In this document: piece by piece, positions 1 to 64,000 of the stretch | How positions within the stretch are numbered: the stretch's first letter is position 1 | Layout: each line of letters begins with the position of its first letter | Assembly (NCBI GenBank): GCA_040880505.1 | Contig: JBBDIH010000192.1 | Location: forward strand, 9,594-73,593 | DNA from: Minisyncoccota bacterium | GTDB taxonomy: Bacteria; Patescibacteriota; Minisyncoccia; UBA6257; GWB1-50-10 | Reading direction: 5' to 3' | DNA: 64,000 bases | The notes under the pieces: model-generated | What the model saw: only the letters and a program-made list of their open reading frames with translations | Database searches by the model: none | Told to the model about the DNA's origin: nothing | Translations under genes and position numbers: made by a program

Positions 1-769
1 CTTTTATAGATCTTCCACTAAATTCTGAATATATGATTATAAGGTTGCTTACTGCTTTTTTCTTTTTTGGGTCAAACTTTATTTTTAAGTCAGAGTCTGT
101 AACTGCTTTGGATATCTTATTGTTAATTTCCTCTGGTGAGTCATCAAGAAACAAGCATCCATTAGGTATGGATTTACTCATTTTTGAATCAGGATCATTT
201 AAACTCATTATTCTTGTGGCTTTTGTCATTAATGGTTTAGGCTCTAATAAAGTATCACCGAACTTTTTATTAAATCTTCTTGCTAAATTACGAGTTAATT
301 CTAAGTGTTGTATTTGGTCTTCTCCAACTGGAACATACTTTGCATCATAAAGAAGAACATCTGAGGCCATTAATACTGGATAATAAAAAAGACCAACATT
401 TATATTATTTTTTTGTTTTTCAGACTTCTCTTTAAATTGAGTCATTCTAGAAAGATTTCCATATGGAGCTAAAGTTGATAAAATCCAAGCTAAATTAGCA
501 TGCTCTAAAATAGAGGACTGTATAAATATATTAGATTTTTTAGGATCTAATCCAGCTATTAGATAGCTTTTTATTACATTATTTATTTCTTTGCTTTTTT
601 CATCTTTATCATAATTAGATGTTAAAGAATGATAATCAGCAACAAAGAAAAAACATTCATACTTACCAGAATTCTGTAAATCTACAAAATTTTTCAAAGC
701 TCCTAAATAATTCCCTATATGTAGTCTGCCTGAAGGCTGTATGCCTGATATTAAACGTGGTTTACTCAT
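1..769 (-). CDS. trpS: tryptophanyl-tRNA synthetase (3' end cut by window edge)
   Basis: Absent from the ORF track because it runs off the left edge. My reverse translation from the ATG at 769 gives MSKPRLISGIQPSGRLHIGNYLGALKNF...DPDSKMSKSIPNG. The HIGN and KMSKS class I motifs and overall pattern fit TrpRS. Confidence 0.85.
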   Translation of the reverse strand, partial: MSKPRLISGIQPSGRLHIGNYLGALKNFVDLQNSGKYECFFFVADYHSLTSNYDKDEKSKEINNVIKSYLIAGLDPKKSNIFIQSSILEHANLAWILSTLAPYGNLSRMTQFKEKSEKQKNNINVGLFYYPVLMASDVLLYDAKYVPVGEDQIQHLELTRNLARRFNKKFGDTLLEPKPLMTKATRIMSLNDPDSKMSKSIPNGCLFLDDSPEEINNKISKAVTDSDLKIKFDPKKKKAVSNLIIIYSEFSGRSIK

Positions 770-833
770 ATATTTATATTAACACATCTATATTATTAAG
801 TTGTTACTCTTAATTGACATATTTAAATAAATA

Positions 834-1244
834 ATGCATAGTAATAATAGTTATTTTCTAATTAAATCATCTACAGTTATGAAAAATCAGAAAGTTATAG
901 ACATCTATAGTGCAGCTATGAGTATCTGGCTAATTTTATCACTGGTTTTTACCGTCTTTTTCTTTATTGCTTTTAAAGGCGATTTACTTCCAGAGAATTC
1001 CATTTTGGAATTCATGTTTATTCTTTTATTTACCTGTTTTTTTACAATTCTTATTGTCTCTAGCATAAAATACATATCTATGGGAATTTTTCTCATGATC
1101 ATAAATAGAAAATATAAATTTCTATTTAGTATTGAAGGAAGAGATTTTGAAAAATCAGTAAAAGAAATTGGTAAAGAAATGGATGCACCTGAAATTAAGC
1201 TAGCGGTCAGACTTTTCAGAGACGAAGCTTGGCTTTATTGCTAA
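834..1244 (+). CDS. hypothetical membrane protein
   Basis: 136-aa ORF with 2-3 hydrophobic segments (WLILSLVFTVFFFIAF, FMFILLFTCFFTILIVSSI). No family recognised. The in-frame ATG at 879 is an alternative start. Confidence 0.4.
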   Translation: MHSNNSYFLIKSSTVMKNQKVIDIYSAAMSIWLILSLVFTVFFFIAFKGDLLPENSILEFMFILLFTCFFTILIVSSIKYISMGIFLMIINRKYKFLFSIEGRDFEKSVKEIGKEMDAPEIKLAVRLFRDEAWLYC

Positions 1245-1259
1245 GTAAAATATTTTAAA

Positions 1260-1283
1260 AACCCCACCTTAAAAAGTGGGGTT
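1260..1283. terminator. hairpin between convergent genes
   Basis: AACCCCAC-cttaaaaa-GTGGGGTT stem-loop lies between the stop at 1244 (+) and the stop at 1289 (-). Flanking T/A runs are short. Confidence 0.5.
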
Positions 1284-1288
1284 AAATT

Positions 1289-3100
1289 TTAGACTTCTAT
1301 CACTACAGGCAATATCATCGGTTTTCTTTTTGTCTTTCTGTAAACGTAACTTCCTATCTGATCTCTCATTAATGATTTTATATAGTCTGCATCTACAGGT
1401 TTATTGTTTGGTAGCTTAGCAATAATTCCTTTTACCTTCTTTCTTATGTCATTAAGGATATCTTGGTTTTCTCTTAGATAGATAAATCCACGAGAAATTA
1501 TATCAGGATTTTTAGTAACTCTTTTTGTTCTTCTATTAATAGTTGCTATAACTACCATCATTCCCTCTTCTGAGAGTACTTTTCTATCCCTTAAAACAAC
1601 CTCGCCAACATCGCCAACACCAGAACCGTCAACCAAAACATATGAAGCTGGTATCTGTTCATCTGTAACAGCAACTTTATCTTTTTCAATTTCAACAACT
1701 AAACCATTATCTGCCATAATCATATTTTTTTCTTCTAATCCTAGTGTTTCTTTTGCTAATTGAGTGTTAACCCACCTCATAAAGTACTGTCCATGAATAG
1801 GTAAAAAGAACCTAGGTTTAACTAAACTCATTACAGTTTTTAAGTCCTCTTGTGGTGCGTGTCCTGAAGAATGTATGTTTAGCATTTTGTAATCATATAT
1901 TGTTGCTCCTTGTCTAGCTAAATTATCCTTTAGGTAGCTAACTGGTTTCTCGTTACCCGGAATTACAGAAGATGAAAGTATTATTGTGTCTGTATTTTTA
2001 ATTTTTACATGTCTATGCTCACCATTAGCCATTCTCATAAGACTAGCCTTTTCTTCTCCTTGAGCTCCTGTACAAAGAATCATTATTTGATTGTCTTTAT
2101 ATTTTTTTAATTCATCCATCTCAATAACTGTTCCTTTCTTTGTTTTTATAAAACCAATGTTCTTTGCTATTTCAAAATTAGTTTTCATAGAATATCCGCT
2201 TATCGCGATTACTCTTCCTAATCTTTCTGCTATATTTATTATTTCTTTTAATCGATCTAACACAGAAGAAAAAGCACCGACTATTATTCTTGCTTCCGCC
2301 TTCTTGAATAATTTTTCAAGTTCTTCGGCAACAACCTCTTCAGATAAAGATGGGCCTGGTACTTGAGATGCCGTGCTATCAAGCATTAAGGTGTGCACAC
2401 CTTCTTTACCAACATCTTCCCAAATATTTAGGTTTAATGCGTTTCCTTTTTTATCTCTAGGTAACTTAAACTCTCCTGGATGAACTATTTTACCTATTGG
2501 AGTATTAATTATCATGCCAACTCCTTCAGGAATATTATGCTCTACAGCAAAAAATTTAACTGAAAAATTTGTTGATATTTTTTTTGTATCACCAGGCTTA
2601 ATTAAATCAAAGATAGGTTTTGGTGAGTTAGGATAATCACCTTGTCTTTTATTTACAATTTCCCTAGTAAGTTCTGTTGCATATATCGTTGGATTTCCTA
2701 TTTTTTCAAGTATATGAGGAATAGCACCAATATGATCATAGTGACCATGAGTAATAATCATTCCTTTTATATTTTTCTTCTTTAATTCTAAATAACTAGT
2801 ATTAGGAATAATGTAATCTACACCCGGGGTTTCATCTTCAGGAAACTGAAGACCGGCATCAATAATTATTATTTCGTCGCCGTACTCAAGAAACATCATG
2901 TTTCTTCCAATCTCTTCTAAACCACCTAAAGCAACGAATCTAACTACACCTTTTTTAGGTTTAGCGAAGTCTGATTTACTTATGTTGGTTTCGGAATGTC
3001 TTGTCGCTTTTGTTTTTCTGGGTTTTATTGTGACCTTTTTATTATTCTTCTTTTTATTTTTAGAGGTAAAAGATTTCCCTCTTTTTGTTTTTTTATTCAT
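1289..3100 (-). CDS. rnj: ribonuclease J (metallo-beta-lactamase/beta-CASP) with Lys-rich N-terminal extension
   Basis: VRFVALGGLEEIGRNMMFLEYGDEIIIIDAGLQFP and ITHGHYDHIGAIPHIL match the RNase J N-terminal core. About 45 aa of K/R-rich leader precede it. Confidence 0.85.
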   Translation of the reverse strand: MNKKTKRGKSFTSKNKKKNNKKVTIKPRKTKATRHSETNISKSDFAKPKKGVVRFVALGGLEEIGRNMMFLEYGDEIIIIDAGLQFPEDETPGVDYIIPNTSYLELKKKNIKGMIITHGHYDHIGAIPHILEKIGNPTIYATELTREIVNKRQGDYPNSPKPIFDLIKPGDTKKISTNFSVKFFAVEHNIPEGVGMIINTPIGKIVHPGEFKLPRDKKGNALNLNIWEDVGKEGVHTLMLDSTASQVPGPSLSEEVVAEELEKLFKKAEARIIVGAFSSVLDRLKEIINIAERLGRVIAISGYSMKTNFEIAKNIGFIKTKKGTVIEMDELKKYKDNQIMILCTGAQGEEKASLMRMANGEHRHVKIKNTDTIILSSSVIPGNEKPVSYLKDNLARQGATIYDYKMLNIHSSGHAPQEDLKTVMSLVKPRFFLPIHGQYFMRWVNTQLAKETLGLEEKNMIMADNGLVVEIEKDKVAVTDEQIPASYVLVDGSGVGDVGEVVLRDRKVLSEEGMMVVIATINRRTKRVTKNPDIISRGFIYLRENQDILNDIRKKVKGIIAKLPNNKPVDADYIKSLMRDQIGSYVYRKTKRKPMILPVVIEV

Positions 3101-3171
3101 TTTTTATTTTATTTTTTCCAACAAAAGAATTGTTGGTATTGACCTTTATTAAGTTTATTAATTATGAATAT

Positions 3172-4782
3172 TTAATTTTCTATAAAAATTCTTGCTTCTC
3201 TAACATACCAAGATTCAATGTTTTTAAACCTATCCGAAGGTATAACTAAATTGTTTTCTGCTGTGTTAAAGAAGGAAGAATTAAATCCTTTTAATTTTTG
3301 ATTATAAATGTATGTGTAAGGCAAGGAAAAAAGAAAGACCGCTGGAGAATCTAAATTAATAATCTCTACTAATTCTGAAAATTGACTCTCTCTTTGTGAA
3401 AAATCTTCTGTTTGTCTTATATTTTCTATTAATGTGTCTGCGTCTTCATTTGAGTATAGAGATAAATTTAATCCTGGATAAAATCTTTGTGAAGAGTGCC
3501 AAAAAGGAAACAGGTCTAGATTATTTTCTAAAATATTACCGAAAATAACAGCTTCATAGTTTCTTTCTCTTATGACTGTGTTTGTAAAATCATCAGACGA
3601 AAGAACTATTACATCAACAGAGTCTATTCCAACATTTTCCCAGCTATCTTTTATAAATTTTGCTGTTTCTTTTATAAACTCAACATCTGGAATAATTATC
3701 TCTAGGGTTAACTCATTATTTTCTTGATCTTCTTTAAACTTCCTTATTATCTCTCTAGATTCTTCAATTGATAAAGTTGGTAAATTTTCATTAAAGCTAG
3801 GCGCCGTAATTATTTGAGCTTTTTCTTTTAATACATTTTTTATTAATTTTTCTTTATTTATTGTCGATTTTAGTGCTTCTCTGAAATCAACGTCATTTAA
3901 AGCAGATGTCGATCTAGGATTAAAAAATATTGAGTAATATCTAGGCATTTTCATAACTTCAATATTTGCAGAAGATATGGAAAAATCAACAATTGAAAGA
4001 GAACCAAATCCATCTATATCTCTTTTTCTAAATGCATCTATTAATGCTTCTTCATTTTCAAAAAACTTAAAGTAGAAGTCCTTTATATATGGTTTTTCTC
4101 CATAATAATTTTCATTTACACTAAATTTATACTCAGTTATAAAGCCGTCTCTTCTCCTTTTAAAAGAATCGAACTCGTACGGTCCTGCGCTTATAGGTTC
4201 TAAATTATAAGAAGATAATCTCAGGTTTGAATAAGGAATTGAAGAAAATATATGACTTGGAATTATAGGTAATTTATCTATATTGTCACCAAAAAATACA
4301 TAAGGGGCTGGCAAATTAAACTTAACCTGTAGCTCACTTATTCTTTCAACTACGATTCCTTGCCAACTTTTTGATAGAGGAGAATTAACCTCTGGATCTT
4401 GAATCATGTTTATTGTAAAAATTATGTCATCTGTGGTTAATCTTTCGCCATCACTCCAAGTTAATTCTTCTGGAATGGTTACTGTATAAGCTCTATTTTC
4501 TTCTATATTTATATTCTCTGCCATTTCTCCTAACTTAGGATAAACTAAAGAGCTTAGATCATAATCGATTGTATTATTTGATATTACTGGATTTATAGAA
4601 ACAGGCTGACCAACAACTCCTTCTATGTAAGACCCTCCTTCTACTGGAACAAATTCGCTGTTTTCATTTATAGCAAAAACCACTCTTGTAAAAAAGGTGA
4701 TGGTAAAAATTAAAAATAATACCGCAATTAAAATACGCTCCTTGCGAGTTAAAGAAAAAAATATGGAATTAAATATACCCAT
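3172..4782 (-). CDS. ABC-type solute-binding protein, family 5 (peptide/nickel type), N-terminally anchored
   Basis: N-terminal TM helix. LTWSDGERLTTDDIIFTINMIQDP resembles the family-5 SBP signature region. No permease or ATPase genes are adjacent. Confidence 0.6.
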   Translation of the reverse strand: MGIFNSIFFSLTRKERILIAVLFLIFTITFFTRVVFAINENSEFVPVEGGSYIEGVVGQPVSINPVISNNTIDYDLSSLVYPKLGEMAENINIEENRAYTVTIPEELTWSDGERLTTDDIIFTINMIQDPEVNSPLSKSWQGIVVERISELQVKFNLPAPYVFFGDNIDKLPIIPSHIFSSIPYSNLRLSSYNLEPISAGPYEFDSFKRRRDGFITEYKFSVNENYYGEKPYIKDFYFKFFENEEALIDAFRKRDIDGFGSLSIVDFSISSANIEVMKMPRYYSIFFNPRSTSALNDVDFREALKSTINKEKLIKNVLKEKAQIITAPSFNENLPTLSIEESREIIRKFKEDQENNELTLEIIIPDVEFIKETAKFIKDSWENVGIDSVDVIVLSSDDFTNTVIRERNYEAVIFGNILENNLDLFPFWHSSQRFYPGLNLSLYSNEDADTLIENIRQTEDFSQRESQFSELVEIINLDSPAVFLFSLPYTYIYNQKLKGFNSSFFNTAENNLVIPSDRFKNIESWYVREARIFIEN

Positions 4783-4824
4783 TAAATATAAATTTTAGAT
4801 TTGAAATTTTTATGAACTTGTAAA

Positions 4825-5034
4825 TTAAAAGATAAACCCAGCTATAACCAAAAGAACAAAAACAATTGAAGTTACTATTGTTGCCCAATGAATAAGATTC
4901 TCTAGTCCTCTTTTAGTGTGGTGAGCTGTGCCGCCTGAGCCTCCCAGAACACCTGAAAGACCACTAGATTTCTCTTGAATCAAGATTAAAATTATTAATA
5001 CTATTGATACTATTATCTGTAAAATATTCAACAT
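4825..5034 (-). CDS. secG: preprotein translocase subunit SecG
   Basis: 69 aa with two TM helices and a Gly-rich loop (LIQEKSSGLSGVLGGSGG), typical of SecG. Confidence 0.7.
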   Translation of the reverse strand: MLNILQIIVSIVLIILILIQEKSSGLSGVLGGSGGTAHHTKRGLENLIHWATIVTSIVFVLLVIAGFIF

Positions 5035-5035
5035 T

Positions 5036-5398
5036 TTATTTAAAAGCGTGTTTTCCTGAAAAATCTACTATTACATTTACAATACCAAAAATTAAAGTTG
5101 CAATAATTAAAGGCATGTATCCCTGTATTGTAAGAGTAGTTACGAATATGTCAAGAATATATAAAGTTAATGCATTTATAACTATAACAAAAAGTCCAAG
5201 AGTTAAAAGTATAATAGGACCAAATAAAAGCTTAAATATCGGCCTAATAAATAGGTTTATTAATGTAAATATTCCAGCAGCTATCATTAAATCCAGAAAA
5301 GTTCCTATAAAATTAAATCCGGAAACAAGATAATCAGCAGCAAGTATTGCTACAGAATTTGAAAATACTAAAAATATTAATTTACCTATAAATTTCAT
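5036..5398 (-). CDS. DUF360 / holin superfamily IV-like 4-TM membrane protein
   Basis: 120 aa with four hydrophobic helices. The pattern AILAADYLVSGF...LFGPIILLTLGLF resembles the YvlD/DUF360 family. Confidence 0.5.
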   Translation of the reverse strand: MKFIGKLIFLVFSNSVAILAADYLVSGFNFIGTFLDLMIAAGIFTLINLFIRPIFKLLFGPIILLTLGLFVIVINALTLYILDIFVTTLTIQGYMPLIIATLIFGIVNVIVDFSGKHAFK

Positions 5399-6450
5399 TA
5401 TTTATTTTTTGATTCTTTTTCCTTTTCTTTCTCTTTGTCTTTTATGACTTTTAGGGTTTCTTTTTTTATTGTGTTTAAAAGCTTTTTATCTTCTTTTAAT
5501 TCTTTTCTAGCGTTATCAAAACCAACTGCTATGCTTTCATCATTATATCTATAACTTGCTCCAGCTCTTTTTACAACTCCATAATTAACAGCAGTATTCA
5601 AAATGTCTCCCTCATAAGAAATTCCTTCTCCATAATAAATATCAAATTCTGCAATTTTAAATGGTGCCGCAACTTTATTTTTTACAACTTTTACTTTTGT
5701 TCTGTTTCCTATAATCTCATCTTTCTGTTTTATTTGTGCTCTTCTTCTTATGTCTAATCTAACAGAAGAATAAAACTTTAAAGCTCTTCCTCCAGGAGTT
5801 GTCTCTGGATTTCCATACATTACTCCTATCTTCATTCTTATTTGATTTATAAATATAATTACTGTTCCAGACTTAGAAGCGATAGATGTTATTTTTCTTA
5901 AAGCTTGAGACATTAATCTTGCTTGAAGACCTATGTGTCTTGCTCCCATCTCCCCGTCTATTTCATCTCTTGGTGTAAGAGCCGCAACAGAATCAACTAC
6001 AATTATATTTATAACTCCTGACTTAACTAAACTTTCCATTATGTTTAGTGCCTCTTCACCTGTGTCGGGCTGAGATATAACTAAATCTTTTATATTCACT
6101 CCTATTTTTCTGGCATAATCTGGATCAAGAGCATGCTCTGCATCAATAAAAGCTGCTTTACCTTTTTGTTTTTGCATTTCGGCTATAGCATGAAGAGCTA
6201 GTGTTGTTTTACCACTAGATTCTGGGCCATATATTTCTATAACCCTACCTTTTGGTAAACCGCCGACACCCAAAGCTAAATCAAGAGAAAAAGATCCAGA
6301 CGGAACTGTTTCTACATTAACTTTCTTATTATCGCCTAGTCTCATTATTGCTCCTTCACCATACTTTTCCTGCATGGAAGAAATTAGATCATTCAAATCA
6401 TCTTTTTTGTTTTCTTTCTTTTGATTTTTCTTAGATTTCTTTTTTGCCAT
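5398..6450 (-). CDS. recA: recombinase RecA
   Basis: [20 protein letters not shown] Walker [11 protein letters not shown] and [30 protein letters not shown] motifs. Lys-rich N- and C-terminal tails. Confidence 0.95.
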
Positions 6451-6483
6451 TAGTTTTATTTTAACTTATTTAGAGAAACAAAG

Positions 6484-6532
6484 TTATCCCCAGAAATTTA
6501 TGCCTCCCGAGGGCATAAATAACTGTGGATAA
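6484..6532. repeat. 49-bp imperfect palindrome containing two DnaA-box-like 9-mers, upstream of recA
   Basis: TTATCCCCA (6484-6492) and TGTGGATAA (6524-6532, a perfect consensus box) flank a 9-bp-stem hairpin (6496-6504 pairs with 6512-6520). The whole unit has 21-nt arms with 3 mismatches. Confidence 0.6.
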
Positions 6533-6551
6533 GTAAATTTATTCTTAAATT

Positions 6552-7343
6552 CTAGAATAAAGGGGCCCGGATGTTTCCTTCATTAATATCATCTTCTGGA
6601 GAAGGTAAAATTAAATCGTTTTGTTCTTCCTCATTAATAATATTTTCCTCTGCTGTTTCTTCTTCAGTTTCTTCTAATTCGAAAAATACTTGTTTTGTTA
6701 CTGTAGCTTCTCTGTTTAGTGGCCCTTCAATTATAAAATTTAAAGTATTAAACCCTGGTTCTAATTCTATTTCTGTTTTAAAACTTCCATCTTCATTTAA
6801 TAAGACTTGAGAATTATTTAATTTTAAAGAGAGGTCCCCTTCTAATTCACCTGTAATTGTAAAATTAGAAGTTGTGGTCATTGTTATGTTTTCTTCTAAA
6901 TTAGCTAAGCTAAGGTTGTTTGAAATATTACCAGAAAACGTAGATCTAAAAATAAAATAAAGAGGAACTAATAATAAAATTAAAAAAATTATTATTATCT
7001 TTTTATTTATAGAAGGAACATAAAATCTATTTTCTGGAAGCTTGTCTCTGCTACCTGATTTTTTTAGAGATTCACTGTTTTTAAAATAAATTTTCCATAG
7101 CTCTTCTCCATCAAGATTTAAATAATCAGAAATTTTAACAATATAACCATGAAGATATGGAGTAGCTGGAAGCTTATCAAAGTCCTCTTCTAATAAGAGT
7201 CTTATAAATCTCTCTGATATGCCAGTTTCTTGAGATATCTTCTCCAAAGAAATTCCGCTATTCCTCATGGCTCCCTCAAGCACTGATGATAAACTGTGAT
7301 TATTGTCTGTCATTGTCTTAATAATACTATTCTTCTGACTCAA
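6552..7343 (-). CDS. RodZ-like HTH domain membrane protein
   Basis: N-terminal HTH (SLEKISQETGISERFIRLLLEEDFDKLPATPYLHGYI), one TM helix and an acidic C-terminal domain, as in RodZ-type proteins. Confidence 0.55.
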   Translation of the reverse strand: MSQKNSIIKTMTDNNHSLSSVLEGAMRNSGISLEKISQETGISERFIRLLLEEDFDKLPATPYLHGYIVKISDYLNLDGEELWKIYFKNSESLKKSGSRDKLPENRFYVPSINKKIIIIFLILLLVPLYFIFRSTFSGNISNNLSLANLEENITMTTTSNFTITGELEGDLSLKLNNSQVLLNEDGSFKTEIELEPGFNTLNFIIEGPLNREATVTKQVFFELEETEEETAEENIINEEEQNDLILPSPEDDINEGNIRAPLF

Positions 7344-9456
7344 TCAAAAGTTCTCTTGGCTTTGATCCTTCTGGAGGTCCAACTATTCCTGCTTCTTCCA
7401 TCATATCAAGAAGACGAGCAGCTCTAGCATAACCAACTCTAAGTCGTCTTTGAATAAGAGATGCTGAGCCTTTTCCTGCTTCTTTTACAACTTCTATAGC
7501 ATCCTCATAAAGTTCGTCTCCATCTTCATTATTATTATATTTTTCAAAATCTATTTTAGGCTTTGAATCTTCTTTTTCTTCTATTTCTAAGTATTCTTCT
7601 TCTGGGGTTTCATTATTTTCTTTTATGTATTTAACAACAGACTTTATTTCTTTTTCTGTAATAAAAGCACCTTGAACTCTTTTTGGTTTTGAGGATTCAG
7701 ATGAAATAAATAATAAATCTCCATTTCCTAATAATTTTTCAGCACCAGACATATCAAGAATAGTTCTTGAATCAATCTGACTAGCAACCTGCAAAGATAT
7801 TCTTGTTGTAATGTTTGCTTTAATAAGACCAGTAATAACCTCAACTGAAGGACGTTGAGTAGAAACTACTAAATGAATTCCTGTTGCTCTAGACATTTGA
7901 GCTAACCTAATAATGGCACCCTCAACTTCTCTACTATATGTGGCCATAAGATCAGCTAACTCATCTATAACTATTAAAATATAAGGTAAAGGATTATCAG
8001 AGTTCTTTTTGTTGTAACCTTTTATATCTCTTACTCCAGCCGACAAAAGCCTTTCATATCTTTCGTCCATCTCATTAACTGCCCAGTTCAGGGCTCCTAT
8101 AGCTTTTTTATTCTCTGTTATTACGGGAGATATTAAATGAGGAATATCATTATAAACAGAAAGCTCTACTCTTTTTGGATCTATCATTACCATCCTTAAG
8201 TGTTCCGGAGAATTTTTAAAAAGTAATGATTGAATAATTGCGTGAATTGTTATTGATTTACCACTTCCTGTTGCTCCAGCAACAAGCATGTGAGGCATTT
8301 TTGCGATATTAGCAATCACGGGATCACCGCTAACATCTCTCCCTAAAATAAAGGATAGGTGATCTGATTTTTGAAACTCTGGATAAACAAGCAAACTTCC
8401 CAATCTAACAATTGCAGCTTGTTTGTTTGGTACCTCTATGCCAACTAATGATTTACCTGGGATAGGGGCTTCTATTCTTAATGGATGTGCAGCTAAAGCA
8501 AGTGAAAGATCAGAATGAAGAGCTGTTATCTTTGAAAGTTTTACACCTTCTGCAGGCTTTAGAGTGTATCTTGTTACTGTTGGTCCAACTTGAACTTCTC
8601 CCATTTCTACCGGAATACCAAAACTATCTAGAGTTCTTTTAATAATGTTAGCGTTGGCTCTTAAGTCTCCTATTGTTGGCTTTTCTATTTTAGAAGCTAA
8701 AAGTGAAAGTGGTGGTAATTTATAATTTCCACTATGAGAAAGTGTTGAAGCTTCAAAATTTTCTTTTTTATCTTTATTTTTATTTTTTTCTGTAAAATCT
8801 TCTTTTTTCTTTATGGTTTCTTCTTCCTCTTTTTTATCTTCTTCATCATCTTGTTTTTCATCTGAACCTTCAGGCATTTTTATTTCTACATTTTCATCTT
8901 CGTCGTCTTCTCCTTTTGTCGGAACAGTAAACACCTCTTTAATATTAGGGAAACTGAAATCGAAAGGTTTATTAAGAACTATAAGAAAAGAAACAACAAG
9001 AGCGGCCAACATAATAACTGTAGAAGCTGAAGTTCCTAGGGGACTTTCTAATCCTCCAATAATTGAACCAATAGTTCCTCCGCTTTCGCTTGAGTATATA
9101 TCAATTAATCCCAAACCTGAGATTATAAAAATAAGAGCACTAGTTATTGTTAGGGATAGATTTCTTTCTTTCTCTGGAGAAACAAAAGAAAAGGCTAAAA
9201 TAAATGAAGCTACAGGAAGCAACCAATAACCAACTCCAAAAAGTTTTTCAAAAAAATTATAAAAACTTTCTCCAACAGGACCGGCTTGACCGGCAGCAGC
9301 CAGAACAAAAATAATTGAGGCCGCTAAGAAGAAAATTACCCAAACGGTTTTTCTTATTTCTGGATGGATAGATTGAGACCATCCATCTTTTATTTTTCTT
9401 ATTCTGGTTGGAGAACTGTTTTTTTTGTTTCTCTTTTTAGATTTTTTTCTAGGCAT
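7327..9456 (-). CDS. ftsK: DNA translocase FtsK/SpoIIIE
   Basis: N-terminal TM helices, an acidic linker, the motor domain with Walker A LVAGATGSGKS and Walker B ILIVIDELADL, and a C-terminal gamma-like winged helix (ASLIQRRLRVGYARAARLLD). Confidence 0.9.
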   Translation of the reverse strand: MPRKKSKKRNKKNSSPTRIRKIKDGWSQSIHPEIRKTVWVIFFLAASIIFVLAAAGQAGPVGESFYNFFEKLFGVGYWLLPVASFILAFSFVSPEKERNLSLTITSALIFIISGLGLIDIYSSESGGTIGSIIGGLESPLGTSASTVIMLAALVVSFLIVLNKPFDFSFPNIKEVFTVPTKGEDDEDENVEIKMPEGSDEKQDDEEDKKEEEETIKKKEDFTEKNKNKDKKENFEASTLSHSGNYKLPPLSLLASKIEKPTIGDLRANANIIKRTLDSFGIPVEMGEVQVGPTVTRYTLKPAEGVKLSKITALHSDLSLALAAHPLRIEAPIPGKSLVGIEVPNKQAAIVRLGSLLVYPEFQKSDHLSFILGRDVSGDPVIANIAKMPHMLVAGATGSGKSITIHAIIQSLLFKNSPEHLRMVMIDPKRVELSVYNDIPHLISPVITENKKAIGALNWAVNEMDERYERLLSAGVRDIKGYNKKNSDNPLPYILIVIDELADLMATYSREVEGAIIRLAQMSRATGIHLVVSTQRPSVEVITGLIKANITTRISLQVASQIDSRTILDMSGAEKLLGNGDLLFISSESSKPKRVQGAFITEKEIKSVVKYIKENNETPEEEYLEIEEKEDSKPKIDFEKYNNNEDGDELYEDAIEVVKEAGKGSASLIQRRLRVGYARAARLLDMMEEAGIVGPPEGSKPRELLIESEE

Positions 9457-9522
9457 GTTATTTATATCTTAAGTAAATAATATCTTTTAATACTTTTATT
9501 TTCAAAAGATTTAAAATAGAAC

Positions 9523-9551
9523 TTGACTAACAATAAAAGTAATTGTATAAA
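9523..9551 (+). promoter_or_regulatory. sigma70-type promoter
   Basis: TTGACT (9523-9528), a 17-nt spacer, then TATAAA (9546-9551). The ORF-track TTG start is actually this -35 box. Confidence 0.55.
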
Positions 9552-9585
9552 TAAATTAGCAATATTAACTAAGAATGGAGGTTTT

Positions 9586-10032
9586 ATGAACTCTTCTTTA
9601 TACGCCTCAGGTTCTCCAATGAATCCTGTAGATCCAAAATTACCAAAATTAATAATATTAATTTTGGCTTCATTTTTTTTATTTATTTTTTTTCTTAAAG
9701 TTGATTATTCTTTTTTAGACAACTCTTCTTTATCCCAAGAAAAAGAAGACACTGTTCAACTTGATAAAATAAAAAAATTTGATCTTGTGGTACTTCAAAA
9801 TAATGAAGTAAGGATGGCAGAAAACAAAGAAGGAATTTATCCTGGGATAAAATTAATTTCTTCTAATGTTCAAAATTCTTCCATATTTTTAAATATGGAT
9901 ACAGAATTAGGAACATTTGAAAATTATAATCTTAAAATTAAAAAGGTTATTCCTTTTACTGCTGATACAGTTAGTGATGAATGGAAAAAAGGAATAGATT
10001 TATTTCTTAAAGAAAAGCCCTGGCTAGATTAA
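9586..10032 (+). CDS. hypothetical membrane-anchored protein
   Basis: ATG at 9586 follows a GGAGG Shine-Dalgarno 5 nt upstream. One TM helix (LIILILASFFLFIFFL). No family recognised. Confidence 0.45.
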   Translation: MNSSLYASGSPMNPVDPKLPKLIILILASFFLFIFFLKVDYSFLDNSSLSQEKEDTVQLDKIKKFDLVVLQNNEVRMAENKEGIYPGIKLISSNVQNSSIFLNMDTELGTFENYNLKIKKVIPFTADTVSDEWKKGIDLFLKEKPWLD

Positions 10033-10047
10033 AATCAAAACAATATT

Positions 10048-10086
10048 CGCTTATCTACTTAATTTACGTAGATAAGCGTTTTTTAT
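10048..10086 (+). terminator. rho-independent terminator
   Basis: An 11-bp stem, CGCTTATCTAC pairing with GTAGATAAGCG, followed by TTTTTTATTTT. Confidence 0.75.
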
Positions 10087-10120
10087 TTTACTTTTAAATA
10101 AATAAACAATGTCCTGTCGT

Positions 10121-10373
10121 AAAATAATGTTTGTCAACAAACATTATTTTCATTTTACACTATGTTTTGCGAAAAGTGTTTGTTGACAAACACTTTATTC
10201 ACAGTTTTTTACTAATTTTCGTAAAAAAATGTTTGTTGACAAACATTTTTTGTAGTTTTTTGGCTATTTTTATGTTTTTATGTGTTTATTTTAGTTTTAA
10301 TTGTTTGTTGACAAACATTATTCTCTATTTTTAGCTGATTTTTTAAAAAAAGTGTTTGTCAACAAACACTTTT
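10121..10373. repeat. array of five 16-bp inverted-repeat sites TGTTTGT-(CA|TG)-ACAAACA
   Basis: Cores at 10128-10143 (CA), 10177-10192 (TG), 10230-10245 (TG), 10302-10317 (TG) and 10353-10368 (CA). Flanks extend the symmetry to 24-30 bp in four of the five copies. Centre-to-centre spacings are 49, 53, 72 and 51 bp. The spacers are degenerately similar. Confidence 0.9.
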
Positions 10374-10393
10374 AACCACATAAGGATAAGATT

Positions 10394-10433
10394 AAATAAA
10401 AATAACCGTAGACTTATATTGTCTACGGTTATT
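10394..10433 (-). terminator. rho-independent terminator
   Basis: A 13-bp stem, AATAACCGTAGAC pairing with GTCTACGGTTATT (10401-10433), followed on the minus strand by TTTATTT. Confidence 0.7.
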
Positions 10434-10448
10434 AAAATTTTAAATTCA

Positions 10449-10763
10449 TTATCCTCTTATAAAAAGCATTAGAATAATAATTAAACTCTCTAACAAGCTT
10501 ATAGCCATAGACCAAAACATTGCCGGGCTTTTTGTTCTTATGCCTTCTAATGTAATAGCCCCTTGTATAAAAGCAAAAATAACATACATGGAAAGAGATA
10601 CACCTTCAACACTTGAAGCAGTAAAGACCATAACAAGTTGAGGTAATAAAGCTAATGGATTTATTAAAATAACAAGAGAAGAGATGAATTTATAATAAGA
10701 AGAACTAGTTAAAGTTCTTGTTTTCTTTTCTAGAAGATCAATCAAATTATTGGATTTATTCAT
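10449..10763 (-). CDS. SemiSWEET-like PQ-loop membrane protein
   Basis: 104 aa with three TM helices. LALLPQLVMVFTASSVEGVSL resembles the PQ-loop motif of bacterial SemiSWEET transporters. Confidence 0.5.
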   Translation of the reverse strand: MNKSNNLIDLLEKKTRTLTSSSYYKFISSLVILINPLALLPQLVMVFTASSVEGVSLSMYVIFAFIQGAITLEGIRTKSPAMFWSMAISLLESLIIILMLFIRG

Positions 10764-10857
10764 TTCAGGGTTATTTAATTTTGAATTACTATTTTTATAA
10801 ATACTATATATTTATATTTTTGTCAATATTATCATTGGGAGTACTTAGGTTTATTAT

Positions 10858-10886
10858 TTGACTGATTTTATTTTATATTATATAAT
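10858..10886 (+). promoter_or_regulatory. sigma70-type promoter
   Basis: TTGACT, a 17-nt spacer, then TATAAT, lying 35 nt upstream of the NUDIX gene start. Confidence 0.6.
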
Positions 10887-10920
10887 ATACTTAGATATTC
10901 AAAATTAAAAATGGAAAGTT

Positions 10921-11409
10921 ATGAAAAAAGAAAGAGCAATAGACTGGGTCAGCTTTGCTTTAATTGAAATTTTTAGAGTCTCACAAGAGAGTCAAATTAT
11001 TTTAATTAAAGATAGTGACAAACCAAATCCCCCTTTATGGAAACTAGTTGGTGGTCAAAGAAAACATACAGTAGATCACGGACCAGAAAGAACCTTAAGA
11101 AGAGAGGTTTTTGATGAAATTGGTTTAAAAATTAAATCAAGAGAAATAAAGGAAAGATTTATTGAAAAAGTTAAAGAATCAAAAGGTGATGGTTCACACT
11201 TTTTTTATGTTTATCACATAAAGCTGGTGGAACATGATCGAGAAACAAGAGAAAGACTAAGTCTTTTAGAAGCAAAAAACGAAGTGATGGAACTTGAAGT
11301 ATTTTCTATCTCTGAAGTTAAAAGAAAGATAAAAGAATTTCTCCTGGTAAATGATCATGCAGAGGCCCTGACTGAATGGTTGCAAAAAGAAGGATACGGA
11401 AATTACTAA
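10921..11409 (+). CDS. NUDIX hydrolase
   Basis: Nudix box GGQRKHTVDHGPERTLRREVFDEIGL, matching GX5EX7REUXEEXGU. Confidence 0.7.
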   Translation: MKKERAIDWVSFALIEIFRVSQESQIILIKDSDKPNPPLWKLVGGQRKHTVDHGPERTLRREVFDEIGLKIKSREIKERFIEKVKESKGDGSHFFYVYHIKLVEHDRETRERLSLLEAKNEVMELEVFSISEVKRKIKEFLLVNDHAEALTEWLQKEGYGNY

Positions 11410-11419
11410 AATCAAAACT

Positions 11420-11448
11420 AAAGCCCTCAAAATGTGAGGGCTTTTAAA
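11420..11448 (+). terminator. rho-independent terminator
   Basis: AAAGCCCTCA-aaatg-TGAGGGCTTT followed by TAAATTT. Confidence 0.65.
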
Positions 11449-11461
11449 TTTGGCAGAGCAT

Positions 11462-11473
11462 TCTCTAACGGGG
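11462..11473 (+). repeat. TCTCTAACGGGG half-site abutting the nusA -35 box
   Basis: Same 11-12-mer as at 19.7, 20.7 and 56.8 kb. Here it is a lone arm immediately 5' of TTGACT. Confidence 0.8.
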
Positions 11474-11502
11474 TTGACTTTTTAGAAAAATATACATATT
11501 AT
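11474..11502 (+). promoter_or_regulatory. sigma70-type promoter of nusA
   Basis: TTGACT (11474-11479), a 17-nt spacer, then TATTAT (11497-11502). Confidence 0.6.
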
Positions 11503-11597
11503 TGTATTGTATTGTATTGATATTTTCCGCCCATTGAGGCGGACTAACTTTATAAAACAATAGAAGTCGAAAAACAAAATAATTTTTAAAAAATAAA

Positions 11598-12998
11598 ATG
11601 GAAATGGATTTAAAATCACTGTCTTCTGCAATAAAACAAATTGCCGATAACAGAGGCATATCAACCGAAAAAGTTAAAGAAGCCATTGAAGGTGCTTTAG
11701 CTAGTGCTTATAAAAGAGAATACAGAGATAGATCGGAAATAATAAAAGCTCAACTAGACATAGAAAGTGGAGAAGCAAAATTTTGGCAAATTAAAACTGT
11801 GGTTGACCCAGAAGAAGTTAGGGTGGTTGAAGGTGGAGACGAAGAGGAAACAGAAAATAATTTAGAAGAAGATGAACAATTACCTAGGTATAATTCTGAT
11901 AGACACATTTTTATAAAAGAAGCTAAAAAAATAAAAGAGGATGCGGAAGTTGGCGAAGAATTAATTTTCCCTCTAGAAACTCATGAAGACTTTGGAAGAA
12001 TTGCAGCGCAAACTGCAAAACAAGTAATTCTTCAGGGAGTAAGAGAAGCAGAAAGAGAATCTATAATGGATGAATTTAAAGACAAGGAAGGAGAGATTGT
12101 TAGTGGTGTGATTCAAAGATATGAAAGAGGTCATGTTTATATTGATCTTGATAGATCTATGGGGATAATGTTTCAAAATGAAAGTATTCCCGAAGAACAT
12201 TATCGTTCTGGTCAAAGAATGAGGTTTTTAGTTTTAGCTGTACAACAAGAAGATAGGAGAAAACCAGGAATTGTACTTTCTCGTTCAAATCCAGACTTTG
12301 TTGCAAAACTTTTTGAATTAGAGGTTCCAGAAATAGCAGAGGGGGTTGTAGAGATAAAGAAAATAGCCAGAGAAGCAGGAAGTAGAACAAAGATAGCAGT
12401 TATTTCTCATGAAGAAGGGATTGATCCAGTTGGTTCAGTTGTTGGTCAAAGAGGATCAAGAATAATGGCAGTTATTAATGAGTTAGGCAATGAAAAAATA
12501 GATGTTATTGAATGGAGCGAAGAACCAGAAGAATATATTGAAAACTCTCTTTCACCTGCAAAAATTAAGTTAGTTGAAACAAACTCTAGAAGAGAAGCAA
12601 TCGTGATAGTTCAAGATGATCACCTAAGCTTAGCTATTGGTAAAGGAGGACAAAATGTTAGATTAGCCGCTAAATTAACTGGATGGAAAATAGATGTTAG
12701 AGCTCAATCTAATCCTGATGAAAGCTTAGACGAAGGAACAGGTAATGAAGAGGAAGTTGAAGATGAGGGCTCAATAAAGGATGGACAAAATGTTGAAGTC
12801 TCAGCAGAAAACAAGGACGAAGAAAGTAAAGAGAATAATGAAGAATCTACTGAGGGTGAAGTTTCAACTGATGATAATTCAGTAGAAGAAAGCATTGAAG
12901 ATGAGGACTCAGAAACTACCGACGAAGACGATAAAGTTAAGATAAACAAAAAGGACGAAGGGGAAAATAATAAAGAAGAAGAAAAAGATGTTTCATAA
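11598..12998 (+). CDS. nusA: transcription termination/antitermination factor NusA with acidic C-terminal tail
   Basis: NusA N-terminal domain, S1 domain (GEIVSGVIQRYERGHVYIDL) and KH domains (VGQRGSRIMAVINELGNEKIDVIEW, GKGGQNVRLAAKLTGWKIDV). About 100 aa of E/D-rich tail. Confidence 0.9.
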   Translation: MEMDLKSLSSAIKQIADNRGISTEKVKEAIEGALASAYKREYRDRSEIIKAQLDIESGEAKFWQIKTVVDPEEVRVVEGGDEEETENNLEEDEQLPRYNSDRHIFIKEAKKIKEDAEVGEELIFPLETHEDFGRIAAQTAKQVILQGVREAERESIMDEFKDKEGEIVSGVIQRYERGHVYIDLDRSMGIMFQNESIPEEHYRSGQRMRFLVLAVQQEDRRKPGIVLSRSNPDFVAKLFELEVPEIAEGVVEIKKIAREAGSRTKIAVISHEEGIDPVGSVVGQRGSRIMAVINELGNEKIDVIEWSEEPEEYIENSLSPAKIKLVETNSRREAIVIVQDDHLSLAIGKGGQNVRLAAKLTGWKIDVRAQSNPDESLDEGTGNEEEVEDEGSIKDGQNVEVSAENKDEESKENNEESTEGEVSTDDNSVEESIEDEDSETTDEDDKVKINKKDEGENNKEEEKDVS

Positions 12999-13515
12999 AG
13001 TAAAAATAGGAAAAAATTTTCCAAAAGAAATAAACTCAATAATAGAAATTCCAAAAGAAAGTCATAACAAGTATGAATATGATGAGGAGTTAGAAGTATT
13101 TAAATTAGATAGAGTACTTCATTCTCCTCTTCATTATCCAGCAGATTATGGTCTTATTCCTGAAACAAGAGCAGAAGATGGAGATCATTTAGATATAATG
13201 GTTCTAGGGAATAACCCAACATTTCCAGGTTGTGTTGTTAAATCAAGGCCAATAGGAGTTATGAGAATGATAGATGATGGAGAAAAAGATTATAAAATAC
13301 TAGGAGTTCAATCAGATAATCCTAGATTTACTTCTATAAAAGATTTAGAAGACTTACAAAAACATAATCCTCACTTATTAAAAGAAATAGCTCATTTCTT
13401 TGAGGCTTATAAACATCTAGAAGACAAAGAAGTAAAAACTGAAGGATGGGGGAATAGAGAAGAAGCAATAAAAGAAATAGAAAAAACCCACAAAGCCTTT
13501 AAACAACAAGGATAG
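12988..13515 (+). CDS. ppa: inorganic pyrophosphatase (family I)
   Basis: IEIPKESHNKYEYDEE...YPADYGLIPETRAEDGDHLDIMVL matches family I PPase. The start overlaps the nusA stop. Confidence 0.9.
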   Translation: MFHKVKIGKNFPKEINSIIEIPKESHNKYEYDEELEVFKLDRVLHSPLHYPADYGLIPETRAEDGDHLDIMVLGNNPTFPGCVVKSRPIGVMRMIDDGEKDYKILGVQSDNPRFTSIKDLEDLQKHNPHLLKEIAHFFEAYKHLEDKEVKTEGWGNREEAIKEIEKTHKAFKQQG

Positions 13516-13520
13516 AATTT

Positions 13521-13562
13521 AAAAAAAGAAACCCTCTTTTTAAAAAGAGGGTTTCTTTTTTT
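13521..13562. terminator. bidirectional terminator
   Basis: Perfect 42-bp palindrome AAAAAAAGAAACCCTCTTTTT/AAAAAGAGGGTTTCTTTTTTT between convergent ppa and the hsp20 gene. Its stem is nearly the same as the terminator at 23703. Confidence 0.8.
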
Positions 13563-13575
13563 ATTGAACTACTAA

Positions 13576-14016
13576 TTACTCAGCTTTTACTTTTACTTTC
13601 TTAGCTTTTTTCTTTTTAAAGATAGGCATAGTTACAACTAAGACACCATTAGAAAAACTTGCTTCTGACTCTTCCGGATCAACATCATGAGGTAAAATAA
13701 TAGTTCTTGAAAAATCACCCCAAAATAATTCCTGATAATAAAAATCTTTATCTTCTATTTTCTTTTCTCTTTTTCTTCTTCCTTTTATTGTTACTGAATC
13801 ATTTGTGATATTAACTTCTATCTCATCAGGGTCAACACCAGCAACAGTTGATTCAACTATTACATTGTCTTCATCATGATAAACATCAACAGTAAGTTGA
13901 CCCTCACTTTTAAAATCCTTTTCTAGTGATTCATGATGTTCTCCTAATTCGATCTCTTTTGGGTTCTCTTCTTCTTTTAGATCTTTATTTATAACTTCTT
14001 TTTTTTCTTCTGACAT
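13576..14016 (-). CDS. Hsp20/alpha-crystallin small heat-shock protein
   Basis: Alpha-crystallin domain pattern: VDVYHDEDNVIVESTVAGVDPDEIEVNI...FSRTIILPHDVDPEESEASFSNGVLVVTMP. Confidence 0.85.
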   Translation of the reverse strand: MSEEKKEVINKDLKEEENPKEIELGEHHESLEKDFKSEGQLTVDVYHDEDNVIVESTVAGVDPDEIEVNITNDSVTIKGRRKREKKIEDKDFYYQELFWGDFSRTIILPHDVDPEESEASFSNGVLVVTMPIFKKKKAKKVKVKAE

Positions 14017-14024
14017 AATATATA

Positions 14025-14729
14025 TTACTTTTTAATAATTATACTTTTTCTTTTTAGTTTATCAAAATCATTAAAGACAAAGGCACTCATAAAAATAAGA
14101 AATAAACTAGGATAAATTAAATAATCAATTTTTTCAAAAACAACAACTAAAACATTAAAAAAGACATGTATTAAAGTAGCTGAAAAAATTCCCCATATAA
14201 TTAATTTTTTATTTTTTTCTGTCTTATGTCTGGACCAATAAAACCCTACTATTCCAGAAGATATTATATGTAAAAAAGTTGCACCAACAAATCTTAATAT
14301 CAAAACGTCAGCTATAGAAGAAACATATAAAGAACCTGAAACGCTAAGTAAATTTAATAGAACTAAAAAATTTTCTACGGTAGCAAAACCCACAGCAGCA
14401 ACAATCATGTATATCATCGCGTCTATTGGTTCATCAAAGTATTTACTATCACTAACACCAAGCCAGGCTCCAAAAAATTTGAAAAATTCTTCGCTAAAAG
14501 AAAAAAATAAAACAAGAAAAATAGCTGGTATAGCCAAGTAATTGAATACTCCTTGAAATATTACCTGGAGAGCAATAACTGGAAAAGTGACAATTGCTCC
14601 TATTCCAAAAACTTTCATTAACATTCTTTTAGGTTCTGGATTTATGTCTTCTTTAAGAAAAAAAATTAACCAGACTATACCTGGTATTACAGCAGAAATT
14701 AATATTAAAATAAAAGAAAAAATTACCAT
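14025..14729 (-). CDS. PrsW-family intramembrane protease
   Basis: Polytopic membrane protein with FSEEFFKF and downstream His motifs (FLHIISSG, LIHVFFN), as in PrsW proteases. Confidence 0.55.
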   Translation of the reverse strand: MVIFSFILILISAVIPGIVWLIFFLKEDINPEPKRMLMKVFGIGAIVTFPVIALQVIFQGVFNYLAIPAIFLVLFFSFSEEFFKFFGAWLGVSDSKYFDEPIDAMIYMIVAAVGFATVENFLVLLNLLSVSGSLYVSSIADVLILRFVGATFLHIISSGIVGFYWSRHKTEKNKKLIIWGIFSATLIHVFFNVLVVVFEKIDYLIYPSLFLIFMSAFVFNDFDKLKRKSIIIKK

Positions 14730-16897
14730 CTCTCAATCATTAGCATTTTATCACCCAAATTAAGTTCATCGTAAACTGCTTCTGTTACGAAAGGGATGAA
14801 AGGATGAAGCATTTTTATTGATTCAAAAAATATTTTTTCTAACATCCTGTAAGCTGATCGCTTGTCTTCTATATCATTTTTGTCATCTAGTCTTAATTTT
14901 GTTTCCTCTAAAAGATTGTTAGCAAAATCATTCCAAAGAAAATCATAAGCCTCTTCACCTGCTAAATGAAAATTAAATTCTTCTATATGTTTTGAAACTT
15001 TTTCCTTTATTTTTTCTGCCTTTTTTATTTTTTCTTTATCTTTTTCATTTAAATTGTTTTCTGCTTCTGCTCTATTATAATTTTCTGGTTTATTCATCTC
15101 TAAAAACCTAGCAACATTCCAAATTTTTGTACTAAAGTTTCTATAACTTTTTACTTTTTGTTCGGAAAAAACTATATCATTACCAGGTCCAGCGCCTATA
15201 ATACTAGATAATCTAGTGGCATCTGCTCCATATTTTTTAATCATATCCAGCGGATTAACTGAGTTATCCAAAGACTTACTCATTTTTCTTCCTTGTTTGT
15301 CACGAACAATTCCATGAAGATATACTGTTTTAAAAGGTATTTCTCCTAAAAAGTAAGTGGTCATTAGTATCATTCTAGCTACCCAGAAAAATATAATCTC
15401 ATGACCGGTTTCTAAAATCGTTGTCGGGTGGTAAGTTTTTAAATCCTCAGTTTCTTCGGGCCAACCTAAAGTAGAAAAAGTCCAAAGACCGGAGGAAAAC
15501 CAAGTGTCCAATGTATCTTTATCTTGTTCCCAACCATCTTCAGATGGTGTGTCTGTTTCTGCATGAACTTCATCTCCCTTGTACCAAACTGGGATTCTGT
15601 GTCCGTACCAGATCTGTCTTGATATGCACCAGTCTCTTAAGTTGTCTATCCAATGAAAGTAAACTTTTTTAAATCTCTCCGGCAGTATCTCTACCTGATT
15701 ACTTTCAACAACGTGCTTCATTAAATGCTTTAGAGTAACTTTAGTTCCAGACTTAATATTGATTTTGTTTTCTCCGATTTCAAATTCTTTATTTACATCA
15801 ATAAACCACTGAAGCTTTGGTAAAGGTTCTATTACTCCACCTGTTCTTTCAGCTTTTGAAATGTTTTGTTTTATTTTCTCCTGCTTTTTTAAAAGTCCTA
15901 ATTCTTTTAATTTTTCTGCCACCCATAATCTTGCATCTTTTGTCTTCATTCCATCAACTTCGTGACCCTCTAACTCCATTTTTGCGTATTCATTAATAAC
16001 CTGAACTACTTCGAGGTTGTGTCTTTCTGCTATCTCAAAATCAGTGAAACTATGAGCAGGAGTTACTCCTACTGCTCCAGTACCAAACTCCGGATCAACA
16101 ACATCATCTCCAACTACTTTTATATTTAACTCTTTTCCAAGAAAATCTATTTTATATTCTTTTCCTATGTATTCCTTGTATCTTTTATCATCTGGATTTA
16201 CCGCTACTGCTACATCACCAAACTTTGTCTCCGGCCTAGTAGTAGCTATGGTAATAGGAAAATCTTTTGAGTATTTAAAAGTGTATAACACTCCTTCTGT
16301 TTCAATATGATCCACTTCATCATCCGAAACAGTCGTTTGTCCTTTTGGATCCCAGTTAACGATTCTATTGCCACGGTAAATAAGACCATCTTCATACATT
16401 TTTTTAAAGGCATGCTTTACCGCATAGCTTCTTTTATCATCCAGTGTAAAAGCTTCTCTAGACCAGTCTAGGGATGCACCCATTGCTTTTATTTGGCTTT
16501 CTATTGTGTCGTGACTTTCTTTGGCAAATTTATTTACTTCTTCTAAAAATTTTTCTCTGCCTAAATCGTGTCTGTTTTTTTTCTCTTTTTTATAAATTAG
16601 CTTTTCTACTTTTGATTGGGTAGCTATAGCAGCATGGTCTGTTCCGGGAATCCAAAGAGTTTTTTTGCCCTGCATCCTATTATATCTAGTCATCACGTCC
16701 TCTATGGCTAGCATGGCAGCATGACCCATGTGCAACACCCCTGTTACGTTTGGAGGAGGGAGAACCATAGAAAAAGGTTCTGCGTCTTCTTTAGTTACTC
16801 CTTTTTCTACGCATTTTTCTGGATTAAAATAGCCCTCTTCTTCCCAAAGGTTATATATTTCTTTTTCCTTATTTTGATAATCAAATCGTTTATCCAT
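14723..16897 (-). CDS. valS: valyl-tRNA synthetase (short form)
   Basis: PPPNVTGVLHMGHA, TRPETKFGDVAVAVNPDD and KMSKSLDNS motifs. At 724 aa it appears to lack the usual C-terminal coiled-coil. Confidence 0.9.
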   Translation of the reverse strand: MDKRFDYQNKEKEIYNLWEEEGYFNPEKCVEKGVTKEDAEPFSMVLPPPNVTGVLHMGHAAMLAIEDVMTRYNRMQGKKTLWIPGTDHAAIATQSKVEKLIYKKEKKNRHDLGREKFLEEVNKFAKESHDTIESQIKAMGASLDWSREAFTLDDKRSYAVKHAFKKMYEDGLIYRGNRIVNWDPKGQTTVSDDEVDHIETEGVLYTFKYSKDFPITIATTRPETKFGDVAVAVNPDDKRYKEYIGKEYKIDFLGKELNIKVVGDDVVDPEFGTGAVGVTPAHSFTDFEIAERHNLEVVQVINEYAKMELEGHEVDGMKTKDARLWVAEKLKELGLLKKQEKIKQNISKAERTGGVIEPLPKLQWFIDVNKEFEIGENKINIKSGTKVTLKHLMKHVVESNQVEILPERFKKVYFHWIDNLRDWCISRQIWYGHRIPVWYKGDEVHAETDTPSEDGWEQDKDTLDTWFSSGLWTFSTLGWPEETEDLKTYHPTTILETGHEIIFFWVARMILMTTYFLGEIPFKTVYLHGIVRDKQGRKMSKSLDNSVNPLDMIKKYGADATRLSSIIGAGPGNDIVFSEQKVKSYRNFSTKIWNVARFLEMNKPENYNRAEAENNLNEKDKEKIKKAEKIKEKVSKHIEEFNFHLAGEEAYDFLWNDFANNLLEETKLRLDDKNDIEDKRSAYRMLEKIFFESIKMLHPFIPFVTEAVYDELNLGDKMLMIERW

Positions 16898-16938
16898 TAA
16901 CTCTATTCTATCAGTAGATTTTGTTTGTTCAAATTATA

Positions 16939-17988
16939 TCAAAGAGATAGGTTAGGTTGAGATTCTATTTTATGAGAATTGCCAGACAAAAAATTAATGT
17001 ATCCGGCTAGACCTATCATTACTCCGTTATCAGTATTGTATCTTGCTGGAGCAACAAAGAAATTTTTATTTTTTTCTTTTGATTTATTTTTTAAAGATTC
17101 TTGAAGTAGAGTGTTAGCAGCTACTCCGCCTGAAACCATAACTGATTTTGCATTAAATTCTTCTACTGCTCTAAATGTTTTTGAAACTAGAGTATCTATT
17201 ATTGCTTTCTGAAAAGAGGCAGAAATATCCGCTTTTTTGTCTCTTGGAATATCAAATTTAAGATCACTGCTTTCTATTTCTTTAAAATTATCTTTTAAGT
17301 AATAAAGAACGGCTGTTTTTAGACCGGAAAAACTAAAATCATAATCACCTGAATTTATCATTGGTCTTGGAAAATCAACTGTTTGACTATCTCCATTTTC
17401 AGCAAATTTTGATATTTCCGGTCCGCCAGGATACTCTAGGCCTAACATTCTAGCTACCTTATCAAAGGCTTCACCCGCTGCATCATCCCTGGTTTCTCCT
17501 AAAACCTCCCACTGTGTTAATGACTTCATTAACACAACCATTGTGTGCCCACCAGAAACAACTAATTGAATAGCTGGAAATATATCTTCAATACTTTCAA
17601 GGTCTTCTGATAAGAGAAAACTGTAGAGATGTCCTTCCATATGATTGACTCCAACAACTTCTGTATTAGAAAATTTCTCTGCTTGAAGTTCTTTTACAAA
17701 GTTTATGCCGGTCCAAAGACAAGGATCTAATCCTGGTCCAACTGTTACCGTTATTAAATCTACATCTTTTTCTTTTACTTCTAACTCCTTTGTTAATAAG
17801 GGTAGGTTTTTTTCATGTTCACGTCTGGCAAGTCCAGGAACAACACCACCAAAGGGTCTATGGGTTTCAAATTGAGTAGCTAAAAGCTCTTTTTTTATTT
17901 TTAAATTTATGTTATCTAAATCACCTTCTATATTAAGAAGTGCTATACCAGTTTCATCACAGCTTGTCTCAATTGAGAGTATTCTCAT
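16939..17988 (-). CDS. tsaD: tRNA N6-adenosine threonylcarbamoyltransferase TsaD
   Basis: MRILSIETSCDETGIALL, NHMEGHLYS and VSGGVAANTLL motifs of Kae1/TsaD. Confidence 0.9.
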   Translation of the reverse strand: MRILSIETSCDETGIALLNIEGDLDNINLKIKKELLATQFETHRPFGGVVPGLARREHEKNLPLLTKELEVKEKDVDLITVTVGPGLDPCLWTGINFVKELQAEKFSNTEVVGVNHMEGHLYSFLLSEDLESIEDIFPAIQLVVSGGHTMVVLMKSLTQWEVLGETRDDAAGEAFDKVARMLGLEYPGGPEISKFAENGDSQTVDFPRPMINSGDYDFSFSGLKTAVLYYLKDNFKEIESSDLKFDIPRDKKADISASFQKAIIDTLVSKTFRAVEEFNAKSVMVSGGVAANTLLQESLKNKSKEKNKNFFVAPARYNTDNGVMIGLAGYINFLSGNSHKIESQPNLSL

Positions 17989-18055
17989 ACGAGTATTAAA
18001 CCATTAAAACCATTAAGTTGAAAATAAAAAGTGAATAAGTGATAATTTATTTACT

Positions 18056-18409
18056 ATGCCACTAAATAAAGAACAAATAAAAAAATTAGAGATAGAGGAA
18101 AGATTAATAGAAGAAAAAGAAAAGATTGAAAAAAATATAGAAGCCTTAAAAGGAAACTTAGATTTTGGTGATGATGTTGACGGAGGCGATGAAGAAATAA
18201 ACGAAACAGAAGAGATGTCAAACTTTTTGAGTATAAGAGAAAAACTAGAGACAAGAATTGACGATATAGAAAATGCCCTAGATAAAATAAAGGCAGGAGA
18301 GTTTGGTCTATGTGAGGCCTGCGGTAAAAGAATAGCAATTGAAGTTCTTAAGGTTGATCCTGAATCAAGACTCTGTAAAGACTGTAAGAAAAAGATAAAT
18401 AGAGGGTAA
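18056..18409 (+). CDS. DksA/TraR-family C4 zinc-finger protein
   Basis: Coiled-coil N-terminus and a C-terminal CEACGKRIAIEVLKVDPESRLCKDC four-Cys finger. Confidence 0.7.
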   Translation: MPLNKEQIKKLEIEERLIEEKEKIEKNIEALKGNLDFGDDVDGGDEEINETEEMSNFLSIREKLETRIDDIENALDKIKAGEFGLCEACGKRIAIEVLKVDPESRLCKDCKKKINRG

Positions 18410-18424
18410 TCTAAATATAAATTG

Positions 18425-18452
18425 AATACGCCACATTGTGGCGTATTTTTTA
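18425..18452. terminator. terminator hairpin between convergent genes
   Basis: AATACGCCACA pairs with TGTGGCGTATT, followed by TTTTTTA. Confidence 0.6.
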
Positions 18453-19454
18453 TTTAACAGCGAATGGGTTTTTAGCTCCGTAAACCTCAAAATGTAAATG
18501 ACATCCAGTAGGACCATGAACGTTCCCAGTATTTCCTATTAAGGCAATAGTATCTCCCTGTAGCACATAATCTCCCTCTTCAATAAAATTTTTCAATGTA
18601 TGAGCGTATTTTGTTTTGGTTTCGTTTGGGTGCTCTATCAATATGTAATTTCCATAACCATCATTCCAATAATCATTAGATGAAGCTTCTATAACTAGTC
18701 CTTCTTGAGCGGCGTATATTTCTTCACCACAAGCAGCGGCTATATCAACCGCATTACTATAATGAAGACTCCCCCAGTTCCAACCTTTAGCTGGAAGTTG
18801 AAAGTAATTATTTAAATTAGGCAATGAATTACTATGTTTATTTATATAGGCCCACCTGTTTAAAGGTTTTGCATAAGGCAACACTATAACTGAACCAGAA
18901 GAACTAAATAATTCTTGATAATTTTTGTTATATTCTTTTATTAAATTGACATCGACAGTATAAGTAGAAGCAACTCCTTCTAATGTGTCGTTTTCTTCTA
19001 TTTCATACAAAATACCAGAGACAGGAAGTATTGTTATTTCTTCACCAGGAATAAGTGATGAAGACACATCTGTATTAGCAAGCTTTATTGTCTCTAAAGA
19101 AATACCAAAACCAGCAGCAATGCCAGACAAGGTATCTCCTTCTCTGACTTTATATTTATTTAAACCATCCCTGGATGGAATTACATTACTAAAAGGATGA
19201 GAGGATCCCACAGCAGAAGCGCTTTCTTTTAATAAAATATTTTTACTCACGTCTGAATCTCTAACTGCCTTTGTCATAGAGGAGCCTAAAAAAGCGTTAG
19301 ATGCCTCCTCCATATTTTCGCTAGACACTGGTCCACCTGATGACCAATATTTTTCTTGATAAGGAGAGTGATTTTTAAAAGCTCCTAAAGCTAAAAAATC
19401 AAAAAGCAGAAAAGAAATCAAAATAACAGCAAGCCAAAAATAACTTGTTTTCAC
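18450..19454 (-). CDS. LysM-domain M23 metallopeptidase (peptidoglycan endopeptidase)
   Basis: N-terminal TM helix, two LysM-like repeats (YKVREGDTLSGIAAGFGISLETI; YEIEENDTLEGVASTYTVDVNLI) and M23 motifs (HPNETKTKYAH, GPTGCHLHFEV). Confidence 0.85.
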   Translation of the reverse strand: MKTSYFWLAVILISFLLFDFLALGAFKNHSPYQEKYWSSGGPVSSENMEEASNAFLGSSMTKAVRDSDVSKNILLKESASAVGSSHPFSNVIPSRDGLNKYKVREGDTLSGIAAGFGISLETIKLANTDVSSSLIPGEEITILPVSGILYEIEENDTLEGVASTYTVDVNLIKEYNKNYQELFSSSGSVIVLPYAKPLNRWAYINKHSNSLPNLNNYFQLPAKGWNWGSLHYSNAVDIAAACGEEIYAAQEGLVIEASSNDYWNDGYGNYILIEHPNETKTKYAHTLKNFIEEGDYVLQGDTIALIGNTGNVHGPTGCHLHFEVYGAKNPFAVK

Positions 19455-19685
19455 AAGCTTTATAGTAAAACTTTTTAAATTGTCTATATCGGTATTAATT
19501 TCTTTTTAAAATTAAAAATTATTCAGCGTTGGTAGTATAATACAACCAAATCTAAGTGTCTACATTTAAATATAGTTTATTTTATGATAGATTTTTCTGT
19601 TATAAAATAAGCACAATGTTTTACGTTATTTACTTTAATAATGTAAAACGTATATTCTGCGACAGCTTTCTGGTATTATAATGAT

Positions 19686-19720
19686 ATTCACCCCGTTAGA
19701 AATTTAATTTCTAACGGGGT
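19686..19720. repeat. dif-like palindrome ACCCCGTTAGA-N9-TCTAACGGGGT in the Xer gene leader
   Basis: 11-bp arms at 19690-19700 and 19710-19720 flank AATTTAATT. The left arm extends to ATTCACCCCGTTAGA (19686-19700). Confidence 0.9.
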
Positions 19721-19757
19721 AAGAAACAAAAGGTGCGACTTAACAACTAATAGATAC

Positions 19758-19775
19758 GTTCCGATAAATCGGAAC
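19758..19775 (+). other. small hairpin in the Xer gene leader
   Basis: GTTCCGAT-aa-ATCGGAAC. Confidence 0.5.
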
Positions 19776-19779
19776 TATC

Positions 19780-19794
19780 TCTAACGGGGTGAAT
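19780..19794 (+). repeat. third motif arm TCTAACGGGGTGAAT overlapping the Xer gene GTG start
   Basis: Perfect 15-nt reverse complement of 19686-19700. The GTG start codon (19789-19791) lies inside it. Confidence 0.9.
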
Positions 19795-20673
19795 GAAGTT
19801 CAAAAATTATTAAAAGAATATCTAGATCATTTAGAGATAGAAAAAAATAGATCTCCAAAAACAAGAGATGCTTATGAAAGATATATAAAAAACTTCATGG
19901 AAACGATGAACATAAAAACTCTAAGTGATATTAATGAAAGCTCTATAAGAGAGTACAGGCTGAAATTGGCTAGAAGAGATATAAAAAAAATAACTCAGAA
20001 CTATTATGTAATAGGGATTAGGAATTTTTTAAAATATTTAACAAAAAAAGATATAGACGTAGTTTCTCCGGATAAAATAGAGCTGCCAAAAATAAACAGA
20101 AAAGATATAGATATATTAGATTACAATGATTTAGAGAGATTACTAGAAGCACCAAAGGGAAATAACTTGAGAGCTATGAGAGACAGAAGCTTATTAGAAA
20201 CCCTTTTTTCTACTGGACTAAGAGTTTCTGAAGTTTGTAAATTAGATAGGTATATTAATTTAGAAAGAGGAGAATTAAGCGTTAGAGGTAAAGGAGATAA
20301 AACTAGGGTGGTTTTTTTGTCTGAGAGAGCTAAAAGATCCCTGAAAAATTATTTAGAAAAAAGAGAGGATACTGATGAGGCTTTATTTGTTAGTCTAACC
20401 AAAAAGGGTAAGGTTATAGGCAGAATAAGCCCTAGATCAGTACAAAGACTAGTCGATAGAGCGGCTAAAAGCGCTGGAATAACTAAAAGCGTTTCCCCTC
20501 ATCAGTTGAGACACCAATTTGCCACCGATTTATTAATGAATGGAGCTGATTTAAGAGCAGTTCAAGAACTTTTGGGTCACTCTAATATATCAACTACGCA
20601 GATTTATACACATATTACGAATAAGGAACTAAAAGAAGTTCATGGGGCTTTTCATGGTAGAAGGAGAAAATAA
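19789..20673 (+). CDS. XerC/XerD-family tyrosine recombinase
   Basis: N-terminal SAM-like domain (LKEYLDHLEIEKNRSPKTRDAYERYI). Catalytic region GLRVSEV...HQLRHQFATDLLMNGADLRAVQELLGHSNISTTQIYTH. GTG is the only in-frame start after the stop at 19765-19767. Confidence 0.85.
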   Translation: MNEVQKLLKEYLDHLEIEKNRSPKTRDAYERYIKNFMETMNIKTLSDINESSIREYRLKLARRDIKKITQNYYVIGIRNFLKYLTKKDIDVVSPDKIELPKINRKDIDILDYNDLERLLEAPKGNNLRAMRDRSLLETLFSTGLRVSEVCKLDRYINLERGELSVRGKGDKTRVVFLSERAKRSLKNYLEKREDTDEALFVSLTKKGKVIGRISPRSVQRLVDRAAKSAGITKSVSPHQLRHQFATDLLMNGADLRAVQELLGHSNISTTQIYTHITNKELKEVHGAFHGRRRK

Positions 20674-20678
20674 TACTT

Positions 20679-20748
20679 GCCCCGTTAGAGACATCTTGTT
20701 TAAGCGTAATTTTTATGTCATTTTGAAATAATTTGTCTCTAACGGGGC
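20679..20748. repeat. 15-bp inverted repeat GCCCCGTTAGAGACA ... TGTCTCTAACGGGGC with a 40-nt spacer
   Basis: Arms at 20679-20693 and 20734-20748, immediately after the Xer gene stop. Same core as the other motif copies. Confidence 0.9.
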
Positions 20749-20777
20749 TTGCTTTTTATGGCATGAGATTATATAGT
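20749..20777 (+). promoter_or_regulatory. sigma70-type promoter of rpsO
   Basis: TTGCTT (20749-20754), a 17-nt spacer, then TATAGT (20772-20777). The -35 directly abuts the motif arm. Confidence 0.5.
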
Positions 20778-20803
20778 AATTGCTAGTTAAATAGTACTTA
20801 AAT

Positions 20804-21076
20804 ATGGCAATATCAAAAAATAAAAAAAGTAAGGTAGTTAAAGAGAATCAGATTCACGATAAAGATACTGGTTCAGCAGAAGTTCAAATTGGACTTCTAA
20901 GTAAAAGAATAGAAGAACTAGCAAAACACCTAAAAGGTCATCCTAAGGATCACCACTCAAGAAGAGGTCTTTTAATGATGGTTGGTAAAAGAAGAAGATT
21001 ATTAAGATTTTTAAGCTCAGAAAACGAAAAGAGTTACAAGAAATTGACAAAGAAGCTCGGAATTGGAGCTAAGTAA
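20804..21076 (+). CDS. rpsO: 30S ribosomal protein S15
   Basis: GSAEVQIGLLSKRIEELAKHLKGHPKDHHSRRGLLMMVGKRRRLLRFL is canonical S15. Confidence 0.95.
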   Translation: MAISKNKKSKVVKENQIHDKDTGSAEVQIGLLSKRIEELAKHLKGHPKDHHSRRGLLMMVGKRRRLLRFLSSENEKSYKKLTKKLGIGAK

Positions 21077-21081
21077 GGATA

Positions 21082-21645
21082 ATGACCCAAAACCCATCTC
21101 AAAGAGTTGGCGTCTTCGTAGACGTCCAAAATGTATATCACTCTGCTAAAAACCTAAGCAACGCTAGGGTTAATTTTACTGAATTACTAAAAACAATAGT
21201 AAATAAGAGAGACTTAATAAGAGCTCTTGCTTATGTTGTTAAAAGTGAGACTGCTACAGGCGAGCGGTCTTTTTTTGAGGCTTTAGAAAAAGCAGGATTT
21301 GAGCTAAGAGTAAAAGACTTACAAATATTTTCTAGCGGTTATAAAAAAGCAGACTGGGATGTTGGTATAGCTGTTGATGCCATAAGAATGGCAGATAACT
21401 TAGATGTTGTTGTTTTAGTGACTGGAGACGGAGACTTTACTCCTTTAGTTGAGTATCTACAGTGGGGAAAAGGAAAACAAGTTGAAGTTGTAGCTTTTAG
21501 CAAGACAACTTCTTCAATGTTAAGAGATGAATGTGATATTTTCGTGGAATTAGAAAATATTCCAAAAATACTTATGGATATCCCAGATAAAAATAACAAT
21601 AAGAAGTCAAAGAAGAAAAAGTCAAAACGAAAAAATAAAAAGTAA
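21082..21645 (+). CDS. NYN-domain (LabA/DUF88-like) putative ribonuclease with Lys-rich tail
   Basis: RVGVFVDVQNVYHSAKN...VVLVTGDGDFTPLVEYL matches the NYN/LabA pattern. Gaps are 5 nt to both rpsO and pnp. Confidence 0.7.
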   Translation: MTQNPSQRVGVFVDVQNVYHSAKNLSNARVNFTELLKTIVNKRDLIRALAYVVKSETATGERSFFEALEKAGFELRVKDLQIFSSGYKKADWDVGIAVDAIRMADNLDVVVLVTGDGDFTPLVEYLQWGKGKQVEVVAFSKTTSSMLRDECDIFVELENIPKILMDIPDKNNNKKSKKKKSKRKNKK

Positions 21646-21650
21646 TAATT

Positions 21651-23684
21651 ATGGATTTAAAAAGAAAAGAGTTTAAAACAGAAATAAACGGAAATGAAGT
21701 TAGTTTAGAGTTTTCTATATTAGCTGGAAAAGCTGATGCTTCTTTAATAGTTAGGCAAGGAGATACTTCTGTTATGGTGGCAGTTGTCATGAGTAAAGAA
21801 GATCAAAATCTTCCATTTTTTCCTTTAACCGTTGATTATGAAGAAAAATTTTATGCAATAGGGAAAATACTTGGGGGTAGATTTATGAGAAGAGAAGGGA
21901 GGCCATCCGATCAAGCTACTTTATCAGCGAGGTTAATAGATAGAACAATTAGACCTCTTTTTGATAAGAGAATGAGGAGAGGTCTTCAAGTAACGGTAAG
22001 TATTCTTGAGTATGACGGGGTTAATGATCCAGATCCATTAGCATTACTAGCTACTTCTACCGCACTTAGTGTTTCTAACATCCCTTGGAATGGTCCAGTA
22101 GCAGCGTTCAGTAAAATGTCAGACAAAAGAGAAGTGTTTTTCTCTGGCCCTAAAGGAAAAATAAACATGATAGAGTTCAAGGGAGAAGACGCTCCAGAAG
22201 AAGAACTTGTAAAAATATTTGAAGAAGCTCAAAAAGAAATTGATAGATTAATTAACTTCCAAGAAGAGATAATAAAAGAGATGGGAGATGAAAAAGAAGT
22301 TATTGAATTTAATGAAGCTACTGAAGAAGTCAAAAACTTTACAAATAAATTTGTAGAAACAAACTTTGAAAAATACTTTAACAGTGGTGAGATAGAAGAA
22401 TTAAGTTCTTTATTTAAAAAGGAGTTAAAAGAGTTTAAAAAAGAAAAAGGAGAGGAACTAGAAACGGAAGGTGTTGATGATTACTTATACAAAAAACTTG
22501 AAGAACTAATAAAAGACAAGGCAATTAAAGAAGAAAAGAGAGCTGATGGAAGAAAAATAGATGAAGTAAGACCCTTACACGCTGAAGTTGGTTTATTTAA
22601 TAGAACTCATGGATCAGGTTTATTTTTAAGAGGAGAAACCCAAATACTTTCTTTAACAACTCTGGGTGGTCCTGATTCTGCTAAACTAATAGATGAAATT
22701 AGATTTTCAGGTGATAAAAGATTTATGCTTCATTACAATTTCCCTCAATTTTCAGTAGGAAGTGCAGGAAGAGCAAGAGGTCCTGGAAGAAGAGAAATTG
22801 GTCATGGAACTCTGGCTTTGAAAGCGTTAGAAAGCTTAATTCCTAGTAAAGAAGATTTTCCTTATGTGATTAGAATAGTAGCAGAAGCACTGTCTTCTAA
22901 TGGATCAACATCTATGGCTACGGTTTGTGCCTCTTCTCTATCCTTAATGGATGCAGGAGTAAAAATAAAAAAACATGTAGCAGGCATAGCTATGGGACTA
23001 ATGCATAAAAATAATGAAGAATGGAAAGTTATAACAGACATCCAGGGACCTGAGGATCATTTTGGAGACATGGATCTTAAAGTTGCTGGAACAAAGGATG
23101 GTATAAACGCAATTCAAATGGACGTTAAAGTTAATGGAATAACTAAAGAAATGTTTGAGCAGGCTTTACCAATGGCAAAAGATGCAAGACTAAAAATTCT
23201 TGAAGTTATGAATGAGGCTATTTCTTCACCTAGAGAAGAAATGTCTCCTTATGCTCCTTGTATAATTAGACATCAAATAGATCCAGATCAAATAGGAGAA
23301 GTTATAGGTTCGGGAGGTAAAACAATAAACGGAATAAGAGAAGATTCTGGGGAAAATGTTGAGATAGACATAGAAGACGATGGAGGTGTATTTATAACAG
23401 CTGAAAACAAAGAAAGCGCTCAAAAAGCTCTAGAGATGATAAAACAAATAACTAAAAAATATGAAGTTGGGGAAATGGTTGAAGGAAAAATAGAAAAAAT
23501 ACTAGACTTTGGAGCTATTGTTGATCTTGGTGGAGGAAGATCAGGAATGATTCATGTTTCTGAATTAGCCGACAAATACACTGAAAATGTAACCGACATA
23601 GTAAAGGTTGGGGAAACCGTAAAAGCAAAAGTTATAAAAGTAGAACCAGGGAAAATTGGTTTATCTATAAAGGCTTTAAAATAG
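21651..23684 (+). CDS. pnp: polyribonucleotide nucleotidyltransferase (PNPase)
   Basis: Two RNase PH-like domains (RADGRKIDEVRPL, FPQFSVGSAGRARGPGRREIGHG), a KH domain (IGEVIGSGGKTINGI) and an S1 domain (GEMVEGKIEKILDFGAIVDL). Confidence 0.95.
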   Translation: MDLKRKEFKTEINGNEVSLEFSILAGKADASLIVRQGDTSVMVAVVMSKEDQNLPFFPLTVDYEEKFYAIGKILGGRFMRREGRPSDQATLSARLIDRTIRPLFDKRMRRGLQVTVSILEYDGVNDPDPLALLATSTALSVSNIPWNGPVAAFSKMSDKREVFFSGPKGKINMIEFKGEDAPEEELVKIFEEAQKEIDRLINFQEEIIKEMGDEKEVIEFNEATEEVKNFTNKFVETNFEKYFNSGEIEELSSLFKKELKEFKKEKGEELETEGVDDYLYKKLEELIKDKAIKEEKRADGRKIDEVRPLHAEVGLFNRTHGSGLFLRGETQILSLTTLGGPDSAKLIDEIRFSGDKRFMLHYNFPQFSVGSAGRARGPGRREIGHGTLALKALESLIPSKEDFPYVIRIVAEALSSNGSTSMATVCASSLSLMDAGVKIKKHVAGIAMGLMHKNNEEWKVITDIQGPEDHFGDMDLKVAGTKDGINAIQMDVKVNGITKEMFEQALPMAKDARLKILEVMNEAISSPREEMSPYAPCIIRHQIDPDQIGEVIGSGGKTINGIREDSGENVEIDIEDDGGVFITAENKESAQKALEMIKQITKKYEVGEMVEGKIEKILDFGAIVDLGGGRSGMIHVSELADKYTENVTDIVKVGETVKAKVIKVEPGKIGLSIKALK

Positions 23685-23702
23685 TTAATTCTTGCCTTCC
23701 AT

Positions 23703-23742
23703 AAAAAAGAAACCCCTTTTATGTAAGAGGGTTTCTTTTTTT
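23703..23742 (+). terminator. rho-independent terminator
   Basis: AAAAAAGAAACCCC...GAGGGTTTCTTTTTTT. Confidence 0.7.
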
Positions 23743-23822
23743 AAATACTATTTGTTATACTTATTTACATAAAGTAAAAGAATAAGTCGAAGTTAAACAA
23801 TTTTAAAAAATTTTACATTAAG

Positions 23823-25061
23823 ATGGCAGATCAAAACCAGAACAACAATAATCAAAATCAAGGTAATCAGGGTCAAGGTCAAGAAAATTCTAATAAGTTA
23901 AATAGCTTAGAGGCAAATACAATGAATTCTGATATTCAGTCAATAAAAGATCAGGGTGGAAATGAACCAAAATCTTACGATCCCCCAACAAATGCTGGAG
24001 ATCAAAATGATCCAAAAAATAGACCTAATCCTAATAAGTCTATAGGGTCCGTAAAACCTCCTTCAACACCTCAAGCTCCTAATAATAACTCAAGTAATCA
24101 GGGTAGCGAAAATATAAATATTGACCAAAACTTTCAACCTCCTCAACCAATGGATAGTTCACAAGGACCTCAAAACGACAAAGATGGAAATGAAATAAAA
24201 CCAGATCAAATATCTGGTAATGAATACCCTCCAAAAAAATCTGGGGGCAAAAAATTGTTTATAACTCTACTTATTATAATTGTTATTATTGGCGCTGGTA
24301 TAGCTGCTTATATATTATTCTTCTCAGGTAATACTTCGGAAACTCCTGTTATTGAAGAAGAAACAACAGAGGAAGAAATAATAAATGAAGAAGACTTTCA
24401 AGTTCCTTCAGGAGTTCCTTCAGAAACAGAGAATGAAAGTGATGCTACTGAAGAAACAACAGAACCAGAACAAGTAACAGAAGAAACAAATGAAAGTGAA
24501 GAAGAGAACATCATAACCTCTCACTCTTCTCTTTTTTCTCCTTCAGCAGACACAGAGTCTGAAGTGACTATTGAAGATTTATCAATAGAAGGTATTAAAG
24601 CTTCTTTAAACTTTTCTTCAACTGACGTTCCTCTATTTAGAGAAGTTGTAATGAGAAACTCAGAGGGAAATATAATTAACTTTTCTGATGTAGCAAGCTT
24701 GTTTGTTCCATCCGTATTTAATGAAAGTGTTACAAGCTCATTCAACCAAGACGCTACTTACTTTACTTACACAGACAGTGATGGAACATGGTTTGGATTT
24801 GCTGTAGAACTAAACACTGAAACACAACAGGTGGATATTTCTTCTTTAGAAGAAAACACATCAGAAGCAAGAAACTTCTTTATTACAGATCCAGGAACAG
24901 CTGGAGAGTGGGCTGACGGAACAGTTGGTGAACAACCCGCAAGATTCATAACATTTGATGCTGCTGGTGCTGCACTAAGCTATACATGGTTAGATAATAC
25001 TTTACTTGTAAGCTCAAATTATTCTGGAGCTCAAGCTGCTTCCTCTAGAATAGGAAACTAA
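23823..25061 (+). CDS. hypothetical single-pass membrane protein with Q/N/P-rich N-terminus
   Basis: About 150 aa of Q/N/P-rich low complexity, a TM helix (LFITLLIIIVIIGAGIAAYILFF), an E/T-rich linker and a roughly 190-aa C-terminal domain. No family recognised. Confidence 0.4.
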   Translation: MADQNQNNNNQNQGNQGQGQENSNKLNSLEANTMNSDIQSIKDQGGNEPKSYDPPTNAGDQNDPKNRPNPNKSIGSVKPPSTPQAPNNNSSNQGSENINIDQNFQPPQPMDSSQGPQNDKDGNEIKPDQISGNEYPPKKSGGKKLFITLLIIIVIIGAGIAAYILFFSGNTSETPVIEEETTEEEIINEEDFQVPSGVPSETENESDATEETTEPEQVTEETNESEEENIITSHSSLFSPSADTESEVTIEDLSIEGIKASLNFSSTDVPLFREVVMRNSEGNIINFSDVASLFVPSVFNESVTSSFNQDATYFTYTDSDGTWFGFAVELNTETQQVDISSLEENTSEARNFFITDPGTAGEWADGTVGEQPARFITFDAAGAALSYTWLDNTLLVSSNYSGAQAASSRIGN

Positions 25062-25068
25062 AGTACAA

Positions 25069-25806
25069 ATGAGTTATTGGGATAAAGTATCAGAAGAATA
25101 CGATATACTTGTAGAAAATAAAGACTTATTAAGAACTGAGATATTAAACAAATCTTTAGTTAATCTATTGGGTGACTTAAAGGATAAAGATGTTCTTGAC
25201 GCCGGATGTGGTCAGGGCTATCTATCAAACATAATATCCAAAAGAGGTGGAAGAGTAATTGGAATTGATAACTCAAAGAAACTTATATCTATAGCAAAAA
25301 AGAAATATGGTTTTTCAGTAGATAATTTTGAGGTTGAAAATTTAAAAAACAAACTAACTTTTGATAATGATTATTTTGATGTGGTTGTGTGTAGCATGGT
25401 CTTAATGGACTTTAATCCCATAGAAAAAACTATTAAAGAATTCTATAGAATAATGAAAACAAAAGGATCCCTGATTATATCTCTACCTCATCCTGCTTTT
25501 TTTACAGGAAAACTGCATAAGACTTTTCTAGATAAAGTAATGAATAGAGTGCCACATTATGATATAAAAAAATACAAAGAACCCTTTAAAAAAATGGTGG
25601 AAATAAATGGGTTATCAGAAAAAACTCCTTTTTATCATAGATCAATAGAATATTACGTGTCTCTCTTGCTAAAAAATGGCTTTTCTATAAAAGGCCTTGA
25701 AGAGCCGGTCTTAAATAAAGATAACGAAAATGACATTAATAATTTTTTAAAGCTTTGTATGGAAATACCTCCATTTTTATTAATAAAAGCAGAAAAGTCT
25801 TCTTAA
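25069..25806 (+). CDS. class I SAM-dependent methyltransferase
   Basis: Motif I VLDAGCGQGYLS and the post-I segment RVIGIDNS. Confidence 0.75.
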   Translation: MSYWDKVSEEYDILVENKDLLRTEILNKSLVNLLGDLKDKDVLDAGCGQGYLSNIISKRGGRVIGIDNSKKLISIAKKKYGFSVDNFEVENLKNKLTFDNDYFDVVVCSMVLMDFNPIEKTIKEFYRIMKTKGSLIISLPHPAFFTGKLHKTFLDKVMNRVPHYDIKKYKEPFKKMVEINGLSEKTPFYHRSIEYYVSLLLKNGFSIKGLEEPVLNKDNENDINNFLKLCMEIPPFLLIKAEKSS

Positions 25807-25839
25807 CAAACAAAATTAAAAGTATATACTAAGAATATT

Positions 25840-26241
25840 ATGATAAGCTTTTTATTGGTTTTTCAGGACTGGGGATTACTTATACTTAGATTTATATTAG
25901 GTTTGACTTTGATTGTTCACGGTCTACCAAAAATAAAAAATCTTAAAAAAACAGCCAAGGATTTTGCTGGGATGGGCTTTAAGCCTGGTAAATTTTGGGG
26001 TTCTTTAGTTACTTTCTTAGAGGTTTTTGGAGGAATAGGATTAATGCTTGGCTTACTTACTCAAATAATATCTGTTTTAATTATCTTTCAATTCTTAGTA
26101 ATAATACTAAAATTAAAATCTGGTTCTGGGTTTAAAGACATAGAATTAGACTTATTAATACTTGGCGCCGTTTTAATTACAGCAACATTTGGTGGTGGAA
26201 TTTACAGTTTAGATAGCTTGTTAAATCTTTACTTATACTAA
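25840..26241 (+). CDS. DoxX-family membrane protein
   Basis: Four TM helices. GLLILRFILGLTLIVHGLPKI is typical of the DoxX family. Confidence 0.65.
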   Translation: MISFLLVFQDWGLLILRFILGLTLIVHGLPKIKNLKKTAKDFAGMGFKPGKFWGSLVTFLEVFGGIGLMLGLLTQIISVLIIFQFLVIILKLKSGSGFKDIELDLLILGAVLITATFGGGIYSLDSLLNLYLY

Positions 26242-26246
26242 TAAAA

Positions 26247-26792
26247 ATGGAGGAAATAGTTACTGATGCTGTTGTTCTTCAAAATAGATCTTTTGCTTAT
26301 TATGGTAATAATAGAAACATCAGTCTTTTTACAGAAAAATTAGGCAGAGTAGAAGCAACAGCTATAAGCGGTTTTAAAATAACATCAAAGTTATCCCCTC
26401 ATCTAAATCCTTTAAATTTAGTTAGGGTTCGTTTAATTAATAAAAATAAATTTATAATAGCTGACGCCTTAACAATAGACACCTTTAAAAACATAAGAAA
26501 AGATGAATATAAATTAAAAGGGTTTTTTGATTTATTTTTTTTAGTTCAGTCTTTAACACCTCAAATTTTACCCGACCATAATCTATGGCAAGAAATAATA
26601 GAAAGAATGAAGAAGAGTGAAATCAAAAATAAAAACATATTAAATATACTGGGTTATGAGCCTAGTTTTTCTGATTGTTTTAAATGTGGTAAAAAAAATA
26701 TAGATTATTTTCTTATAGAAGATCAGTTATTTCTTTGTTCAAAATGTAAAACAAAGATAAATGATGATAAGCTTATAAAAATAATTGATTGA
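26247..26792 (+). CDS. recO: DNA repair protein RecO (short)
   Basis: N-terminal OB-fold-like segment (TDAVVLQNRSF...ISLFTEKLGRVEATA) and a C-terminal CFKCG...CSKCK zinc finger. Confidence 0.55.
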   Translation: MEEIVTDAVVLQNRSFAYYGNNRNISLFTEKLGRVEATAISGFKITSKLSPHLNPLNLVRVRLINKNKFIIADALTIDTFKNIRKDEYKLKGFFDLFFLVQSLTPQILPDHNLWQEIIERMKKSEIKNKNILNILGYEPSFSDCFKCGKKNIDYFLIEDQLFLCSKCKTKINDDKLIKIID

Positions 26793-26793
26793 A

Positions 26794-28581
26794 ATGACCA
26801 AAAGAAAAAAAAGAAAAAAGAAAATCGCCAATGTTAAAAACTCTAGCAAGTCAAAGAAGGACGAATTATATTGGCTTAAAAAGGCTCTTTATTTATTTGC
26901 TGTTGGAACAGTAATAATAATTGGTGGAGCTGCTCTACTTATTGCTGGCTTTAGAAGTGGTGGTCATGATGTTCAAATAGAAATATTACAATTAGATGAA
27001 AATATTCTTAGGGGTGTGCCCACAGATATTGATGTAAATATAATAAACGAGACTGGGAGCCAACTAAATAACGCTAGTTTAAATGTTATATTTGATTCAA
27101 AAGCTTCTAACTTGGATGTAGACGGCGATAAAAATAGCCTATTAAAAAACATAGGGAGTATATCACCGGGTGGACTAGATAAAAGATCTATAAATGTTCT
27201 TCCCATTGGAAAGGCGGGTGAGGTTAGTGAGATTAGGGCTACTCTATCTTATTCAATAGGAACTACTAGATTTGAAGAACAGAAAACATTTAATCTAGAA
27301 ATTAACGAAGAACCTATTAATGTAGAAGTTAATAGACCAGAGCAAATTGTAGGAGGATCTGAATTTGAAATAGAAATAAATTATGAAAATAACTCTGATT
27401 ATAATTTTAATAATCTTGCTTTAGAAATTCAGTATCCAGATTCTTTTAATTATATATCTTCTAACTTGCAGCCTGAAAATAGTAATAGGTGGTTATTAGG
27501 AGGATTAAGACCCAACTCTAATGGATCAATAAATGTTCGTGGTGTATTAAATGGAACGAACCTAACCCCAAGCTTTAATGTAAATGTAATAACAGAAATG
27601 ATAGGTAATGAATATGTAATTGCGGATAATTCTTCAGACATAGAAATAGAAGGATCACCGTTAAAAATTGAAACAACAATAAATGGTGTTAGTAGTCACA
27701 TTACCTTCGCTGGAGAAAGATTAATATATTTTATAGATTATGAAAACAAGAGCGGAATAGCTCTAAGAGACGTTGAAATTATAATGGATTTATCTGGTGA
27801 TATGTTTGATTTTTCAACATTAAGTTCTTCTGGTGAATTTGATGAACAAAACAAAAGGATCACATGGAATAAAGAAACAAATCCAGAATTTGGTTTTATT
27901 GAACCTGGAAGAAAAAGTAGAGTAATTGCAAATATTAATCTTAAATCTTCCTTTCCAATATCAAGATTAAGTGATAAAAACTTTGATTTAGAAGTGAGTA
28001 GTAGAATAAAATCACCTTCTGTACCTTATTACATAGAAGCTAATAGCATATCAGCTGTCTCTAATTTAAATACTAAAGTTAGAGGACTTACAACAATAGG
28101 TGCTAAAGCTTTTTTTAGAGATGCCTCTTCTGGAATTATTAATTCTGGATCTCTTCCACCAAAAGTTGGGAAACCAAATGAATACAGTATTCATTGGACA
28201 TTAAAAAATTACTCAACAGATGTGGAAAATGTTGAGGTAACTGCAAGCCTTCCAAGTGGAGTTAATTGGATAGGAGTAATAGAAAGTGATTTAGAAGAGG
28301 AGCCAATTTATAACTCAGAAGAAAGAGAGGTGGTTTGGAAAATAGATAATATTCAAGCAACAAAAGGAGTTATTTCTCTACCAATAAATACAGTTTTTAA
28401 AATAGAAGCAACTCCAACCGAAGATATAGAAGGACAATTTCAGTCTTTATTATCTAGGACCACATTAACGGCAATAGATGAATGGACTGGCGTTACTTTA
28501 ACTTCGATCGATAATCCATTAAACACAGCTCTTCCGGACGACAAAACAACAGATGAAGAAGATGGCGTTGTGATAGATTAA
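26794..28581 (+). CDS. hypothetical N-terminally anchored large extracytoplasmic protein
   Basis: Lys-rich start, one TM helix, then about 540 aa of repeated beta-rich segments (possibly DUF11/CARDB-like, not verifiable here). I prefer the ATG at 26794 over the ORF-track TTG at 26785. Confidence 0.4.
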   Translation: MTKRKKRKKKIANVKNSSKSKKDELYWLKKALYLFAVGTVIIIGGAALLIAGFRSGGHDVQIEILQLDENILRGVPTDIDVNIINETGSQLNNASLNVIFDSKASNLDVDGDKNSLLKNIGSISPGGLDKRSINVLPIGKAGEVSEIRATLSYSIGTTRFEEQKTFNLEINEEPINVEVNRPEQIVGGSEFEIEINYENNSDYNFNNLALEIQYPDSFNYISSNLQPENSNRWLLGGLRPNSNGSINVRGVLNGTNLTPSFNVNVITEMIGNEYVIADNSSDIEIEGSPLKIETTINGVSSHITFAGERLIYFIDYENKSGIALRDVEIIMDLSGDMFDFSTLSSSGEFDEQNKRITWNKETNPEFGFIEPGRKSRVIANINLKSSFPISRLSDKNFDLEVSSRIKSPSVPYYIEANSISAVSNLNTKVRGLTTIGAKAFFRDASSGIINSGSLPPKVGKPNEYSIHWTLKNYSTDVENVEVTASLPSGVNWIGVIESDLEEEPIYNSEEREVVWKIDNIQATKGVISLPINTVFKIEATPTEDIEGQFQSLLSRTTLTAIDEWTGVTLTSIDNPLNTALPDDKTTDEEDGVVID

Positions 28582-28603
28582 GGCTTAAGTTAGTATTAAA
28601 AAT

Positions 28604-29911
28604 ATGTCTATATTAGAAAAAATTACATCTTTATCAAAAAGAAGAGGTTTTATTTATCCTGATTCAGAAATATATGGTGGAATGAAAGGGTCTTGGGATT
28701 ATGGACCATTAGGATCTCAGATGAAGAAAAATATAAAAGATCTTTTTTGGAAAGAGATGGTTCAAAAAAACAATAATATTATAGGAATTGATGCTTCTAT
28801 AGTTATGAACCCAAAGGTTTGGGAGGCTAGTGGTCATGTTGAATCTTTCACTGATCCATTAGTTGAGTGCAAAAAATGTAAAAAAAGATTTAGAGCTGAT
28901 CATATAGAGACTAAAAAATGTCCAAGCTGTGGAGGTGAACTAGGAGAAGCTAGAGTTTTTAACTTATTAGTAGAAGCTAGCTTTGGGGCGGTGGAAGGAG
29001 AAAAACAAGCCGTATATTTAAGAGGAGAAATAACTCAAGGAGTTCACACAAATTTTAAACAAATATTAGACACAACAAGAATACAAATTCCTTTTGGTGT
29101 AGCTCAATTTGGTAAGGCTTTTAGAAATGAAATAACACCAGGTAAATTAACTTTTCGTTCTAGAGAATTTGAACAAATGGAGCTTCAATTTTACGTTAAA
29201 CCAGAAGAAAAAGAGTCTAGTAAGTGGTTTAACTTTTGGCAAAACGAAAGAATGAATTGGTATAAAAATTTAGGAATAAAAAAAGAGAACTTAAAATTTA
29301 GAGAACATGGGTCAGATGAATTAGCACATTATGCAAAAATGGCAGTTGATATTGAGTACAAAATGGGAGATGAATGGTTAGAGCTTGAAGGAATTCATCA
29401 TAGAGGTGATTGGGACTTAAAAAGACACCAAGAATACTCTGGCCAAAGCATGGAGTATCTAGATAATAAAACTAATGAAAAATTTATTCCTTGGATAATA
29501 GAAACTTCTGGAGGCATAGATAGAGCTGCTCTATTTATGTTGGTTGATGCTTATTTTGAGGACGAAGAGAACAATAGAACCGTATTAAAGCTTCATCCAA
29601 AAATAGCTCCTTATAAAGCAGCTGTATTTCCTTTGTTATCAAACAAACCAGAATTAGTAAATAAAGCTAAGTCTGTGTATGAAGACTTAAAAGAAGAATT
29701 TAATATTGATTGGGACGATAGAGGAAACATAGGAAAAAGATATAAGTATCAAGACGAAATGGGAACACCTCTTTGTGTGACTATAGATTTTGATACCCTA
29801 GAGGACAATACTGTTACAATAAGAGATAGAGACACAATGAAGCAGGTAAGAGTAAAAATAAATGAAATAAAAAATCATATAGAAGAAAAAATAAATGAAA
29901 CACTATCTTAA
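28604..29911 (+). CDS. glyQS: glycyl-tRNA synthetase (dimeric class II type)
   Basis: SKRRGFIYPDSEIYGGMKGSWDYGPLG, FRNEITPGKLTFRSREFEQMELQFY and GGIDRAALFML motifs. Confidence 0.9.
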   Translation: MSILEKITSLSKRRGFIYPDSEIYGGMKGSWDYGPLGSQMKKNIKDLFWKEMVQKNNNIIGIDASIVMNPKVWEASGHVESFTDPLVECKKCKKRFRADHIETKKCPSCGGELGEARVFNLLVEASFGAVEGEKQAVYLRGEITQGVHTNFKQILDTTRIQIPFGVAQFGKAFRNEITPGKLTFRSREFEQMELQFYVKPEEKESSKWFNFWQNERMNWYKNLGIKKENLKFREHGSDELAHYAKMAVDIEYKMGDEWLELEGIHHRGDWDLKRHQEYSGQSMEYLDNKTNEKFIPWIIETSGGIDRAALFMLVDAYFEDEENNRTVLKLHPKIAPYKAAVFPLLSNKPELVNKAKSVYEDLKEEFNIDWDDRGNIGKRYKYQDEMGTPLCVTIDFDTLEDNTVTIRDRDTMKQVRVKINEIKNHIEEKINETLS

Positions 29912-31176
29912 TGAATAAAGAATTTGAGAATTTTAAATTAAGTAACGGAGTAGAAATAATATTAATACCAAAAAAAGAAAGTCCTGCTACAACGGTCATG
30001 GCTTCTGTTAAGGTTGGTTCTAAATATGAAACTAAAGAACTATCGGGTCTTTCGCATTTTTTGGAACACATGGCTTTTAAGGGAACAAAAAAAAGACCTT
30101 CTTCATTTGATATAACCTCTCAACTAGAAGGAATAGGAGCAAGCTACAATGCTTCCACTGGCCAAGAATTTACTAATTATTATGCAAAAGTAAGAAATGA
30201 AAAATTTGATGAAGCACTAGATATAATATCCGACTTATACTTAAACTCAACCGTACCAACTAAAGAATTAGAGAAAGAAAGAGGTGTAATTCTTGAAGAA
30301 ATAAATATGTATGAAGATATTCCTATGAGAAAGGCTCATGATCTTTTTGAAGAAACTTTGTATGGAGATCAGCCTGCGGGTTGGCCAATACTTGGAAGAA
30401 AAGAAGTAATAAAAAAGATAACAAGAGAGGACTTTGTAAATTATAGAGAAAAACACTATAAGTCGGACAATACCATAATAACTATTTCTGGTGGATTTAA
30501 AGAAAAAGGCATAAAAGAAAAATTAGAAAAATATTTCTCTGACATGAATAAAGGACCAGAAACGGAAATGTCAAAAGTAGAAATAAATCAAAAAAATCCA
30601 AATTCTAAAATAGAATTTAAAAAATCAGACCAAGCTCATGTTTGGCTGGGTTTTCACGCTTTTCCTTCAAGCGATAAAAGATCATATATTTTAGAGGTTT
30701 TATCAGATATTTTAGGTGGAGGTATGAGTTCTAGACTTTTTACTGAAGTGCGTGAAAAAAGGGGTTTAGCTTATTATGTTGGTTCTGGGGCTTACTTAAA
30801 TACTAATTCTGGATTTATAGCTGCTAGAGCAGGACTAAATAAAGAAAAGACCGAAGAAGCTATAAAACTAATCTTAAAAGAATTTAAGAAAATTAAAGAA
30901 AAAAAAGTTGAAATAAAAGAATTAGAAAGAGCAAAGGAACATTTAATAGGAAATTTACTTCTATCTCTAGAAACATCTAACAGCTTAGCTGCTTTTTATA
31001 CAGAACAAAGAATTCAAAAACTAGACATTGTAACGCCTCAAGAGATAGTAAAAAAAATTAAATCTGTATCCGCAGATGAGATAAAGCAAGTAGCAAATGA
31101 TTTATTTAAAAAAGAAAGATTAAACTTGGCAGTAATTGGACCTTTTAAAGATTTTGGTGATATACTGAAAATATGA
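29911..31176 (+). CDS. M16-family zinc peptidase
   Basis: Inverted zinc motif HFLEHMAFKGT (HxxEH). Confidence 0.8.
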   Translation: MNKEFENFKLSNGVEIILIPKKESPATTVMASVKVGSKYETKELSGLSHFLEHMAFKGTKKRPSSFDITSQLEGIGASYNASTGQEFTNYYAKVRNEKFDEALDIISDLYLNSTVPTKELEKERGVILEEINMYEDIPMRKAHDLFEETLYGDQPAGWPILGRKEVIKKITREDFVNYREKHYKSDNTIITISGGFKEKGIKEKLEKYFSDMNKGPETEMSKVEINQKNPNSKIEFKKSDQAHVWLGFHAFPSSDKRSYILEVLSDILGGGMSSRLFTEVREKRGLAYYVGSGAYLNTNSGFIAARAGLNKEKTEEAIKLILKEFKKIKEKKVEIKELERAKEHLIGNLLLSLETSNSLAAFYTEQRIQKLDIVTPQEIVKKIKSVSADEIKQVANDLFKKERLNLAVIGPFKDFGDILKI

Positions 31177-32204
31177 AGAAGGTTCAAATAGAGTTAAGCT
31201 GGAATCTGCTTTGGCAGATAATGATATTCTTAGGAATAATCATACTTTTCTATGTCTCAAGACAGGCTATTGGGGTGCTTTTTGCTTCTATTATACTTTC
31301 ATTAGGATTAGACCCTATAGTTAGCTTTTTTGAAAGAAGGGGGATTAACAGATTAATAGGGACTATTATAGTCTTTTTATTAGCTATGCTTATATTTGCT
31401 ATAGCAATGTACTTTATTGTTCCTATATTTATAGTTGAAGCGTCTTCATTCGTTACTCAATTTAACGATGTTATATCGGCTATGCTTGGTTTTGGTATAC
31501 CAGAGTCTGTTATTGAAGCATTTAGCGCTAATTTAAATAAAATACTTTCATTTATAACTTCTACCAACGGTACCCTTGGTAATGCAATAGGATCTGTTAT
31601 AACAAATATTGTTTTAGCTATAACAACTATAATCATTACTTTTTATCTTTCTGTAGAAAAAAATGGCACAGAAAGATTATTAGAGATAATACTTCCTAGA
31701 ATTTATGAAAAACCAGTCTTAAAAGTTTTTAGTAAATTTAAAGAAAAAATAAGAGTTTGGTTAGTGGCACAACTCGGGCTGAGCTTAATAGTTGGTACGG
31801 TGGTAAGTGTAGGCTTATGGCTTCTAGGTGTAGAGTACGCTTTGGTTTTGGGAATAATAGCAGCAGTGCTAGAGTTAGTTCCGGTTGTTGGTCCAATACT
31901 TAGCGGATTCATAGCTTTTCTTATTGCTATAGCTAATTCATTTGCGTTAGGAATATACGTTCTGATTTTTTTCTTTGTTGTTCAACAGTTAGAAAACAAC
32001 GTATTGATCCCTATGATAATGAGAAAGGCAATGAGAATACATCCTGTTATGGTTTTAGTCGCCTTACTTGCTGGTGGTCAAGCAGCAGGACTTGTTGGTA
32101 TTCTTCTGGCTGTTCCTGTTGCTCTTATGGCTCAAGAAATATTTAACTATCTCGCTCATCAAAAAGAGCAAGCCCTAGCAGAAGAAAACAAAGCGATAGC
32201 CTAA
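31173..32204 (+). CDS. AI-2E family transporter (PerM/UPF0118)
   Basis: About 8 TM helices. The C-terminal LELVPVVGPILS...VVQQLENNVLIPMIM pattern is typical of the family. Confidence 0.7.
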   Translation: MKKVQIELSWNLLWQIMIFLGIIILFYVSRQAIGVLFASIILSLGLDPIVSFFERRGINRLIGTIIVFLLAMLIFAIAMYFIVPIFIVEASSFVTQFNDVISAMLGFGIPESVIEAFSANLNKILSFITSTNGTLGNAIGSVITNIVLAITTIIITFYLSVEKNGTERLLEIILPRIYEKPVLKVFSKFKEKIRVWLVAQLGLSLIVGTVVSVGLWLLGVEYALVLGIIAAVLELVPVVGPILSGFIAFLIAIANSFALGIYVLIFFFVVQQLENNVLIPMIMRKAMRIHPVMVLVALLAGGQAAGLVGILLAVPVALMAQEIFNYLAHQKEQALAEENKAIA

Positions 32205-32240
32205 AAAATATCAAATTTCTCTCTTATAAATTTATACATT

Positions 32241-32274
32241 AAAACACGCCATAACCTGGCGTGTTTTAATTTTG
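32241..32274 (+). terminator. rho-independent terminator
   Basis: AAAACACGCC-ataacct-GGCGTGTTTT followed by AATTTT. Confidence 0.7.
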
Positions 32275-32292
32275 AGTGTTAACCTGATTCAT

Positions 32293-33114
32293 ATGACTTA
32301 TTTTGATTCACATACTCACTTAAATTTACCTGAATTTGATAAAGATAGAGAAGAAATAATAAAAAAAACTAGCAAAGAAGGGCTTACTTTAATTAATGTA
32401 GGCACTAGGTTTGAAACATCTTTACTTGCTTTAAAGCTAGCAAAGGAAAATAAAAACATGCTTGCAACCGTTGGTCTTCATCCAACTTATGCATCGGGGT
32501 CATTTGATGGTGAAAAAGAAGATTTTCAAATAGAAAAATATTTAGAACTAACTAAAGAAAAAGAGATTGTTGCTATAGGAGAGTGTGGCCTAGATTACTA
32601 TCACGTTTCTGAAAAGGAAGCTAAAGAAAAACAAAAACAAATATTTAAAGAACATATAGATTTAGCCATAAAAACAGGCCTGCCTTTAATGATTCATTGT
32701 AGACCATCAAAGAACAAAGAAGATGAAAGAGGCTACTCACAAGATGCCTATGAAGATATTCTAGAAATAATAGAACCACATAAAAAAAATATTCCTGGAA
32801 TAATAATTCATTTTTTTGTTGGAAATGAAGAAACAACAAAAAAGTTTATTGATATCGGCTGTTATTTTACTTTTGGAGGGGTTATAACCTTTACCAAGGT
32901 TTATGATGGTGTTATAAAATCTATACCACTAGAAAAAATTCTTTTAGAGACAGACGCTCCATATGTGGCGCCTATTCCTTATAGAGGAAAAAGAAATGAA
33001 CCCATTTTTGTAAAAGAAATTTATAGAAAAATGGCAGAGATAAGAGGAATTTCTTTAGATGATTTAATAATCCAACTTGAGGAAAATAATAAAAAAATAT
33101 TTAAAATAAACTAA
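32293..33114 (+). CDS. TatD-family metal-dependent hydrolase
   Basis: MTYFDSHTHLN, IGECGLDY, MIHCR and LETDAPY motifs. I prefer the ATG at 32293 because the ORF-track TTG at 32272 lies within the upstream terminator. Confidence 0.85.
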   Translation: MTYFDSHTHLNLPEFDKDREEIIKKTSKEGLTLINVGTRFETSLLALKLAKENKNMLATVGLHPTYASGSFDGEKEDFQIEKYLELTKEKEIVAIGECGLDYYHVSEKEAKEKQKQIFKEHIDLAIKTGLPLMIHCRPSKNKEDERGYSQDAYEDILEIIEPHKKNIPGIIIHFFVGNEETTKKFIDIGCYFTFGGVITFTKVYDGVIKSIPLEKILLETDAPYVAPIPYRGKRNEPIFVKEIYRKMAEIRGISLDDLIIQLEENNKKIFKIN

Positions 33115-35574
33115 ATGGAAGATTACAATTTCAAAAAAATTGAGGCAAAGTGGCAAAGAGAATGGCAAGATAAAGGTGTCTACGAACCTGACTTGGAAAG
33201 CGCTGAAGATCCATATTACAACTTAATGATGTTTCCGTACCCGTCTGCGGAAGGACTACACGTGGGGAACATGTATGCATTCACTGGGGCTGATATATAT
33301 GGAAGATTTAAGAGAATGCAGGGGTTTGATGTGTTTGAGCCAATTGGCCTAGATGGGTTCGGGATTCACTCTGAAAACTATGCAATAAAAATAGGAACAC
33401 ACCCTGTAGATCAATCTAAAAAATCAGAAAAGAATTTTTATAAACAACTTGAAATGATAGGGAACGGTTTTGCTTGGAATGAAAAATTAGAAACTTACGA
33501 CCCAGAATATTATAAGTGGACTCAATGGTTATTTATCAAGTTATTTGAAAATGGACTAGCTTACAGAAAAAAATCACCAGTGAACTGGTGTCCAAGTTGC
33601 AAAACTGTTTTAGCTGATGAGCAAGTTGAAAATGGAAAATGCGAAAGATGTAGTAATGAGGTAGAAAGAAAAAACTTAGAACAGTGGTTCTTTAAGATAA
33701 CTAATTATGCAGATGCTCTGCTAGATGATTTGGAAGAATTAGATTGGTCAAAGAATGTAAAAATAGCACAATCTAATTGGATAGGGAGATCTGAGGGAGC
33801 TTTAATTAATTTCAACATAAAAGATACCGATGAAAGTTTAGAGGTGTTTACCACAAGACCAGACACCATAAACGGAGTAACTTACATGGTTCTTGCTCCT
33901 GAACATGAAGTATTAGAAAAACTTGAAGGAAAAATAAATAACTTAAAAGAGGTTAGCTCTTATATAGAAAAAGCTAAAAATAAAAGCGATCAACAAAGAA
34001 GAGAAGAGGCCGGGGAAAAAACAGGAGTAGAAGTAAAGGGATTAAAAGCAATAAATCCTGTAAACAAGAAAGAACTTCCGGTGTGGGTAGCAGATTATGT
34101 TCTTTCTGGATACGGAACGGGGGCAATAATGGCTGTTCCATCACTAGATGAAAGAGATGGGGAGTTTGCTGAAAAATTTAACTTACCAATAATTGAAGAA
34201 GAATTAATGGATTTTAATGAGGCCATAGAAAAATCAGGAGGGGAAAAACACACAAACTATAAATTGAGAGATTGGTTAATTTCTAGACAAAGATACTGGG
34301 GCCCTCCTATTCCTTTGGTTTTTTGTAAAAAGTGCTTTGAAAATGTGAAAAAAAATCCTGAAAACTACTCTAAAGGAGAAGTGGAAAATCCTGGTTGGGT
34401 AGCAGTAAAAGAAGATAGCTTACCCATAAAATTACCCTACATAGAAGACTTTAGACCAAAAGGAAAAGGTCAGTCCCCTTTAGCAAGTGATGAAAAATTT
34501 TATAAGACAAAATGTCCCAAATGTGGAGAAAATGCTACAAGAGAAACAGATGTTTCTGACACCTTTCTTGATTCTTCATGGTACTACTACAGATACATAG
34601 ATAAAGACAACAAAGATTCTTTTTCCAATGAAAAAAGGGTTAAGAAATGGTTACCTGTAGATATGTATATTGGAGGAGAAGAGCATTCTGTTCTGCATCT
34701 TTTGTACACAAGGTTTATAACTAAAGCTTTAAACGATTTTGGTTTTATAGACTTTGATGAACCTTTTAAAAAATTTAGGGCTCATGGACTACTTATAAAA
34801 GAAGGAACAAAGATGAGTAAATCTAAGGGTAATGTAATAAATCCAGATGAGTATATAGAAAAATTTGGAGCCGATGTTTTAAGAACTTACCTGATGTTTT
34901 TAGCTCCTTTTGAGGAGGGTGGTGATTTTCGTGATGCAGGAATAATGGGAATAGATAGATTTATAAATAGGGTTTGGAAAACTATAGAAAAAGTTAATAT
35001 AAATAACGGATCAGATATAGCCATAGAAACTCCCATAAAAGTAGTAGGAAAAGGACCTAACTATGAAGATATAGGCAAACCAAGATATGCAGATGAAAAT
35101 TTAGAGAAACAAGTTCATAAATCTATTAAAAAAGTTACTAGTGATATAAAAAAATTAAAGTATAATACTGCTATAAGTGAGCTAATGATTCTACTTAGTT
35201 ATCTAGAAGAACATAAACACTTAAATGGTACAAGTAATTATAAAGAATTTGTAGAAAGCTTTTTAAAGCTTTTAGCTCCTTTTGCTCCACACATAACAGA
35301 GGAGTTATGGAGAAATACCTTAGGTAATGAAACTTCTATTCATAAAGAAAAATGGCCTAAACATAACGAAGAATTAATAAAAGAAAGTGATTTTGAATTA
35401 ATAATTCAGGTTAATGGAAAGGTTAGAGATACCGTAAAAGTAAGTAAAGGAATAAATAGAAAAGACGCGGAAAAAATCGCAAAAGAACTAGATGGAGTTG
35501 CAAAGTATTTAGATGGTAATAATATAAAGAAGGTTATATTCGTAGAAGACAAACTAATAAATTTTGTAATATAA
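33115..35574 (+). CDS. leuS: leucyl-tRNA synthetase
   Basis: MMFPYPSAEGLHVGNMYAF (HIGH-type region) and KMSKSKGNVI. The CP1 editing region is present. Confidence 0.95.
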   Translation: MEDYNFKKIEAKWQREWQDKGVYEPDLESAEDPYYNLMMFPYPSAEGLHVGNMYAFTGADIYGRFKRMQGFDVFEPIGLDGFGIHSENYAIKIGTHPVDQSKKSEKNFYKQLEMIGNGFAWNEKLETYDPEYYKWTQWLFIKLFENGLAYRKKSPVNWCPSCKTVLADEQVENGKCERCSNEVERKNLEQWFFKITNYADALLDDLEELDWSKNVKIAQSNWIGRSEGALINFNIKDTDESLEVFTTRPDTINGVTYMVLAPEHEVLEKLEGKINNLKEVSSYIEKAKNKSDQQRREEAGEKTGVEVKGLKAINPVNKKELPVWVADYVLSGYGTGAIMAVPSLDERDGEFAEKFNLPIIEEELMDFNEAIEKSGGEKHTNYKLRDWLISRQRYWGPPIPLVFCKKCFENVKKNPENYSKGEVENPGWVAVKEDSLPIKLPYIEDFRPKGKGQSPLASDEKFYKTKCPKCGENATRETDVSDTFLDSSWYYYRYIDKDNKDSFSNEKRVKKWLPVDMYIGGEEHSVLHLLYTRFITKALNDFGFIDFDEPFKKFRAHGLLIKEGTKMSKSKGNVINPDEYIEKFGADVLRTYLMFLAPFEEGGDFRDAGIMGIDRFINRVWKTIEKVNINNGSDIAIETPIKVVGKGPNYEDIGKPRYADENLEKQVHKSIKKVTSDIKKLKYNTAISELMILLSYLEEHKHLNGTSNYKEFVESFLKLLAPFAPHITEELWRNTLGNETSIHKEKWPKHNEELIKESDFELIIQVNGKVRDTVKVSKGINRKDAEKIAKELDGVAKYLDGNNIKKVIFVEDKLINFVI

Positions 35575-35576
35575 AT

Positions 35577-35705
35577 ATGCATCACAAATATTTAGGAATG
35601 GTAATAATTATATTTTTAGGAATTATATTTTCCTTTATTTTTTCTCATTTCTCAATGGGAGAAATACTAGCTTTTTTAAAGCCTGAAGTTATAAAATTTT
35701 ATTAA
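35577..35705 (+). CDS. possible 42-aa hydrophobic peptide
   Basis: My translation is MHHKYLGMVIIIFLGIIFSFIFSHFSMGEILAFLKPEVIKFY. It is below the ORF-track size cutoff, and no Shine-Dalgarno or homology is recognisable. Confidence 0.2.
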   Translation: MHHKYLGMVIIIFLGIIFSFIFSHFSMGEILAFLKPEVIKFY

Positions 35706-35707
35706 TT

Positions 35708-36652
35708 TTATTCTCTCTCAGAGAGAATAACTTTTTTAAGAATACTTTCTTTGTTTCTTAAAATCTCTAGCTCCACTTCATCTCCTGGTTCTGATTCAGA
35801 TAAATAATCTTGGATTTTTTTATTCTGATTTATCTCTTCTCCATTCCATTTTAGTAATATATCTCCTTCTTTTATTCCTGTTTTGTCAGCTGGTGAATTA
35901 GAAATAACAGCTTTTTCAAAATTATGCTCTTTTAAAACCAGGGCTCCATAATTAATTTCTTTTTTAAATTTATTGTTTATCTTTTTATCTAAGGTTATGT
36001 ACCTTACTCCTAAAAAGGGAGTTCTTATACGACCAAATTCTTCTAGTTCTTCTAAGTCTTTTTCTACTACTTTTATAGGAATAGCAAATCCTATATTTTG
36101 AGCACCGGCAACAACTGCAAAATTAATACCTATTACATTACCCTTATTGTCAGTTAAGGGTCCGCCTGAATTACCTGGATTTATGGCAGCATCAGTTTGA
36201 ATTAAACCTCTTATTTCTGTTGCTGGTTTGTTTGATTCAATTTGCGCTTTTATAGACCTTGAAAGTCCAGATATAATTCCATGAGACACGGTATTTTGAA
36301 ACATTCCAAAGACATTTCCAAAAGCTAGAACGTCCTGACCAAGTTGAACATTCATTTTTTTATTTATATTTAAATAAGGAAGTTTTTCCTTGGTGTTTAC
36401 TTTTAAGATGGCTATATCATTAAGTGGGTCTCTTGCTAAAATTTCTGCTTCAATCTCCTCTTCTTTTATAATGACGGTATAATTATTTTCTTTTTCTGAT
36501 ATAACATGTATATTTGTGATAATTGTTCCGTTGGGTTTAATTATAAAACCTGATCCTCCATTTATCTCTTCTTTATCTTTTTTTACAATAATAGAAACAA
36601 CAGAAGGCATAACCTTTCTTACTGTTTTTATTAATGATGAATTATTAAACAT
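35708..36652 (-). CDS. HtrA/DegP-family serine protease with PDZ domain
   Basis: TNIHV, DIAILKV and GNSGGPL catalytic-triad contexts, with a C-terminal PDZ-like region (GIKEGDILLKWNGEEI). Confidence 0.85.
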   Translation of the reverse strand: MFNNSSLIKTVRKVMPSVVSIIVKKDKEEINGGSGFIIKPNGTIITNIHVISEKENNYTVIIKEEEIEAEILARDPLNDIAILKVNTKEKLPYLNINKKMNVQLGQDVLAFGNVFGMFQNTVSHGIISGLSRSIKAQIESNKPATEIRGLIQTDAAINPGNSGGPLTDNKGNVIGINFAVVAGAQNIGFAIPIKVVEKDLEELEEFGRIRTPFLGVRYITLDKKINNKFKKEINYGALVLKEHNFEKAVISNSPADKTGIKEGDILLKWNGEEINQNKKIQDYLSESEPGDEVELEILRNKESILKKVILSERE

Positions 36653-36672
36653 ATATTAATATTACCATATTG

Positions 36673-36745
36673 TGTCCCTACCAAGACTCGAACTTGGAGC
36701 GGGGGATTAGGAATCCCCAGTTTTATCCGGTTAAACTATAGGGAC
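36673..36745 (-). tRNA. tRNA-Arg (anticodon CCT)
   Basis: Hand-folded cloverleaf: acceptor GUCCCUA/UAGGGAC, D stem GUUU/AAAC, anticodon stem GGGGA/UCCCC with loop UUCCUAA, T arm CCAAG-UUCGAGU-CUUGG. 73 nt with no encoded CCA. Confidence 0.9.
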
Positions 36746-36805
36746 TAGGGTTAGTCCTTTATATAATAAATTAGAAAGTAGATAATATAAACAAGTAAAT
36801 AAAAA

Positions 36806-37552
36806 ATGAGCAAAAAATTAGGTCAACACTTTTTAAAAAATAAAGCAAAAATACATTATTTTATTAAACCTCTAGAAATAGAAGAGGGAGACACAATTAT
36901 TGAAATAGGCCCAGGAAAAGGAGTAATAACGAAAGAACTAAAAAATAAAGGAGTTAAATTAATATGTGTAGAAAAAGACGAAAAACTTGGAGACAAATTA
37001 ATTGAGAAAGGATATGAGGTTATAAAACAAGATATTTTAAAAATTCTACCAAAAATTTCACAAGATATTGGTAATTATAAATTAGTTGGAAATATTCCAT
37101 ACTATATAACCGGTAAATTACTAAGAACTATTGAGGAGTTGGGAAATAAACCTTTTATAACTGTTCTAGGAATTCAGAAACAAGTAGCAGAAAGATTAAC
37201 TGCAGAACCCCCAAAAATGAACATACTAGCTGCTTCTGTTAAATTTTGGGCTGACACAAAAATAATAACAAATATACCAAAAACAGACTTTTCTCCTCCA
37301 CCAAAAGTTGATGGAGCTATAGTAAGCCTAAAAACAAAAGATGAAAATTTTGATAGTGGCATTTATTACAAAGCAGTAAAGACAATATTTAAGCACCCTA
37401 GAAAAACCATAGCCAATAATCTAGATATAGGACTAAAAGAAAGAAAAGGTGAAATAAAAGAAATCTTAGAGTCTGCGGGAATACTGCCTTTTTGGAGGCC
37501 AGAAAACTTATCAATAAAGGACATAAAAAAGTTATCCCAAAAATTATATTAA
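36806..37552 (+). CDS. rsmA: 16S rRNA (adenine1518/1519-N6)-dimethyltransferase
   Basis: KKLGQHFLKN and IIEIGPGKGVIT motifs of KsgA/RsmA. Confidence 0.9.
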   Translation: MSKKLGQHFLKNKAKIHYFIKPLEIEEGDTIIEIGPGKGVITKELKNKGVKLICVEKDEKLGDKLIEKGYEVIKQDILKILPKISQDIGNYKLVGNIPYYITGKLLRTIEELGNKPFITVLGIQKQVAERLTAEPPKMNILAASVKFWADTKIITNIPKTDFSPPPKVDGAIVSLKTKDENFDSGIYYKAVKTIFKHPRKTIANNLDIGLKERKGEIKEILESAGILPFWRPENLSIKDIKKLSQKLY

Positions 37553-38200
37553 TACAAAGTTAACCATTATATTCAGAGTTAGAGCAACTAGAAAGTGTAG
37601 TATTGCTGCTGGTAAAAATGACTTCGTTTTATAGGAAAGGAAACAAAGAAATAAACTAAAAATGGAAGCAAAAACAATTTCAATTCCAGGCTTACCTATA
37701 TGAAAAAGAGTAAATATTAAAGTCACAACCCAAAAACTATGGAGGCCTATCTTTCTAAATAAACCAAAAAACATAAATCCTCTAAATAAAAATTCTTCAG
37801 ATAAATAATAAATTAAAGAAAGAAAAACTAATTGCCATAAAAACTCTGGTAAACTCAAGTTTAGTTGATAGTAATTTTGAAAGCTTTCATTAAATGACAT
37901 TAAAAAAGCGATAGCAATAAAAATAAAAGAGAGGAAGTATATTATAAATTTACTATCTTTTATTTTAGGCCACCTAAAACCAAAAATGCTTACGTCTTTT
38001 TTAAAAAGGAAAATAATACTAAAAATAGGCACAACAAACATACCTAACACTCCCCAAAGAGCTAATAACCCTGAACTAGAGTTATTAAAAAGAGGTGAAA
38101 TTATTGGTATTTGACCTATTAAAATAGAAAATATTGATAAAAACAGTATAAATAGGGAGGAATCTATAAATTTATCTGTATATTTTTTAATTAACGCCAT
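37544..38200 (-). CDS. CPBP-family intramembrane glutamic endopeptidase (CAAX protease-like)
   Basis: Polytopic protein with the SEEFLFRG, FTLFH and LHFLVA motifs. Confidence 0.7.
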   Translation of the reverse strand: MALIKKYTDKFIDSSLFILFLSIFSILIGQIPIISPLFNNSSSGLLALWGVLGMFVVPIFSIIFLFKKDVSIFGFRWPKIKDSKFIIYFLSFIFIAIAFLMSFNESFQNYYQLNLSLPEFLWQLVFLSLIYYLSEEFLFRGFMFFGLFRKIGLHSFWVVTLIFTLFHIGKPGIEIVFASIFSLFLCFLSYKTKSFLPAAILHFLVALTLNIMVNFVLI

Positions 38201-38219
38201 ATAAATAATTATTATAAGT

Positions 38220-38228
38220 TGTTATAAT
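38220..38228 (+). promoter_or_regulatory. extended -10 promoter element (TGtTATAAT) of the T4SS-like operon
   Basis: TGTTATAAT ends 6 nt before the ATG at 38235, which predicts a leaderless or near-leaderless mRNA. No convincing -35 box. Confidence 0.4.
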
Positions 38229-38234
38229 GTTAGT

Positions 38235-39014
38235 ATGAAAAATAAGAAGATTTTAAAATCTTTGGTAATTTTATCTATTGGGGTATTAGCAAGTATTTTT
38301 ATTATAAACCAAGATAGCAATGCTGTCTCTAAAACAACCATAGAATCAAATAATTCTTCAGAGTCAAGTTTAAGTTTTTTGTCTAATAACAACAATGAAA
38401 GATCAGATCTAATAACTAGTAGTCCTAATAATCTAACAGCATACGAAAATGACGATGAAGTAACTAACAACCTAACAGATCTTTTAGCTAACAGCTTTAG
38501 TGGAAACATAGTTTCTGGAGAAGATCCAAAATCTATAGATATAGAATCATTTATTCAAGAAAGAGGCTTAGAAAATTATATGGAAGAAGCTGAATTTAGC
38601 TTAAATGATATAATTATATCTAGTGATGATTCAAAAAATAATCACTTAAGATACCTGGAAAGAATAAGAGAAATAGCAATAAATAATTTTAGTGGTTTTG
38701 AGGGTGAAGCACTAGAGATGTTACAAGCACACATAGAAAGAGGTGACTCAGAAAAAATAGAGAAAATAGTGAGCTTAATACCAAAATTTATTGATGACAT
38801 GCTTTTAGTAAAAGCACCAGAATCAATGAAAGAAGCCCACTTAACAGTAATAAATGTTTGGAGTAAAAAACTTTTTATTTATAAATCAATTTTAAACATG
38901 GAAAATGACCCTTTAAAAGCATATTTAGCCATGGAACATTTTATTAAGGTAGCCGAAGAAGATGTGGCGATTCAGTCCACACTATTAAATTACTACGAAG
39001 AATTAACACAATAA
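38235..39014 (+). CDS. hypothetical N-terminally anchored protein (T4SS-like operon gene 1)
   Basis: Signal/anchor (ILKSLVILSIGVLASIFII), an S/N-rich linker and a helical C-terminal domain. No family recognised. Confidence 0.4.
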   Translation: MKNKKILKSLVILSIGVLASIFIINQDSNAVSKTTIESNNSSESSLSFLSNNNNERSDLITSSPNNLTAYENDDEVTNNLTDLLANSFSGNIVSGEDPKSIDIESFIQERGLENYMEEAEFSLNDIIISSDDSKNNHLRYLERIREIAINNFSGFEGEALEMLQAHIERGDSEKIEKIVSLIPKFIDDMLLVKAPESMKEAHLTVINVWSKKLFIYKSILNMENDPLKAYLAMEHFIKVAEEDVAIQSTLLNYYEELTQ

Positions 39015-39015
39015 A

Positions 39016-40575
39016 ATGTTAAAAAAAATAATAACCATAATACTTTTAATATCCATAGCCACAATGGGGGTTATGCCACAAAAAGCTAATGCTATTTTTG
39101 GTGTGGCTGATATTACTATAAACCCAGAAGGTGTTGTTGGTTGGCTTACCGATGCTGCTAAGTGGTTAGCTGATGTAGCTTGGAGAACCACACTAGCAAC
39201 TCTGAAAAAAAGATTACTAGATAAAATTGTTAACGATATAATATTTTGGATACAAGGTGGATTAGAAGGCCGTCCTGGTTTTGTTGAAAACCCAGGAAAT
39301 TTATTTAGAGATGCCGCTAATGAGGCTGTTGGAGACGTGGTAACAGAGCTTGGTTATGCAAATCTCTGTAGTCCAAATACTCTTCCAAGGCTAGACGTAC
39401 AGCTAAATCAAGCTATGTTTAGCCAAAAGGTTTCTTGTACCTTAGATGACGTTTTAGATGGTTTTGAGGGCACGATAGAAAATTTTAGGGAAGATTTTAG
39501 AACAGGAGGTTGGCTTGCTTACACTGAAACACTAAAACCACAAAATAACAGATGGGGAATTGAAGTTATGGCTCAAAGTGAAGCCGAAAAAAGACAGTCT
39601 CAGCAAACATCATTAGCTCAGTATGAAGCTTCAGTTGGGAATTCATTTGTGTCAAAAAAAAGATGTACCTCATGGGAAAAAGTTGAAGGAGAATTTATAG
39701 GAACTATTGCTTCCGGAGATGGTTATTTCACAAAAACACCTGAAAATGATGATGGTGAAACTTTTAGGTACAATGGAAACACAAATAGACCAAGTGGTTC
39801 TGAGTGGAGATGTGTTGACCCTCGAACAATAACTCCAGGTAGCCTAGCAGGAGATATGGTCTCTAGTGCTATTAAGTCTGACATAGATTTTATTGTTAAC
39901 TCAGATGATCTAAGCACCTATGCCGCAGCCATAATTGATGCTGCTATAAATAAATTAGTTCAAGTTGGTTTAGATGAAATTGGACTTATAGATATAGGTG
40001 AAGTCGGCCTGGGAGCAGCAACTGATGATTGTAATGGTTTAACTGGAGATTTATTACAGGCTTGTCTTGATTATAGAGACACAATCAATGACTCTGTAGA
40101 TACTGCGAATGACGCAATATCAACAATATCTCTTACAAGATTTAATGCCATGATAGATGTTATTGAGTCTATAATTTCATCATTAGAAGTAATTGATATT
40201 GATAATAATAATATTATTGAGGGTCTTGATGAACTGCAATTATGTCAAGAAAGTGAAGGTCTTGATGTTGATGAAGACATAGAAGACTTAAGAGATGAAG
40301 CAGAAGAAAGAAGTGACCAGATAACTCAATATATTAGTGAGTTAGAAACTGTAATAGCTGACATAGAAAACATAATAAATAACCCACCAGAAAATATAGA
40401 GTTAGTTCAAGACTCGTTAATAGCTGCAATTGAAGACTCTATTAAAAACGTAATAACAGAAAATGAACTAGAAAGAATAGAAACTGAAACGTCAGAAGTG
40501 TTAAGTGATGTTAAAAATAGAGTTGATGCTTGTGGAGGCACAAATAACGATAATGATAATGATGATGAGGCATAA
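39016..40575 (+). CDS. hypothetical secreted protein with acidic coiled-coil C-terminus (operon gene 2)
   Basis: Signal peptide ending KANA-IFG, several Cys residues and a long D/E/I-rich helical tail. No family recognised. Confidence 0.4.
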   Translation: MLKKIITIILLISIATMGVMPQKANAIFGVADITINPEGVVGWLTDAAKWLADVAWRTTLATLKKRLLDKIVNDIIFWIQGGLEGRPGFVENPGNLFRDAANEAVGDVVTELGYANLCSPNTLPRLDVQLNQAMFSQKVSCTLDDVLDGFEGTIENFREDFRTGGWLAYTETLKPQNNRWGIEVMAQSEAEKRQSQQTSLAQYEASVGNSFVSKKRCTSWEKVEGEFIGTIASGDGYFTKTPENDDGETFRYNGNTNRPSGSEWRCVDPRTITPGSLAGDMVSSAIKSDIDFIVNSDDLSTYAAAIIDAAINKLVQVGLDEIGLIDIGEVGLGAATDDCNGLTGDLLQACLDYRDTINDSVDTANDAISTISLTRFNAMIDVIESIISSLEVIDIDNNNIIEGLDELQLCQESEGLDVDEDIEDLRDEAEERSDQITQYISELETVIADIENIINNPPENIELVQDSLIAAIEDSIKNVITENELERIETETSEVLSDVKNRVDACGGTNNDNDNDDEA

Positions 40576-42499
40576 AACAATAAAAATAAAAATACTGACT
40601 GTATTGACGTTGTTACTACTTCCATTAGAGGTTTTTGCTCAAGAAGGTGGTGGCTGGTTTGGTTTTAGTTGGGCTGATGCCATGGGTTCTATATTTAGAT
40701 GGCTTGGTTATATGTTTAATGCAATTTCTGGTTTTTTCTTGTGGGTAGCTGGTGCTCTTGTTGATTTTACTCTAACTCTAAATATAAACAGATTAACCAA
40801 TAATGAACTGGTTACTGTTGGTTGGGAAATATCAAGAGATGTGGCTAATTTAGGTTTTGTTCTCGTGATAATTGTGATAGCTTTTGCTACGATATTTAGA
40901 TTTAAAGATTACCAAGCTAAAACAGCTTTAAAAAATTTAATAATTGCCGCAATACTAGTAAACTTCAGCCTAGCCATTGCTGGGGCGGTAATAGATTTTT
41001 CTCATGTAATAACAAACTTTTTTTTACAAAACAGACTAGGCTTTACTAACTCATATGAACTTTCTGGAACTATGGCGACGGCTTTCGGCCCCCAAAGACT
41101 TTTATTAGATGGAGGCGAGGCAATAAATCCTAATACAGATGCTGGAGGAGCATTATCAGGGGCAAGCACAGCGGCGGTGCTCTCAATAACTGGTATGATT
41201 TTCTCTGTTGTGTTTACCTCTCTTACTGCTTTAGGGTTTTTGGCTTTAGCTATTTTACTTTTAATAAGGTTTGTTTTTATATCTTTCTTATTAATAATTG
41301 CGCCTATAAGTTGGCTTTTATTTGCTGTGCCTCAATGGAAAGGCTTATTCCAAAAATGGTGGGACAACTTTATAAAATGGTGTTTTTTCGCTCCTATTAT
41401 GATGTTTTTTATTTATTTAATAGTTTTGAGCGCAGAAGAGCTTTCTAATTTTCCAATTGATTTAGGAAGTGGTTTTGGGGGGGCGCTAGAGACAATTGTT
41501 AGTCAAGGAGCACAAATGGTTGTAATGTTAGGACTTCTAATTGGTGGTATGATGGCCTCTCTTTCTATGGCAACAGAAACGTCAGAGATGGGAAAACAAA
41601 TGGCAACAAAAGCAAAAAAAACCACACAAAAATGGGCTAAAAAGGGAGCCTCAAGAGCTCGTGATAAGGTGCTTGCTGGCGGAGTAGATAAAGAAGGAAA
41701 AACAGGACTTGAGAGATTTAGTCAGAAATATGGATCTGCTCCTCTTGTGGGTAGAGCTATCACAGGAATGTCTGGGGCGTCTTCTAAAGCTAAAGCAAGG
41801 CTTGGGAAAGACACAGACCAGACAAAAGAAAAATATAAAGACAGAACCAAGGAAGACATGGAAAACATGCTAAACAGAAGACAAGTACCTGGGTCTGTTT
41901 CACCGGCTGAAACAGCAGCAAGAGGATTAACATTCTTAGAAAAGGGAGGTAAGTTTGAAGAATTGAGACCAGCAGCCCAAAGCAAGTTAATTGACTCCGC
42001 TAAAACAACAGGGAAAGAAAAGGATTTTATGGCTTTTGCTCCAACTTTAGCCGCAGAATTTGGGAAAGAAATAAAAGACGTAATGGGATCCCTAAAGGAC
42101 TCAACAAAACTAAGTAAGGCTGCATTAGGTAATTCTCAAGTATCTCTTAATATGTCTATTCCACAAATAGATAAACTAGGGAAAGAAGGGGAGACAGAAA
42201 ATAAGGCTGCATTCTTGAATACTATTATGTCTGATCAAGGAATAGCGCCTAATACTTACAAAGAATTCAAAGCAAACGAAAAAGAGCTTGATAAATTCAA
42301 GCAAAAAATAAAGGATGCTGCTGATGCGGGCGATAAAGATAAAGTAAAAGAATTGCAAGCTCAAAGAAATGAACTAAAAGCAAAAATAAAGGATGCTAAA
42401 GAAAATCTAGAAGATAGCGCTAAAAAAGCATATAAAATATTAGAGTCAATGGGAAAAAAGGAGCACTGGCAAGATGAAATAGATAAAAAAATATCTTAA
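40559..42499 (+). CDS. VirB6/TrbL-like polytopic membrane protein (operon gene 3)
   Basis: Signal peptide (MMMRHKTIKIKILTVLTLLLLPLEVFAQEG), at least 6 TM segments and a 280-aa Lys-rich hydrophilic C-terminus. The assignment rests on topology and neighbours. The ORF-track GTG at 40505 is probably too far upstream. Confidence 0.5.
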   Translation: MMMRHKTIKIKILTVLTLLLLPLEVFAQEGGGWFGFSWADAMGSIFRWLGYMFNAISGFFLWVAGALVDFTLTLNINRLTNNELVTVGWEISRDVANLGFVLVIIVIAFATIFRFKDYQAKTALKNLIIAAILVNFSLAIAGAVIDFSHVITNFFLQNRLGFTNSYELSGTMATAFGPQRLLLDGGEAINPNTDAGGALSGASTAAVLSITGMIFSVVFTSLTALGFLALAILLLIRFVFISFLLIIAPISWLLFAVPQWKGLFQKWWDNFIKWCFFAPIMMFFIYLIVLSAEELSNFPIDLGSGFGGALETIVSQGAQMVVMLGLLIGGMMASLSMATETSEMGKQMATKAKKTTQKWAKKGASRARDKVLAGGVDKEGKTGLERFSQKYGSAPLVGRAITGMSGASSKAKARLGKDTDQTKEKYKDRTKEDMENMLNRRQVPGSVSPAETAARGLTFLEKGGKFEELRPAAQSKLIDSAKTTGKEKDFMAFAPTLAAEFGKEIKDVMGSLKDSTKLSKAALGNSQVSLNMSIPQIDKLGKEGETENKAAFLNTIMSDQGIAPNTYKEFKANEKELDKFKQKIKDAADAGDKDKVKELQAQRNELKAKIKDAKENLEDSAKKAYKILESMGKKEHWQDEIDKKIS

Positions 42500-42504
42500 A
42501 TTAA

Positions 42505-43590
42505 ATGATTACTCAAACAATAACAAAAGAATTAAAAGATTACATAGACTCAAAAGAGTTTTTCTTGGCCGTTGATGAGATAAACAAAAATGCTGAAATA
42601 TATGATGAAGGAGCAATTTCTAAAATTATATTTGACATGTTTAGAGGAATTTTCCCTGCTAGAGAACTAATAAACGAAATATCTGATAGGTTTAGTTGGG
42701 ATAAAGAATTTTCTATGTCTATAGCTAACGAAATAAAGACTCAAGTTTTTGAGCCGGTAAAATATGAAATGGAGCGCTCTGGTTTTAATTTAGACGATAT
42801 TGAAATAATAAATCCAACTCCTTTGAAAGATTTATCTATAGAGGCATTGCTTAAAAAAGTAGGAGTAGAGCCTGAGCTTAAAAAAAGTGATGAAAATAAA
42901 AAGACTAAATCAATCTCTACTAAAGACTCAGAGAATAAAGACGTACTTTCAAGTATAGAAAAAACAGGTGAAGAAACAAACATTAAATTTGAAGGTGAAA
43001 AGGACGATGAAAGTAAAGGAGTAAAAACCACATCAAAGGAAGACCCTAAACCATTTGTTCTGCACCAAGAATCGTCTGGCGATGTCTTTAATGAAATCGA
43101 AGAAAACAAGCCTTCATCACAAAGAAAAAGTTTTGGTTTTTCTTTAGGAAAATTCTTTTCTTCTAGTGACACGAATAAAAAGAAGGAGGTGCCAACCGCT
43201 AAAATAGAGGGACCCAATAAAATAGAGGAAAAAGATAAAAAGAAAACAGTTCACTACAGTGAACACAGAACAAAACTGCAAGGTGATGGCTCCGGCTTTA
43301 TAAATCTTTCAAAGGTAAATACGCCCTCAACAAATACCACAAAGAAACAAGAAAAAACCCAAGAAAACAAATCTGCATCTTCTTCTTCGCCAAAAACTAC
43401 GAGTAAACAAAGTAAAGAGCCTGACAAAAAAACTGTCCCTGCTTCGTCTTCGCCGAAGACTACAAACGAAAAAAGTAAAGCCTCAGGAATCAAGGAAGGT
43501 ATATTTACAAAAACCTCAAACAAAACAAAACAAAATGACAAAGAAGATAATTCTCCTGAAACAAAAGGTAATACAATAAATCTAAGATAA
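42505..43590 (+). CDS. hypothetical protein, globular N-terminus plus K/S/T-rich disordered tail (operon gene 4)
   Basis: About 110 aa of ordered-looking N-terminus, then low complexity with the internal repeat SSSPKTT(S/N)(K/E)(Q/K)SK. Confidence 0.35.
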   Translation: MITQTITKELKDYIDSKEFFLAVDEINKNAEIYDEGAISKIIFDMFRGIFPARELINEISDRFSWDKEFSMSIANEIKTQVFEPVKYEMERSGFNLDDIEIINPTPLKDLSIEALLKKVGVEPELKKSDENKKTKSISTKDSENKDVLSSIEKTGEETNIKFEGEKDDESKGVKTTSKEDPKPFVLHQESSGDVFNEIEENKPSSQRKSFGFSLGKFFSSSDTNKKKEVPTAKIEGPNKIEEKDKKKTVHYSEHRTKLQGDGSGFINLSKVNTPSTNTTKKQEKTQENKSASSSSPKTTSKQSKEPDKKTVPASSSPKTTNEKSKASGIKEGIFTKTSNKTKQNDKEDNSPETKGNTINLR

Positions 43591-43595
43591 TTTTT

Positions 43596-44102
43596 ATGGC
43601 AAACTTTCAGGTCCCACAATTTATAGAAGGAAAAGCAAAAATAGTTGGTCCGCTAACTATGTCTCAGTTTATATATGTTGGAATTGCTTCGGGAATCAGT
43701 GTTATAGCATTTTATACTCTTGGTTTCTTTTTGTGGGTTGTTATTTCTATTCTTTCATTGAGTTTAGGTATTAGTTTGGCCTTTGTTAAAATAAACGGAC
43801 AAGACTTTCCATCAATGATACGATCAGCTATAAATTTTTGGCAAAAACCAAAAATATACTCATGGCAAAGACAATCAGAAACAACCACATTAGATGTTTC
43901 TAGCATACAAAGAATTGAGGCGGCCAGAAGAGACATGAGTCTTCAACAAAAATTGAAGTCTGCAGCCTTAAGTATAAGCACGGGAGACTTCTCACTGTTT
44001 AGAAAAAAAAGCAGAAGCAAGCCAAAAGAAAGATATCAAGTTGTAAGACATTTAACAGGAGAAAAAAGCTTAGCTAAAAGAGTTGATTACAAATCAAGTT
44101 AA
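43596..44102 (+). CDS. PrgI-family (VirB3-like) membrane protein (operon gene 5)
   Basis: MANFQVPQFIEGKAKIVGPLTMSQFIYVG followed by two TM helices. This matches the PrgI family seen next to VirB4 in Gram-positive-type T4SS. Confidence 0.6.
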   Translation: MANFQVPQFIEGKAKIVGPLTMSQFIYVGIASGISVIAFYTLGFFLWVVISILSLSLGISLAFVKINGQDFPSMIRSAINFWQKPKIYSWQRQSETTTLDVSSIQRIEAARRDMSLQQKLKSAALSISTGDFSLFRKKSRSKPKERYQVVRHLTGEKSLAKRVDYKSS

Positions 44103-44122
44103 AGAATATATAATTAAAACTA

Positions 44123-44782
44123 ATGACTCAACAACAACCAACAGCACCAACACAAGATTTCGTAAAAGTAAAAGACATTAGAGATAGTGTTTTATACATG
44201 AAAGACGGGAGCATGAGAAAGATTCTAATAGTAAATGGAATCAACTTTGATTTAAAGTCTCAAGAAGAGCAAAATCTTATACTAGGTTCTTTTCAAAGTT
44301 TTCTAAATACACTTGATTTTTCTGTGCAGTTTTTTATACATTCAAGAAAAATAAATGTTAATTCTTATTTGGAAAAAGTAAAAGAAAAAGAAAGCGAAGA
44401 AGATAATGAACTTTTAAAAATACAAATTACTGAATATATAGAATTTATAAAATCCTTTGTTCAGGAAAACCCAATAATAACAAAAAGTTTTTTTGTTGTT
44501 GTTCCTTATTCTCCAAATATCACTGTTGATAAAGCTAAAAAAGGAATAATGGATTTTTTTAATAAGGGCAGCAAAAAAGATGAGAGAGCAGAAGGAACTC
44601 AAGAAAGCCTTCAACAGTTAGCTTATAGAGAAAATGAGGTTATATCTGGATTAGATCAAATAGGATTAAGAGCTCAATCTTTAGCTGATGAAGAGTTAGT
44701 AGAGCTTTTTTATAACTTATATAATCCAGAAATAATAGAGAAAAAAGGCTCAGAAGTACCAAAAATATCAAAAAATAACTAA
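44123..44782 (+). CDS. VirB4 N-terminal-region-like protein (operon gene 6)
   Basis: DFVKVKDIRDSVLYMKDGSMRKILIVNGINFDLKSQEEQNLILGSFQSFLNTLDFSVQFFIHSRKIN resembles the extreme N-terminal segment of long Gram-positive VirB4/TraE proteins. It stops 7 nt before the ATPase ORF. Confidence 0.4.
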   Translation: MTQQQPTAPTQDFVKVKDIRDSVLYMKDGSMRKILIVNGINFDLKSQEEQNLILGSFQSFLNTLDFSVQFFIHSRKINVNSYLEKVKEKESEEDNELLKIQITEYIEFIKSFVQENPIITKSFFVVVPYSPNITVDKAKKGIMDFFNKGSKKDERAEGTQESLQQLAYRENEVISGLDQIGLRAQSLADEELVELFYNLYNPEIIEKKGSEVPKISKNN

Positions 44783-44789
44783 ATACAAA

Positions 44790-46550
44790 ATGGATAAGAA
44801 CATAAAAATACCAAAACCCTACAAGCCAGAAGATGAAGACGTCTCTAATATAGTGGCTCCTTCAGGCCTAGAAGTTAATTCTAATTATTTAAAGATAGGA
44901 GACTACTACTCAAAAACATTCTTTATTTTTACTTATCCTAGATACCTTTCGTCTGGTTGGTTTTCTCCAATTATTAACATGGCCGAAATGATGGATATAT
45001 CAATTTTTGTTCATCCTATGGATTCTTCACTGGCAATGAAAAACCTACAAAAAAAAGTGGTCCAAATTCAGGCCGAACTAAATGAAAGAGATGAAAAAGG
45101 TTTAGTTAGAGACCCTCAACTAGAAACAGCATACAGAGACATTGAAAATTTAAGAGATTCCTTAAGACAAGGAACAGAAAAACTATTCCAGGTAGGAGTT
45201 TATATAACAATATATGCTGAAAATTTAGACAAACTATCAAAACTTGAGCAAATAATTAAATCTACTCTTGAAAGTAAACTTATATATATAAAAACAGCTT
45301 TATTTAAACAATTAGAGGGCCTTAACTCTACACTTCCCATGGCTGAAGATGATCTCTCTGTAAAAACACCACTAAACACTGGTCCTGCATCCTCTCTTTT
45401 TCCTTTTATTTCTCCTGATTTAACATCAGATGAGGGAATAATGTATGGAGTTAATATGCATAACAATTCTTTAGTTATATTTGATAGGTTTTCACTACAA
45501 AATGCTAACTCTGTTGTTTTTGCTACATCAGGAGGAGGAAAATCATACGCTTCTAAACTAGAGATAATAAGGTCGTTGATGATGGGCACAAATGTTTTGG
45601 TTATAGACCCAGAAAATGAATACCAAAACCTAGCAAACGCTGTTGGAGGCAGCTTCTTTAAAATATCACTTACTTCACCAAATCAAATAAACCCCTTTGA
45701 TATACCAATAATTCCAGAGGGTGAAGATCCCGCAAATGTTTTTAAGTCACATATTTTAAACTTAACAGGCCTTATAAAGTTAATGTTAGGAGAAATTAAT
45801 CCAGAACAAGACTCTCTTCTAGATAGAGCTATAATTGAGACTTATGCCGCTAGAGACATAACACCAGAAAATTTTGGTAAAACAAAAGAGCTGAATCCTC
45901 CACTACTGGAAGACTTACAAACCGTGCTTAAAAACACAGAAGGTGGAGAGTCTTTAGCAAGTAGATTAGAAAAATATGTAAATGGTTCTTATGCTGGATT
46001 TACAAATGCACCAACAAATATTGACGTAAAAAACAGGCTCATAGTTTTCTCTATAAGAGATTTAGAAGATGAGTTGCGACCAATAGCAATGTATATTGTT
46101 CTAAATTTTGTATGGAATTTAGTAAGATCAGAGTTAAAGAAAAGATTACTTTTAATAGATGAGGCTTGGTGGATGATGAAATATCCAGACAGTGCTTCTT
46201 TCCTCTTTGGTTTGGTAAAAAGAGCTAGAAAATATTATTTAGGTGTAACAACCATAACTCAAGATGTTGAAGATTTTATGAGATCAGAGTATGGAAAACC
46301 AATCGTTACAAACTCATCGCTTCAATTGTTAATGAAACAATCAACTTCAAGCATAAAGGCTGTTGGTGATGCCTTTGATCTAACTGAAAGTGAGAGGTCT
46401 TTCTTATTAGAATCAAAGGTAGGAGAGGGGTTGTTCTTTGTTGGTTTAAAACATATAGCTATTAAAATAATACCTTCTTATACTGAAGATCAAATAATAA
46501 CCACTGATCCAGAACAATTATTAAAGTTAAAGAAAAGCAAGAATGAGTAG
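44790..46550 (+). CDS. VirB4/TraE-family type IV secretion ATPase (operon gene 7)
   Basis: IVAPSGLEVNSNYLKIGDYYSKTFFIFTYPRYL, Walker A VVFATSGGGKSYASK, Walker B LLLIDEAWWMM and GVTTITQDVEDF. Confidence 0.85.
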   Translation: MDKNIKIPKPYKPEDEDVSNIVAPSGLEVNSNYLKIGDYYSKTFFIFTYPRYLSSGWFSPIINMAEMMDISIFVHPMDSSLAMKNLQKKVVQIQAELNERDEKGLVRDPQLETAYRDIENLRDSLRQGTEKLFQVGVYITIYAENLDKLSKLEQIIKSTLESKLIYIKTALFKQLEGLNSTLPMAEDDLSVKTPLNTGPASSLFPFISPDLTSDEGIMYGVNMHNNSLVIFDRFSLQNANSVVFATSGGGKSYASKLEIIRSLMMGTNVLVIDPENEYQNLANAVGGSFFKISLTSPNQINPFDIPIIPEGEDPANVFKSHILNLTGLIKLMLGEINPEQDSLLDRAIIETYAARDITPENFGKTKELNPPLLEDLQTVLKNTEGGESLASRLEKYVNGSYAGFTNAPTNIDVKNRLIVFSIRDLEDELRPIAMYIVLNFVWNLVRSELKKRLLLIDEAWWMMKYPDSASFLFGLVKRARKYYLGVTTITQDVEDFMRSEYGKPIVTNSSLQLLMKQSTSSIKAVGDAFDLTESERSFLLESKVGEGLFFVGLKHIAIKIIPSYTEDQIITTDPEQLLKLKKSKNE

Positions 46551-46881
46551 TAAAGAAAAAAAATTTAATGAAGCAGAGATAATAATAGGAGGGTTAGCTA
46601 CTTTGGGGGTTGATGCTGTGGCTTTTTTGTTAGACTTAACAGCAATAGGTTATATTATAGCAACTCCGCTACAGGCCTTTACTTCATTTATGACTTCTCT
46701 TTGGGCGAGCAGTAAGGGAGACTTAGAGGCCTTTAAGGCAAAAAGACAAGTGATAAAGCAAGCAAGTAATTTTCTTCCTTGGGTTCCTACTTGTTTTGTT
46801 TTTTTTGTGTGGGAAGTTGTAAAACTTAACAATCCAGAAATAGCAGGCAAGATTGATTTAACTAAAGGAAAAAAGTTGTAG
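46543..46881 (+). CDS. hypothetical small membrane protein (operon gene 8)
   Basis: 112 aa with 2-3 hydrophobic helices. It overlaps the VirB4 stop by 8 nt. Confidence 0.35.
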   Translation: MSSKEKKFNEAEIIIGGLATLGVDAVAFLLDLTAIGYIIATPLQAFTSFMTSLWASSKGDLEAFKAKRQVIKQASNFLPWVPTCFVFFVWEVVKLNNPEIAGKIDLTKGKKL

Positions 46882-46911
46882 AAAAAACTAACAAAAGCCA
46901 TAATATATAGT

Positions 46912-47595
46912 ATGAGGAAATTATTAATAATCATAGTTGTATTAACATTACTGGTTATCCCTTTTGTGTTTATTGAGGCTCAAACAACACCAAGTAGCTC
47001 TGAAGTTATAATTACATGGAAAGCAAACAACTTTTATCCTTCTAATTACCAAAACAAGGCGCCAGTAACTAGAAACTCCAGCATTGATGTGTCTTTAGAA
47101 TTAATAGAAAATCAAAGAATGGTTAATCTTTCAGGTGATGTAGTCACTTGGTATTTGGATGGAACATTTTTTATAAAAGGACCAGGAATAGACGAGATAA
47201 GCTTTGAATCAAACAAATTAAATGGTGATAGTCATAGAGTTAGAGCTATAATAGAGGGGTCCGGAAGGACAGTTGAAAGAACCATTGTTATTCCTGTAAA
47301 AAATTATGAGTCTATTATAGAGACAAGACTAAGTGGATCTTCTGTTCAATTAGGAAGTAGTTTAAATCTTACGGCTTTCCCTTACTTTTTTAATATAGAA
47401 TCTTTAAACGAGCTAAGTTTTAACTGGACTGTTAATGGAGAAGAAAGAAAAGACACAACCAATGAAATATCTTTAAATGTTGGTGCTAATCCCGATTTAG
47501 TGGGGTCAAGAATTTTAATAAATTCAACTATTATAAACCAGGCAGACCTAACAGAATCAGCAAGATCAACTAAAAACTTAACTATTACTAATTAA
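46912..47595 (+). CDS. hypothetical secreted protein with two beta-sandwich-like repeats (operon gene 9)
   Basis: Signal peptide (LLIIIVVLTLLVIPFVFIEAQ). The repeated pattern is ITWKANNF...VTWYLDG and then LSFNWTVNG. Confidence 0.35.
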   Translation: MRKLLIIIVVLTLLVIPFVFIEAQTTPSSSEVIITWKANNFYPSNYQNKAPVTRNSSIDVSLELIENQRMVNLSGDVVTWYLDGTFFIKGPGIDEISFESNKLNGDSHRVRAIIEGSGRTVERTIVIPVKNYESIIETRLSGSSVQLGSSLNLTAFPYFFNIESLNELSFNWTVNGEERKDTTNEISLNVGANPDLVGSRILINSTIINQADLTESARSTKNLTITN

Positions 47596-47597
47596 CT

Positions 47598-48503
47598 ATG
47601 AAAAAAATATTTTTAATAATATTAATAGTGTCTATTCTAATTCCTGTTGGTAGTGTTTTTGCTGAAGAAACATTTACTGTTGATTTTCCTAGTACAGGTT
47701 TTTCTGGTGGAACAGATATAGGTAGCTTTATAAATGATATATATAACACTGCTTTAGGTGTTGGTGGAATAGCAGCTGTTGCTGTAATTGTTTATGGATC
47801 AATTTACTTAACTATTTCAGGTGCTAGTCCCGATAAACAAAAAGAGGGGAGAGATATAATAACTGCTGCTATTTGGGGTGTGGTCTTACTTTTTGGAGCT
47901 TATGTTGTGTTAAACACAATAAACCCGCAATTAGTAGAATTAAGCTCTCCTAGGGGTCCCCAGCTAACACCAACAACAACTAGTCTTGGTCCTAACTTTG
48001 AGGGTCAAGGATGCATGAGTGAGGTTTCACAATCAATAAAAGATGAGTGTTCTCCTCAGGGGGTTTACGTAGAAGGAGGAGCTATTCCTAGTTGTGAAAC
48101 TGGATATGCATATTGTATAGACCCAACTGGAGATTATTCTGATGAATTTGGTTGTTATGATGCTCCACAAGGTGAAGAAGGAACTAAAACTAAAGTTGGA
48201 GATGTTTCTTGTGATCCTAGTGGAACTCCAGTTTGTGATGGTGGTAAATTAGTTTGTGAAGACCCTCCTGGATCTCCTGAACAAATACAGGCGGTAGATT
48301 GTAGTGGTTGGGGGGGCTGTAGCGAAGAATGGCAAGACTTTGAAAATGTAACAATCCAGCCTGGAGGTGAGTATTACAGAGGAATATACTACCCTGAAGA
48401 AACAGAATACAGTGAAGCAAGGTGTGTTGTTTATGCATACGTAAAAACATTAAATGGAGATCATATTAAACAAGACATAGATGGTCTACAGGCTTGTTAT
48501 TAA
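47598..48503 (+). CDS. VirB2/TrbC-like T4SS pilin fused to a Cys-rich C-terminal domain (operon gene 10)
   Basis: Signal peptide and a helix-loop-helix core (FINDIYNTALGVGGIAAVAVIVYGSIYLTISGASPDKQKEGRDIITAAIWGVVLLFGAYVVLNTINP), as in the T4SS_pilin family. A 180-aa tail with 12 Cys follows. Confidence 0.55.
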   Translation: MKKIFLIILIVSILIPVGSVFAEETFTVDFPSTGFSGGTDIGSFINDIYNTALGVGGIAAVAVIVYGSIYLTISGASPDKQKEGRDIITAAIWGVVLLFGAYVVLNTINPQLVELSSPRGPQLTPTTTSLGPNFEGQGCMSEVSQSIKDECSPQGVYVEGGAIPSCETGYAYCIDPTGDYSDEFGCYDAPQGEEGTKTKVGDVSCDPSGTPVCDGGKLVCEDPPGSPEQIQAVDCSGWGGCSEEWQDFENVTIQPGGEYYRGIYYPEETEYSEARCVVYAYVKTLNGDHIKQDIDGLQACY

Positions 48504-48509
48504 TAAATT

Positions 48510-49643
48510 ATGAATAAAAAATACAAAATAATTTTAGCGATAAGTTTAATTATAACCTTAGTTATAGTGGCTTTATTAATATTTACTAGAGATAAACAAA
48601 CTCCAATCATTGAAGAAGAAACAGCTGGCACGCTGCCTGATTCAGGTGATCAAGGTGATAATCTTCCATCTCAAGGACTTCAACAAAACCCAATCTCTAA
48701 ATTAACCGACGATGGGTTAGAGGTTTTTGATTACTGGATAAAACCATCTACTAATGAGGTTTTTTATATTGGTATTAATGGAAATGTTTATGAGGCTAGA
48801 ACAAAACCAAATACTGAAATATCATCTCAAGGAATAACAGCCATAAATAATATAAAACCATCCATGGATGGAGAAGAAATTTTAGTTTCATTTGGAAACC
48901 CTAATAGCCCTTCTTGGGGTATGTTTAGCATGTCTGATAGGTCCTGGAGGCCTCTTCCTTCTTCTATAAAAGAGATAAGTTGGGGAGAAAATAACGAAAA
49001 GTTAATCGCCATAATAGAAGGAATTAATGATGTCATCTTAGCTAGTATCGATCTATCGGTTAATACTTTTAGTGAGGGCTCTTTTGAGTATGAAACCTTA
49101 GTAAGAAACTTTAAGATGAGGGATGTTGGTTTAAATTGGGTTGATGATTCTATATTAATATCGGAAAAACCAGCATCTTTTTATTCATCAAGAATATGGA
49201 TGATGGATCAAGAAAGCCTAAACGTTAATTTATTAACAGAACAAACTAAATCCCTAACAACAAGATGGTTAGGTGATCAAGATATTGTATTTATGTTTAG
49301 TGAAGATGGATTTTATATATTAAACAAAAACTTAGAAAATGAGGTTCCTGTGCCTTTTGAAACCATACCAACAAAATGTAATTCATCGGATGAATATGTT
49401 TATTGTTTTGTTCCACAGGGTTCAAATGTTTTTTCTGGAGAAAGTGCTTTAGACGATTATTATAAAAATAAACTAAAAACAAATGATGTTTTACTTAAAA
49501 TAAATAAAGAAAATGTTAATGTTGAAAGAGTAAATATTTCTGGAAACGTACCTAATATAGACGCTAAAAATGTTAATTATATAGACAATAAAATCTTCTT
49601 TATAAATAAAAAGGATGGTGGGCTTTATAGTGTGGTTTTATAA
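48510..49643 (+). CDS. hypothetical N-terminally anchored protein, possibly beta-propeller-like (operon gene 11)
   Basis: One TM helix and a repetitive beta-rich sequence. No family recognised. Its stop overlaps the jag stop. Confidence 0.35.
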   Translation: MNKKYKIILAISLIITLVIVALLIFTRDKQTPIIEEETAGTLPDSGDQGDNLPSQGLQQNPISKLTDDGLEVFDYWIKPSTNEVFYIGINGNVYEARTKPNTEISSQGITAINNIKPSMDGEEILVSFGNPNSPSWGMFSMSDRSWRPLPSSIKEISWGENNEKLIAIIEGINDVILASIDLSVNTFSEGSFEYETLVRNFKMRDVGLNWVDDSILISEKPASFYSSRIWMMDQESLNVNLLTEQTKSLTTRWLGDQDIVFMFSEDGFYILNKNLENEVPVPFETIPTKCNSSDEYVYCFVPQGSNVFSGESALDDYYKNKLKTNDVLLKINKENVNVERVNISGNVPNIDAKNVNYIDNKIFFINKKDGGLYSVVL

Positions 49644-50081
49644 ATTTAACTGCTTAACAATAACTCTTCTTTCTTTTCCTTTCCCAATGCTTTCTGTTTC
49701 TAGTTCTGGATGAGTTGAGATTTCTACATGAACCAACCTTCTTTCATAAGCGTTCATAGGGGGTAACTCTATGTTTTCTCCACTTACAGAGGCTCTTTTT
49801 GCTGCGGCTCTAGCAAGTTCTGTTATTAGCCTCTCTCTTTCTTTTCTATAATAATTAAGATCAATAACGTGATAAGGTTTAGATTCTTTTTTAAGAATCT
49901 GGTTGAATAAATGGTTAAAGGCACTCAAAACTTTTGGGGTGTTTTCCTCCCTTACGGCCTCGTCGTCTATATTAATAGAAATTTTATTATATTCTTGATC
50001 TATTGTTATTTTTATTTGATCCTCTTTAAAGCCCATTTTTAATATGACTTCTTTTATTTTGTTGTCTAAACTTTCTGTCAT
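49638..50081 (-). CDS. jag: Jag/KhpB-like KH + R3H RNA-binding protein
   Basis: R3H motif ELPPMNAYERRLVHVEIS. It holds the conserved position downstream of yidC. Confidence 0.8.
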   Translation of the reverse strand: MTESLDNKIKEVILKMGFKEDQIKITIDQEYNKISINIDDEAVREENTPKVLSAFNHLFNQILKKESKPYHVIDLNYYRKERERLITELARAAAKRASVSGENIELPPMNAYERRLVHVEISTHPELETESIGKGKERRVIVKQLNL

Positions 50082-50083
50082 GT

Positions 50084-50746
50084 TTATTTCTTTAATCTTT
50101 TATTTATTATAATCTGTTGAACTCCTGAAAACAAAGCATTAAAAACCCAGTAAAGAGCTAAGGCTGATGGAAGATTAACTAAAATGACTATAGAAATGAT
50201 TGGAGCAAAATATACCATATTTTTTCCTATTTTAGCTTGCATGCTATTATTTTTATTATTTGATTTTGTAAGAGACAACGACAACCTTCCTTGCACATAC
50301 TGAAAAATAGCAGCAATAGCAGCAAATAAAATGCTTGGCTCAGCTAAGTTAATCCCTAAAAAAATGTGGCTGCTAAAAGCATTTATTGCTTCTATGTCTT
50401 GAAAAATTCTAAAAAGACCGAAAAATATTGGTAATTGAATTAATAAAACTAGAAAACTAGAAAAAGGGTTTAGTTTATTTTCTTTATAAAGAGCCATTAA
50501 TGCTTTTGCTTGTTCTTCTTTATTGTCTTTATGCTTCTTTTTTATCTCTTCCATGTCTGGTTGAAGTTTTTGCATTAACGTTTGGTTTTTTGCTCCTTTA
50601 TAGAAAAATGGTAATAAAATTACTCTTATGATGATGGTCAATATTATTATAGATAGTCCTAAGTCTTCGAGACCAAAATTCTCATATATAAAAACTAGCC
50701 CTTCTGATAAAGGAGAGTAGATTAGGTTATTAAAAAGTGTTTTCAT
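50084..50746 (-). CDS. yidC: membrane protein insertase YidC (short Oxa1-type)
   Basis: GLSIIILTIIIRVILLPF...QKLQPDMEEIKKKHKDNKEEQ...LYKENKLNPFSS is the YidC/Oxa1 core. Confidence 0.85.
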   Translation of the reverse strand: MKTLFNNLIYSPLSEGLVFIYENFGLEDLGLSIIILTIIIRVILLPFFYKGAKNQTLMQKLQPDMEEIKKKHKDNKEEQAKALMALYKENKLNPFSSFLVLLIQLPIFFGLFRIFQDIEAINAFSSHIFLGINLAEPSILFAAIAAIFQYVQGRLSLSLTKSNNKNNSMQAKIGKNMVYFAPIISIVILVNLPSALALYWVFNALFSGVQQIIINKRLKK

Positions 50747-50988
50747 ATTATTTTTTTAGTAATTTCTTCTTTTAATTCTCTAAAATTTAGCTTTTCTGCT
50801 CCTGGCTTTGTTATTATTCTTAAGTCACCATTAATTTTGTTTTTAAGGGTTTTAATTATATCCTTTATTCTTCTTTTTAAAAGGTTTCTTTCTGTGGCTT
50901 TTTTAGAAACCTTCCTGCTAATAATAATTATTAGCGGCTTTGCTTGTGAGTTTTTCTTGTATTTTTTAACAACAAATAAAGACCCCAT
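50743..50988 (-). CDS. rnpA: ribonuclease P protein component (short)
   Basis: ISRKVSKKATERNLLKRRIKD matches the RNR motif region. It sits between rpmH and yidC. Confidence 0.7.
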   Translation of the reverse strand: MGSLFVVKKYKKNSQAKPLIIIISRKVSKKATERNLLKRRIKDIIKTLKNKINGDLRIITKPGAEKLNFRELKEEITKKII

Positions 50989-51016
50989 GGGTTTTTAGGG
51001 TTTATTAATAAAGAAA

Positions 51017-51154
51017 CTAGGGGGTTAGTTTCTTTCTTTTTTTGTTTTTTCTGTTTTTTAAAACAGACCTACCTCCAGAGGTTTTTTTTCTAACTAAAAA
51101 TCCGTGAGTTTTTTTTCTTTTTCTTTTTTTGGGTTGATAAGTTCTTTTTGGCAT
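51017..51154 (-). CDS. rpmH: 50S ribosomal protein L34
   Basis: Not in the ORF track (45 aa). My translation is [45 protein letters not shown], which is canonical L34. Confidence 0.9.
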
Positions 51155-51287
51155 AAATATTGGTTGTCTTAATTTATGAGTTGAGTATAACTAAACAATA
51201 AAAATTTGGCAAGAAAAAAGTTTTACACAGGTTGTTAACACTTAAATAACAAAGGGGCTTAGCTTCTATATTGTAAGTCGTGTTATT
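51155..51287. other. rpmH-dnaA intergenic region with DnaA-box-like 9-mers (possible oriC part)
   Basis: TTTTACACA (51221-51229), TTGTTAACA (51232-51240) and TAAATAACA (51243-51251). Each is 1-3 mismatches from TTATCCACA. The region is AT-rich. Confidence 0.4.
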
Positions 51288-52652
51288 ATGTATAACATGG
51301 ATTTCGAAAAGACATGGCAAACTGTTTTAAGTGAAATAGAACTTCAAATTTCTAGGCCTAATTTTTTAACTTGGTTAAAACAAAGTCAATTAATAGAAAA
51401 GAAGACAAAAGATGGACTTGCGATTGTTAGCCTCCCAAATAACTTCGCAAAAGAGTGGGTTAAAAATAGATACCACAAAATAATATTAGGGTCGCTAAGA
51501 AGCATAGATGGTGATATTAAAAATATTGATTATGTTGTTGTAGCTTCTGACAACAAACAAAAAAAAGCGAGTAAAAAAAGAAAAGGTGATGGCTCTGAGG
51601 CTCAGCCATCTTTAGTTGAAACTAAAGTAGACCCCAAAACAAACCTAAACCCCAGATACAAGATGGAGACCTATGTTGTAGGATCATCTAACGAGCTTGC
51701 TCATGCTGCTGCTAGCGCCGTAATAAATGACACTGGTAAAAAATATAATCCTCTTTTTATATATGGAAAAGTTGGTTTAGGTAAGACTCATTTAATACAG
51801 GCAACTGGTAATTCTATTGTTGAAAATAAAAATTTAAACGTCTTATATGTAACTTCGGAAAAATTTATTAATGATGTTGTTTGGGCAATAAGAAATAAAA
51901 GAATGGAAGACACAAAAAAGAAATATAGAAATATAGATGTTTTAATAATTGATGATATTCAATTTATAGGGGGCAAGGCCGCCACAGAAGAAGAATTCTT
52001 TCATACTTTTAATGCATTATATGAACAAAATAAACAGATAATACTTTCTTCTGATAGACCTCCAGCAGCCATACCAACGCTTGAGGAAAGGCTAAGGTCT
52101 AGATTTGAGGGTGGAATGGTTGCCGATATAAGTTACCCAGATTATGAAACTCGTTTAGCTGTTTTAAAAAACAAGGTTAGTGAAAAACAAATTGATATTG
52201 ATGATAAAACACTAGAAACAATAGCGGCTAAAATACAGAGAAACATAAGAGAGTTGGAGGGAGTATTAAATAAGGTTGTTTTTTATCAAGAATTTAAAAA
52301 CGAAAAGATAGATTCTAAAAAGCTTGATAAAATAATAGGGGAAACCTCGAAGACATCCTCTAAGAATATAACCTCGAGCGAGATTATTAGTGTTGTTGCT
52401 GATTTTTTTGAAACAACTCCTGAAGAAATATCAAGCAGAACCAGAAAAAGAAAGGTTGTTGAGCCAAGACAAATATGTATGTATTTACTTAGGGAATTAT
52501 TAGATCTTTCTTATCCAAATATAGGAGAAAAAATAGGAGACAGGGATCACACAACAGCAATTCATTCTTGTGAAAAAGTATCAAAAGATATTAACAATGA
52601 TTCTGCATTAAACCAGAAGATCATGTTAATAAAAGAAAGAATTTATAAGTAG
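51288..52652 (+). CDS. dnaA: chromosomal replication initiator DnaA
   Basis: Walker A FIYGKVGLGKTHL, LIIDDIQFIGGK, and the domain IV segment PRQICMYLLRELLDLSYPNIGEKIGDRDHTTAIHSCEKV. Confidence 0.95.
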   Translation: MYNMDFEKTWQTVLSEIELQISRPNFLTWLKQSQLIEKKTKDGLAIVSLPNNFAKEWVKNRYHKIILGSLRSIDGDIKNIDYVVVASDNKQKKASKKRKGDGSEAQPSLVETKVDPKTNLNPRYKMETYVVGSSNELAHAAASAVINDTGKKYNPLFIYGKVGLGKTHLIQATGNSIVENKNLNVLYVTSEKFINDVVWAIRNKRMEDTKKKYRNIDVLIIDDIQFIGGKAATEEEFFHTFNALYEQNKQIILSSDRPPAAIPTLEERLRSRFEGGMVADISYPDYETRLAVLKNKVSEKQIDIDDKTLETIAAKIQRNIRELEGVLNKVVFYQEFKNEKIDSKKLDKIIGETSKTSSKNITSSEIISVVADFFETTPEEISSRTRKRKVVEPRQICMYLLRELLDLSYPNIGEKIGDRDHTTAIHSCEKVSKDINNDSALNQKIMLIKERIYK

Positions 52653-52794
52653 GGATTAAAAGTTATTAACAATCACCGCTATTTATTAACAAGAAAACAA
52701 AAGGTTATACATTATTAATTAACAACAAAAAGGTTTCTAATAAGACAAAAACTAAGGTTATCAACAGATTTTAACTAACACTACTACAACTACT
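52653..52794. other. dnaA-dnaN intergenic region with five same-orientation DnaA-box variants (candidate oriC)
   Basis: TTATTAACA at 52663 and 52683, TTATACATT at 52705, TAATTAACA at 52716 and TTATCAACA at 52758. All are on the + strand in AT-rich sequence. Confidence 0.5.
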
Positions 52795-53913
52795 ATGAAA
52801 TTAATATTATTAAAAACAAACTTAATAGAAGGATTAAATTCTGTGGAAAAGGCTGTTTCAAGTAATCAAAATTTACCAATATTAAACAATATAAAAATCA
52901 ACGTTATTAAAAACGAGGGTTTTATAGATTTAATTTCTACTGACTTAGAAATGGCAATTACAAAAAAGATTTCAGGTAAAATAATATCTGATGGGGTAGC
53001 TATTGTTCCTTTTAATCTTTTAAATAAAATAATTAAAAATTTAAATTCTGAAAAAATTAATATAGAAAAAAAAGAAAATAAATTATTAATAAACTCAGAC
53101 AACTATGAAGCTATTATAAATTGTGAAAATGAAGATGATTATCCAATAATACCCGACATACAAGACAAGAAAGAGGTTTTAAAGATAAAAAAAGACCTAT
53201 TTAAGGATGTTTTAAGTAAAACATTAGTAGCAACCAGTCATTCTGATATAAGGCCCGAAATAAATGGTATTTTTATTTATTATGATGGTAAAAACATGAT
53301 GTTTGCAGGAACGGATAGTTTTAGATTAATAGAAAAAACAATAGATTATAAAAACATAGAATCTTCTTTTAAAGAGGTTAATTTTACAATACCAACCAAA
53401 ACAGCAGAAACACTAATAAAAACATTAGAAGAAGATGATTTTATTAATATTTATGTAGATTCTAATCAAATTTTATTTGAGACAAAAAATTTAAAAATAA
53501 TATCTAGAATAGTAGATGGAAAATTTCCTGACTATAAGAATGTTATTCCAAAAGAAAGCAAAACAGATCTAACCCTAGATAAAAATGAAATATTAAATGC
53601 TATCAAAATAACCAGCTCTTTCTCGGGTAAAGCAAATGATGTTGTTTTAAATATAATAGACAAAGGAAGAGTTTTGGAGGTTTTAGCTTCTGATAACTCA
53701 TTAGGAGAAAATAAATACAGAGTGCCCATAAACAAAATAGAGGGAGAAAAAGAAGATCAAACAATTATATTTAATTGGAGGTATATAGAAGAAGGTATAA
53801 AAATTTTTGATGGTGATAAAATAAGATTTAATATAGATGAATCAGGCAAAACAGTTATAAAGGCAGACAGCAATAAAAATTTGCTTTATGTAGTTATGCC
53901 TATAAGAGGTTAA
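52795..53913 (+). CDS. dnaN: DNA polymerase III beta sliding clamp
   Basis: 372 aa immediately after dnaA. N-terminal pattern MKLILLKTNLIEGLNSVEKAVSSNQNLPILNNIKI and C-terminal LLYVVMPIR. Confidence 0.9.
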   Translation: MKLILLKTNLIEGLNSVEKAVSSNQNLPILNNIKINVIKNEGFIDLISTDLEMAITKKISGKIISDGVAIVPFNLLNKIIKNLNSEKINIEKKENKLLINSDNYEAIINCENEDDYPIIPDIQDKKEVLKIKKDLFKDVLSKTLVATSHSDIRPEINGIFIYYDGKNMMFAGTDSFRLIEKTIDYKNIESSFKEVNFTIPTKTAETLIKTLEEDDFINIYVDSNQILFETKNLKIISRIVDGKFPDYKNVIPKESKTDLTLDKNEILNAIKITSSFSGKANDVVLNIIDKGRVLEVLASDNSLGENKYRVPINKIEGEKEDQTIIFNWRYIEEGIKIFDGDKIRFNIDESGKTVIKADSNKNLLYVVMPIRG

Positions 53914-56417
53914 TTAAAAACTATAATAGACTCCCTTCTTTTGTTGTTGTTTTCATCTATAATTTCTATTTCTATTACATTTTGTGAAGATAAGTCGTTA
54001 CTTACATAGTAAAAATAATCGTGATTATTTTTAGATAATTTTTTAGAGCTTATAAGCAAGCCATTAAAATATAAATTTATTTTCTCTAAAATTTCTTCAG
54101 ATTCTATTTCAGCGGTAACAAATAAAGGGCCCTCGATAAAATCACCATTTTGAGGTTTTAAGTTATTTATTTTAATTATTGATTCCTCATTACTTTCTAT
54201 TGAATTTAATATAATGTTTTCCGGAACTGGTTTATTGTATTCAGAGAAATTTTCTATATTTTTTTCTGCCCAAACCCTAATGGCCTCTTCCCAATTAAAG
54301 AATTGAGAATCATTTGAACTTTCTCTTGGTGGATTTCCTAAAACATTTTCTTTATTTATCCAATAAAGAGAAGAGTGTAATTGTGGTAGTATTTCTTCAT
54401 CTATCTCAGCACTAAAAACAGCACTCCCATTTAACATGGGTTTGTTTGGGGGGGTTGTGGTTTCTGGTTTATTAAAAACATTAGAATTAAATTCTTTTGT
54501 CTCAAAAACCTCGTTTAAAAAATTGCTCCACATAGGTATCGCTGCTAATAAACTAGATCCTCGTGAGTGCATTTGCTGGTTATTATTATTACCAGCCCAA
54601 ACACCAACAACAAAAGAAGGGGTATAGCCAACTGCCCAAGCGTCTTTGTAATTATTAGTTGTACCAGTTTTAAGAGCAACCTCTTTTTCAGGGAAAATAG
54701 TTAAAGGAAGACTAGAGACAAGCAACCCAGACCTTAATTCTAAATCAGACAAGATTTTATTTATTTGTCTTACCGGCTGAGCCTCAAAAACTCTTTTTGA
54801 TGAGTCTGAATAATTTTCTGTGGTTTGATTTTTATCATTTTTTATTTCTAAAATTATTGATTGGTCATGGTAAACTCCGTCATCAGCTAGAGTTGAATAC
54901 GCATTAACAAGCTCTATTAATTTTACTTCTCCGCCACCCAAGACTAAAGATAAACCATATTTCCATCTTTCGTTTAGAGTATTAATGCCAAAATCTTTTA
55001 AGGTTTTTAAAACATTATCAAAACCAGCTAAATAAAGCATTTTAACAGAAGGAATATTTATTGATTGAGAAAGAGCCGACTCTAAAGACACTGGACCCCT
55101 AAAAGTATTGTCAAAATTTTCCGGATTAAAACAATCACTATTTATTAAAGATTGAGGAGTAACAACAGCGGGACAATCTGGGTCTCCCACCGTAAACTCA
55201 GTTAATACATCCATTAATACGCTTTTTGGGTGAAAGCCATTATTAAAAGCAGTTAAGTATGCGAATGGTTTTAATGTTGATCCAGGCTGTCTTAAGCCCT
55301 GTACTGGCACATTGAATTTTCCTTGTATTTCTTCGTTATAGTAGTCTCTAGATCCAACCATGGCTAAAATTTGACCAGTATTTGGGTCTTGAGCAACCAG
55401 CGCAGCGTTATTTCCTCCGTATAGTTCCTCGTTTCTTTTAGCTCCCTGTTCTACAACACGCTCTGCTATTTTTTGTATTTCCCAATCAAGTGTGGTTATC
55501 ACTTTTAGGCCGCCATTTAATGCTACTTGTTCACCATACTTACTTATTAAGTAACTCTTTACATATAAAGAGAAGTGAGGAGCCTTTATTTCTCCTATGT
55601 TTTGTGGGGAAAAATTTTTTTCTACATCTTCATTTTTTGCCTCTTCAGACTGTTCTTCTGATATAAAATTAAATTTAACCATTCTATCTAAAACATAATC
55701 CCTTCTATTTATTAATCCTTCTATATTATTTCCCCAAGGAGAATAATAACTTGGTGCCTGAGGAAGGCTGGCTAGAGTTGCCATTTCTGATAATGAAAGG
55801 TCTTGAATTGATTTATTAAAAAAAGTTTGGCTAGCCGCCTCTATTCCATAAGCATTTGATCCATAAGGAATTTGATTTAAATAAGCCTCAAATATTTCAT
55901 CTTTTGAGTATTTTGATTCTAGGTCCATTGCTAATATTAACTCTTTTACTTTTCTTGTTATTGTTCTTTCAGGGGTTAAAAAAGCATTTTTAACTAATTG
56001 TTGAGTAATTGTTGATCCGCCCTGAACTATTTCACCTTCTTTTAAGTTTGTTATGGCGGCCCTTAAAATTCCTCTCCAATCAAAAGCGGGCTGGTTATAA
56101 AAATCTATATTTTCAGCAGCCAATGTAGCGTCTTTTATTTCTTGTGGAATAGAATTAAAATCTACAATTGTTCTTTTTTCTTCTCCAAATATTTCATAAA
56201 GAAGGACCTCTGCGGTTCTGTCATATATTTTAGTTGATTGGCTAACTTTTCTATCATTAAAATCTTCAAGAGGTGGCAATTGATTTATGACTACTGTTGC
56301 ATAAACTGCCACACCAGCCAAAACAAAAAGAAACAAAAACAACGCACCTATAATAATCAAAATTAAGTTTTTTTTTCTTTTTTCTTTTTGTTTTTTTGTT
56401 TTTCTTCTTTTTGTCAT
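53910..56417 (-). CDS. class A penicillin-binding protein (glycosyltransferase + transpeptidase) with C-terminal extension
   Basis: GT51 motifs (AAENIDFYNQPAFDWRGILRA, GGSTITQQLVKN, RKVKE) and transpeptidase motifs STLKP and KTGTT. About 200 aa of extra C-terminus. Confidence 0.9.
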   Translation of the reverse strand: MTKRRKTKKQKEKRKKNLILIIIGALFLFLFVLAGVAVYATVVINQLPPLEDFNDRKVSQSTKIYDRTAEVLLYEIFGEEKRTIVDFNSIPQEIKDATLAAENIDFYNQPAFDWRGILRAAITNLKEGEIVQGGSTITQQLVKNAFLTPERTITRKVKELILAMDLESKYSKDEIFEAYLNQIPYGSNAYGIEAASQTFFNKSIQDLSLSEMATLASLPQAPSYYSPWGNNIEGLINRRDYVLDRMVKFNFISEEQSEEAKNEDVEKNFSPQNIGEIKAPHFSLYVKSYLISKYGEQVALNGGLKVITTLDWEIQKIAERVVEQGAKRNEELYGGNNAALVAQDPNTGQILAMVGSRDYYNEEIQGKFNVPVQGLRQPGSTLKPFAYLTAFNNGFHPKSVLMDVLTEFTVGDPDCPAVVTPQSLINSDCFNPENFDNTFRGPVSLESALSQSINIPSVKMLYLAGFDNVLKTLKDFGINTLNERWKYGLSLVLGGGEVKLIELVNAYSTLADDGVYHDQSIILEIKNDKNQTTENYSDSSKRVFEAQPVRQINKILSDLELRSGLLVSSLPLTIFPEKEVALKTGTTNNYKDAWAVGYTPSFVVGVWAGNNNNQQMHSRGSSLLAAIPMWSNFLNEVFETKEFNSNVFNKPETTTPPNKPMLNGSAVFSAEIDEEILPQLHSSLYWINKENVLGNPPRESSNDSQFFNWEEAIRVWAEKNIENFSEYNKPVPENIILNSIESNEESIIKINNLKPQNGDFIEGPLFVTAEIESEEILEKINLYFNGLLISSKKLSKNNHDYFYYVSNDLSSQNVIEIEIIDENNNKRRESIIVFN

Positions 56418-56512
56418 AATTGTCTAAATTTTATGAATCATAATTATGAAGGCCTCCACTTTAAAATAATAGTGTTTTTAAGGGAGGGGGTAAAGTTTAT
56501 TAAGTAAACCCA

Positions 56513-56550
56513 TTAATTAAAACCAGCCTATACGGGCTGGTTTTAATTAA
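56513..56550. terminator. bidirectional-type terminator hairpin
   Basis: 16-bp stem TTAATTAAAACCAGCC pairing with GGCTGGTTTTAATTAA. The GC core is followed by a U run on either strand. It lies downstream of the acidic ORF. Confidence 0.6.
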
Positions 56551-56568
56551 TTTATCTTGTGAATAAAA

Positions 56569-56751
56569 TTAAAAATCAGAATCTTCAGAATCCTCATCGT
56601 CATCATCATCATCATCGTCATCATCATCCCAGTCTTCATCATCGTCATCATCATCGTCATCATCATCCCAATCCTCATCCTCATCTAACTCGTCGTCTTC
56701 AGCTATTATTTCGAGGGTTTTTAACTCCTCTATTTCGTAAGTAAAAGTCAT
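56569..56751 (-). CDS. hyper-acidic 60-aa protein (poly-Asp with two Trp)
   Basis: ATG-initiated ORF with its own promoter (56806-56834) and terminator (56513-56550). 37 of the last 44 residues are D or E, with the repeat EDW-D10/D11. Confidence 0.4.
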   Translation of the reverse strand: MTFTYEIEELKTLEIIAEDDELDEDEDWDDDDDDDDDDEDWDDDDDDDDDDDEDSEDSDF

Positions 56752-56805
56752 TTTAGTTACTTTATTATTTTTTTATTGAAGCGACCTTTTTCAAATATCG
56801 CGGCT

Positions 56806-56834
56806 AGTATAATCTAGCTAAAAAGAAAGGTCAA
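56806..56834 (-). promoter_or_regulatory. sigma70-type promoter (minus strand)
   Basis: On the minus strand, TTGACC (56834-56829), a 17-nt spacer, then TATACT (56811-56806). The -35 abuts the motif palindrome. Confidence 0.55.
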
Positions 56835-56865
56835 CCCCGTTAGAAAATTTATTTTCTAACGGGGT
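56834..56865. repeat. dif-like palindrome ACCCCGTTAGA-N10-TCTAACGGGGT
   Basis: Arms at 56834-56844 and 56855-56865 flank AAATTTATTT. The arms are identical to the 19690-19720 site. Confidence 0.9.
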
Positions 56866-56881
56866 AAACTCCTAAAAATAT

Positions 56882-57343
56882 TTAGTAATCGCCGGCGGCT
56901 ATTGCAATTGCAATAGCGTCAGTTTCGTCGTCTATTAATTTATTTGTATTTATATTTAAAAAATAATTAACCATTTTTGCTACAGCTTCCTTTGATGATC
57001 GCCCATTACCAGCCACAGACAACTTTATTTGAGTCGGAGATAGCTCTATTAAATCAATATTATTTTTATGTAGAGTTGATATTATAACTCCTCTTGCTTC
57101 AGCAACCTTAATGGCTGTTTTTTTATTTTTTGAAAAAAATATTTTTTCAACACCAGCCTTGTCTGGTTTTATTCTTTTTATTATTTTTTCTAGTTCTTCT
57201 TCTATCTTTAATAATCTAGATTTTTGCTCTTTATTTTCTATTTTAAGTAAGCCACTTTCTTTGTATTTATATGTGCCTCCATTTTTTTCTATAACCCCAT
57301 AACCAACCCTAACTGTCCCTGGATCTATTCCTAAAAAAATCAT
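56882..57343 (-). CDS. ruvC: Holliday junction resolvase RuvC
   Basis: MIFLGIDPGTVRVGYGVIE and the C-terminal DETDAIAIAI motifs. Confidence 0.9.
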   Translation of the reverse strand: MIFLGIDPGTVRVGYGVIEKNGGTYKYKESGLLKIENKEQKSRLLKIEEELEKIIKRIKPDKAGVEKIFFSKNKKTAIKVAEARGVIISTLHKNNIDLIELSPTQIKLSVAGNGRSSKEAVAKMVNYFLNINTNKLIDDETDAIAIAIAAGDY

Positions 57344-57345
57344 TA

Positions 57346-58449
57346 TTATTTTAGTGGTAGAGTAAAACTAAAAGTTGTGCCTCTTCCCGGTGTTGAATTA
57401 ACCCATATTTTACCTCCATGTTTTTCGATTATGTTTTTTGAAATATATAAACCTAGACCGCTACCATTAGGTTCAACTTGAGCAGCTTTATCACCTCTTT
57501 TAAATTTTTGAAATATTTTAGTAGTTTCCTCTTGTGGTATACCTATTCCTGTGTCAGTTATTGATATAAGGGCATTACCATTGTTTTCTTCTAGGCTTAT
57601 GGTTACAGACCCATTTTCATTGTTATATCTTATTGCGTTGTCTACTAAAACAGATAGGGCCGTAGATATTCTTTCTGGATCCACAAATACTTCATATTTA
57701 GATTTTGCTTTAAAACTTACGTCTATATTATATTTTTTTGCTATAACTTTTGCCTCTTCTGCTATTTTTTCTATTATATTATTTATTATTATTTTCTCTG
57801 GCTTGTGGCCATATCTACCCTCTTCAATCTGAATTACGTTTAATAAATCATTTATTATTTTTAAACCTCTTTTAGCAACTTCAAGTCCTTGAGACGCTAA
57901 ACTCTTTGTTTCTTCTTCTTTTGTAGAGTTTTTAATACCCTCAAAGGTCCAACTAATAGCGCTTAAAGGGGTTCTTAATTGATGAGCTGATGTGGTTATA
58001 AACTCTGTTTTAGATTCTAATAAACCCTCTTCTCTTGTCTTGTTTTGAATTATTTTTATAAATTTTTTTGTATTTCCATAATCATCAATTACCTTACTAA
58101 GAACAGTTACTAAATTCATTTCAGGGGAGTCTGTTTTTATGTTTATAATTTGTGGCCAGTCGTTTGTTGAAATTTGATCAACATAAGGAGCTAAAGAAGG
58201 GAAAATAGTTTGTCCTAACGCTCTAAATTTTTCATCTTGAACAAGTTCTGGTGTTATTTTTTTTCCAACAACGTCTTTTTCTTTTAAATTAAATATTTTT
58301 TGAGCTGAATTATTTATCTTTTCTATTATAAAATCAGGAGAGTAAATAACGATTCCTTCTTCTAAATAATCCACAAAGAAATCAGATAAATCTTTATTGA
58401 TTTTTTTCGTTTCTTGTATATTCGAGTTTTTTTTAAAAAAGTTAAACAT
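57346..58449 (-). CDS. cytoplasmic PAS-domain sensor histidine kinase (orphan)
   Basis: H-box SAHQLRTPLSAI, N box LVDNAIRY, G boxes DTGIGIP and GSGLGLYISK. No TM helix and no adjacent response regulator. Confidence 0.8.
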   Translation of the reverse strand: MFNFFKKNSNIQETKKINKDLSDFFVDYLEEGIVIYSPDFIIEKINNSAQKIFNLKEKDVVGKKITPELVQDEKFRALGQTIFPSLAPYVDQISTNDWPQIINIKTDSPEMNLVTVLSKVIDDYGNTKKFIKIIQNKTREEGLLESKTEFITTSAHQLRTPLSAISWTFEGIKNSTKEEETKSLASQGLEVAKRGLKIINDLLNVIQIEEGRYGHKPEKIIINNIIEKIAEEAKVIAKKYNIDVSFKAKSKYEVFVDPERISTALSVLVDNAIRYNNENGSVTISLEENNGNALISITDTGIGIPQEETTKIFQKFKRGDKAAQVEPNGSGLGLYISKNIIEKHGGKIWVNSTPGRGTTFSFTLPLK

Positions 58450-60832
58450 TTATTATTTTTTTCATATTGCCCCAATTTTTTCCAATTTCAATATCAACTA
58501 AAAGAGGAACACTTAAAGAACTGACTTTTTCCATTATATTTTTTATCTGTTTTATCTGTTTTTTAACAATATCATCGCTTATTTCTATGAGCAATTCATC
58601 ATGAATTGATAGTAGTATTTTTACTTTATTTTCAATGCCCTCATTTTTAATATGATTATACGTTTCTATCATTGATAGTTTAATTATATCTGCTCCTAAG
58701 CTTTGTATGGGCATGTTTATTGCGGCCCTATCCATAAAGCCTCCACCTTTTATTTTTCTAATCCTATTATTTATATTTTTTACATAACCGTTTATTTTTG
58801 CTTCTTCTAGGGTTTTCTCTTGCCATTTTTTTACAGAAGGAAAATCTTTAAAGTATTTTTCTATAAACTCTTTAGATTTTTTAGTTGATAACCCACTTTG
58901 TTTACTAAAAGCCTTATAACCCATTCCATAGACAACTCCAAAGTTTAGGGTTTTTGCTAGCTCTCTTTGTTCTGGTTTAATATTCTTTATATTTATATTA
59001 AATATTTTAGAGGCTGTTGTTTTATGTATATCTAAACCTTCTTGGAAAGCTTTTTTCATGTTTTTATCATTTGATACATGTGCCAACAATCTAAGCTCAA
59101 GTTGGGAGTAATCAAAAGAAACTAATTTATATTCCTTGTTGCTTTCAAAGCTGCTCCTAATTTTTTTAGCTAACTCCGTTCCTTTAGGAATATTTTGTAA
59201 ATTTGGTTTTTCTGAAGATAGTCTTCCCGTGGCTGTTTTTGTTTGTAAAAAGTTAGTGTGGATCTTGCTGTTTTTTATGGATTCTATTAATGGTTTTATA
59301 TAAGTAGACTGTATCTTAAATAGGTTTCTATATTTTAATATCATATCTACAATAGGGTGTTCATTTTTTATTTCTATTAACGCATCTTCAGAGGTTCTAT
59401 ATTGGCCTGATGAAGTTTTAGGTCTTTCATTTTTAATTTTTAATTTTTCAAAAAGTATTTCACCAACTTGTTTTGGCGAATTTATATTAAACTCGATTTC
59501 AGCTTTTTTGTGGATTTGTTTTGTTAGAGATTTTATCTCTTTTTTTATTTTCTTACGAATACTTTCCAGTATTTTTTTATTTATCGTAATACCACAAGCT
59601 TCCATGCTGGCTAAAACTTTTACTAAAGGCATGTCTATTTCCTTAAATACCCTCATTAATTTTTCGTTATTTAGTTTTTTAGATAATGTGTGAAAAGTAG
59701 ATTGTAAGTCGTCGCTTTCTTTTTCAGTAAGTTGATAATTTTTTTTATCTGGATCTATTAACCATTTAGCTATTTTTACATCAAAAAGCGGTTCTTTAAT
59801 TTCAATATTTTCCTCTGTTTTTTTTATTATTTCTTTCCAATCAAAAGCAACTTTTATTTTGTTTGATTCTAATTTTTTTTTAACTTCTTTTGTTATTTTT
59901 TCAAAATCCTCTTTTTTAAAAATTAAGCAATCCTGTTTAATAAAATCCTCTTTATTTTTTTCTTTCCCAGTTAGTTTAGATGGCAAGGTTTTGAATCCCA
60001 AATCTTTCAAGTAGTTTATTAACTCACTAGTGTGTTCCATATTGTATTTAAGATTTTCTAGTTTAATTTCTATCGGCACGTTTCTATCTATGGTTGCTAG
60101 TTTTTTTGAAAGCAGAGCAACCTCTTTACTTCCTAAAATTTTCTTTTCTAGTTTATCTAACTCCTTTTTTCCATCTATTATTTCATAGATAGTTTCTATT
60201 GTTTTTTCTCCTTGCATTAATTTATCAGCTGTTTTTGGGCCCACTCCAGCTATTCCTGGAATATTGTCTGATGAGTCCCCAACTAAACCCTTATAGTCTG
60301 GGATTAGTTCTGGAGGAACCTTGAATCTGTTAATAACAGCTTTTTCATTATATTCAAACATATTTGAGACACCCCTTTTTGGGGTGAGAACAGTAATTCT
60401 ACTATTATCTATCAATTGAAGAGTATCTAAATCACCAGTTAGAATATTTATTTTAAGATTTTTAAGATTTTTCAGTTTTTCTACCAAGGTTCCAATAACA
60501 TCATCTGCCTCGAAGCCTGGTTTTTTTAGAACTTTTATACCAAATTTTTTAAATAATTTTTCAGCCTCAATGATTTGTTCTATTAACTCGTCCGGAGCTT
60601 TAGGTCTATGAGCTTTATATTCATCAAACATTTTTTTTCTAAAGGTTTTTTCGGGAGTATCAAAGGCTGCAACAGCATAATCAGGAATATGATTTTCCAT
60701 TATTTTTACTAATGTATTGCTTAATCCATAAAGGGCCCCTGTTGGTTTACCTTCTGGAGAAGAAAAGGGGGGTAAAGCATGAAAAGATCTATGAATGAAG
60801 GCGTTAGCGTCTATTATTAAAAGTTTTTCCAT
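58442..60832 (-). CDS. polA: DNA polymerase I
   Basis: 5'-nuclease domain (LLIIDANAFIHRSFHA, GIAGVGPKTA) and polymerase motifs (DYSQLELRLLAH, RELAKTLNFGVVYGM, SIHDELL). Confidence 0.9.
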   Translation of the reverse strand: MEKLLIIDANAFIHRSFHALPPFSSPEGKPTGALYGLSNTLVKIMENHIPDYAVAAFDTPEKTFRKKMFDEYKAHRPKAPDELIEQIIEAEKLFKKFGIKVLKKPGFEADDVIGTLVEKLKNLKNLKINILTGDLDTLQLIDNSRITVLTPKRGVSNMFEYNEKAVINRFKVPPELIPDYKGLVGDSSDNIPGIAGVGPKTADKLMQGEKTIETIYEIIDGKKELDKLEKKILGSKEVALLSKKLATIDRNVPIEIKLENLKYNMEHTSELINYLKDLGFKTLPSKLTGKEKNKEDFIKQDCLIFKKEDFEKITKEVKKKLESNKIKVAFDWKEIIKKTEENIEIKEPLFDVKIAKWLIDPDKKNYQLTEKESDDLQSTFHTLSKKLNNEKLMRVFKEIDMPLVKVLASMEACGITINKKILESIRKKIKKEIKSLTKQIHKKAEIEFNINSPKQVGEILFEKLKIKNERPKTSSGQYRTSEDALIEIKNEHPIVDMILKYRNLFKIQSTYIKPLIESIKNSKIHTNFLQTKTATGRLSSEKPNLQNIPKGTELAKKIRSSFESNKEYKLVSFDYSQLELRLLAHVSNDKNMKKAFQEGLDIHKTTASKIFNINIKNIKPEQRELAKTLNFGVVYGMGYKAFSKQSGLSTKKSKEFIEKYFKDFPSVKKWQEKTLEEAKINGYVKNINNRIRKIKGGGFMDRAAINMPIQSLGADIIKLSMIETYNHIKNEGIENKVKILLSIHDELLIEISDDIVKKQIKQIKNIMEKVSSLSVPLLVDIEIGKNWGNMKKIINV

Positions 60833-60874
60833 TAAGTTAATTATATCAAAAAAAGAACTATCTTTTTTATTGAG

Positions 60875-61321
60875 TTAGATGGAGTATTTTATTATTCGTT
60901 TGTTTGGGTTTTTTCCGTGCTCAAAATTAATTTTTATACAATTTTTAGGAAGGATTTTTTTAACTTTTTCTGGCCACTCTATAATTACTAAATTATCAGA
61001 GTTATTAATAATTTTATTTATATTTAGGTTTTCTAGGTCTTTTCCTGATTCTAAGCGATAAGCATCTACATGGTATAAATTCTTAAAACCAAACTCTTTT
61101 TTAGGAATGTTATACTTTTTTATTAGTAAAAAAGTAGGACTAGTTATGTTTTCTTTTATCCCTAGATTATTTCCTAAATATTTTGTAAAAGTGGTTTTCC
61201 CAGATCCTAAAACACCATAAAGGCAAATTGTAGTAGCTTTATTTTCCTCTTTTCTTAACTTTTCTAAAATTAATTTACTAAAACCTGTTAATTCATTTTC
61301 TTTTAATTTTATATTACTCAT
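60875..61321 (-). CDS. tsaE: tRNA t6A biosynthesis ATPase TsaE
   Basis: LYGVLGSGKTTFTK Walker A and HVDAYRL motifs of YjeE/TsaE. Confidence 0.85.
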   Translation of the reverse strand: MSNIKLKENELTGFSKLILEKLRKEENKATTICLYGVLGSGKTTFTKYLGNNLGIKENITSPTFLLIKKYNIPKKEFGFKNLYHVDAYRLESGKDLENLNINKIINNSDNLVIIEWPEKVKKILPKNCIKINFEHGKNPNKRIIKYSI

Positions 61322-62296
61322 CTACGCATCTATATTTAGGTGTTCGTATGCTTCCCTAGTCACAACTCTTCCGTTAGAGGTCCTTTTAATTAGCCCTAGT
61401 CTTAAAAGGAAGGGCTCATAAACATCTTCTATTGTTCCTTCTTCTTCGTTTAAAGAGGCAGAAATAGATTTTATTCCAACTGGTCCGCCATCAAATTTTT
61501 CAATTATTACTTTTAATAGTCTTCTGTCTGTTTCTTCTAACCCTAGATTATCTATTTCTAGCATTTGTAAGGTTTTTTCTACCGCGTTGTCATCTATTTT
61601 TCCTGATCCATTTACTTGTGCCCAATCTCTACATCTCTTTAAGAGTCTATTAGCTACTCTAGGAGTAAATCTTGAAGCTTTTGATAATTTTGAAACAGCT
61701 TTCTCTGTTATTTCTATTCCTATTAATTTTGCAGATCGTTTTATAATTTTTTGTATATCTTCTTCAGTGTAGTAATCAAGCTTAAATATTCCACCAAATC
61801 TGGATCTAAGAGGAGCGGAGAGCATATTAGCTTTAGTTGTAGCCGCAACCACCGTAAAAGGGGGTAGGTCTATAGAAAGAGTTTTTGCAGAGGGGCCCTT
61901 GCCGACTATTATGTGTAGTTTTCTGCTTTCTAGAGCGGGGTAGAGAACTTCTTCAACTGTTTTACCTAATCTGTGAATTTCATCTATAAAAAGTATTTCA
62001 CCTGGGTTTATATTTGTAAGTATTGCCGCAATGTCGCCTGTTTTTTCTAGTGTAGGACCAGACGTTGTTTTTACGTTGGTGTTCATTTCGTTGCCTATTA
62101 TATAAGCAAGAGTAGTTTTACCTAGTCCTGCTTGTCCATAAAAAAGCAAATGATCACAAGACTCCTCTCGTCCTCTTGCTGCTTCTATTATTAACTTTAG
62201 ATTTTCTTTTATTTTTTCTTGACCCACATAATCTTGCCATTTTTTTGGTCTAAGTTTTAAGTCTAAAGTTTCATCAAGTTTTGCTTTATCCATCAC
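61322..62296 (-). CDS. ruvB: Holliday junction branch-migration helicase RuvB
   Basis: LRPKKWQDYVGQEKIKENL, GQAGLGKTTLA, FIDEIHRL and TTKANMLSAPLRSRFG. Confidence 0.95.
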   Translation of the reverse strand: MMDKAKLDETLDLKLRPKKWQDYVGQEKIKENLKLIIEAARGREESCDHLLFYGQAGLGKTTLAYIIGNEMNTNVKTTSGPTLEKTGDIAAILTNINPGEILFIDEIHRLGKTVEEVLYPALESRKLHIIVGKGPSAKTLSIDLPPFTVVAATTKANMLSAPLRSRFGGIFKLDYYTEEDIQKIIKRSAKLIGIEITEKAVSKLSKASRFTPRVANRLLKRCRDWAQVNGSGKIDDNAVEKTLQMLEIDNLGLEETDRRLLKVIIEKFDGGPVGIKSISASLNEEEGTIEDVYEPFLLRLGLIKRTSNGRVVTREAYEHLNIDA

Positions 62297-62449
62297 GATG
62301 GTGTTTTATTTATATTAATTAATATTTCTTGACCTAATCACGATAACACTATTGTGATCCATATTATTATATTAGTATTTATAAACTTATTTTCCTAATC
62401 ATTTACATTTTAGGAGAGGCCATTTTCCTAAAACACCTTAAATTAAAGG

Positions 62450-62478
62450 TTGACAATAAAATATATTTATGCTATATT
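62450..62478 (+). promoter_or_regulatory. sigma70-type promoter driving the candidate ncRNA
   Basis: TTGACA (62450-62455), a 17-nt spacer, then TATATT (62473-62478). Confidence 0.55.
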
Positions 62479-62486
62479 TTTAACAT

Positions 62487-62645
62487 AAAATCCCTCAGTG
62501 ACCTGTGGGTGAATGGAACATCTCTCAGACTTAGGATCTTTCTGGCTCCGGCTGGGATTATCCTCGGAGGAGTTCCTGATTAACTAGTTTTCTAGTTTAA
62601 TTCTTTGCTTATTTGCCCACAGGTCTTTGAGGGATTTTTGTTTTT
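62487..62645 (+). ncRNA. candidate structured small RNA (~160 nt), family unknown
   Basis: A 23-bp closing helix (62487-62509 pairs with 62616-62638, one mismatch and one G-U) followed by UUUUUGUUUUU. Internal helices GGAAC/GUUCC and AGGAU/AUCCU, a C-UCCG-G tetraloop hairpin and an AACUAG-uuuu-CUAGUU hairpin. No ORF. Confidence 0.45.
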
Positions 62646-64000
62646 ATAAATTTAATTCTCCTGCTACTCTTTCAACTTCTTCGATACTTGTTATCCCTTT
62701 TATTATTTTTAATAAGCCGTCTTCTTGTATTGTCGTCATACCATTTTCTTCCGCTGCTTTTTTTAGGTCTGTCTCTGTTGGGTTTTGATATATAAGGTTT
62801 TCTATTTTTTCTGTTATTTCGAAAAGCTCAAATATCGATGTTCTGCCTTTATAACCAAGATTATTACAATCTTTGCAGCCAACAGGATCAAATAAAGTAA
62901 ATTTTTTATAATCATCCTTATTAACTCTTTCTGGTAGTTCAGAAAGAATTTTTTTTAACTTAGCTTCTAACTCTTTAGACACTTCTTTTTCTTTTTTACA
63001 ATTTTCACAGAGTCTTCTTACTAATCTTTGAGCAATTATCAAAGAAAGAGATGGTCCTATTATGTTGGGCTTAGATCCTAAGTCTATTAACCTAGGTATG
63101 GCTCCAACAGAATCATTTGTGTGTAGAGTAGAGAAAACCATATGACCAGTTAGAGAAGCGTTTAATGCTATTTTACTTGTTTCTTCATCTCTTATTTCTC
63201 CCACAAGTATGGCGTCTGGATCTTGTCGAAGAATAGATCTAAGTCCAGAAGCAAAAGTATAGCCTGAGCTTTTATCAACTTGAGTTTGAGATATTCCTTC
63301 TAAATGATATTCAATAGGGTCTTCAACTGTAATTATTTTTATTTCAGGCTTAGCTAATCTTTTTAAAAAAGCATAAAGAGTTGTGGTTTTACCGGAGCCA
63401 GTTGGACCAGTATTTAAAATTAAACCATTTGGCTTGGCGATTTGTTTATTAACTATGTTTAAGTCGTCTTTTCTCCAACCTAAATCTTCTAAGGATATTT
63501 TTAAAGCGTCTGGATCAAGAATTCTTAAAACCCCAGTTTCTCCGTATTCTGAAGGAATAATAGAGGTTCTTATTTCTATGTCTTTTTCTGATATTGAGAT
63601 AGTAAATCTGCCGTCTTGTGCTTCATCTTTTACGTTTAGTTTTAACCCTGAAAGCAGTTTAATCCTGGTTACTGCAGAGTGATAAATTTTTAGATCTAAT
63701 TCTTTAGTAATTATATGTAAAATACCATCTATTCTTAATCTAATATCACTAGATTCTTTATTTGGTTCTATATGAATATCTGAAGCACCTAAAGCCATTG
63801 CTCCTGCTAAAATTATTTCTAATATTTGTGATGTTTGAGGGCTTTCAAAGCTGTCTATTAACTTAGATAGATTATCTATTGTGTTTATTTTGTCGCTTAA
63901 TTTTTCAATTCTTTCTGGATTTATGTTTACCTTGCCTGTTATTTGTTCTCCTTCATCATGAACAAATTTGTAATGTTCCCAGGCATGTTTTAGCCCAGAC
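62644..64000 (-). CDS. PilB/GspE-family type IV pilus/type II secretion ATPase (5' end beyond window)
   Basis: Walker A GPTGSGKTTTLY, ILVGEIRDEET, FSTLHTN and a tetracysteine cluster (CENC...CKDC). My translation stays open upstream of the ORF-track Met at 63798 to the window edge (..ILEIILAGAMALGASDIHIEP). Confidence 0.85.
   Translation of the reverse strand, partial: SGLKHAWEHYKFVHDEGEQITGKVNINPERIEKLSDKINTIDNLSKLIDSFESPQTSQILEIILAGAMALGASDIHIEPNKESSDIRLRIDGILHIITKELDLKIYHSAVTRIKLLSGLKLNVKDEAQDGRFTISISEKDIEIRTSIIPSEYGETGVLRILDPDALKISLEDLGWRKDDLNIVNKQIAKPNGLILNTGPTGSGKTTTLYAFLKRLAKPEIKIITVEDPIEYHLEGISQTQVDKSSGYTFASGLRSILRQDPDAILVGEIRDEETSKIALNASLTGHMVFSTLHTNDSVGAIPRLIDLGSKPNIIGPSLSLIIAQRLVRRLCENCKKEKEVSKELEAKLKKILSELPERVNKDDYKKFTLFDPVGCKDCNNLGYKGRTSIFELFEITEKIENLIYQNPTETDLKKAAEENGMTTIQEDGLLKIIKGITSIEEVERVAGELNL

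Follow-up and report, generated by a model that had tools for sequence, protein, structure and literature searches.

The window (the whole 64,000-nucleotide stretch of DNA that was analysed) is low-GC (~31%) chromosomal DNA, and its NusA protein is 100% identical to one annotated in a Candidatus Paceibacterota MAG. Its genes run in the order recA, a rodZ-like HTH_25 gene and ftsK (all on the minus strand), an ORF for an orphan membrane protein, an array of palindromes, a SemiSWEET-like gene (minus strand), a NUDIX gene, nusA and an inorganic pyrophosphatase gene (Table 1). The genes jag, yidC, dnaA and dnaN lie at 49.6–53.9 kb beside a type IV secretion cluster, an arrangement reported to be typical of Paceibacteria (PMC12102498). 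The array is 41–42 kb away from dnaA/dnaN and separate from the probable oriC, which covers the 3' end of dnaA and the dnaA–dnaN spacer. Neither yraN nor comM was found in the window or in the 8.7 kb past its left end that are present in L017 (72 kb in total), and extra genes are inserted between the array and nusA.

Table 1. Positions of the genes, palindromic sites and other features of the window.
Feature	Position	Strand	Remark
recA	5398–6450	−	Conserved left flank in Paceibacteria, with ftsK and the rodZ-like gene
rodZ-like gene	6552–7343	−	Conserved left flank in Paceibacteria, with ftsK and recA
ftsK	7327–9456	−	Conserved left flank in Paceibacteria
Orphan membrane-protein gene	9523–10032		Upstream of the array
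Intrinsic terminator	10048–10086	+	Of the orphan membrane-protein gene
Second conserved motif, TGTCGTAAAA	10115–10124	+	Array edge distal to nusA
Site 1, TGTTTGTCAACAAACA	10128–10143	.	30-bp perfect palindrome with flanks (10121–10150)
Site 2, TGTTTGTTGACAAACA	10177–10192	.	24-bp palindrome with flanks
DnaA-box-like TTATTCACA(G)	10195–10203		2 nt past site 2
Site 3, TGTTTGTTGACAAACA	10230–10245	.	28-bp palindrome including flanks
Site 4, TGTTTGTTGACAAACA	10302–10317	.	16-bp palindrome, flank symmetry 0
Site 5, TGTTTGTCAACAAACA	10353–10368	.	26-bp palindrome including flanks
TTAACCACA	10372–10380		After site 5
Intrinsic terminator	10401–10433	−	Of the SemiSWEET-like gene
SemiSWEET-like gene	10449–10763	−	
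nusA	11598–12998	+	Synteny anchor
Probable oriC	52624–52794	+	TTATYAACA box cluster and CTA-trio-like run; 42 kb from the array

Five palindromes between two terminators

The array consists of five exact matches to TGTTTGT-YR-ACAAACA (TGTTTGTNNACAAACA) at 10128–10368, and no further copy was found in the 64-kb window even when two mismatches were allowed. Dinucleotide-preserving shuffles contained a mean of 0.67 matches, and none of 100 reached five. The central dinucleotides of sites 1 to 5 (CA, TG, TG, TG and CA), their start-to-start spacings (49, 53, 72 and 51 bp) and the perfect symmetry of their flanks (a further 7, 4, 6, 0 and 5 bp per side) were all as the original prediction had described them. 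It had also suggested that the spacers are related to one another, and they proved to be only weakly so: without gaps, the spacers upstream and downstream of the sites were 42–46% identical, where local composition alone would give 33%. Core identity within the array was 92%, with 14 of 16 positions the same in all five copies. Set against the near-random spacers, this degree of uniformity indicates that the sites are under purifying selection in the window genome. The organism is represented by another assembly, L017; of the 13,100 bases in the overlap 8 differ, all of them outside the array, which is thus not an assembly artefact.

Both flanking hairpins fold well, as predicted, at −14.9 kcal/mol (z −5.6) for 10048–10078 plus its T-run and at −19 kcal/mol (z −7.0) for the minus-strand terminator. 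TTGACA is present in sites 2–4, and no −10 element was found at the proper distance from any of them, again in line with the prediction. No promoter-like match leading into or out of the array was found in a scan with the sigma-70 consensus, which may not fit this genome, as Patescibacteria promoters are uncharacterised. Lying between two terminators and without a promoter-like match, the window array cannot serve as the operator of an adjoining promoter, and the original prediction was right on this point for the window genome. The upstream 169-aa ORF was considered as the source of an array-binding protein and rejected; it encodes the orphan membrane protein, the homologues of which are confined to their own cluster.

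The central CpG common in other lineages is replaced by TG or CA in all five window sites. The observed/expected CpG ratio of the window genome is 0.46, and this general depletion explains the TG/CA centres adequately; avoidance of GTCGAC/TCGA restriction was dropped as a cause for the same reason.

Distribution of the sites across Patescibacteria

One genome for each of 185,579 species was scanned for two sites 30–60 bp apart, which returned five loci in total, each with 4–7 sites that were mostly TGTTTGTCGACAAACA. Four of these carry a Patescibacteria label, which for three is more precisely Saccharibacteria. L002, the fifth, has the label Pacearchaeota and is probably mis-binned, because its arrangement of yraN plus array is bacterial and matches that of L005. 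In all four loci that were long enough (L001, L003, L004 and L005) the array adjoins UPF0102/yraN, followed by nusA and the pyrophosphatase gene, and in the short L002 yraN alone is visible beside the array. Neighbourhoods of relatives were also fetched by way of NusA homologues (64–74% identity) and showed the same recA-rodZ-ftsK ... yraN-nusA synteny. TGTTT-N6-AAACA sites were present in the orthologous spacer of six of these (two in L010, one each in L011, L014 and L028, two in L029 and three in L031). L026 carried half-sites and an everted version, and L027 was rearranged; neither had a canonical site in the region examined. A second motif, TGTCGYAAAA, occurs at the matching edge of the array in L010, L002, L004, L005 and L031.

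Overall, 11 other Patescibacteria genomes carried TGTTT-N6-AAACA (usually TGTTTGTCGACAAACA) at 1–7 copies in the orthologous spacer, upstream of (yraN-)nusA, which answers the call in the original prediction for a check of synteny. The window array is thus a locally amplified ortholog of a Patescibacteria-wide element, and arrays have expanded independently in several lineages. The sites were confined to the syntenic spacer in nine genomes scanned (~150 kb), and the motif was upstream of no other gene in ~250 kb of Patescibacteria sequence examined, so that a regulon cannot be shown. Scattering of the motif, as in a REP element, had been named beforehand as the outcome that would count against a dedicated site; we found one locus per 64–72 kb, at a syntenic position in relatives. 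A metagenome scan for paired sites returned only L006 and L007, which are unrelated tandem satellites with periods of 25–32 bp and were set aside. A viral scan for the 16-mer gave eight isolated single matches and no clusters, no more than chance would produce, and so no hint that the element is the centromere of a phage or plasmid. No description of the motif or of where it occurs seems to exist in the literature searched. The kind of element, a conserved cluster of palindromic protein-binding sites, belongs to a familiar class.

Conservation pattern of the site

Sites were collected from 12 genomes, 43 in all. TGTTT and AAACA, the outer pentamers, were invariant in every one of them, and the inner six bases (positions 6–11) were variable, most commonly GTCGAC, with AGCGCT, ATCGAT, CGCGCG, GTGCAC and mixed half-site combinations as the other hexamers. 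In an unbiased search that allowed four mismatches anywhere, imperfect sites within arrays differed at positions 6–11 only, and all matches with outer mismatches lay in unrelated coding DNA. The flanking half-site consensus was AAAR on both sides. Spacing between sites ranged from 28 to 135 bp across genomes, with no helical phasing.

The centres of TGTTT and AAACA are 11 bp apart, so the 43 sites combine dyad symmetry with conserved candidate contact bases about one helical turn from each other, as is expected of an operator. Judged from this pattern, invariant pentamers 11 bp apart around a tolerant centre almost certainly mark a docking site for a homodimeric DNA-binding protein that would contact successive major grooves, and they argue against a REP element, a CRISPR/TIGR array or a DnaA box. 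The array would then be five high-affinity sites for one two-fold symmetric, homodimeric, HTH-type protein, each monomer of which would read AAAR-TGTTT with reading heads 11 bp apart. Of the originally proposed functions, a decoy or nucleation site bound by a dimeric HTH protein fits these invariant pentamers.

Several other classes of repeat were rejected. REP/BIME elements and CRISPR/TIGR arrays resemble the array in consisting of repeated, palindromic, intergenic units, but the array occupies one syntenic locus, with irregular spacing and related spacers, and RAYT, cas and tas genes are all absent. A REP/BIME element was discarded on the single locus in 64 kb and the strictly syntenic position of the sites in relatives, and a CRISPR/TIGR array on the irregular spacing (49–72 bp), the weakly related spacers and the lack of cas/tas genes; the unit structure also differs from that described for TIGR arrays (PMC12045711), and tas is absent. 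FtsK KOPS-like half-sites were rejected as the 7-mers TGTTTGT and ACAAACA are rare and unskewed outside the array, a LexA/SOS box as there is no site upstream of recA in the window, L011 or L014, and a dif/Xer site on its architecture (2-bp centre) and the origin-proximal location of the array.

A proposed operator beside yraN and comM in relatives

In relatives the sites lie among genes for the YraN nuclease, NusA, a DksA/TraR-type zinc-finger protein and ComM. The order comM, dksA-like gene, palindromes, yraN, nusA was observed in L001, L003, L004 and L026, with the two sides divergently transcribed, and the palindrome nearest to yraN was 15–150 bp upstream of its start in several genomes, a promoter-proximal placement. 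In most lineages the sites lie in a spacer from which two genes or operons diverge, and it is this setting that leads us to read the site family as an operator. YraN has been described as an endonuclease that resolves the transformation D-loop and as an interacting, co-evolving partner of the helicase ComM; in 34% of the genomes that have both genes the two are co-localised (bioRxiv 10.1101/2024.02.06.579203). As YraN and ComM are thus a functionally coupled pair, the array would occupy the shared control region of that pair. An operator for a putative regulator is the most economical account of the site family, to which we give a probability of about 0.45, and is the likeliest ancestral role of the element.

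Under this operator model, a dedicated regulator would co-control yraN and the dksA-like-comM genes from the divergent spacer that they share. In the window lineage yraN would have been lost, comM would no longer be nearby and genes would have been inserted, leaving the sites stranded between two terminators. Because the sites are still under purifying selection, the putative protein would still bind the window array, which most likely now acts as a promoter-independent platform. Such a platform could serve to titrate the regulator, to stop read-through by transcription or replication, or as an anchor for the chromosome. L010, a close relative, retains a truncated yraN remnant and two sites, and yraN is intact in L031. 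That the array was kept, and is most expanded, where yraN was lost, together with the remnant in L010, suggests that binding is of use whether or not yraN is transcribed. Among the loci examined, no gene for a candidate regulator was identified, and none is conserved next to the array. Arrays of 5–7 strong, irregularly spaced sites are more than a simple operator needs, which counts against reading them in this way.

Comparison with known operators offered some leads. The sites share with CRP/FNR sites a 5-6-5 layout of the form TGT-N10-ACA, A-rich/T-rich flanks (AAATGTGATCTAGATCACATTT vs AAATGTTTGTCGACAAACATTT) and a tolerance for change in the inner six bases. In some Gammaproteobacteria, comM and other competence genes are under the control of the CRP/FNR family, and CRP-S sites lie upstream of comM in Haemophilus; similarly, the sites in relatives lie upstream of the transformation genes comM and yraN. 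However, the array pentamer is TGTTT rather than TGTGA or TGCGA, up to seven sites occur in tandem, the motif is seen at one locus with no wider regulon, the window array lacks a promoter, and no gene of the CRP/FNR family was found in the DNA examined. The CRP/FNR-type geometry may therefore be taken as a lead, by analogy only. CIRCE/HrcA and NrdR boxes are likewise palindromes conserved over very deep divergence and tied to one functional gene set, and their regulators need not be encoded nearby. Those boxes vanish with their target genes, whereas the array has outlived yraN and been amplified.

Alternative explanations

The main rival to the operator, though we consider it unlikely, is a diverged parS-like site (TGTTT-NN-CG-NN-AAACA) near the origin, where a protein of the ParB family, or an analogous clamp or bridge, would nucleate to organise or segregate the chromosome; the position beside yraN would then reflect inherited synteny only. 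The site shares with parS (TGTTNCACGTGAAACA) its length of 16 bp, its palindromic form and its outer TGTTT/AAACA, and in most lineages also the CG at its centre. The window sites match parS (TGTTTCACGTGAAACA) at 11 of 16 positions, as originally stated, and sites with the CG core of most lineages match it at 12 of 16; canonical parS also fits the degenerate consensus of the sites (TGTTTNNCGNNAAACA). The array is origin-proximal, at 41–42 kb from dnaA/dnaN/yidC/jag, it is a single locus in each genome region examined, just as parS is found at very few loci per genome, and it is independent of a promoter and is under selection where a promoter is absent. Variable copy number and irregular, unphased spacing (28–135 bp) are what independent loading sites would show. 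A centromere role kept across the superphylum would also explain why the array survived and expanded after the loss of yraN.

Nevertheless, the CAC/GTG that defines parS is replaced by a variable GTC/GAC core, and it is exactly these positions (6–7 and 10–11) that vary within arrays and among the 43 sites. No canonical parS was found in the window at up to two mismatches, and L026 and L027 have no canonical site in the region examined. Neither ParA nor ParB was detected by tblastn in the window and L001–L016 (~150 kb), in the Pfam list of any locus, or at the usual spot beside jag/yidC and dnaA, with 72 kb around the origin region covered. A half-site match of 6 of 8 has a chance of ~0.4–1% per comparison and, with many known palindromes available for comparison, is weak. 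Chromosomal parS sites are normally dispersed, whereas the array sites are in tandem (37–72 bp apart; 28–135 bp across genomes). The original proposal of a ParB loading site thus comes down to a likeness at 11–12 of 16 positions, with the core replaced and no ParA/ParB in 72 kb. Plasmid centromeres offer a second comparison. sopC, P1 parS and the RK2 KorB operators also hold multiple inverted repeats in a short non-coding stretch, a dual role as operator and centromere is known for partition-type proteins of this group, and the array variant TGTTTAGCGCTAAACA resembles the KorB operator (TTTAGCSGCTAAA). The array differs from these in its chromosomal, fixed syntenic position and in having no partner partition genes next to it, and the predicted sopC-like layout did not hold, as sopC has exact 43-bp units and the period of the array is irregular. 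Literature searches on ParB, parS and oriC in Patescibacteria returned nothing relevant. At rather long odds, then, the TGTTT-N6-AAACA cluster may be a Patescibacteria centromere or organising centre, ~40 kb from oriC and loaded by a diverged ParB or another protein.

The original prediction had also raised a multi-hairpin RNA. If transcribed, the AU-rich hairpins with their A and U tracts might terminate transcription weakly in both directions, perhaps with the help of NusA, or might belong to a leader or an sRNA ahead of yraN-nusA. In L002, L004 and L005, where the last palindrome is only 15–30 bp from the yraN start, the array may be part of a 5' leader. Folding gave a z of −7.2 for the 301-nt region and −10 to −11 kcal/mol for single units, some sites are extended palindromes with differing flank sequences, and dyad-symmetric covariation was in excess (50 doubly changed cells vs 26 ± 4 in shuffles). 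We nonetheless consider an RNA very improbable. The stem sequence itself, beyond its pairing, is invariant across deeply diverged lineages, and uncompensated inner variants (AGCGAC, GTCGCT and GCTGAC) are common, with 14 unpaired vs 15 doubly changed cells at the two inner pairs. About 40% of sites lack flank symmetry, the window has no promoter-like site there and the array lies in no gene's leader, and an Rfam search gave no match reaching the gathering score (best 27.9 bits vs 100).

Very improbable, in our estimation, is a DnaA-related role, either as a secondary cluster of DnaA boxes (like datA or the B. subtilis clusters) or as part of a replication origin. The inner 9-mers TTGTCAACA/TTGTTGACA are identical at 8 of 9 positions to the TTATCAACA/TTGTTAACA boxes that form a cluster around dnaA, palindromes in L001, L002, L005 and at window site 2 have a TTWTYCACAG box next to them, always offset by 2 nt, and gene orientation diverges from ~10–19 kb and converges on dnaA. 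However, the invariant bases are the outer pentamers, which lie outside the putative 9-mer, and the inner bases critical to a box vary, so that conserved TTWTNCACA 9-mers were not seen and the variant TTAGCGCTA is not a DnaA box. Gene-strand-corrected GC/AT skew showed no break at 10.2 kb (side coefficient 0.002) and a weak break of the expected sign at 46–56 kb, near dnaA; skews at four-fold sites were uninformative for placing the origin. Because the skew does not break at the array and the dnaA–dnaN spacer carries its own box cluster and trio-like run, the array was rejected as the replication origin. Finally, the array could be a functionless relic: what is left of an operator, multiplied by slippage at the palindromes and homogenised through gene conversion over short tracts, with no selection for binding. 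The presumed target yraN is absent in the window and decayed in L010, and the mutation of all five central CpGs to TG/CA is in line with CpG depletion. This seems very improbable to us, as 14 of 16 positions are identical in five copies despite near-random spacers, several lineages expanded their arrays independently, and conversion restricted to exactly the bases of protein contact would be contrived.

Significance

Patescibacteria make up a large share of bacterial diversity and are mostly uncultured, host-dependent and reliant on DNA uptake, and almost nothing is known of their gene regulation and chromosome organisation. The 16-bp motif described here is conserved across the superphylum and linked to a single locus, next to the transformation and recombination genes for YraN and ComM, and the array could be used as bait for its putative binding protein. 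If the binder is a regulator, the array would be the first defined control point of transformation genes in Patescibacteria; should the protein instead serve in partition or loading, the array would define a Patescibacteria centromere. Both outcomes are testable in the few cultivable, genetically tractable Saccharibacteria.

Conserved elements at the edges of the array

Further motifs accompany the TGTTT-N6-AAACA palindromes found near nusA in this and other Patescibacteria genomes. On the side of the dksA-like gene and comM, the array boundary is marked by everted palindrome half-sites, GAYAAACA-N4-5-TGTTTRTC, which occur at both ends in L001, so that they bracket the entire array, and which are the only version present in L026. 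The second conserved motif, TGTCGYAAAA, is found singly or paired in direct or inverted orientation, always on the array side facing away from yraN, and could be a promoter element or the site of another protein. In several Paceibacteria, the palindromes are adjoined by two or three copies of a 23–26 bp direct repeat, CTGATARTGCGATRAAACCTACAYTT, the AAACCTAC core of which resembles the Thermotoga 12-mer DnaA box; in L029, the unit of repeat plus palindrome is present in duplicate. No direct repeats of this type were found in the window.

The palindrome centres are TG or CA in the window vs. CG in other lineages, probably because of CpG depletion, which is strong across the whole window (observed/expected = 0.46); no GTCGAC occurs anywhere in the 64 kb, and the frequency of TCGA is 0.72 of expectation.

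Coordinates of the features in the window and in loci from other genomes (L-numbers).
Feature	Locus	Position
Everted half-sites	L001	5423-5442; 5870-5889
Everted half-sites	L003	2727-2746
Everted half-sites	L004	6262-6281
Everted half-sites	L026	4963-4982
TGTCGYAAAA	window	10115-10124
TGTCGYAAAA	L002	1636; 1652
TGTCGYAAAA	L004	6415; 6456
TGTCGYAAAA	L005	1014; 1030
TGTCGYAAAA	L010	9142; 9164
TGTCGYAAAA	L031	about 1780-1900
CTGATARTGCGATRAAACCTACAYTT repeats	L011	9309-9402
CTGATARTGCGATRAAACCTACAYTT repeats	L014	9279-9425
CTGATARTGCGATRAAACCTACAYTT repeats	L028	about 5040-5130
CTGATARTGCGATRAAACCTACAYTT repeats	L029	about 4130-4240
nusA promoter and hairpin	L005	1745-1830
nusA promoter and hairpin	L010	9905-9990
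LAGLIDADG ORF	L026	5078-5494
Satellite	L006	5202-5281
Satellite	L007	516-1081
Contig start to nusA	L030	1-88
DnaA-box-like pair	window	6484-6532
TTATYAACA cluster	window	52624-52794; also 51232

Loci in other genomes

In L005 (Saccharibacteria) and L010, a good sigma-70-type promoter is dedicated to nusA; downstream of it, shortly ahead of the start codon, lie a GC-rich hairpin and a T-run, a possible attenuator by analogy with NusA autoregulation in other bacteria. L002 (RFLC01000268.1), a contig with the label Candidatus Pacearchaeota archaeon, is probably mis-binned, since its yraN is bacterial and its array has almost the same layout as that of L005. The contig of the closest relative found (L030, NusA 79% identical) starts 87 bp upstream of nusA, and this assembly break may lie at the expected place of the repeat array. 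In L026, a LAGLIDADG homing-endonuclease ORF lies between the dksA-like gene and yraN, in the spacer that holds the palindromes in other genomes.

Perfect tandem satellites containing the 16-mer palindrome of the array or a TTAA-centred variant, with periods of 30–32 bp and 25 bp, were found on metagenome contigs L006 and L007. Neither contig has Patescibacteria gene context, and these satellites were rejected as look-alikes rather than relatives of the array.

A candidate origin at dnaA-dnaN

Four TTATYAACA 9-mers are clustered within 143 bp at the 3' end of dnaA and in the dnaA-dnaN spacer, with a run of CTA triplets, CTAACACTACTACAACTACTA, following. Judged from sequence, this arrangement resembles an oriC of the Firmicute type, with DnaA-trios and a variant form of the DnaA box. 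Separately, the spacer between rodZ and recA contains, a short distance upstream of recA, a GC-rich hairpin enclosed by an inverted DnaA-box-like pair, TTATCCACAG and CTGGGGATAA.

Transcription converges on dnaA-dnaN, from + strand genes at 19789-53913 and - strand genes at 53910-63798; were the origin located there, replication would meet ~70% of coding DNA head-on. Strand-corrected GC and AT skew nevertheless point, weakly, to an origin near 46–56 kb.

Follow-up and report, generated by a model that had tools for sequence, protein, structure and literature searches.

The VirB4 proteins of Patescibacteria are described in the main text of Quinonero-Coronel et al. 2025 (PMC12102498) as a monophyletic clade nested in MPF-FATA, and their system as one with TrsD, PrgI, VirB6 and VirB2-like pilins and without a relaxase. 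According to the same text, the T4SS of Paceibacteria adjoins dnaA/dnaN/rnpA/rpmH/ksgA, and VirD4-like homologues sit elsewhere in most Patescibacteria genomes (PMC12102498). Saccharibacteria require their T4SS to grow epibiotically (Wang et al. 2023; PMC10633639, main text): in S. epibionticum the system and its pilins are essential (PMC10633639), and the coupling-protein homologue is dispensable according to the main text of PMC12102498. Patescibacteria T4SSs have been reviewed (PMC12857230), and published views of their role diverge, favouring either the delivery of effectors or the uptake of nucleotides (PMC11665869). A cultured Minisyncoccota parasite is reported to carry tubular structures, possibly pili of a T4SS, and to take up host RNA (bioRxiv 10.64898/2026.06.21.733656).

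We analyzed a 64-kb stretch of DNA (the window) from an ultrasmall Paceibacteria (CPR) bacterium, in which a cluster of eleven genes adjoins dnaA. An earlier note on this DNA had called the cluster essentially uncharacterised, which overstates the case: the same system is treated in PMC12102498 (main text) and PMC12857230, and it is essential in Saccharibacteria (PMC10633639, main text). The cluster is a further example of the relaxase-free chromosomal "Patescibacteria T4SS" published 2023-2025, and it shows no essential difference from that system as set out in the main text of PMC12102498. The locus is most probably a chromosomal, vertically inherited Patescibacteria-clade T4SS of the type usual in Paceibacteria (Parcubacteria).

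Layout of the locus and its core proteins

The cluster comprises eleven co-directional forward-strand ORFs (38235-49643 in the ORF listing of the window), all intact and as tightly packed as the earlier note had described, with intergenic gaps from -17 nt (for an ORF3 start at Met19, 40559) or -8 nt up to +30 nt (Table 1).

Table 1. Features of the cluster and its surroundings (window positions)
Feature	Position	Strand	Length	Description
M23/LysM peptidase	18450-19454
Xer-like tyrosine recombinase	19789-20673			sole tyrosine recombinase; 18 kb from cluster
tRNA-Arg	36672-36745			1.5 kb upstream of cluster
rsmA/ksgA	36806-37552	+		PF00398 (1.4e-40); conserved left boundary of T4SS site
ORF1	38235-39014	+	259 aa	N-terminal signal/anchor helix and C-terminal domain
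ORF2	39016-40575	+	519 aa	secreted; directly upstream of VirB6-like gene
ORF3	40505-42499	+	~645-664 aa	VirB6/TrbL-like polytopic membrane protein (indirect assignment)
ORF4	42505-43590	+	361 aa	cytoplasmic
ORF5	43596-44102	+	168 aa	PrgI/VirB3-family membrane protein; predicted membrane partner of VirB4
ORF6	44123-44782	+	219 aa	TrsD-like; putative separately encoded VirB4 N-terminal domain
ORF7	44790-46550	+	586 aa	VirB4-family ATPase, CD1110/MPF-FATA type
ORF8	46543-46881	+	112 aa	small membrane protein; 8-nt overlap with virB4
ORF9	46912-47595	+	227 aa	secreted, signal peptide
ORF10	47598-48503	+	301 aa	signal peptide, VirB2-like two-helix pilin module (~40-110), C-terminal extension
ORF11	48510-49643	+	377 aa	N-terminal TM anchor, linker, predicted extracellular beta-propeller
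jag, yidC, rnpA, rpmH, dnaA	49638-52652			conserved right boundary, origin-proximal set
jag, yidC, rnpA		-		R3H and 60KD_IMP Pfam domains; Ribonuclease_P in called genes
rpmH	51017-51154	-		Ribosomal_L34 in called genes
dnaA	51288-52652	+		Pfam DnaA domains

Profile-HMM searches with Pfam and NCBIfam support the VirB4, PrgI and pilin assignments made in the earlier note. ORF7, with intact Walker A (ATSGGGKS) and Walker B (LLLIDEAWWMM) motifs readable in the translation, scores 379 bits against the NCBIfam conju_CD1110 VirB4 model (cut-off 325; model positions 185-734) and matches P-loop_TraG (5e-26) and AAA_10 in Pfam and the VirB4 C-terminal domain of PDB entry 4ag5 (3.9e-43). Its match to the CedB model stays far under the cut-off of 700 (45 bits, 4.7e-12), and ORF7 and ORF6 both give weak matches to the Mbov_0397 family model (NCBIfam). 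The closest plasmid homologues are Bacillota/Actinomycetota VirB4 proteins of the monoderm CD1110 type, with 29-35% identity. The genome collection contains at least 592 relatives of VirB4, of which the best 80 share 56-77% identity with ORF7 and carry titles of Patescibacteria/Parcubacteria-type organisms or unclassified uncultured MAGs. On these best matches, ORF7 is a putative member of the Patescibacteria clade, and it is the predicted motor of the system.

The VirB4 motor is encoded in two pieces, with ORF6 specifying the TrsD-like N-domain and ORF7 the ATPase of CD1110 type. ORF6, which the earlier note had likened to a VirB4 N terminus, indeed aligns with VirB4 models in their N-terminal parts (CD1110 positions 2-116, VirB4_plasma 100-254), matches NCBIfam TrsD under the cut-off (1.6e-9), and has a precomputed match to PF26593 (TraC-like). 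In 81 of 82 loci, a member of its family immediately precedes virB4. ORF5 scores 29.3 bits against PF12666 (PrgI), above the GA threshold of 27, and is a predicted membrane partner of VirB4; its family was located by tblastn in 79 of the 82 loci and is present in all 34 syntenic ones.

For ORF3 (start at 40505, 40508 or 40559), a VirB6/TrbL-like identity is indicated indirectly, at the level of the family. The window protein itself has no Pfam match by hmmscan, but a precomputed PF19590 (TrbL_3) match is on record, 3 of 22 orthologues match Pfam TrbL/VirB6 (PF04610, 1.9e-7), and the family HMM matches, with 6e-22, a polytopic protein encoded 5' of PrgI in a cluster from Bacillota. A match to the CD3337/EF1877 family (NCBIfam) is weak. 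The protein has ∼7 TM segments, followed by a hydrophilic, K/E-rich C-terminal tail of ∼300 residues ("extended VirB6").

The pilin and the accessory proteins

ORF10 matches the T4SS_pilin family (PF18895, 35.2 bits; GA 26.6), in agreement with the VirB2-like pilin proposed before, and weakly the Mbov_0395 pilin-like model (NCBIfam, 2e-5). Its C-terminal extension of 190 residues is Cys-rich (12 Cys in all of ORF10) and belongs to no recognisable family; in the orthologue alignment the pilin module is conserved and the tail hypervariable. Extensions of at least 60 residues occur in 57 of 67 in-cluster pilin-domain ORFs of related loci, which sit downstream of virB4, and in some relatives the extension is a peptidoglycan hydrolase (SLT_3, NlpC/P60 or CHAP domains). 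So long an extension is atypical for a polymerising VirB2. A separate array of three short pilins lies ∼45 kb from the cluster (contig gene listing).

Six further proteins had all been taken to be secreted or membrane-anchored. This holds for five of them, since ORF4 has neither a signal peptide nor a TM segment: ORF1, ORF2, ORF9, and ORF11 are extracellular, ORF8 is a small membrane protein, and ORF4 is cytoplasmic.

ORF1, probably a conserved accessory protein (33 of 34 syntenic loci), has a TM-like segment at residues 6-24, no Pfam or NCBIfam match and a C-terminal domain without detectable relatives; a TSP3-like DxDxDG repeat is present in orthologues and absent from the window copy. ORF2 (31/34) begins with a signal peptide, continues with a conserved N-terminal domain that contains Cys (∼30-330), and ends in an acidic helical bundle. 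Of the 5,715 cluster representatives matched by the N-domain profile, not one bears a family name. Structure prediction with AF2 yielded a propeller for ORF11 and a poor model for ORF2 (pLDDT 53.9, confident only at residues 345-510); a Foldseek search of the latter for a VirB5 analogue returned nothing below 1e-3.

The cytoplasmic ORF4, whose family is present in all 34 syntenic loci, consists of an N-terminal domain of ∼90 residues, an extended K/S/T/E-rich stretch of low complexity, and a short motif at the C terminus, which reads DPYREPI in most orthologues and GNTINLR in the window copy. The N-domain is conserved and the middle variable in the alignment, and no PDB relative was found. ORF8 (28/34) has TM-like hydrophobic segments, a conserved ELIP..LP motif (alignment of 19 orthologues), and no PDB match; hhalign shows no relationship to the pilin (probability 0.5%). 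ORF9 (33/34) shows repeated "Y.W..NG"-type motifs in its consensus and is possibly Ig-like, since its profile weakly matches Hoc, a protein with an Ig-like fold (3.9e-3). ORF11 (33/34) is modelled as a membrane-anchored beta-propeller (pLDDT 75.6, pTM 0.70; helix 3-27, all-beta region 62-376), with a Foldseek probability of 1.0 against many propellers including TolB; the family profile also finds TolB (3e-5).

Conservation, flanks and missing components

As the earlier note had pointed out, the cluster sits among core genes, and its site between rsmA and jag-yidC-rnpA-rpmH/dnaA is fixed in dozens of related species. rsmA/ksgA lies 5' of the cluster in 44 loci, and the right flank has the order jag-yidC-rnpA-rpmH-dnaA-dnaN, as in most related loci. 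Across 34 loci from related genomes that span rsmA to yidC, the site is identical, each of the eleven families occurs in 28-34, and the exact order ORF1 to ORF11 is kept in 25. VirB4 identity correlates with DnaA identity (Pearson 0.92, n = 47), which fits vertical inheritance, and conservation is stronger in VirB4 (56-77% identity) than in DnaA (39-66%). Judging by dnaA, dnaN, and rpmH only, the cluster would lie close to the origin; E. coli-type DnaA boxes show no enrichment.

When the remaining window ORFs of 100 residues or more were scanned with Pfam, all identified genes were core genes; VirD4, a relaxase, and VirB8-11 were missing, as the earlier note had stated. The called genes of the flanks, ∼20 kb beyond the window, are likewise core genes, so that no relaxase, coupling protein, VirB11, or VirB7-10 is encoded between contig positions 4658 and 84690 (∼80 kb), and att repeats are absent as well. 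The sole FtsK-like protein (7327-9456) was considered as coupling protein and rejected, its FtsK gamma domain identifying it as a cell-division translocase; a T2SSE-family gene at the window end, considered as VirB11, encodes a 554-residue PilB-like protein. A distant coupling protein is possible, since VirD4-like homologues lie elsewhere in most Patescibacteria genomes (PMC12102498, main text).

That no integrase or repeats mark a mobile element is correct for the cluster itself, which has no flanking integrase and no convincing att-like direct repeats, but a Xer-like recombinase is encoded in the window. The claim of no composition change likewise stands in part: the GC content of the cluster (0.32-0.36) is slightly above that of the immediate flanks (0.28-0.30) and inside the range of the window. 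The HMM matches, the fixed site, and the absence of a relaxase and att repeats in the DNA inspected agree with the earlier description of a non-conjugative T4SS derivative; that it forms a pilus we infer from the pilin-family domain alone.

Comparison with known systems

With the Patescibacteria-clade T4SS, as described in the main text of PMC12102498, the window locus shares a VirB4 of MPF-FATA descent with an adjoining TrsD-like gene, PrgI/VirB3, VirB6 and a VirB2-like pilin near virB4, the lack of a relaxase and of a nearby coupling protein, and a chromosomal site by dnaA/dnaN/rnpA/rpmH/ksgA. The S. epibionticum cluster (SEML1_0006-0019; PMC10633639) differs in its in-cluster array of six pilins, whereas the window has one extension-bearing pilin in the cluster, the three-pilin array ∼45 kb away, and no lysozyme or peptidase gene after virB4.

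Among conjugation systems, the division into TrsD and VirB4 recalls pGO1 (pGO1/pSK41 TrsC-TrsD-TrsE), and ORF7 passes the cut-off of the family model named after CD1110 of CTn2. MPF-FATA systems, including pCF10 (PrgH-PrgI-PrgJ), share the PrgI-family VirB3, the order VirB6-VirB3-(TrsD)-VirB4, and a monoderm architecture without VirB7/9/10. The window locus differs from them in having no relaxase, no T4CP of the PcfC/TrsK type, no VirB1-like hydrolase gene, no recognisable VirB8-like protein, and no PrgB-type adhesin, in possessing a VirB2-like pilin, in being chromosomally fixed rather than mobile, and in a VirB4 identity of 29-35%. The MPF-T (Agrobacterium VirB/VirD4) type was rejected, as the window proteins have no Pfam or NCBIfam match to VirB5, VirB7, VirB8, VirB9, VirB10, or VirB11.

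A related core is found on the 898-kb replicon of Pontibacillus sp. ALD_SL1 (NZ_CP062975.1), which encodes, in this order, two pilin-like proteins, VirB6-like, PrgI-like, and TrsD-like proteins, and a VirB4 with 35% identity to that of the window. Our family HMMs match its pilin-like, VirB6-like, PrgI-like, and TrsD-like proteins with 1e-17, 6e-22, 1e-12, and 2e-11, respectively, and find no homologues of ORF1, ORF2, ORF4, ORF8, ORF9, or ORF11. Its pilins, however, are short and encoded upstream of VirB6, and a 1,050-residue DD-metalloendopeptidase follows virB4. Likeness to the Mycoplasma ICE proteins Mbov_0395 and Mbov_0397 is confined to the weak model matches of ORF10 and ORF6/ORF7; Mycoplasma ICEs are mobile and have their own transfer genes.

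H. pylori ComB and archaeal Ced are minimal systems of VirB4 and VirB2/VirB3/VirB6-like membrane parts, without VirD4, relaxase, or VirB11. The window set is likewise minimal, centred on VirB4, and devoid of these three components, but its sequence kinship with ComB and Ced is limited to the common VirB4 superfamily. ComB has VirB7-10 for a diderm envelope, and no CedA-like protein was recognised in the window. ComB and Ced have been cited as precedent for coupling-protein-free DNA uptake (PMC11665869).

Possible functions

We infer, as does the literature, a role in attachment, uptake, or transfer. In the mechanism we propose, PrgI would hold VirB4/TrsD at the membrane, and VirB4/TrsD would drive a channel built on VirB6 and assemble VirB2-like subunits, supplied by ORF10 and by the three short pilins of the array 45 kb from the cluster. 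The product would be a surface filament or conduit at host-cell contacts, whose wall-spanning or host-contacting part may comprise the propeller ORF11, the secreted repeat protein ORF9, and ORF1/ORF2. Its task may be a coupling-protein-independent one in epibiotic feeding, either the import of host macromolecules (nucleic acids) or the upkeep of the feeding contact. Such a task is favoured because the system lacks a coupling protein and because the homologue in Saccharibacteria is dispensable where the T4SS is essential, according to the main text of the two reports. While speculative, we consider a feeding role most likely, ahead of conjugation.

Rather unlikely, though favoured in several papers (PMC10633639, main text; PMC11665869), is a T4SS that translocates effectors, exporting proteins into or onto the host bacterium and causing leakage or envelope remodelling. 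Its cargo could possibly be the disordered cytoplasmic ORF4, whose low-complexity family bears a conserved C-terminal motif, or hydrolases such as those fused to the in-cluster pilin-like proteins of some relatives. However, no coupling protein is encoded near the cluster in the window or the contig flanks, the T4CP homologue of S. epibionticum is dispensable (PMC12102498, main text), none of the cluster genes was recognised as effector-like, and proteins with signal peptides can leave a monoderm cell without a T4SS.

An adhesion or contact organelle, in which the VirB4 machine only assembles pilin-like surface proteins with variable domains and transports nothing, seems improbable. The hypervariable extracellular extension seen in 57 of 67 relatives is the pattern to be expected of host-specific binding, a propeller and a possibly Ig-like protein are extracellular partners, and the DNA inspected encodes no coupling protein; yet type IV pili already provide adhesion in such bacteria (PMC12857230), a PilB-like ATPase is encoded at the window end, and adhesion alone would call for neither the cytoplasmic ORF4 nor a conserved channel protein of the VirB6 type. 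An ordinary ICE or its remnant near tRNA-Arg, with relaxase, coupling protein, and integrase elsewhere or recently lost, is largely refuted and highly improbable: VirB4, TrsD, PrgI, and VirB6 do descend from monoderm conjugation systems, the tRNA gene is close by, and cluster GC slightly exceeds that of the immediate flanks, but genes, order, and site are the same in 25 of 34 loci, VirB4 divergence parallels that of DnaA with VirB4 the more conserved, every cluster ORF is intact, and ∼80 kb of contig holds no flanking integrase, att repeats, relaxase, or T4CP.

We encountered no mention of the families of ORF1, ORF2, ORF4, ORF8, ORF9, and ORF11 in the main text of PMC12102498 or PMC10633639. 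To the published Patescibacteria T4SS our analysis adds the conservation of the full eleven-gene order, including these six "unknown" genes, and the correlation of VirB4 with DnaA identity, together with a predicted propeller in ORF11, a cytoplasmic ORF4, a pilin with a hypervariable extension in ORF10, and a related core on a Bacillota replicon.

Results

The T4SS cluster consists of eleven closely packed plus-strand genes at 38235-49643 (see the table), as the earlier note had described, with spacings of -8 to +30 nt; starting ORF3 at Met19 (40559), as was done there, gives a smallest gap of -17 nt. Pfam and NCBIfam searches bear out the T4SS genes, and the VirB4, PrgI and pilin matches all lie above their cut-offs. 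ORF7 contains the Walker A and Walker B motifs quoted previously and is assigned by NCBIfam to the VirB4-like ATPases of the CD1110 family (379 bits against a cut-off of 325), with an aligned span restricted to model positions 185-734. It also matches P-loop_TraG (5e-26), AAA_10 and DUF87 in Pfam, and its C-terminal domain matches the solved VirB4 domain in PDB 4ag5 (3.9e-43). [quoted passage not shown] Given these N-terminal matches and the truncated alignment of ORF7, the two genes represent a VirB4 that is split like TrsD/TrsE of pGO1. ORF5 matches PrgI (29.3 bits, gathering score 27) and ORF10 matches T4SS_pilin (35.2 bits, gathering score 26.6).

Among the core T4SS genes, the putative VirB6/TrbL protein ORF3 is the weakest assignment. 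It is predicted to have ∼7 transmembrane segments followed by a 300-amino acid hydrophilic tail, its precomputed Pfam record is PF19590 (TrbL_3), and 3 of 22 ORF3 orthologues match PF04610 (TrbL/VirB6, best 1.9e-7), but window ORF3 itself returned no Pfam match in hmmscan. Neither TrbL_3 nor the precomputed record for ORF6 (PF26593, TraC-like) was reproduced by the new hmmscan, probably owing to differing Pfam releases. A PDB profile search with ORF3 yielded coiled-coil noise only.

Features of the window, of its own contig beyond the window ends (L083, L084) and of related loci
Feature	Position	Strand	Length	Remark
M23 peptidase	18450-19454	-		LysM domains
Xer-like tyrosine recombinase	19789-20673	+		
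tRNA-Arg	36672-36745			single
CPBP/Rce1-like intramembrane protease	37544-38200	-		between rsmA and ORF1; 34 nt to ORF1
ORF1	38235-39014	+	259 aa	accessory
ORF2	39016-40575	+	519 aa	accessory; N-domain profile from 39016-40050
ORF3	40505-42499	+	664 aa as listed	putative VirB6/TrbL
ORF4	42505-43590	+	361 aa	accessory
ORF5	43596-44102	+	168 aa	PrgI/VirB3
ORF6	44123-44782	+	219 aa	TrsD-like
ORF7	44790-46550	+	586 aa	VirB4
ORF8	46543-46881	+	112 aa	accessory
ORF9	46912-47595	+	227 aa	accessory
ORF10	47598-48503	+	301 aa	pilin
ORF11	48510-49643	+	377 aa	accessory
rpmH-dnaA spacer	within 50960-51290			T-rich
PilB-like T2SSE ATPase	62644-64000 (L084:7014-8678)	-	554 aa	cut by window end; faint MshEN N-domain
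Isoleucyl-tRNA-synthetase-like gene	L084:730-4278		1,182 aa	outside window end
Three stand-alone T4SS_pilin/TrbC genes	L083:19297-20519		134, 115, 125 aa	6.2-7.4 kb before window position 1
Example pilin, related locus	L038:14495-15745			
Example pilin, related locus	L068:4013-5617			
Example pilin, related locus	L032:14966-16264			
Pontibacillus sp. ALD_SL1 cluster (L086)	NZ_CP062975.1:351801-361354			898-kb replicon

The placement of the cluster among core genes was confirmed by Pfam for every other substantial ORF of the window (RNase J, RecA, FtsK with its gamma domain, NusA, TsaD, PNPase, LeuRS, HtrA, RsmA, Jag, YidC, DnaA, DnaN, PBP1, RuvABC parts and PolA). Genes outside the window ends were read on contig JBBDUA010000366.1 (GCA_040904155.1, a Candidatus Paceibacterota MAG), and the called genes there are also core genes, except for an array of three short pilin genes. 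We found no VirD4/TcpA-type coupling protein, relaxase, VirB11 or VirB8-10 among the substantial ORFs of the window, in agreement with the earlier note, and neither a coupling protein nor a relaxase over contig positions 4658-84690. An integrase and a lytic enzyme had likewise been thought absent from the 64 kb. This does not strictly hold, as an Xer-like recombinase and an M23/LysM peptidase had been overlooked, but neither is linked to the cluster; they are located ∼18-20 kb upstream of it. The tRNA-Arg gene had been missed as well. A repeat search around the cluster returned only AT-rich chance matches and no att-like direct repeats, as claimed before. The composition does change, from a GC content of 0.28-0.30 in the adjacent DNA to 0.32-0.36 in the cluster, but these values lie inside the overall range of the window. 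With conjugation genes absent nearby, an ordinary ICE is essentially excluded, and reading the cluster as a non-conjugative T4SS derivative is correct.

E. coli-type DnaA boxes (TTATCCACA, at most one mismatch) occur 19 times in the whole window against 18.9 expected, the consensus being that of E. coli, and the rpmH-dnaA spacer contains no obvious ones. As the boxes are not enriched, it is gene content alone (dnaA, dnaN, rpmH) that would place the cluster near the origin. Scanning for promoter and terminator consensus sequences told little, with 43 promoter-like sites where 60 were expected. The T2SSE-family gene cut by the window end, also overlooked before, encodes a type IV pilus component and not VirB11; besides the T4SS, the type IV pilus is the surface apparatus whose importance to epibionts is known. 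Farther out, the isoleucyl-tRNA-synthetase-like gene carries an unusual insertion, a His_Phos_1 match between two tRNA-synt_1 matches. The protease gene preceding ORF1 has no homologue at that site in any of 80 related loci.

We next assessed conservation of the cluster. A search with ORF7, using one genome per species, yielded a minimum of 592 relatives; for the 80 best, identity is 56-77%. The titles of these 80 records carry names of Patescibacteria/Parcubacteria type (Paceibacterota, Jorgensen-, Giovannoni-, Kaiser-, Terry- and Taylorbacteria) or denote unclassified uncultured MAGs; many are labelled 'Candidatus Saccharibacteria', which may be a submitter default. By tblastn, the neighborhood rsmA - cluster - jag-yidC-rnpA-dnaA-dnaN-PBP1 is near-universal in related loci. 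Since the accessory proteins diverge quickly, profiles were searched iteratively against every ORF in the loci. Among the 34 loci that span rsmA to yidC, 28-34 carry any given one of the eleven families, and the exact ORF1-ORF11 order is kept in 25. The cluster is thus a fixed 11-gene module in Paceibacteria. Identity to the window sequence is correlated between VirB4 and DnaA (Pearson 0.92, n = 47), with VirB4 (56-77%) better conserved than DnaA (39-66%), DnaN or YidC. Conserved order, this tracking and the high conservation of VirB4 argue that the cluster is no island but an ancient, vertically inherited part of the chromosome, apparently under strong purifying selection.

In ORF10 a signal peptide precedes a VirB2-like module of two helices, and a Cys-rich tail of 190 residues follows. 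In alignments of its relatives the pilin module is conserved and the tail hypervariable; downstream of virB4, 57 of the 67 ORFs with a pilin domain have tails of at least 60 residues (median 167 residues). Two tails exceed the Pfam gathering score, that of locus L038 for SLT_3 and that of L068 for NlpC/P60; tail matches to CHAP and Peptidase_M15_4 are weak. In a few relatives the tail is thus a predicted peptidoglycan hydrolase. A regular expression for LAS peptidases (6 matches) proved unreliable, only SLT_3 and NlpC/P60 exceeding the Pfam threshold. The distant three-pilin array, preceded by gyrA and a gene for a solute-binding protein, encodes the same signal peptide and two-helix module as ORF10, without the C-terminal extension.

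The six accessory proteins had all been described as secreted or membrane-anchored. Topology prediction agrees for ORF1, ORF2, ORF9 and ORF11, which carry an N-terminal signal or anchor, and for ORF8, which has transmembrane-like hydrophobic segments, but ORF4 has none and is cytoplasmic. ATPases apart, ORF4 is the sole cytoplasmic protein that the cluster encodes. Its conserved ∼90-residue N-terminal domain is followed by a long low-complexity stretch rich in K/S/T/P and, at the C terminus, by a short motif that reads DPYREPI in most orthologues and GNTINLR in the window; a role as adaptor or as substrate is conceivable. ORF8 has a conserved ELIP..LP motif; a second pilin was considered and rejected (hhalign probability 0.5%). 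PDB profile searches with ORF4 and ORF8 returned nothing. Structure prediction was informative for ORF11, whose AlphaFold model (pLDDT 75.6, pTM 0.70) consists of a transmembrane helix, a linker and a β-propeller; the propeller is confirmed by Foldseek, and the family profile matches TolB propellers (3e-5). In ORF9 a motif of the form 'Y.W..NG' recurs, and there is a weak match to the Ig-like protein Hoc. A VirB8-like identity for ORF1 found no sequence support; its orthologues show just a TSP3-like calcium-binding repeat, absent from window ORF1.

In ORF2 a conserved N-terminal domain that contains Cys is followed by a helical bundle at the C terminus. A profile of the N-terminal domain collects 5,715 representatives at 50% clustering (2,560 at E ≤1e-30) and thus defines a very large unnamed family. 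A paralogue, P0022 (WDZ80_03775, 655 aa), is found on a different contig of the same assembly; a look-up returned no database record for it or for the window-end T2SSE ORF. The AF2 model of ORF2 is poor (13 sequences, pLDDT 53.9), Foldseek found nothing below E 0.2 in the PDB, and a PDB profile search gave coiled-coil noise only. A VirB5/TrbJ-like pilus-tip protein, considered because ORF2 is secreted and lies upstream of VirB6, was unsupported.

The nearest plasmid-borne VirB4 proteins are of the CD1110 type, from Bacillota and Actinomycetota, and share 29-35% identity with ORF7. The best match (35%) lies on a Pontibacillus replicon classed as non-mobilizable in PLSDB, where two pilin-like genes (annotated Mbov_0395 family) are followed by VirB6-like, PrgI-like, TrsD-like and VirB4 genes and a large DD-metalloendopeptidase, adjoining flagellar genes. 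Window family HMMs match Pontibacillus cluster genes at 1e-17, 6e-22, 1e-12 and 2e-11. A pilin-like gene and the VirB6/PrgI/TrsD/VirB4 core are thus shared by the window cluster and at least one monoderm system outside Patescibacteria, whereas the family HMMs find no counterpart of ORF1, ORF2, ORF4, ORF8, ORF9 or ORF11 in the Pontibacillus cluster. By sequence comparison, the six accessory genes appear to be lineage-specific.

Discussion

The locus is an instance of a T4SS already published in detail (PMC12102498, PMC10633639), and the verdict 'essentially uncharacterised' in the earlier note does not stand. Quinonero-Coronel et al. 2025 (PMC12102498) report VirB4 in 2,417 of 3,035 surveyed Patescibacteria genomes, almost all of it within a single clade nested inside MPF-FATA, with TrsD, VirB3/PrgI, VirB6 and VirB2-like pilins near virB4, relaxases almost absent and coupling-protein homologues seldom nearby; the commonest neighbors in Paceibacteria and Microgenomatia are DnaA, DnaN, RnpA, KsgA and RpmH. 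The window locus agrees feature for feature. For Saccharibacteria, Wang et al. 2023 (PMC10633639) found the T4SS and pilins essential for epibiotic growth by Tn-seq, and noted a T4SS without coupling and relaxase proteins. In a 2025 FEMS review these systems are listed as a new group among the T4SSs, one that potentially bears pili (PMC12857230), and a 2026 preprint reports tubular structures, possibly T4SS pili, and feeding on host RNA in a cultured Minisyncoccota parasite (bioRxiv 10.64898/2026.06.21.733656). The conserved unannotated accessory proteins, the extension-bearing pilin and the Bacillota relative were not found in the searched main text of the papers cited, and the residual interest of the locus lies in these three.

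The pilin of these systems has been suggested in print to be possibly co-opted from other T4SS classes. The core shared with Pontibacillus bears on this origin, that is, on inheritance with a monoderm system versus later co-option. Three roles are conceivable for ORF10, as a subunit that polymerizes, as one at a minor or tip position, or as a membrane anchor bearing a domain directed at the host. Pilin-hydrolase fusions could substitute for the missing VirB1, and hydrolase tails may explain why VirB1 homologues are associated with virB4 mainly in Paceibacteria (PMC12102498).

From T4SS biology in general, VirB4 with TrsD, docked by VirB3/PrgI, would energize a VirB6-based channel and the membrane extraction of the pilin, and the extracellular proteins would form the wall-crossing, host-contacting part. 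We favor a role in host feeding that is independent of a coupling protein and would be uptake of host macromolecules or upkeep of a feeding junction, because the T4SSs without coupling proteins known to us are importers (ComB, Ced) or Sec-dependent exporters, and because these bacteria cannot make nucleotides. The role is also favored by S. epibionticum, where a T4CP homologue is dispensable and the T4SS is not (PMC12102498). Effector export is a live rival: a 2024 perspective, which calls the role 'completely unknown', names effector delivery beside nucleotide uptake as candidates (PMC11665869). A T4SS for adhesion alone is a live rival as well.

We tentatively propose, as a joint reading that we think rather unlikely to hold in full, that the Paceibacteria T4SS is a distinct variant in which a VirB2-like hairpin would carry or anchor a hypervariable host-targeting C-terminal domain (a hydrolase in some species) and six lineage-specific proteins (the ORF2 family, the anchored propeller, the secreted repeat protein, the small membrane protein, the cytoplasmic low-complexity protein and ORF1) would take over the missing functions of VirB1/5/8, giving a conduit that would import host nucleic acids without any coupling protein.

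The window locus leaves the picture of the Patescibacteria T4SS as an essential system unchanged. To our knowledge, the Patescibacteria T4SS is the sole one known to be essential for growth of its bearer, and Patescibacteria account for a large share of bacterial diversity. The 11-gene module, its six unannotated partners, the variable-tailed pilin and the Bacillota core are concrete targets for structural and genetic studies of the way in which epibionts tap their hosts.

Follow-up and report, generated by a model that had tools for sequence, protein, structure and literature searches.

In this study we analysed a 64-kb stretch of DNA (the window), in which positions 62485–62645 of the plus strand are, judged by sequence comparison, a single-copy gene for a small structured RNA that is conserved across the Parcubacteria, a group within the candidate phyla radiation (CPR). 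The RNA family is new: it is unrelated to any described RNA family and has no match in Rfam 15. We lean slightly towards the reading that it is a stable, independently transcribed RNA, which would be bound by protein and would have an antisense effect on pilB-ruvB only as a secondary property. Dozens of related genomes carry the element in the corresponding location and with compensatory changes, which makes it more than a chance feature.

The element is located in the spacer between ruvB and pilB and is approx. 160 nt long. The preliminary description had seen no ORF behind the promoter, and indeed no ORF of at least 30 aa was detected within the element. With a G+C content of 0.46 it forms a local peak, compared with 0.20–0.33 in the flanking intergenic DNA. 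The pilB gene is convergent with the RNA gene, and its product in the window is 100% identical to an NCBI protein of Candidatus Paceibacterota. The ruvB gene, the next gene of the minus-strand string after pilB, is divergent from the RNA promoter. The pilB-ruvB synteny around the RNA was conserved in the relatives, and the neighbouring genes in the window and in the annotated relatives were pilB, ruvB, tsaE, polA/exo, a histidine kinase gene, ruvC, fpg and ruvA. A DnaA-box scan of the window revealed no enrichment.

Read from its sequence, the promoter of the RNA is of the near-consensus sigma-70 type with an extended −10 element. It has 11 of 12 matches, the −10 hexamer TATATT being located at 62473–62478, and in addition the TG of the extended −10. 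The arrangement noticed earlier (TTGACA, 17 nt, TATATT) is present at 62450–62478, and the pattern TTGAC[AT]-17-TGnTAnnnT was kept in approx. 50 of the 54 copies. In the family as a whole, transcription is predicted to start at the base of the terminal helix P1, with a median offset of 1 nt. In the lineage of the window, P1 followed by the U-tract looks like an intrinsic terminator. We regard P1 as terminator-like only, because it encloses approx. 105 nt, because a scan of 62200–62800 found no canonical intrinsic terminator (short G+C-rich hairpin, 3–8-nt loop, U-tract), and because at least 5 U within 7 nt past P1 were found in 29 of 54 homologues. In the window, U-tract and pilB stop codon overlap. 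The DNA 5' of P1 is rich in A, which places U-rich sequence after P1 on the minus strand too. No promoter-like site was detected on the minus strand within 62200–62800 of the window, and the best minus-strand match near ruvB was weak, with a median of 8/12 vs 10/12 for the RNA promoter.

Table 1. Coordinates of the RNA element, its promoter and the adjoining genes in the window.
Feature	Position	Strand	Remark
ruvB	61322..62296	-	Pfam RuvB_N, AAA_lid_4, RuvB_C
−35 hexamer TTGACA	62450..62455	+	TTGAC[AT] at equal distance in ~50/54 homologues
Extended −10, TGcTATATT	62470..62478	+	17-nt spacer ending TGc; TGnTAnnnT conserved family-wide
Predicted transcript, ~160 nt	62485..62645	+	start inferred ~7 nt past −10; end inferred at U-tract
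P1 outer helix, 5' strand	62487..62501	+	pairs with 62624-62638
C opposite 62623	62502	+	C-G in window; C.A mismatch in 48/54 homologues
P1 inner helix, 5' strand CUGUGGGU	62503..62510	+	pairs with 62615-62622 (GCCCACAG)
P1-P2 linker GAAU	62511..62514	+	1-8 nt in family
P2 arm	62515..62576	+	minimum-free-energy fold and covariation
P2a	62515-62525 / 62566-62576	+	helix
P2 asymmetric internal loop	62526-62532 opposite 62565	+	
P2b	62533-62546 / 62551-62564	+	includes tandem U.G/G.U
UCCG tetraloop of P2	62547-62550	+	
P3 variable hairpin	62578..62602	+	on 3' junction strand
3' junction strand CUUUGCUUAUUU	62603..62614	+	short P4 hairpin here in most relatives
P1 3' strand	62615..62638	+	inner 62615-62622, G62623, outer 62624-62638
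U-tract UUUUUGUUUUU	62635..62645	+	after P1
pilB (GspE/PilB-type ATPase gene), 3' part	62644..63999	-	Pfam T2SSE, E = 4e-116; runs off window

The folding energy of the plus strand was −74.5 kcal/mol, compared with −40.2 ± 3.8 kcal/mol for 200 dinucleotide shuffles (z = −9.05), and none of the 200 shuffles folded as well. The minus strand folded less well (−58.1, z = −6.8). The overall architecture is that of a terminal helix, P1 (~25 bp), formed by the 5' and 3' ends, with a junction inside P1. The junction carries the arm P2 (~24 bp) and one or two variable hairpins, and in the homologues the P3 region contained one or two hairpins that differed in sequence and length. P2 is interrupted by a YA bulge and an asymmetric loop, has a GGR/YCC step and a conserved helix with G.U, and is capped by a UNNG loop, which in the family was found as UCCG, UUCG, UCUG, UUUG or UCAG. 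The proposed 23-bp helix between the two ends was found where the preliminary description had placed it (62487–62509 with 62616–62638); its length had to be corrected to 22 pairs, including one G.U, plus one U.U mismatch. The inner helices listed at that time (GGAAC/GUUCC, AGGAU/AUCCU, the C(UCCG)G hairpin and AACUAG-UUUU-CUAGUU) were all included in the minimum-free-energy fold. The suggestion of a structured RNA of approx. 160 nt with a multi-branch fold was borne out by the z value given above and by covariation in its helices.

Homologues were collected by several routes. The element was present in 7 of the 7 closest genomes found via RuvB and in 4 of the 4 loci selected by PilB similarity alone, the latter at 86–90 bits, and a divergent form was present in 6 of 6 Moranbacteria loci. 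When metagenomes were searched with a DNA pattern, 67 of 74 hits were real. The pattern hits, the copies from genomes and the window together gave 54 distinct full-length copies, to which the four copies from PilB-selected loci and the six from Moranbacteria are additional. The contigs came from sites such as Hainich and Rifle. Most of these aligned copies were gathered with the DNA pattern, which fixes CCTGTGGG, TGGYT..RRCTGG and CCTC, so that the invariance of the pattern columns in alignment A2 is partly by construction; unbiased conservation can be read only from copies found through proteins. On the window the covariance model matched 62480–62644 of the plus strand with 113 bits, and the minus strand with 36 bits. 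The RNA was found once per locus and no second copy exists in the 64-kb window; a weak second model match in L084 (8394–8519) turned out to be an unrelated hairpin. The lineages with the RNA were Jorgensen-, Brenner-, Magasanik- and Moranbacteria and Paceibacterota, all candidate phyla of the Parcubacteria group. The element was absent from two other CPR loci and from the non-CPR loci examined, and a search of viral contigs with two patterns gave no copy. Its syntenic position was fixed across lineages whose RuvB proteins are only 54–73% identical.

In the 54-copy alignment 93.1% of the cells were paired, vs 74.8% in shuffles and 37–53% when the partners were slid. Compensatory changes on both sides occurred at 30 of 44 pairs, with a covariation score of 0.571 vs 0.214. 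A lack of conservation or covariation in relatives had been named beforehand as evidence against the RNA, and the opposite was found. Both-side changes were detected in all 14 pairs of outer P1 and in 10 of 11 pairs of P2a. In P2b 5 of 11 pairs showed compensatory changes and 4 never varied. RNAalifold on MAFFT alignments folded P2a wrongly, giving a local GGA/UCU hairpin, and the pairing of alignment positions 40–50 with 95–105 was adopted after a diagonal scan. With the two pairs fixed by the search pattern excluded, G.U and U.G were counted 280 times and A.C and C.A 42 times. As G.U lies far above A.C, we concluded that the plus strand is the structured and functional strand. The tandem U.G/G.U of P2b was found in 54 of 54 aligned copies, both of its pairs being fixed by the search pattern.

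The most conserved parts were inner P1 together with the C.A mismatch (48/54), the G.U of the conserved P2 helix and the GGR/YCC step, while outer P1, P2a and P3/P4 varied freely. The inner P1 helix was conserved in sequence also in the copies found via RuvB, independently of the DNA pattern. In Moranbacteria this helix was changed on both sides to CUGUAGRC/GUCUACAG, and the junction has approx. 30 nt on each side, the 5' side forming a stable hairpin supported by covariation. At the other extreme, the 5' junction strand of locus L070 is a single A.

The RNA had not been recognised by eye as SRP RNA, RNase P RNA, tmRNA or E. coli-type 6S RNA, and the model searches agree with this judgement. 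The search against Rfam that had been suggested was run with Rfam 15; at gathering thresholds no family matched in the whole window, and at E ≤ 10 the region, 17 homologue loci and the divergent copy L095 gave chance hits only (snoRNA, lncRNA, miRNA and terminator-like models). ARAGORN found no tRNA or tmRNA in the element, and for 5S rRNA, RNase P RNA, tmRNA and tRNA there was neither an Rfam-model nor an ARAGORN match. Separate genes for 5S RNA and RNase P RNA are present in complete CPR genomes, among them those of Paceibacteria (PMC8172020). We found no description of this RNA in the literature on ncRNAs of Patescibacteria, Parcubacteria and Paceibacteria or by searching for the conserved strings. 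In SRP RNA (4.5S, ffs), Ffh is bound by conserved symmetric and asymmetric loops of the domain IV hairpin, whose tetraloop is GNAR. In the present RNA the P2 loop is UNNG, not GNAR, and no Rfam SRP model matched; a UGUNR motif of the SRP Alu domain in CCUGUGGGC was also rejected, the segment being a helix with compensatory change.

Several other motifs were considered and discarded. On inspection, a K-turn in the internal loop of P2 was rejected, its non-bulged strand being UC and not GA and its bulged strand having no GA by the upper helix. A hammerhead-like core (CUGAUGA...GAAA) is represented in the window only by CUGAUUA, which is not conserved in L016. For a LexA box (CTGT-N8-ACAG), the two halves CTGT and ACAG are separated by over 100 nt. 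In Moranbacteria, pairing between the invariant loop CUAUCUUUU and AGAYAU found no support, as the U/C variation is uncompensated, and a TAnnnT resembling a −10 element where the 3' junction strand begins did not recur consistently among the copies. Among orphan structured ncRNA classes of bacteria, the raiA motif RNA (PMC10861870, PMC11706538) resembles our RNA in its medium size, several helices, strong covariation, phylum-restricted distribution and discovery by comparison. The two are unrelated in sequence and fold, and our RNA is confined to Parcubacteria-group CPR and to a fixed pilB-ruvB position.

The conserved positions form neither a junction core nor long single strands. Because the conserved sites are short helical segments and bulges, while peripheral hairpins come and go, a folded, stable and protein-bound particle is suggested. 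In such a particle protein or proteins would bind the inner P1 helix with its mismatch and the upper P2 arm, and P1 would protect both ends of the RNA. The RNA would then act as a scaffold or decoy, and not as a ribozyme, riboswitch or seed-pairing sRNA. As RNase III would accept the near-perfect P1 of approx. 25 bp as a substrate, the mature RNA may not be identical to the primary transcript. Its location opposite the pilB-ruvB spacer, abutting or overlapping the pilB stop in many lineages, makes an additional antisense action on the pilB-ruvB transcript possible. Transcription of the RNA, or the RNA itself, probably also interferes or pairs with read-through from pilB into ruvB, an effect that would be secondary and dependent on lineage.

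As the RNA invariably lies antisense in the pilB-ruvB spacer, such an action could also be its main function. According to this alternative the strong convergent promoter would interfere with pilB read-through and the RNA would pair with the mRNA spacer, which would then be cut, e.g. by RNase III; this would set the level of the pilus ATPase relative to the repair genes downstream. GadY acts in this way on gadX-gadW in E. coli. Like GadY-type cis-antisense sRNAs, our RNA runs towards the upstream gene (pilB) and directly adjoins its 3' end, lies in the spacer before the next gene (ruvB) and is fully complementary to any read-through transcript. Every copy was found on the strand opposite the same-direction pilB-ruvB-tsaE-exo/polA string. 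In the family the P1 end is a median of 6 nt from the pilB stop, and in five lineages pilB extends 13 nt into P1, so that pilB transcripts must enter the RNA gene there. The ruvB start is 61–160 nt away in most loci; the weakness of the minus-strand promoter matches and the U-rich run after P1 on that strand fit the alternative as well. A plain antisense RNA, however, needs neither a compensated fold nor the strand-specific excess of G.U, and unlike GadY-type sRNAs our RNA has an elaborate, covariation-supported and strand-specific fold with sequence-conserved helices. Moreover, the RNA gene abuts or overlaps the pilB stop in most window-type copies, whereas a terminator or gene intervenes in others: in Moranbacteria and several other lineages pilB and the RNA are separated by a canonical bidirectional terminator or by a whole gene (Gmad2, GIY-YIG). 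The overlap with pilB is therefore not universal. In the L039-type lineage an LTD-domain gene stands in place of ruvB. The RNA was retained in all these cases. We consider antisense control as the main function rather unlikely, though deserving serious weight.

Another possibility is that the RNA is a highly divergent 6S-type RNA, which would bind the sigma-70 RNA polymerase holoenzyme by open-promoter mimicry; P1 would correspond to the closing (downstream) stem, P2 to the apical stem and the junction to the central bubble. Like 6S RNA (ssrS; RF00013 and related), our RNA stands alone and falls within a size of ~150–200 nt (150–190 nt for the present family). In both, the two ends join in a long closing stem, the apical arm is likewise long but imperfect, and small hairpins can occur in the central domain; our gene is present in single copy and, as for 6S RNA, has a strong housekeeping-type promoter. 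Some 6S RNAs bear hairpins on the 3' junction strand, as seen here, and 6S RNAs are defined by a mostly unstructured central bubble, the 5' strand of which (about 10 nt or more) templates a product RNA (PMC8876501). The wide junction of the Moranbacteria form would suit this layout, and no canonical 6S RNA was seen in the sequences examined, which are only a small part of each genome. An open central bubble is nevertheless missing, as the 5' junction strand measures 1–8 nt in the 54 copies, shrinking to one nucleotide in L070, and is taken up by the stable hairpin in Moranbacteria. Our RNA keeps the sequence of its inner closing helix, unlike 6S RNAs, and the Rfam 6S models gave no match even at E ≤ 10 in the window region, the 17 homologue loci and L095. 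A 6S-type function seems to us quite improbable. The likeness to 6S and to Y RNA had been offered earlier as an analogy only, and for both it fails on the defining features.

Alternatively, the minus strand might carry the element, as a pilB 3' UTR with bidirectional terminator or as a processing hairpin of the pilB-ruvB mRNA. The location directly past the pilB stop codon, the folding of the minus strand (z = −6.8) and the A-rich and U-rich runs that flank P1 like a bidirectional terminator agree with this. On the minus strand, however, the frequent G.U pairs would become A.C mismatches, including the tandem U.G/G.U present in every aligned copy (by virtue of the search pattern); the plus-strand promoter is conserved in position and sequence, and the model prefers the plus strand by far. 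A terminator requires P1 alone and not the conserved P2, and the terminator scan found no canonical one here. As copies with a separate canonical terminator downstream retain the whole fold, the element is not only a terminator. We regard the minus-strand explanation as very unlikely.

Even less probable is a bacterial Y RNA (YrlA-like) that would tether a Ro60/Rsr protein. In Y RNAs the 5' stem strand bears the Ro60-binding motif GNCGAAN0-1G (in animals GGUCCGA), and genes for Y RNA and YrlA have a TROVE/Ro60 gene within ~4 kb, encoded by the same strand (PMC4201824). Our RNA shares with them a long terminal stem of both ends, in which a conserved helical segment adjoins a mismatch or bulge, a central module of several hairpins that is variable and often a four-way junction, and a U-rich 3' end. 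It differs in that neither form of the motif is present in the 5' strand (window and alignment A2), no TROVE-domain gene such as rsr lies within 4 kb in the window and the annotated relatives, there is no T-loop-like hairpin or tRNA-like T-arm, and no Rfam Y RNA or YrlA model matched. Finally, a miniature inverted-repeat mobile element or chance palindrome, with 23-nt inverted repeats ~105 bp apart, is hardly credible and was refuted by the fixed synteny, the occurrence of one copy per locus with none elsewhere in the window, arms that change by compensatory substitution and are not identical copies, and the conserved promoter.

Returning to the preferred reading of a stable, protein-bound RNA, we tentatively consider a further step, which is possible although on the doubtful side: the RNA may be a housekeeping-type ribonucleoprotein RNA of the Parcubacteria group, abundant, end-protected and two-armed, that binds a lineage-specific protein or a core machine through its conserved inner P1 helix and upper P2 arm. 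Candidate partners would be RNA polymerase, bound in a manner unlike that of 6S RNA, or a protein linked to type IV pili, DNA uptake or recombination. The RNA is always encoded among genes of the latter kind. No candidate gene for a partner protein was consistently found beside the RNA (neighbours pilB, ruvB, tsaE, polA/exo and fpg).

CPR bacteria make up a large share of bacterial diversity, with tiny genomes and very few recognised regulators. To our knowledge, almost no CPR ncRNAs have been described beyond rRNA, tRNA, RNase P RNA and tmRNA. With its single copy, strong promoter, structural constraint and presence in several candidate phyla, this RNA qualifies well as a candidate for a core function, or a central regulator, that has so far not been recognised. 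The covariance model enables its annotation in metagenome-assembled genomes and searches of metatranscriptomes, and the fixed position, with a pilus ATPase gene on one side and Holliday-junction and repair genes on the other, offers a concrete hypothesis that can be tested. If the RNA is indeed of the housekeeping ribonucleoprotein type, it would represent a new RNA-protein system in bacteria with very small genomes and few known regulators.

In the window the promoter TTGACA-17 nt-TATATT was present as the preliminary description had reported it; the site matches the consensus at 11 of 12 positions and has an extended -10 element. No ORF of at least 30 aa was found from ~62485 on, in agreement with the ORF-free sequence described there. 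The coordinates of the closing helix were likewise borne out, but one of its 23 positions is a mismatch, so that it is not a continuous 23-bp helix. The inner helices proposed earlier (GGAAC/GUUCC, AGGAU/AUCCU, C-UCCG-G and AACUAG/CUAGUU) were all contained in the predicted fold. The element forms a local G+C peak within an A+T-rich genome. The plus-strand RNA folded with -74.5 kcal/mol, compared to -40.2 +/- 3.8 kcal/mol for dinucleotide shuffles (z = -9.05); not one of the 200 shuffled sequences was equally stable. The fold of the minus strand was weaker (-58.1 kcal/mol, z = -6.8).

The partial PilB-type protein at the window end was 100% identical to a 'Candidatus Paceibacterota bacterium' protein from a metagenome-assembled genome (NCBI). 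A RuvB scan of a genome collection gave the closest relatives, with 66–73% identity, in seven Jorgensenbacteria/Paceibacterota genomes, and nhmmer located an RNA homologue immediately upstream of ruvB, in divergent orientation, in all seven. A DNA pattern derived from the conserved blocks of these seven copies was run over a metagenome collection. It yielded 74 loci, of which 67 were real copies and 7 were chance matches with neither the 3' partner block nor the promoter, and with no score from the covariance model built here. Metagenome copies, genome copies and the window were combined and duplicates removed, resulting in an alignment of 54 distinct full-length sequences (A2). Since most of these were gathered with a fixed DNA pattern, the pattern blocks are invariant in A2 partly because of how the copies were selected, and loci were therefore additionally sampled by protein alone. 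Loci chosen by PilB (labelled Brenner-, Magasanik- and Patescibacteria) contained the RNA in 4 of 4 cases with 86–90 bits, despite not fitting the pattern. A divergent version, scoring 19–33 bits, was found in 6 of 6 Moranbacteria loci, one reached via PilB and five via RuvB. The 17 protein-gathered copies, though few in number, support the same core. According to source-record labels, Jorgensenbacteria and Moranbacteria are among the carriers; the NCBI taxonomy treats these as two distinct candidate phyla within the Parcubacteria group. The model, whose E-values are rough because calibration was shortened, found one copy per locus in the locus-sized genome pieces searched (not whole genomes) and no further match elsewhere in the 64-kb window. 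No match was detected in one Doudnabacteria and one 'Saccharibacteria' ruvB locus, nor in non-CPR loci or viral contigs.

Covariation, which the preliminary description had named as a check, was assessed by counts on the aligned copies. Standard pairs made up 93.1% of the helix cells in A2, compared to 74.8% with shuffled partners and 37–53% when partners were slid by 1–3 columns. Changes on both sides were seen in 30 of 44 pairs, and the covariation score was 0.571 versus 0.214. Whichever measure was used, the observed value was not attained in any of 500 shuffles. The consensus fold consists of a terminal helix (P1), a second long arm (P2) and variable hairpins (P3, P4).

Features of the candidate RNA in the window and in the consensus fold of 54 copies
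Feature	Window position	Strand	Size	Description
-35	62450-62455	+		TTGACA; promoter-like site
-10	62473-62478	+		TATATT; 17-nt spacer ends in TGc, giving an extended -10
Closing helix	62487-62509 with 62616-62638	+	22 pairs	plus one U.U mismatch; followed by UUUUUGUUUUU
P1 outer			~16 bp	varies freely
P1 mismatch position				C.A in 48/54 copies; C-G in window
P1 inner			8 bp	CUGUGGGC/GCCCACAG
P1-P2 linker			1-8 nt	mostly A
P2a			11 bp
P2 asymmetric interruption				5' strand YAG + 3-8 nt versus 3' strand UC
P2 above interruption				GGA/UCC; above it a 1-nt bulge or mismatch followed by 4 variable pairs
P2 conserved helix				YUGG/CUGG with tandem U.G/G.U
P2 apex				covarying closing pair (C-G, U-G, U-A) and UNNG loop
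P3, P4				one or two hairpins on 3' junction strand; sequence and length variable

In Moranbacteria the inner P1 helix was kept but altered on both sides to CUGUAGRC/GUCUACAG. This form retains the bulged YA, the GGR/YCC-UC-G step and the apical hairpin, with one G.U left; it carries an extra 5' hairpin between P1 and P2 with the invariant loop CUAUCUUUU, and P4 is the only hairpin of its 3' junction strand. Universal features are thus the two long arms, a small number of helical segments and bulges with conserved sequence, and a junction at which hairpins can be gained or lost.

The functional molecule was assigned to the plus strand by independent lines of evidence, comprising the G.U excess, the conserved promoter, the predicted start and the model score. 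Leaving out two pattern-fixed pairs, the helix cells of A2 comprised 280 G.U/U.G against 42 A.C/C.A; because G.U pairs of the plus strand are mismatches on the opposite strand, this excess marks the plus strand. A promoter TTGAC[AT]-17 nt-TGnTAnnnT was located upstream of about 50 of the 54 copies and also in 5 of 6 Moranbacteria copies. A start set 7 nt past the -10 coincides with the base of P1 (median offset 1 nt), and in the window the model scored 113 bits on the plus strand versus 36 bits on the minus strand. At the 3' end, at least 5 U among the 7 nt past P1 occurred in 29 of 54 copies, and many of the remaining copies as well as those of Moranbacteria have a separate canonical hairpin-plus-U terminator slightly further downstream. 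As P1 is kept even where another terminator is available, it is more than a terminator stem. Transcription, ends and abundance of the RNA are inferred from sequence. Altogether the comparisons establish a conserved, single-copy structured RNA gene on the plus strand with its own predicted promoter.

In all window-type copies with enough flank the RNA was convergent with the GspE/PilB-type ATPase gene, and in nearly all of them ruvB lay on its other side. In annotated relatives fpg, pilB, a spacer, ruvB, tsaE, 5'-3' exonuclease/polA and histidine kinase follow on one strand, the RNA being antisense in the spacer; the window has the same gene string, then ruvC and a penicillin-binding protein. 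At window 53910-63999 (minus strand) pilB, ruvB, tsaE, polA (5'-3' exonuclease and polymerase), histidine kinase, ruvC and class A penicillin-binding protein genes abut or overlap. The string from pilB to the kinase is kept in relatives, with fpg and ruvA just upstream, which places the pilus ATPase in a conserved recombination and repair cluster. About 10 kb from the RNA, yidC (minus) and dnaA and dnaN (plus) occupy 50084-53913, which puts the window close to the region of the replication origin. Scanning the window for TTATCCACA with at most 1 mismatch gave 19 occurrences versus 18.9 expected, with no enrichment or cluster. Another locus (L051, 2164-2279) contains a ~115-nt near-perfect palindrome, unrelated to the RNA, with weak plant miRNA precursor matches on both strands.

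The position of the RNA between pilB and ruvB bears on the main alternative, in which the RNA would act primarily as antisense to the pilB-ruvB transcript. The median gap between the P1 end and the pilB stop codon was 6 nt, and in five lineages (L033, L035, L048, L052, L067) the pilB frame runs 13 nt into the P1 3' strand and U-tract; RNA structure and coding sequence thus overlap on opposite strands there, and these PilB proteins have Lys-rich C-terminal tails (e.g. KKTA, KEKTA). In most loci ruvB starts only 61–160 nt from the RNA, an interval in which ruvB lacks a good promoter-like site. In the window's lineage ruvB may therefore be transcribed by pilB read-through across the RNA antisense. 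Not all lineages share this organisation: in Moranbacteria and several others pilB and the RNA are separated, either by a terminator or by a gene (Gmad2, GIY-YIG), and in one lineage (L039, L040, L043, L059, L076, L083) ruvB beside the RNA is replaced. The replacing gene encodes a membrane-anchored product that by eye resembles a lamin-tail-domain (LTD) protein, followed by a seeming tsaE and a prepilin-like gene. We consider antisense action possible but unlikely as the primary role, and a likely side effect where, as in some lineages, the genes adjoin. The Moranbacteria PilB homologue (L100 60-3080; L098, L099, L101, L102) is a tandem secretion ATPase of ~1005 aa with two T2SSE ATPase stretches, versus ~555 aa in the window's lineage. 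In the Moranbacteria locus L098 a 65-aa ORF (2632-2829, locus minus strand; AAAGGAG-N8-ATG) directly follows the RNA on the same strand, and as this copy has no U-tract the RNA might there serve as a 5' leader.

A divergent 6S-type function appears improbable. Size, paired ends and two imperfect arms are common to both RNAs, but the defining feature of 6S RNA, an open central bubble whose 5' strand acts as template (PMC8876501), is missing here. No canonical 6S RNA was found in the locus-sized genome pieces searched. All other readings together are rated lower still. Y RNAs resemble this RNA in having a terminal stem that contains a conserved segment, as well as a central module that varies, but their Ro60-binding motif and neighbouring rsr gene (PMC4201824) are missing from this RNA and its loci. 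None of the 4227 families of Rfam 15 matched the RNA at gathering thresholds, and at E <= 10 nothing meaningful was obtained on the window region, 17 homologue loci and one divergent copy. ARAGORN found no tRNA or tmRNA. The earlier failure to match SRP, RNase P, tmRNA or E. coli-type 6S RNA was upheld. The hairpin motifs of SRP RNA are missing, and the Rfam models of 5S rRNA and RNase P RNA gave no match; genes for the latter two exist separately in complete CPR genomes (PMC8172020). A mobile inverted-repeat element was ruled out by one copy per locus, synteny and covarying arms. The sole Rfam-recognised RNA gene in the 64-kb window is a tRNA at 36673-36745 (minus strand, 59.6 bits). Literature searches returned no description of this RNA.

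Conservation falls on helical segments, the mismatch, bulges and G.U pairs, whereas the hairpins at the junction come and go; this pattern suggests a folded RNA recognised by protein. The window's type has no long conserved single strand, and this conservation pattern argues against catalysis, ligand sensing and seed pairing. On balance we lean towards a protein-recognised folded molecule rather than a catalytic, ligand-sensing or seed-pairing one. In such a molecule the long P1 would protect both RNA ends and, in the window's lineage, would double as the terminator.
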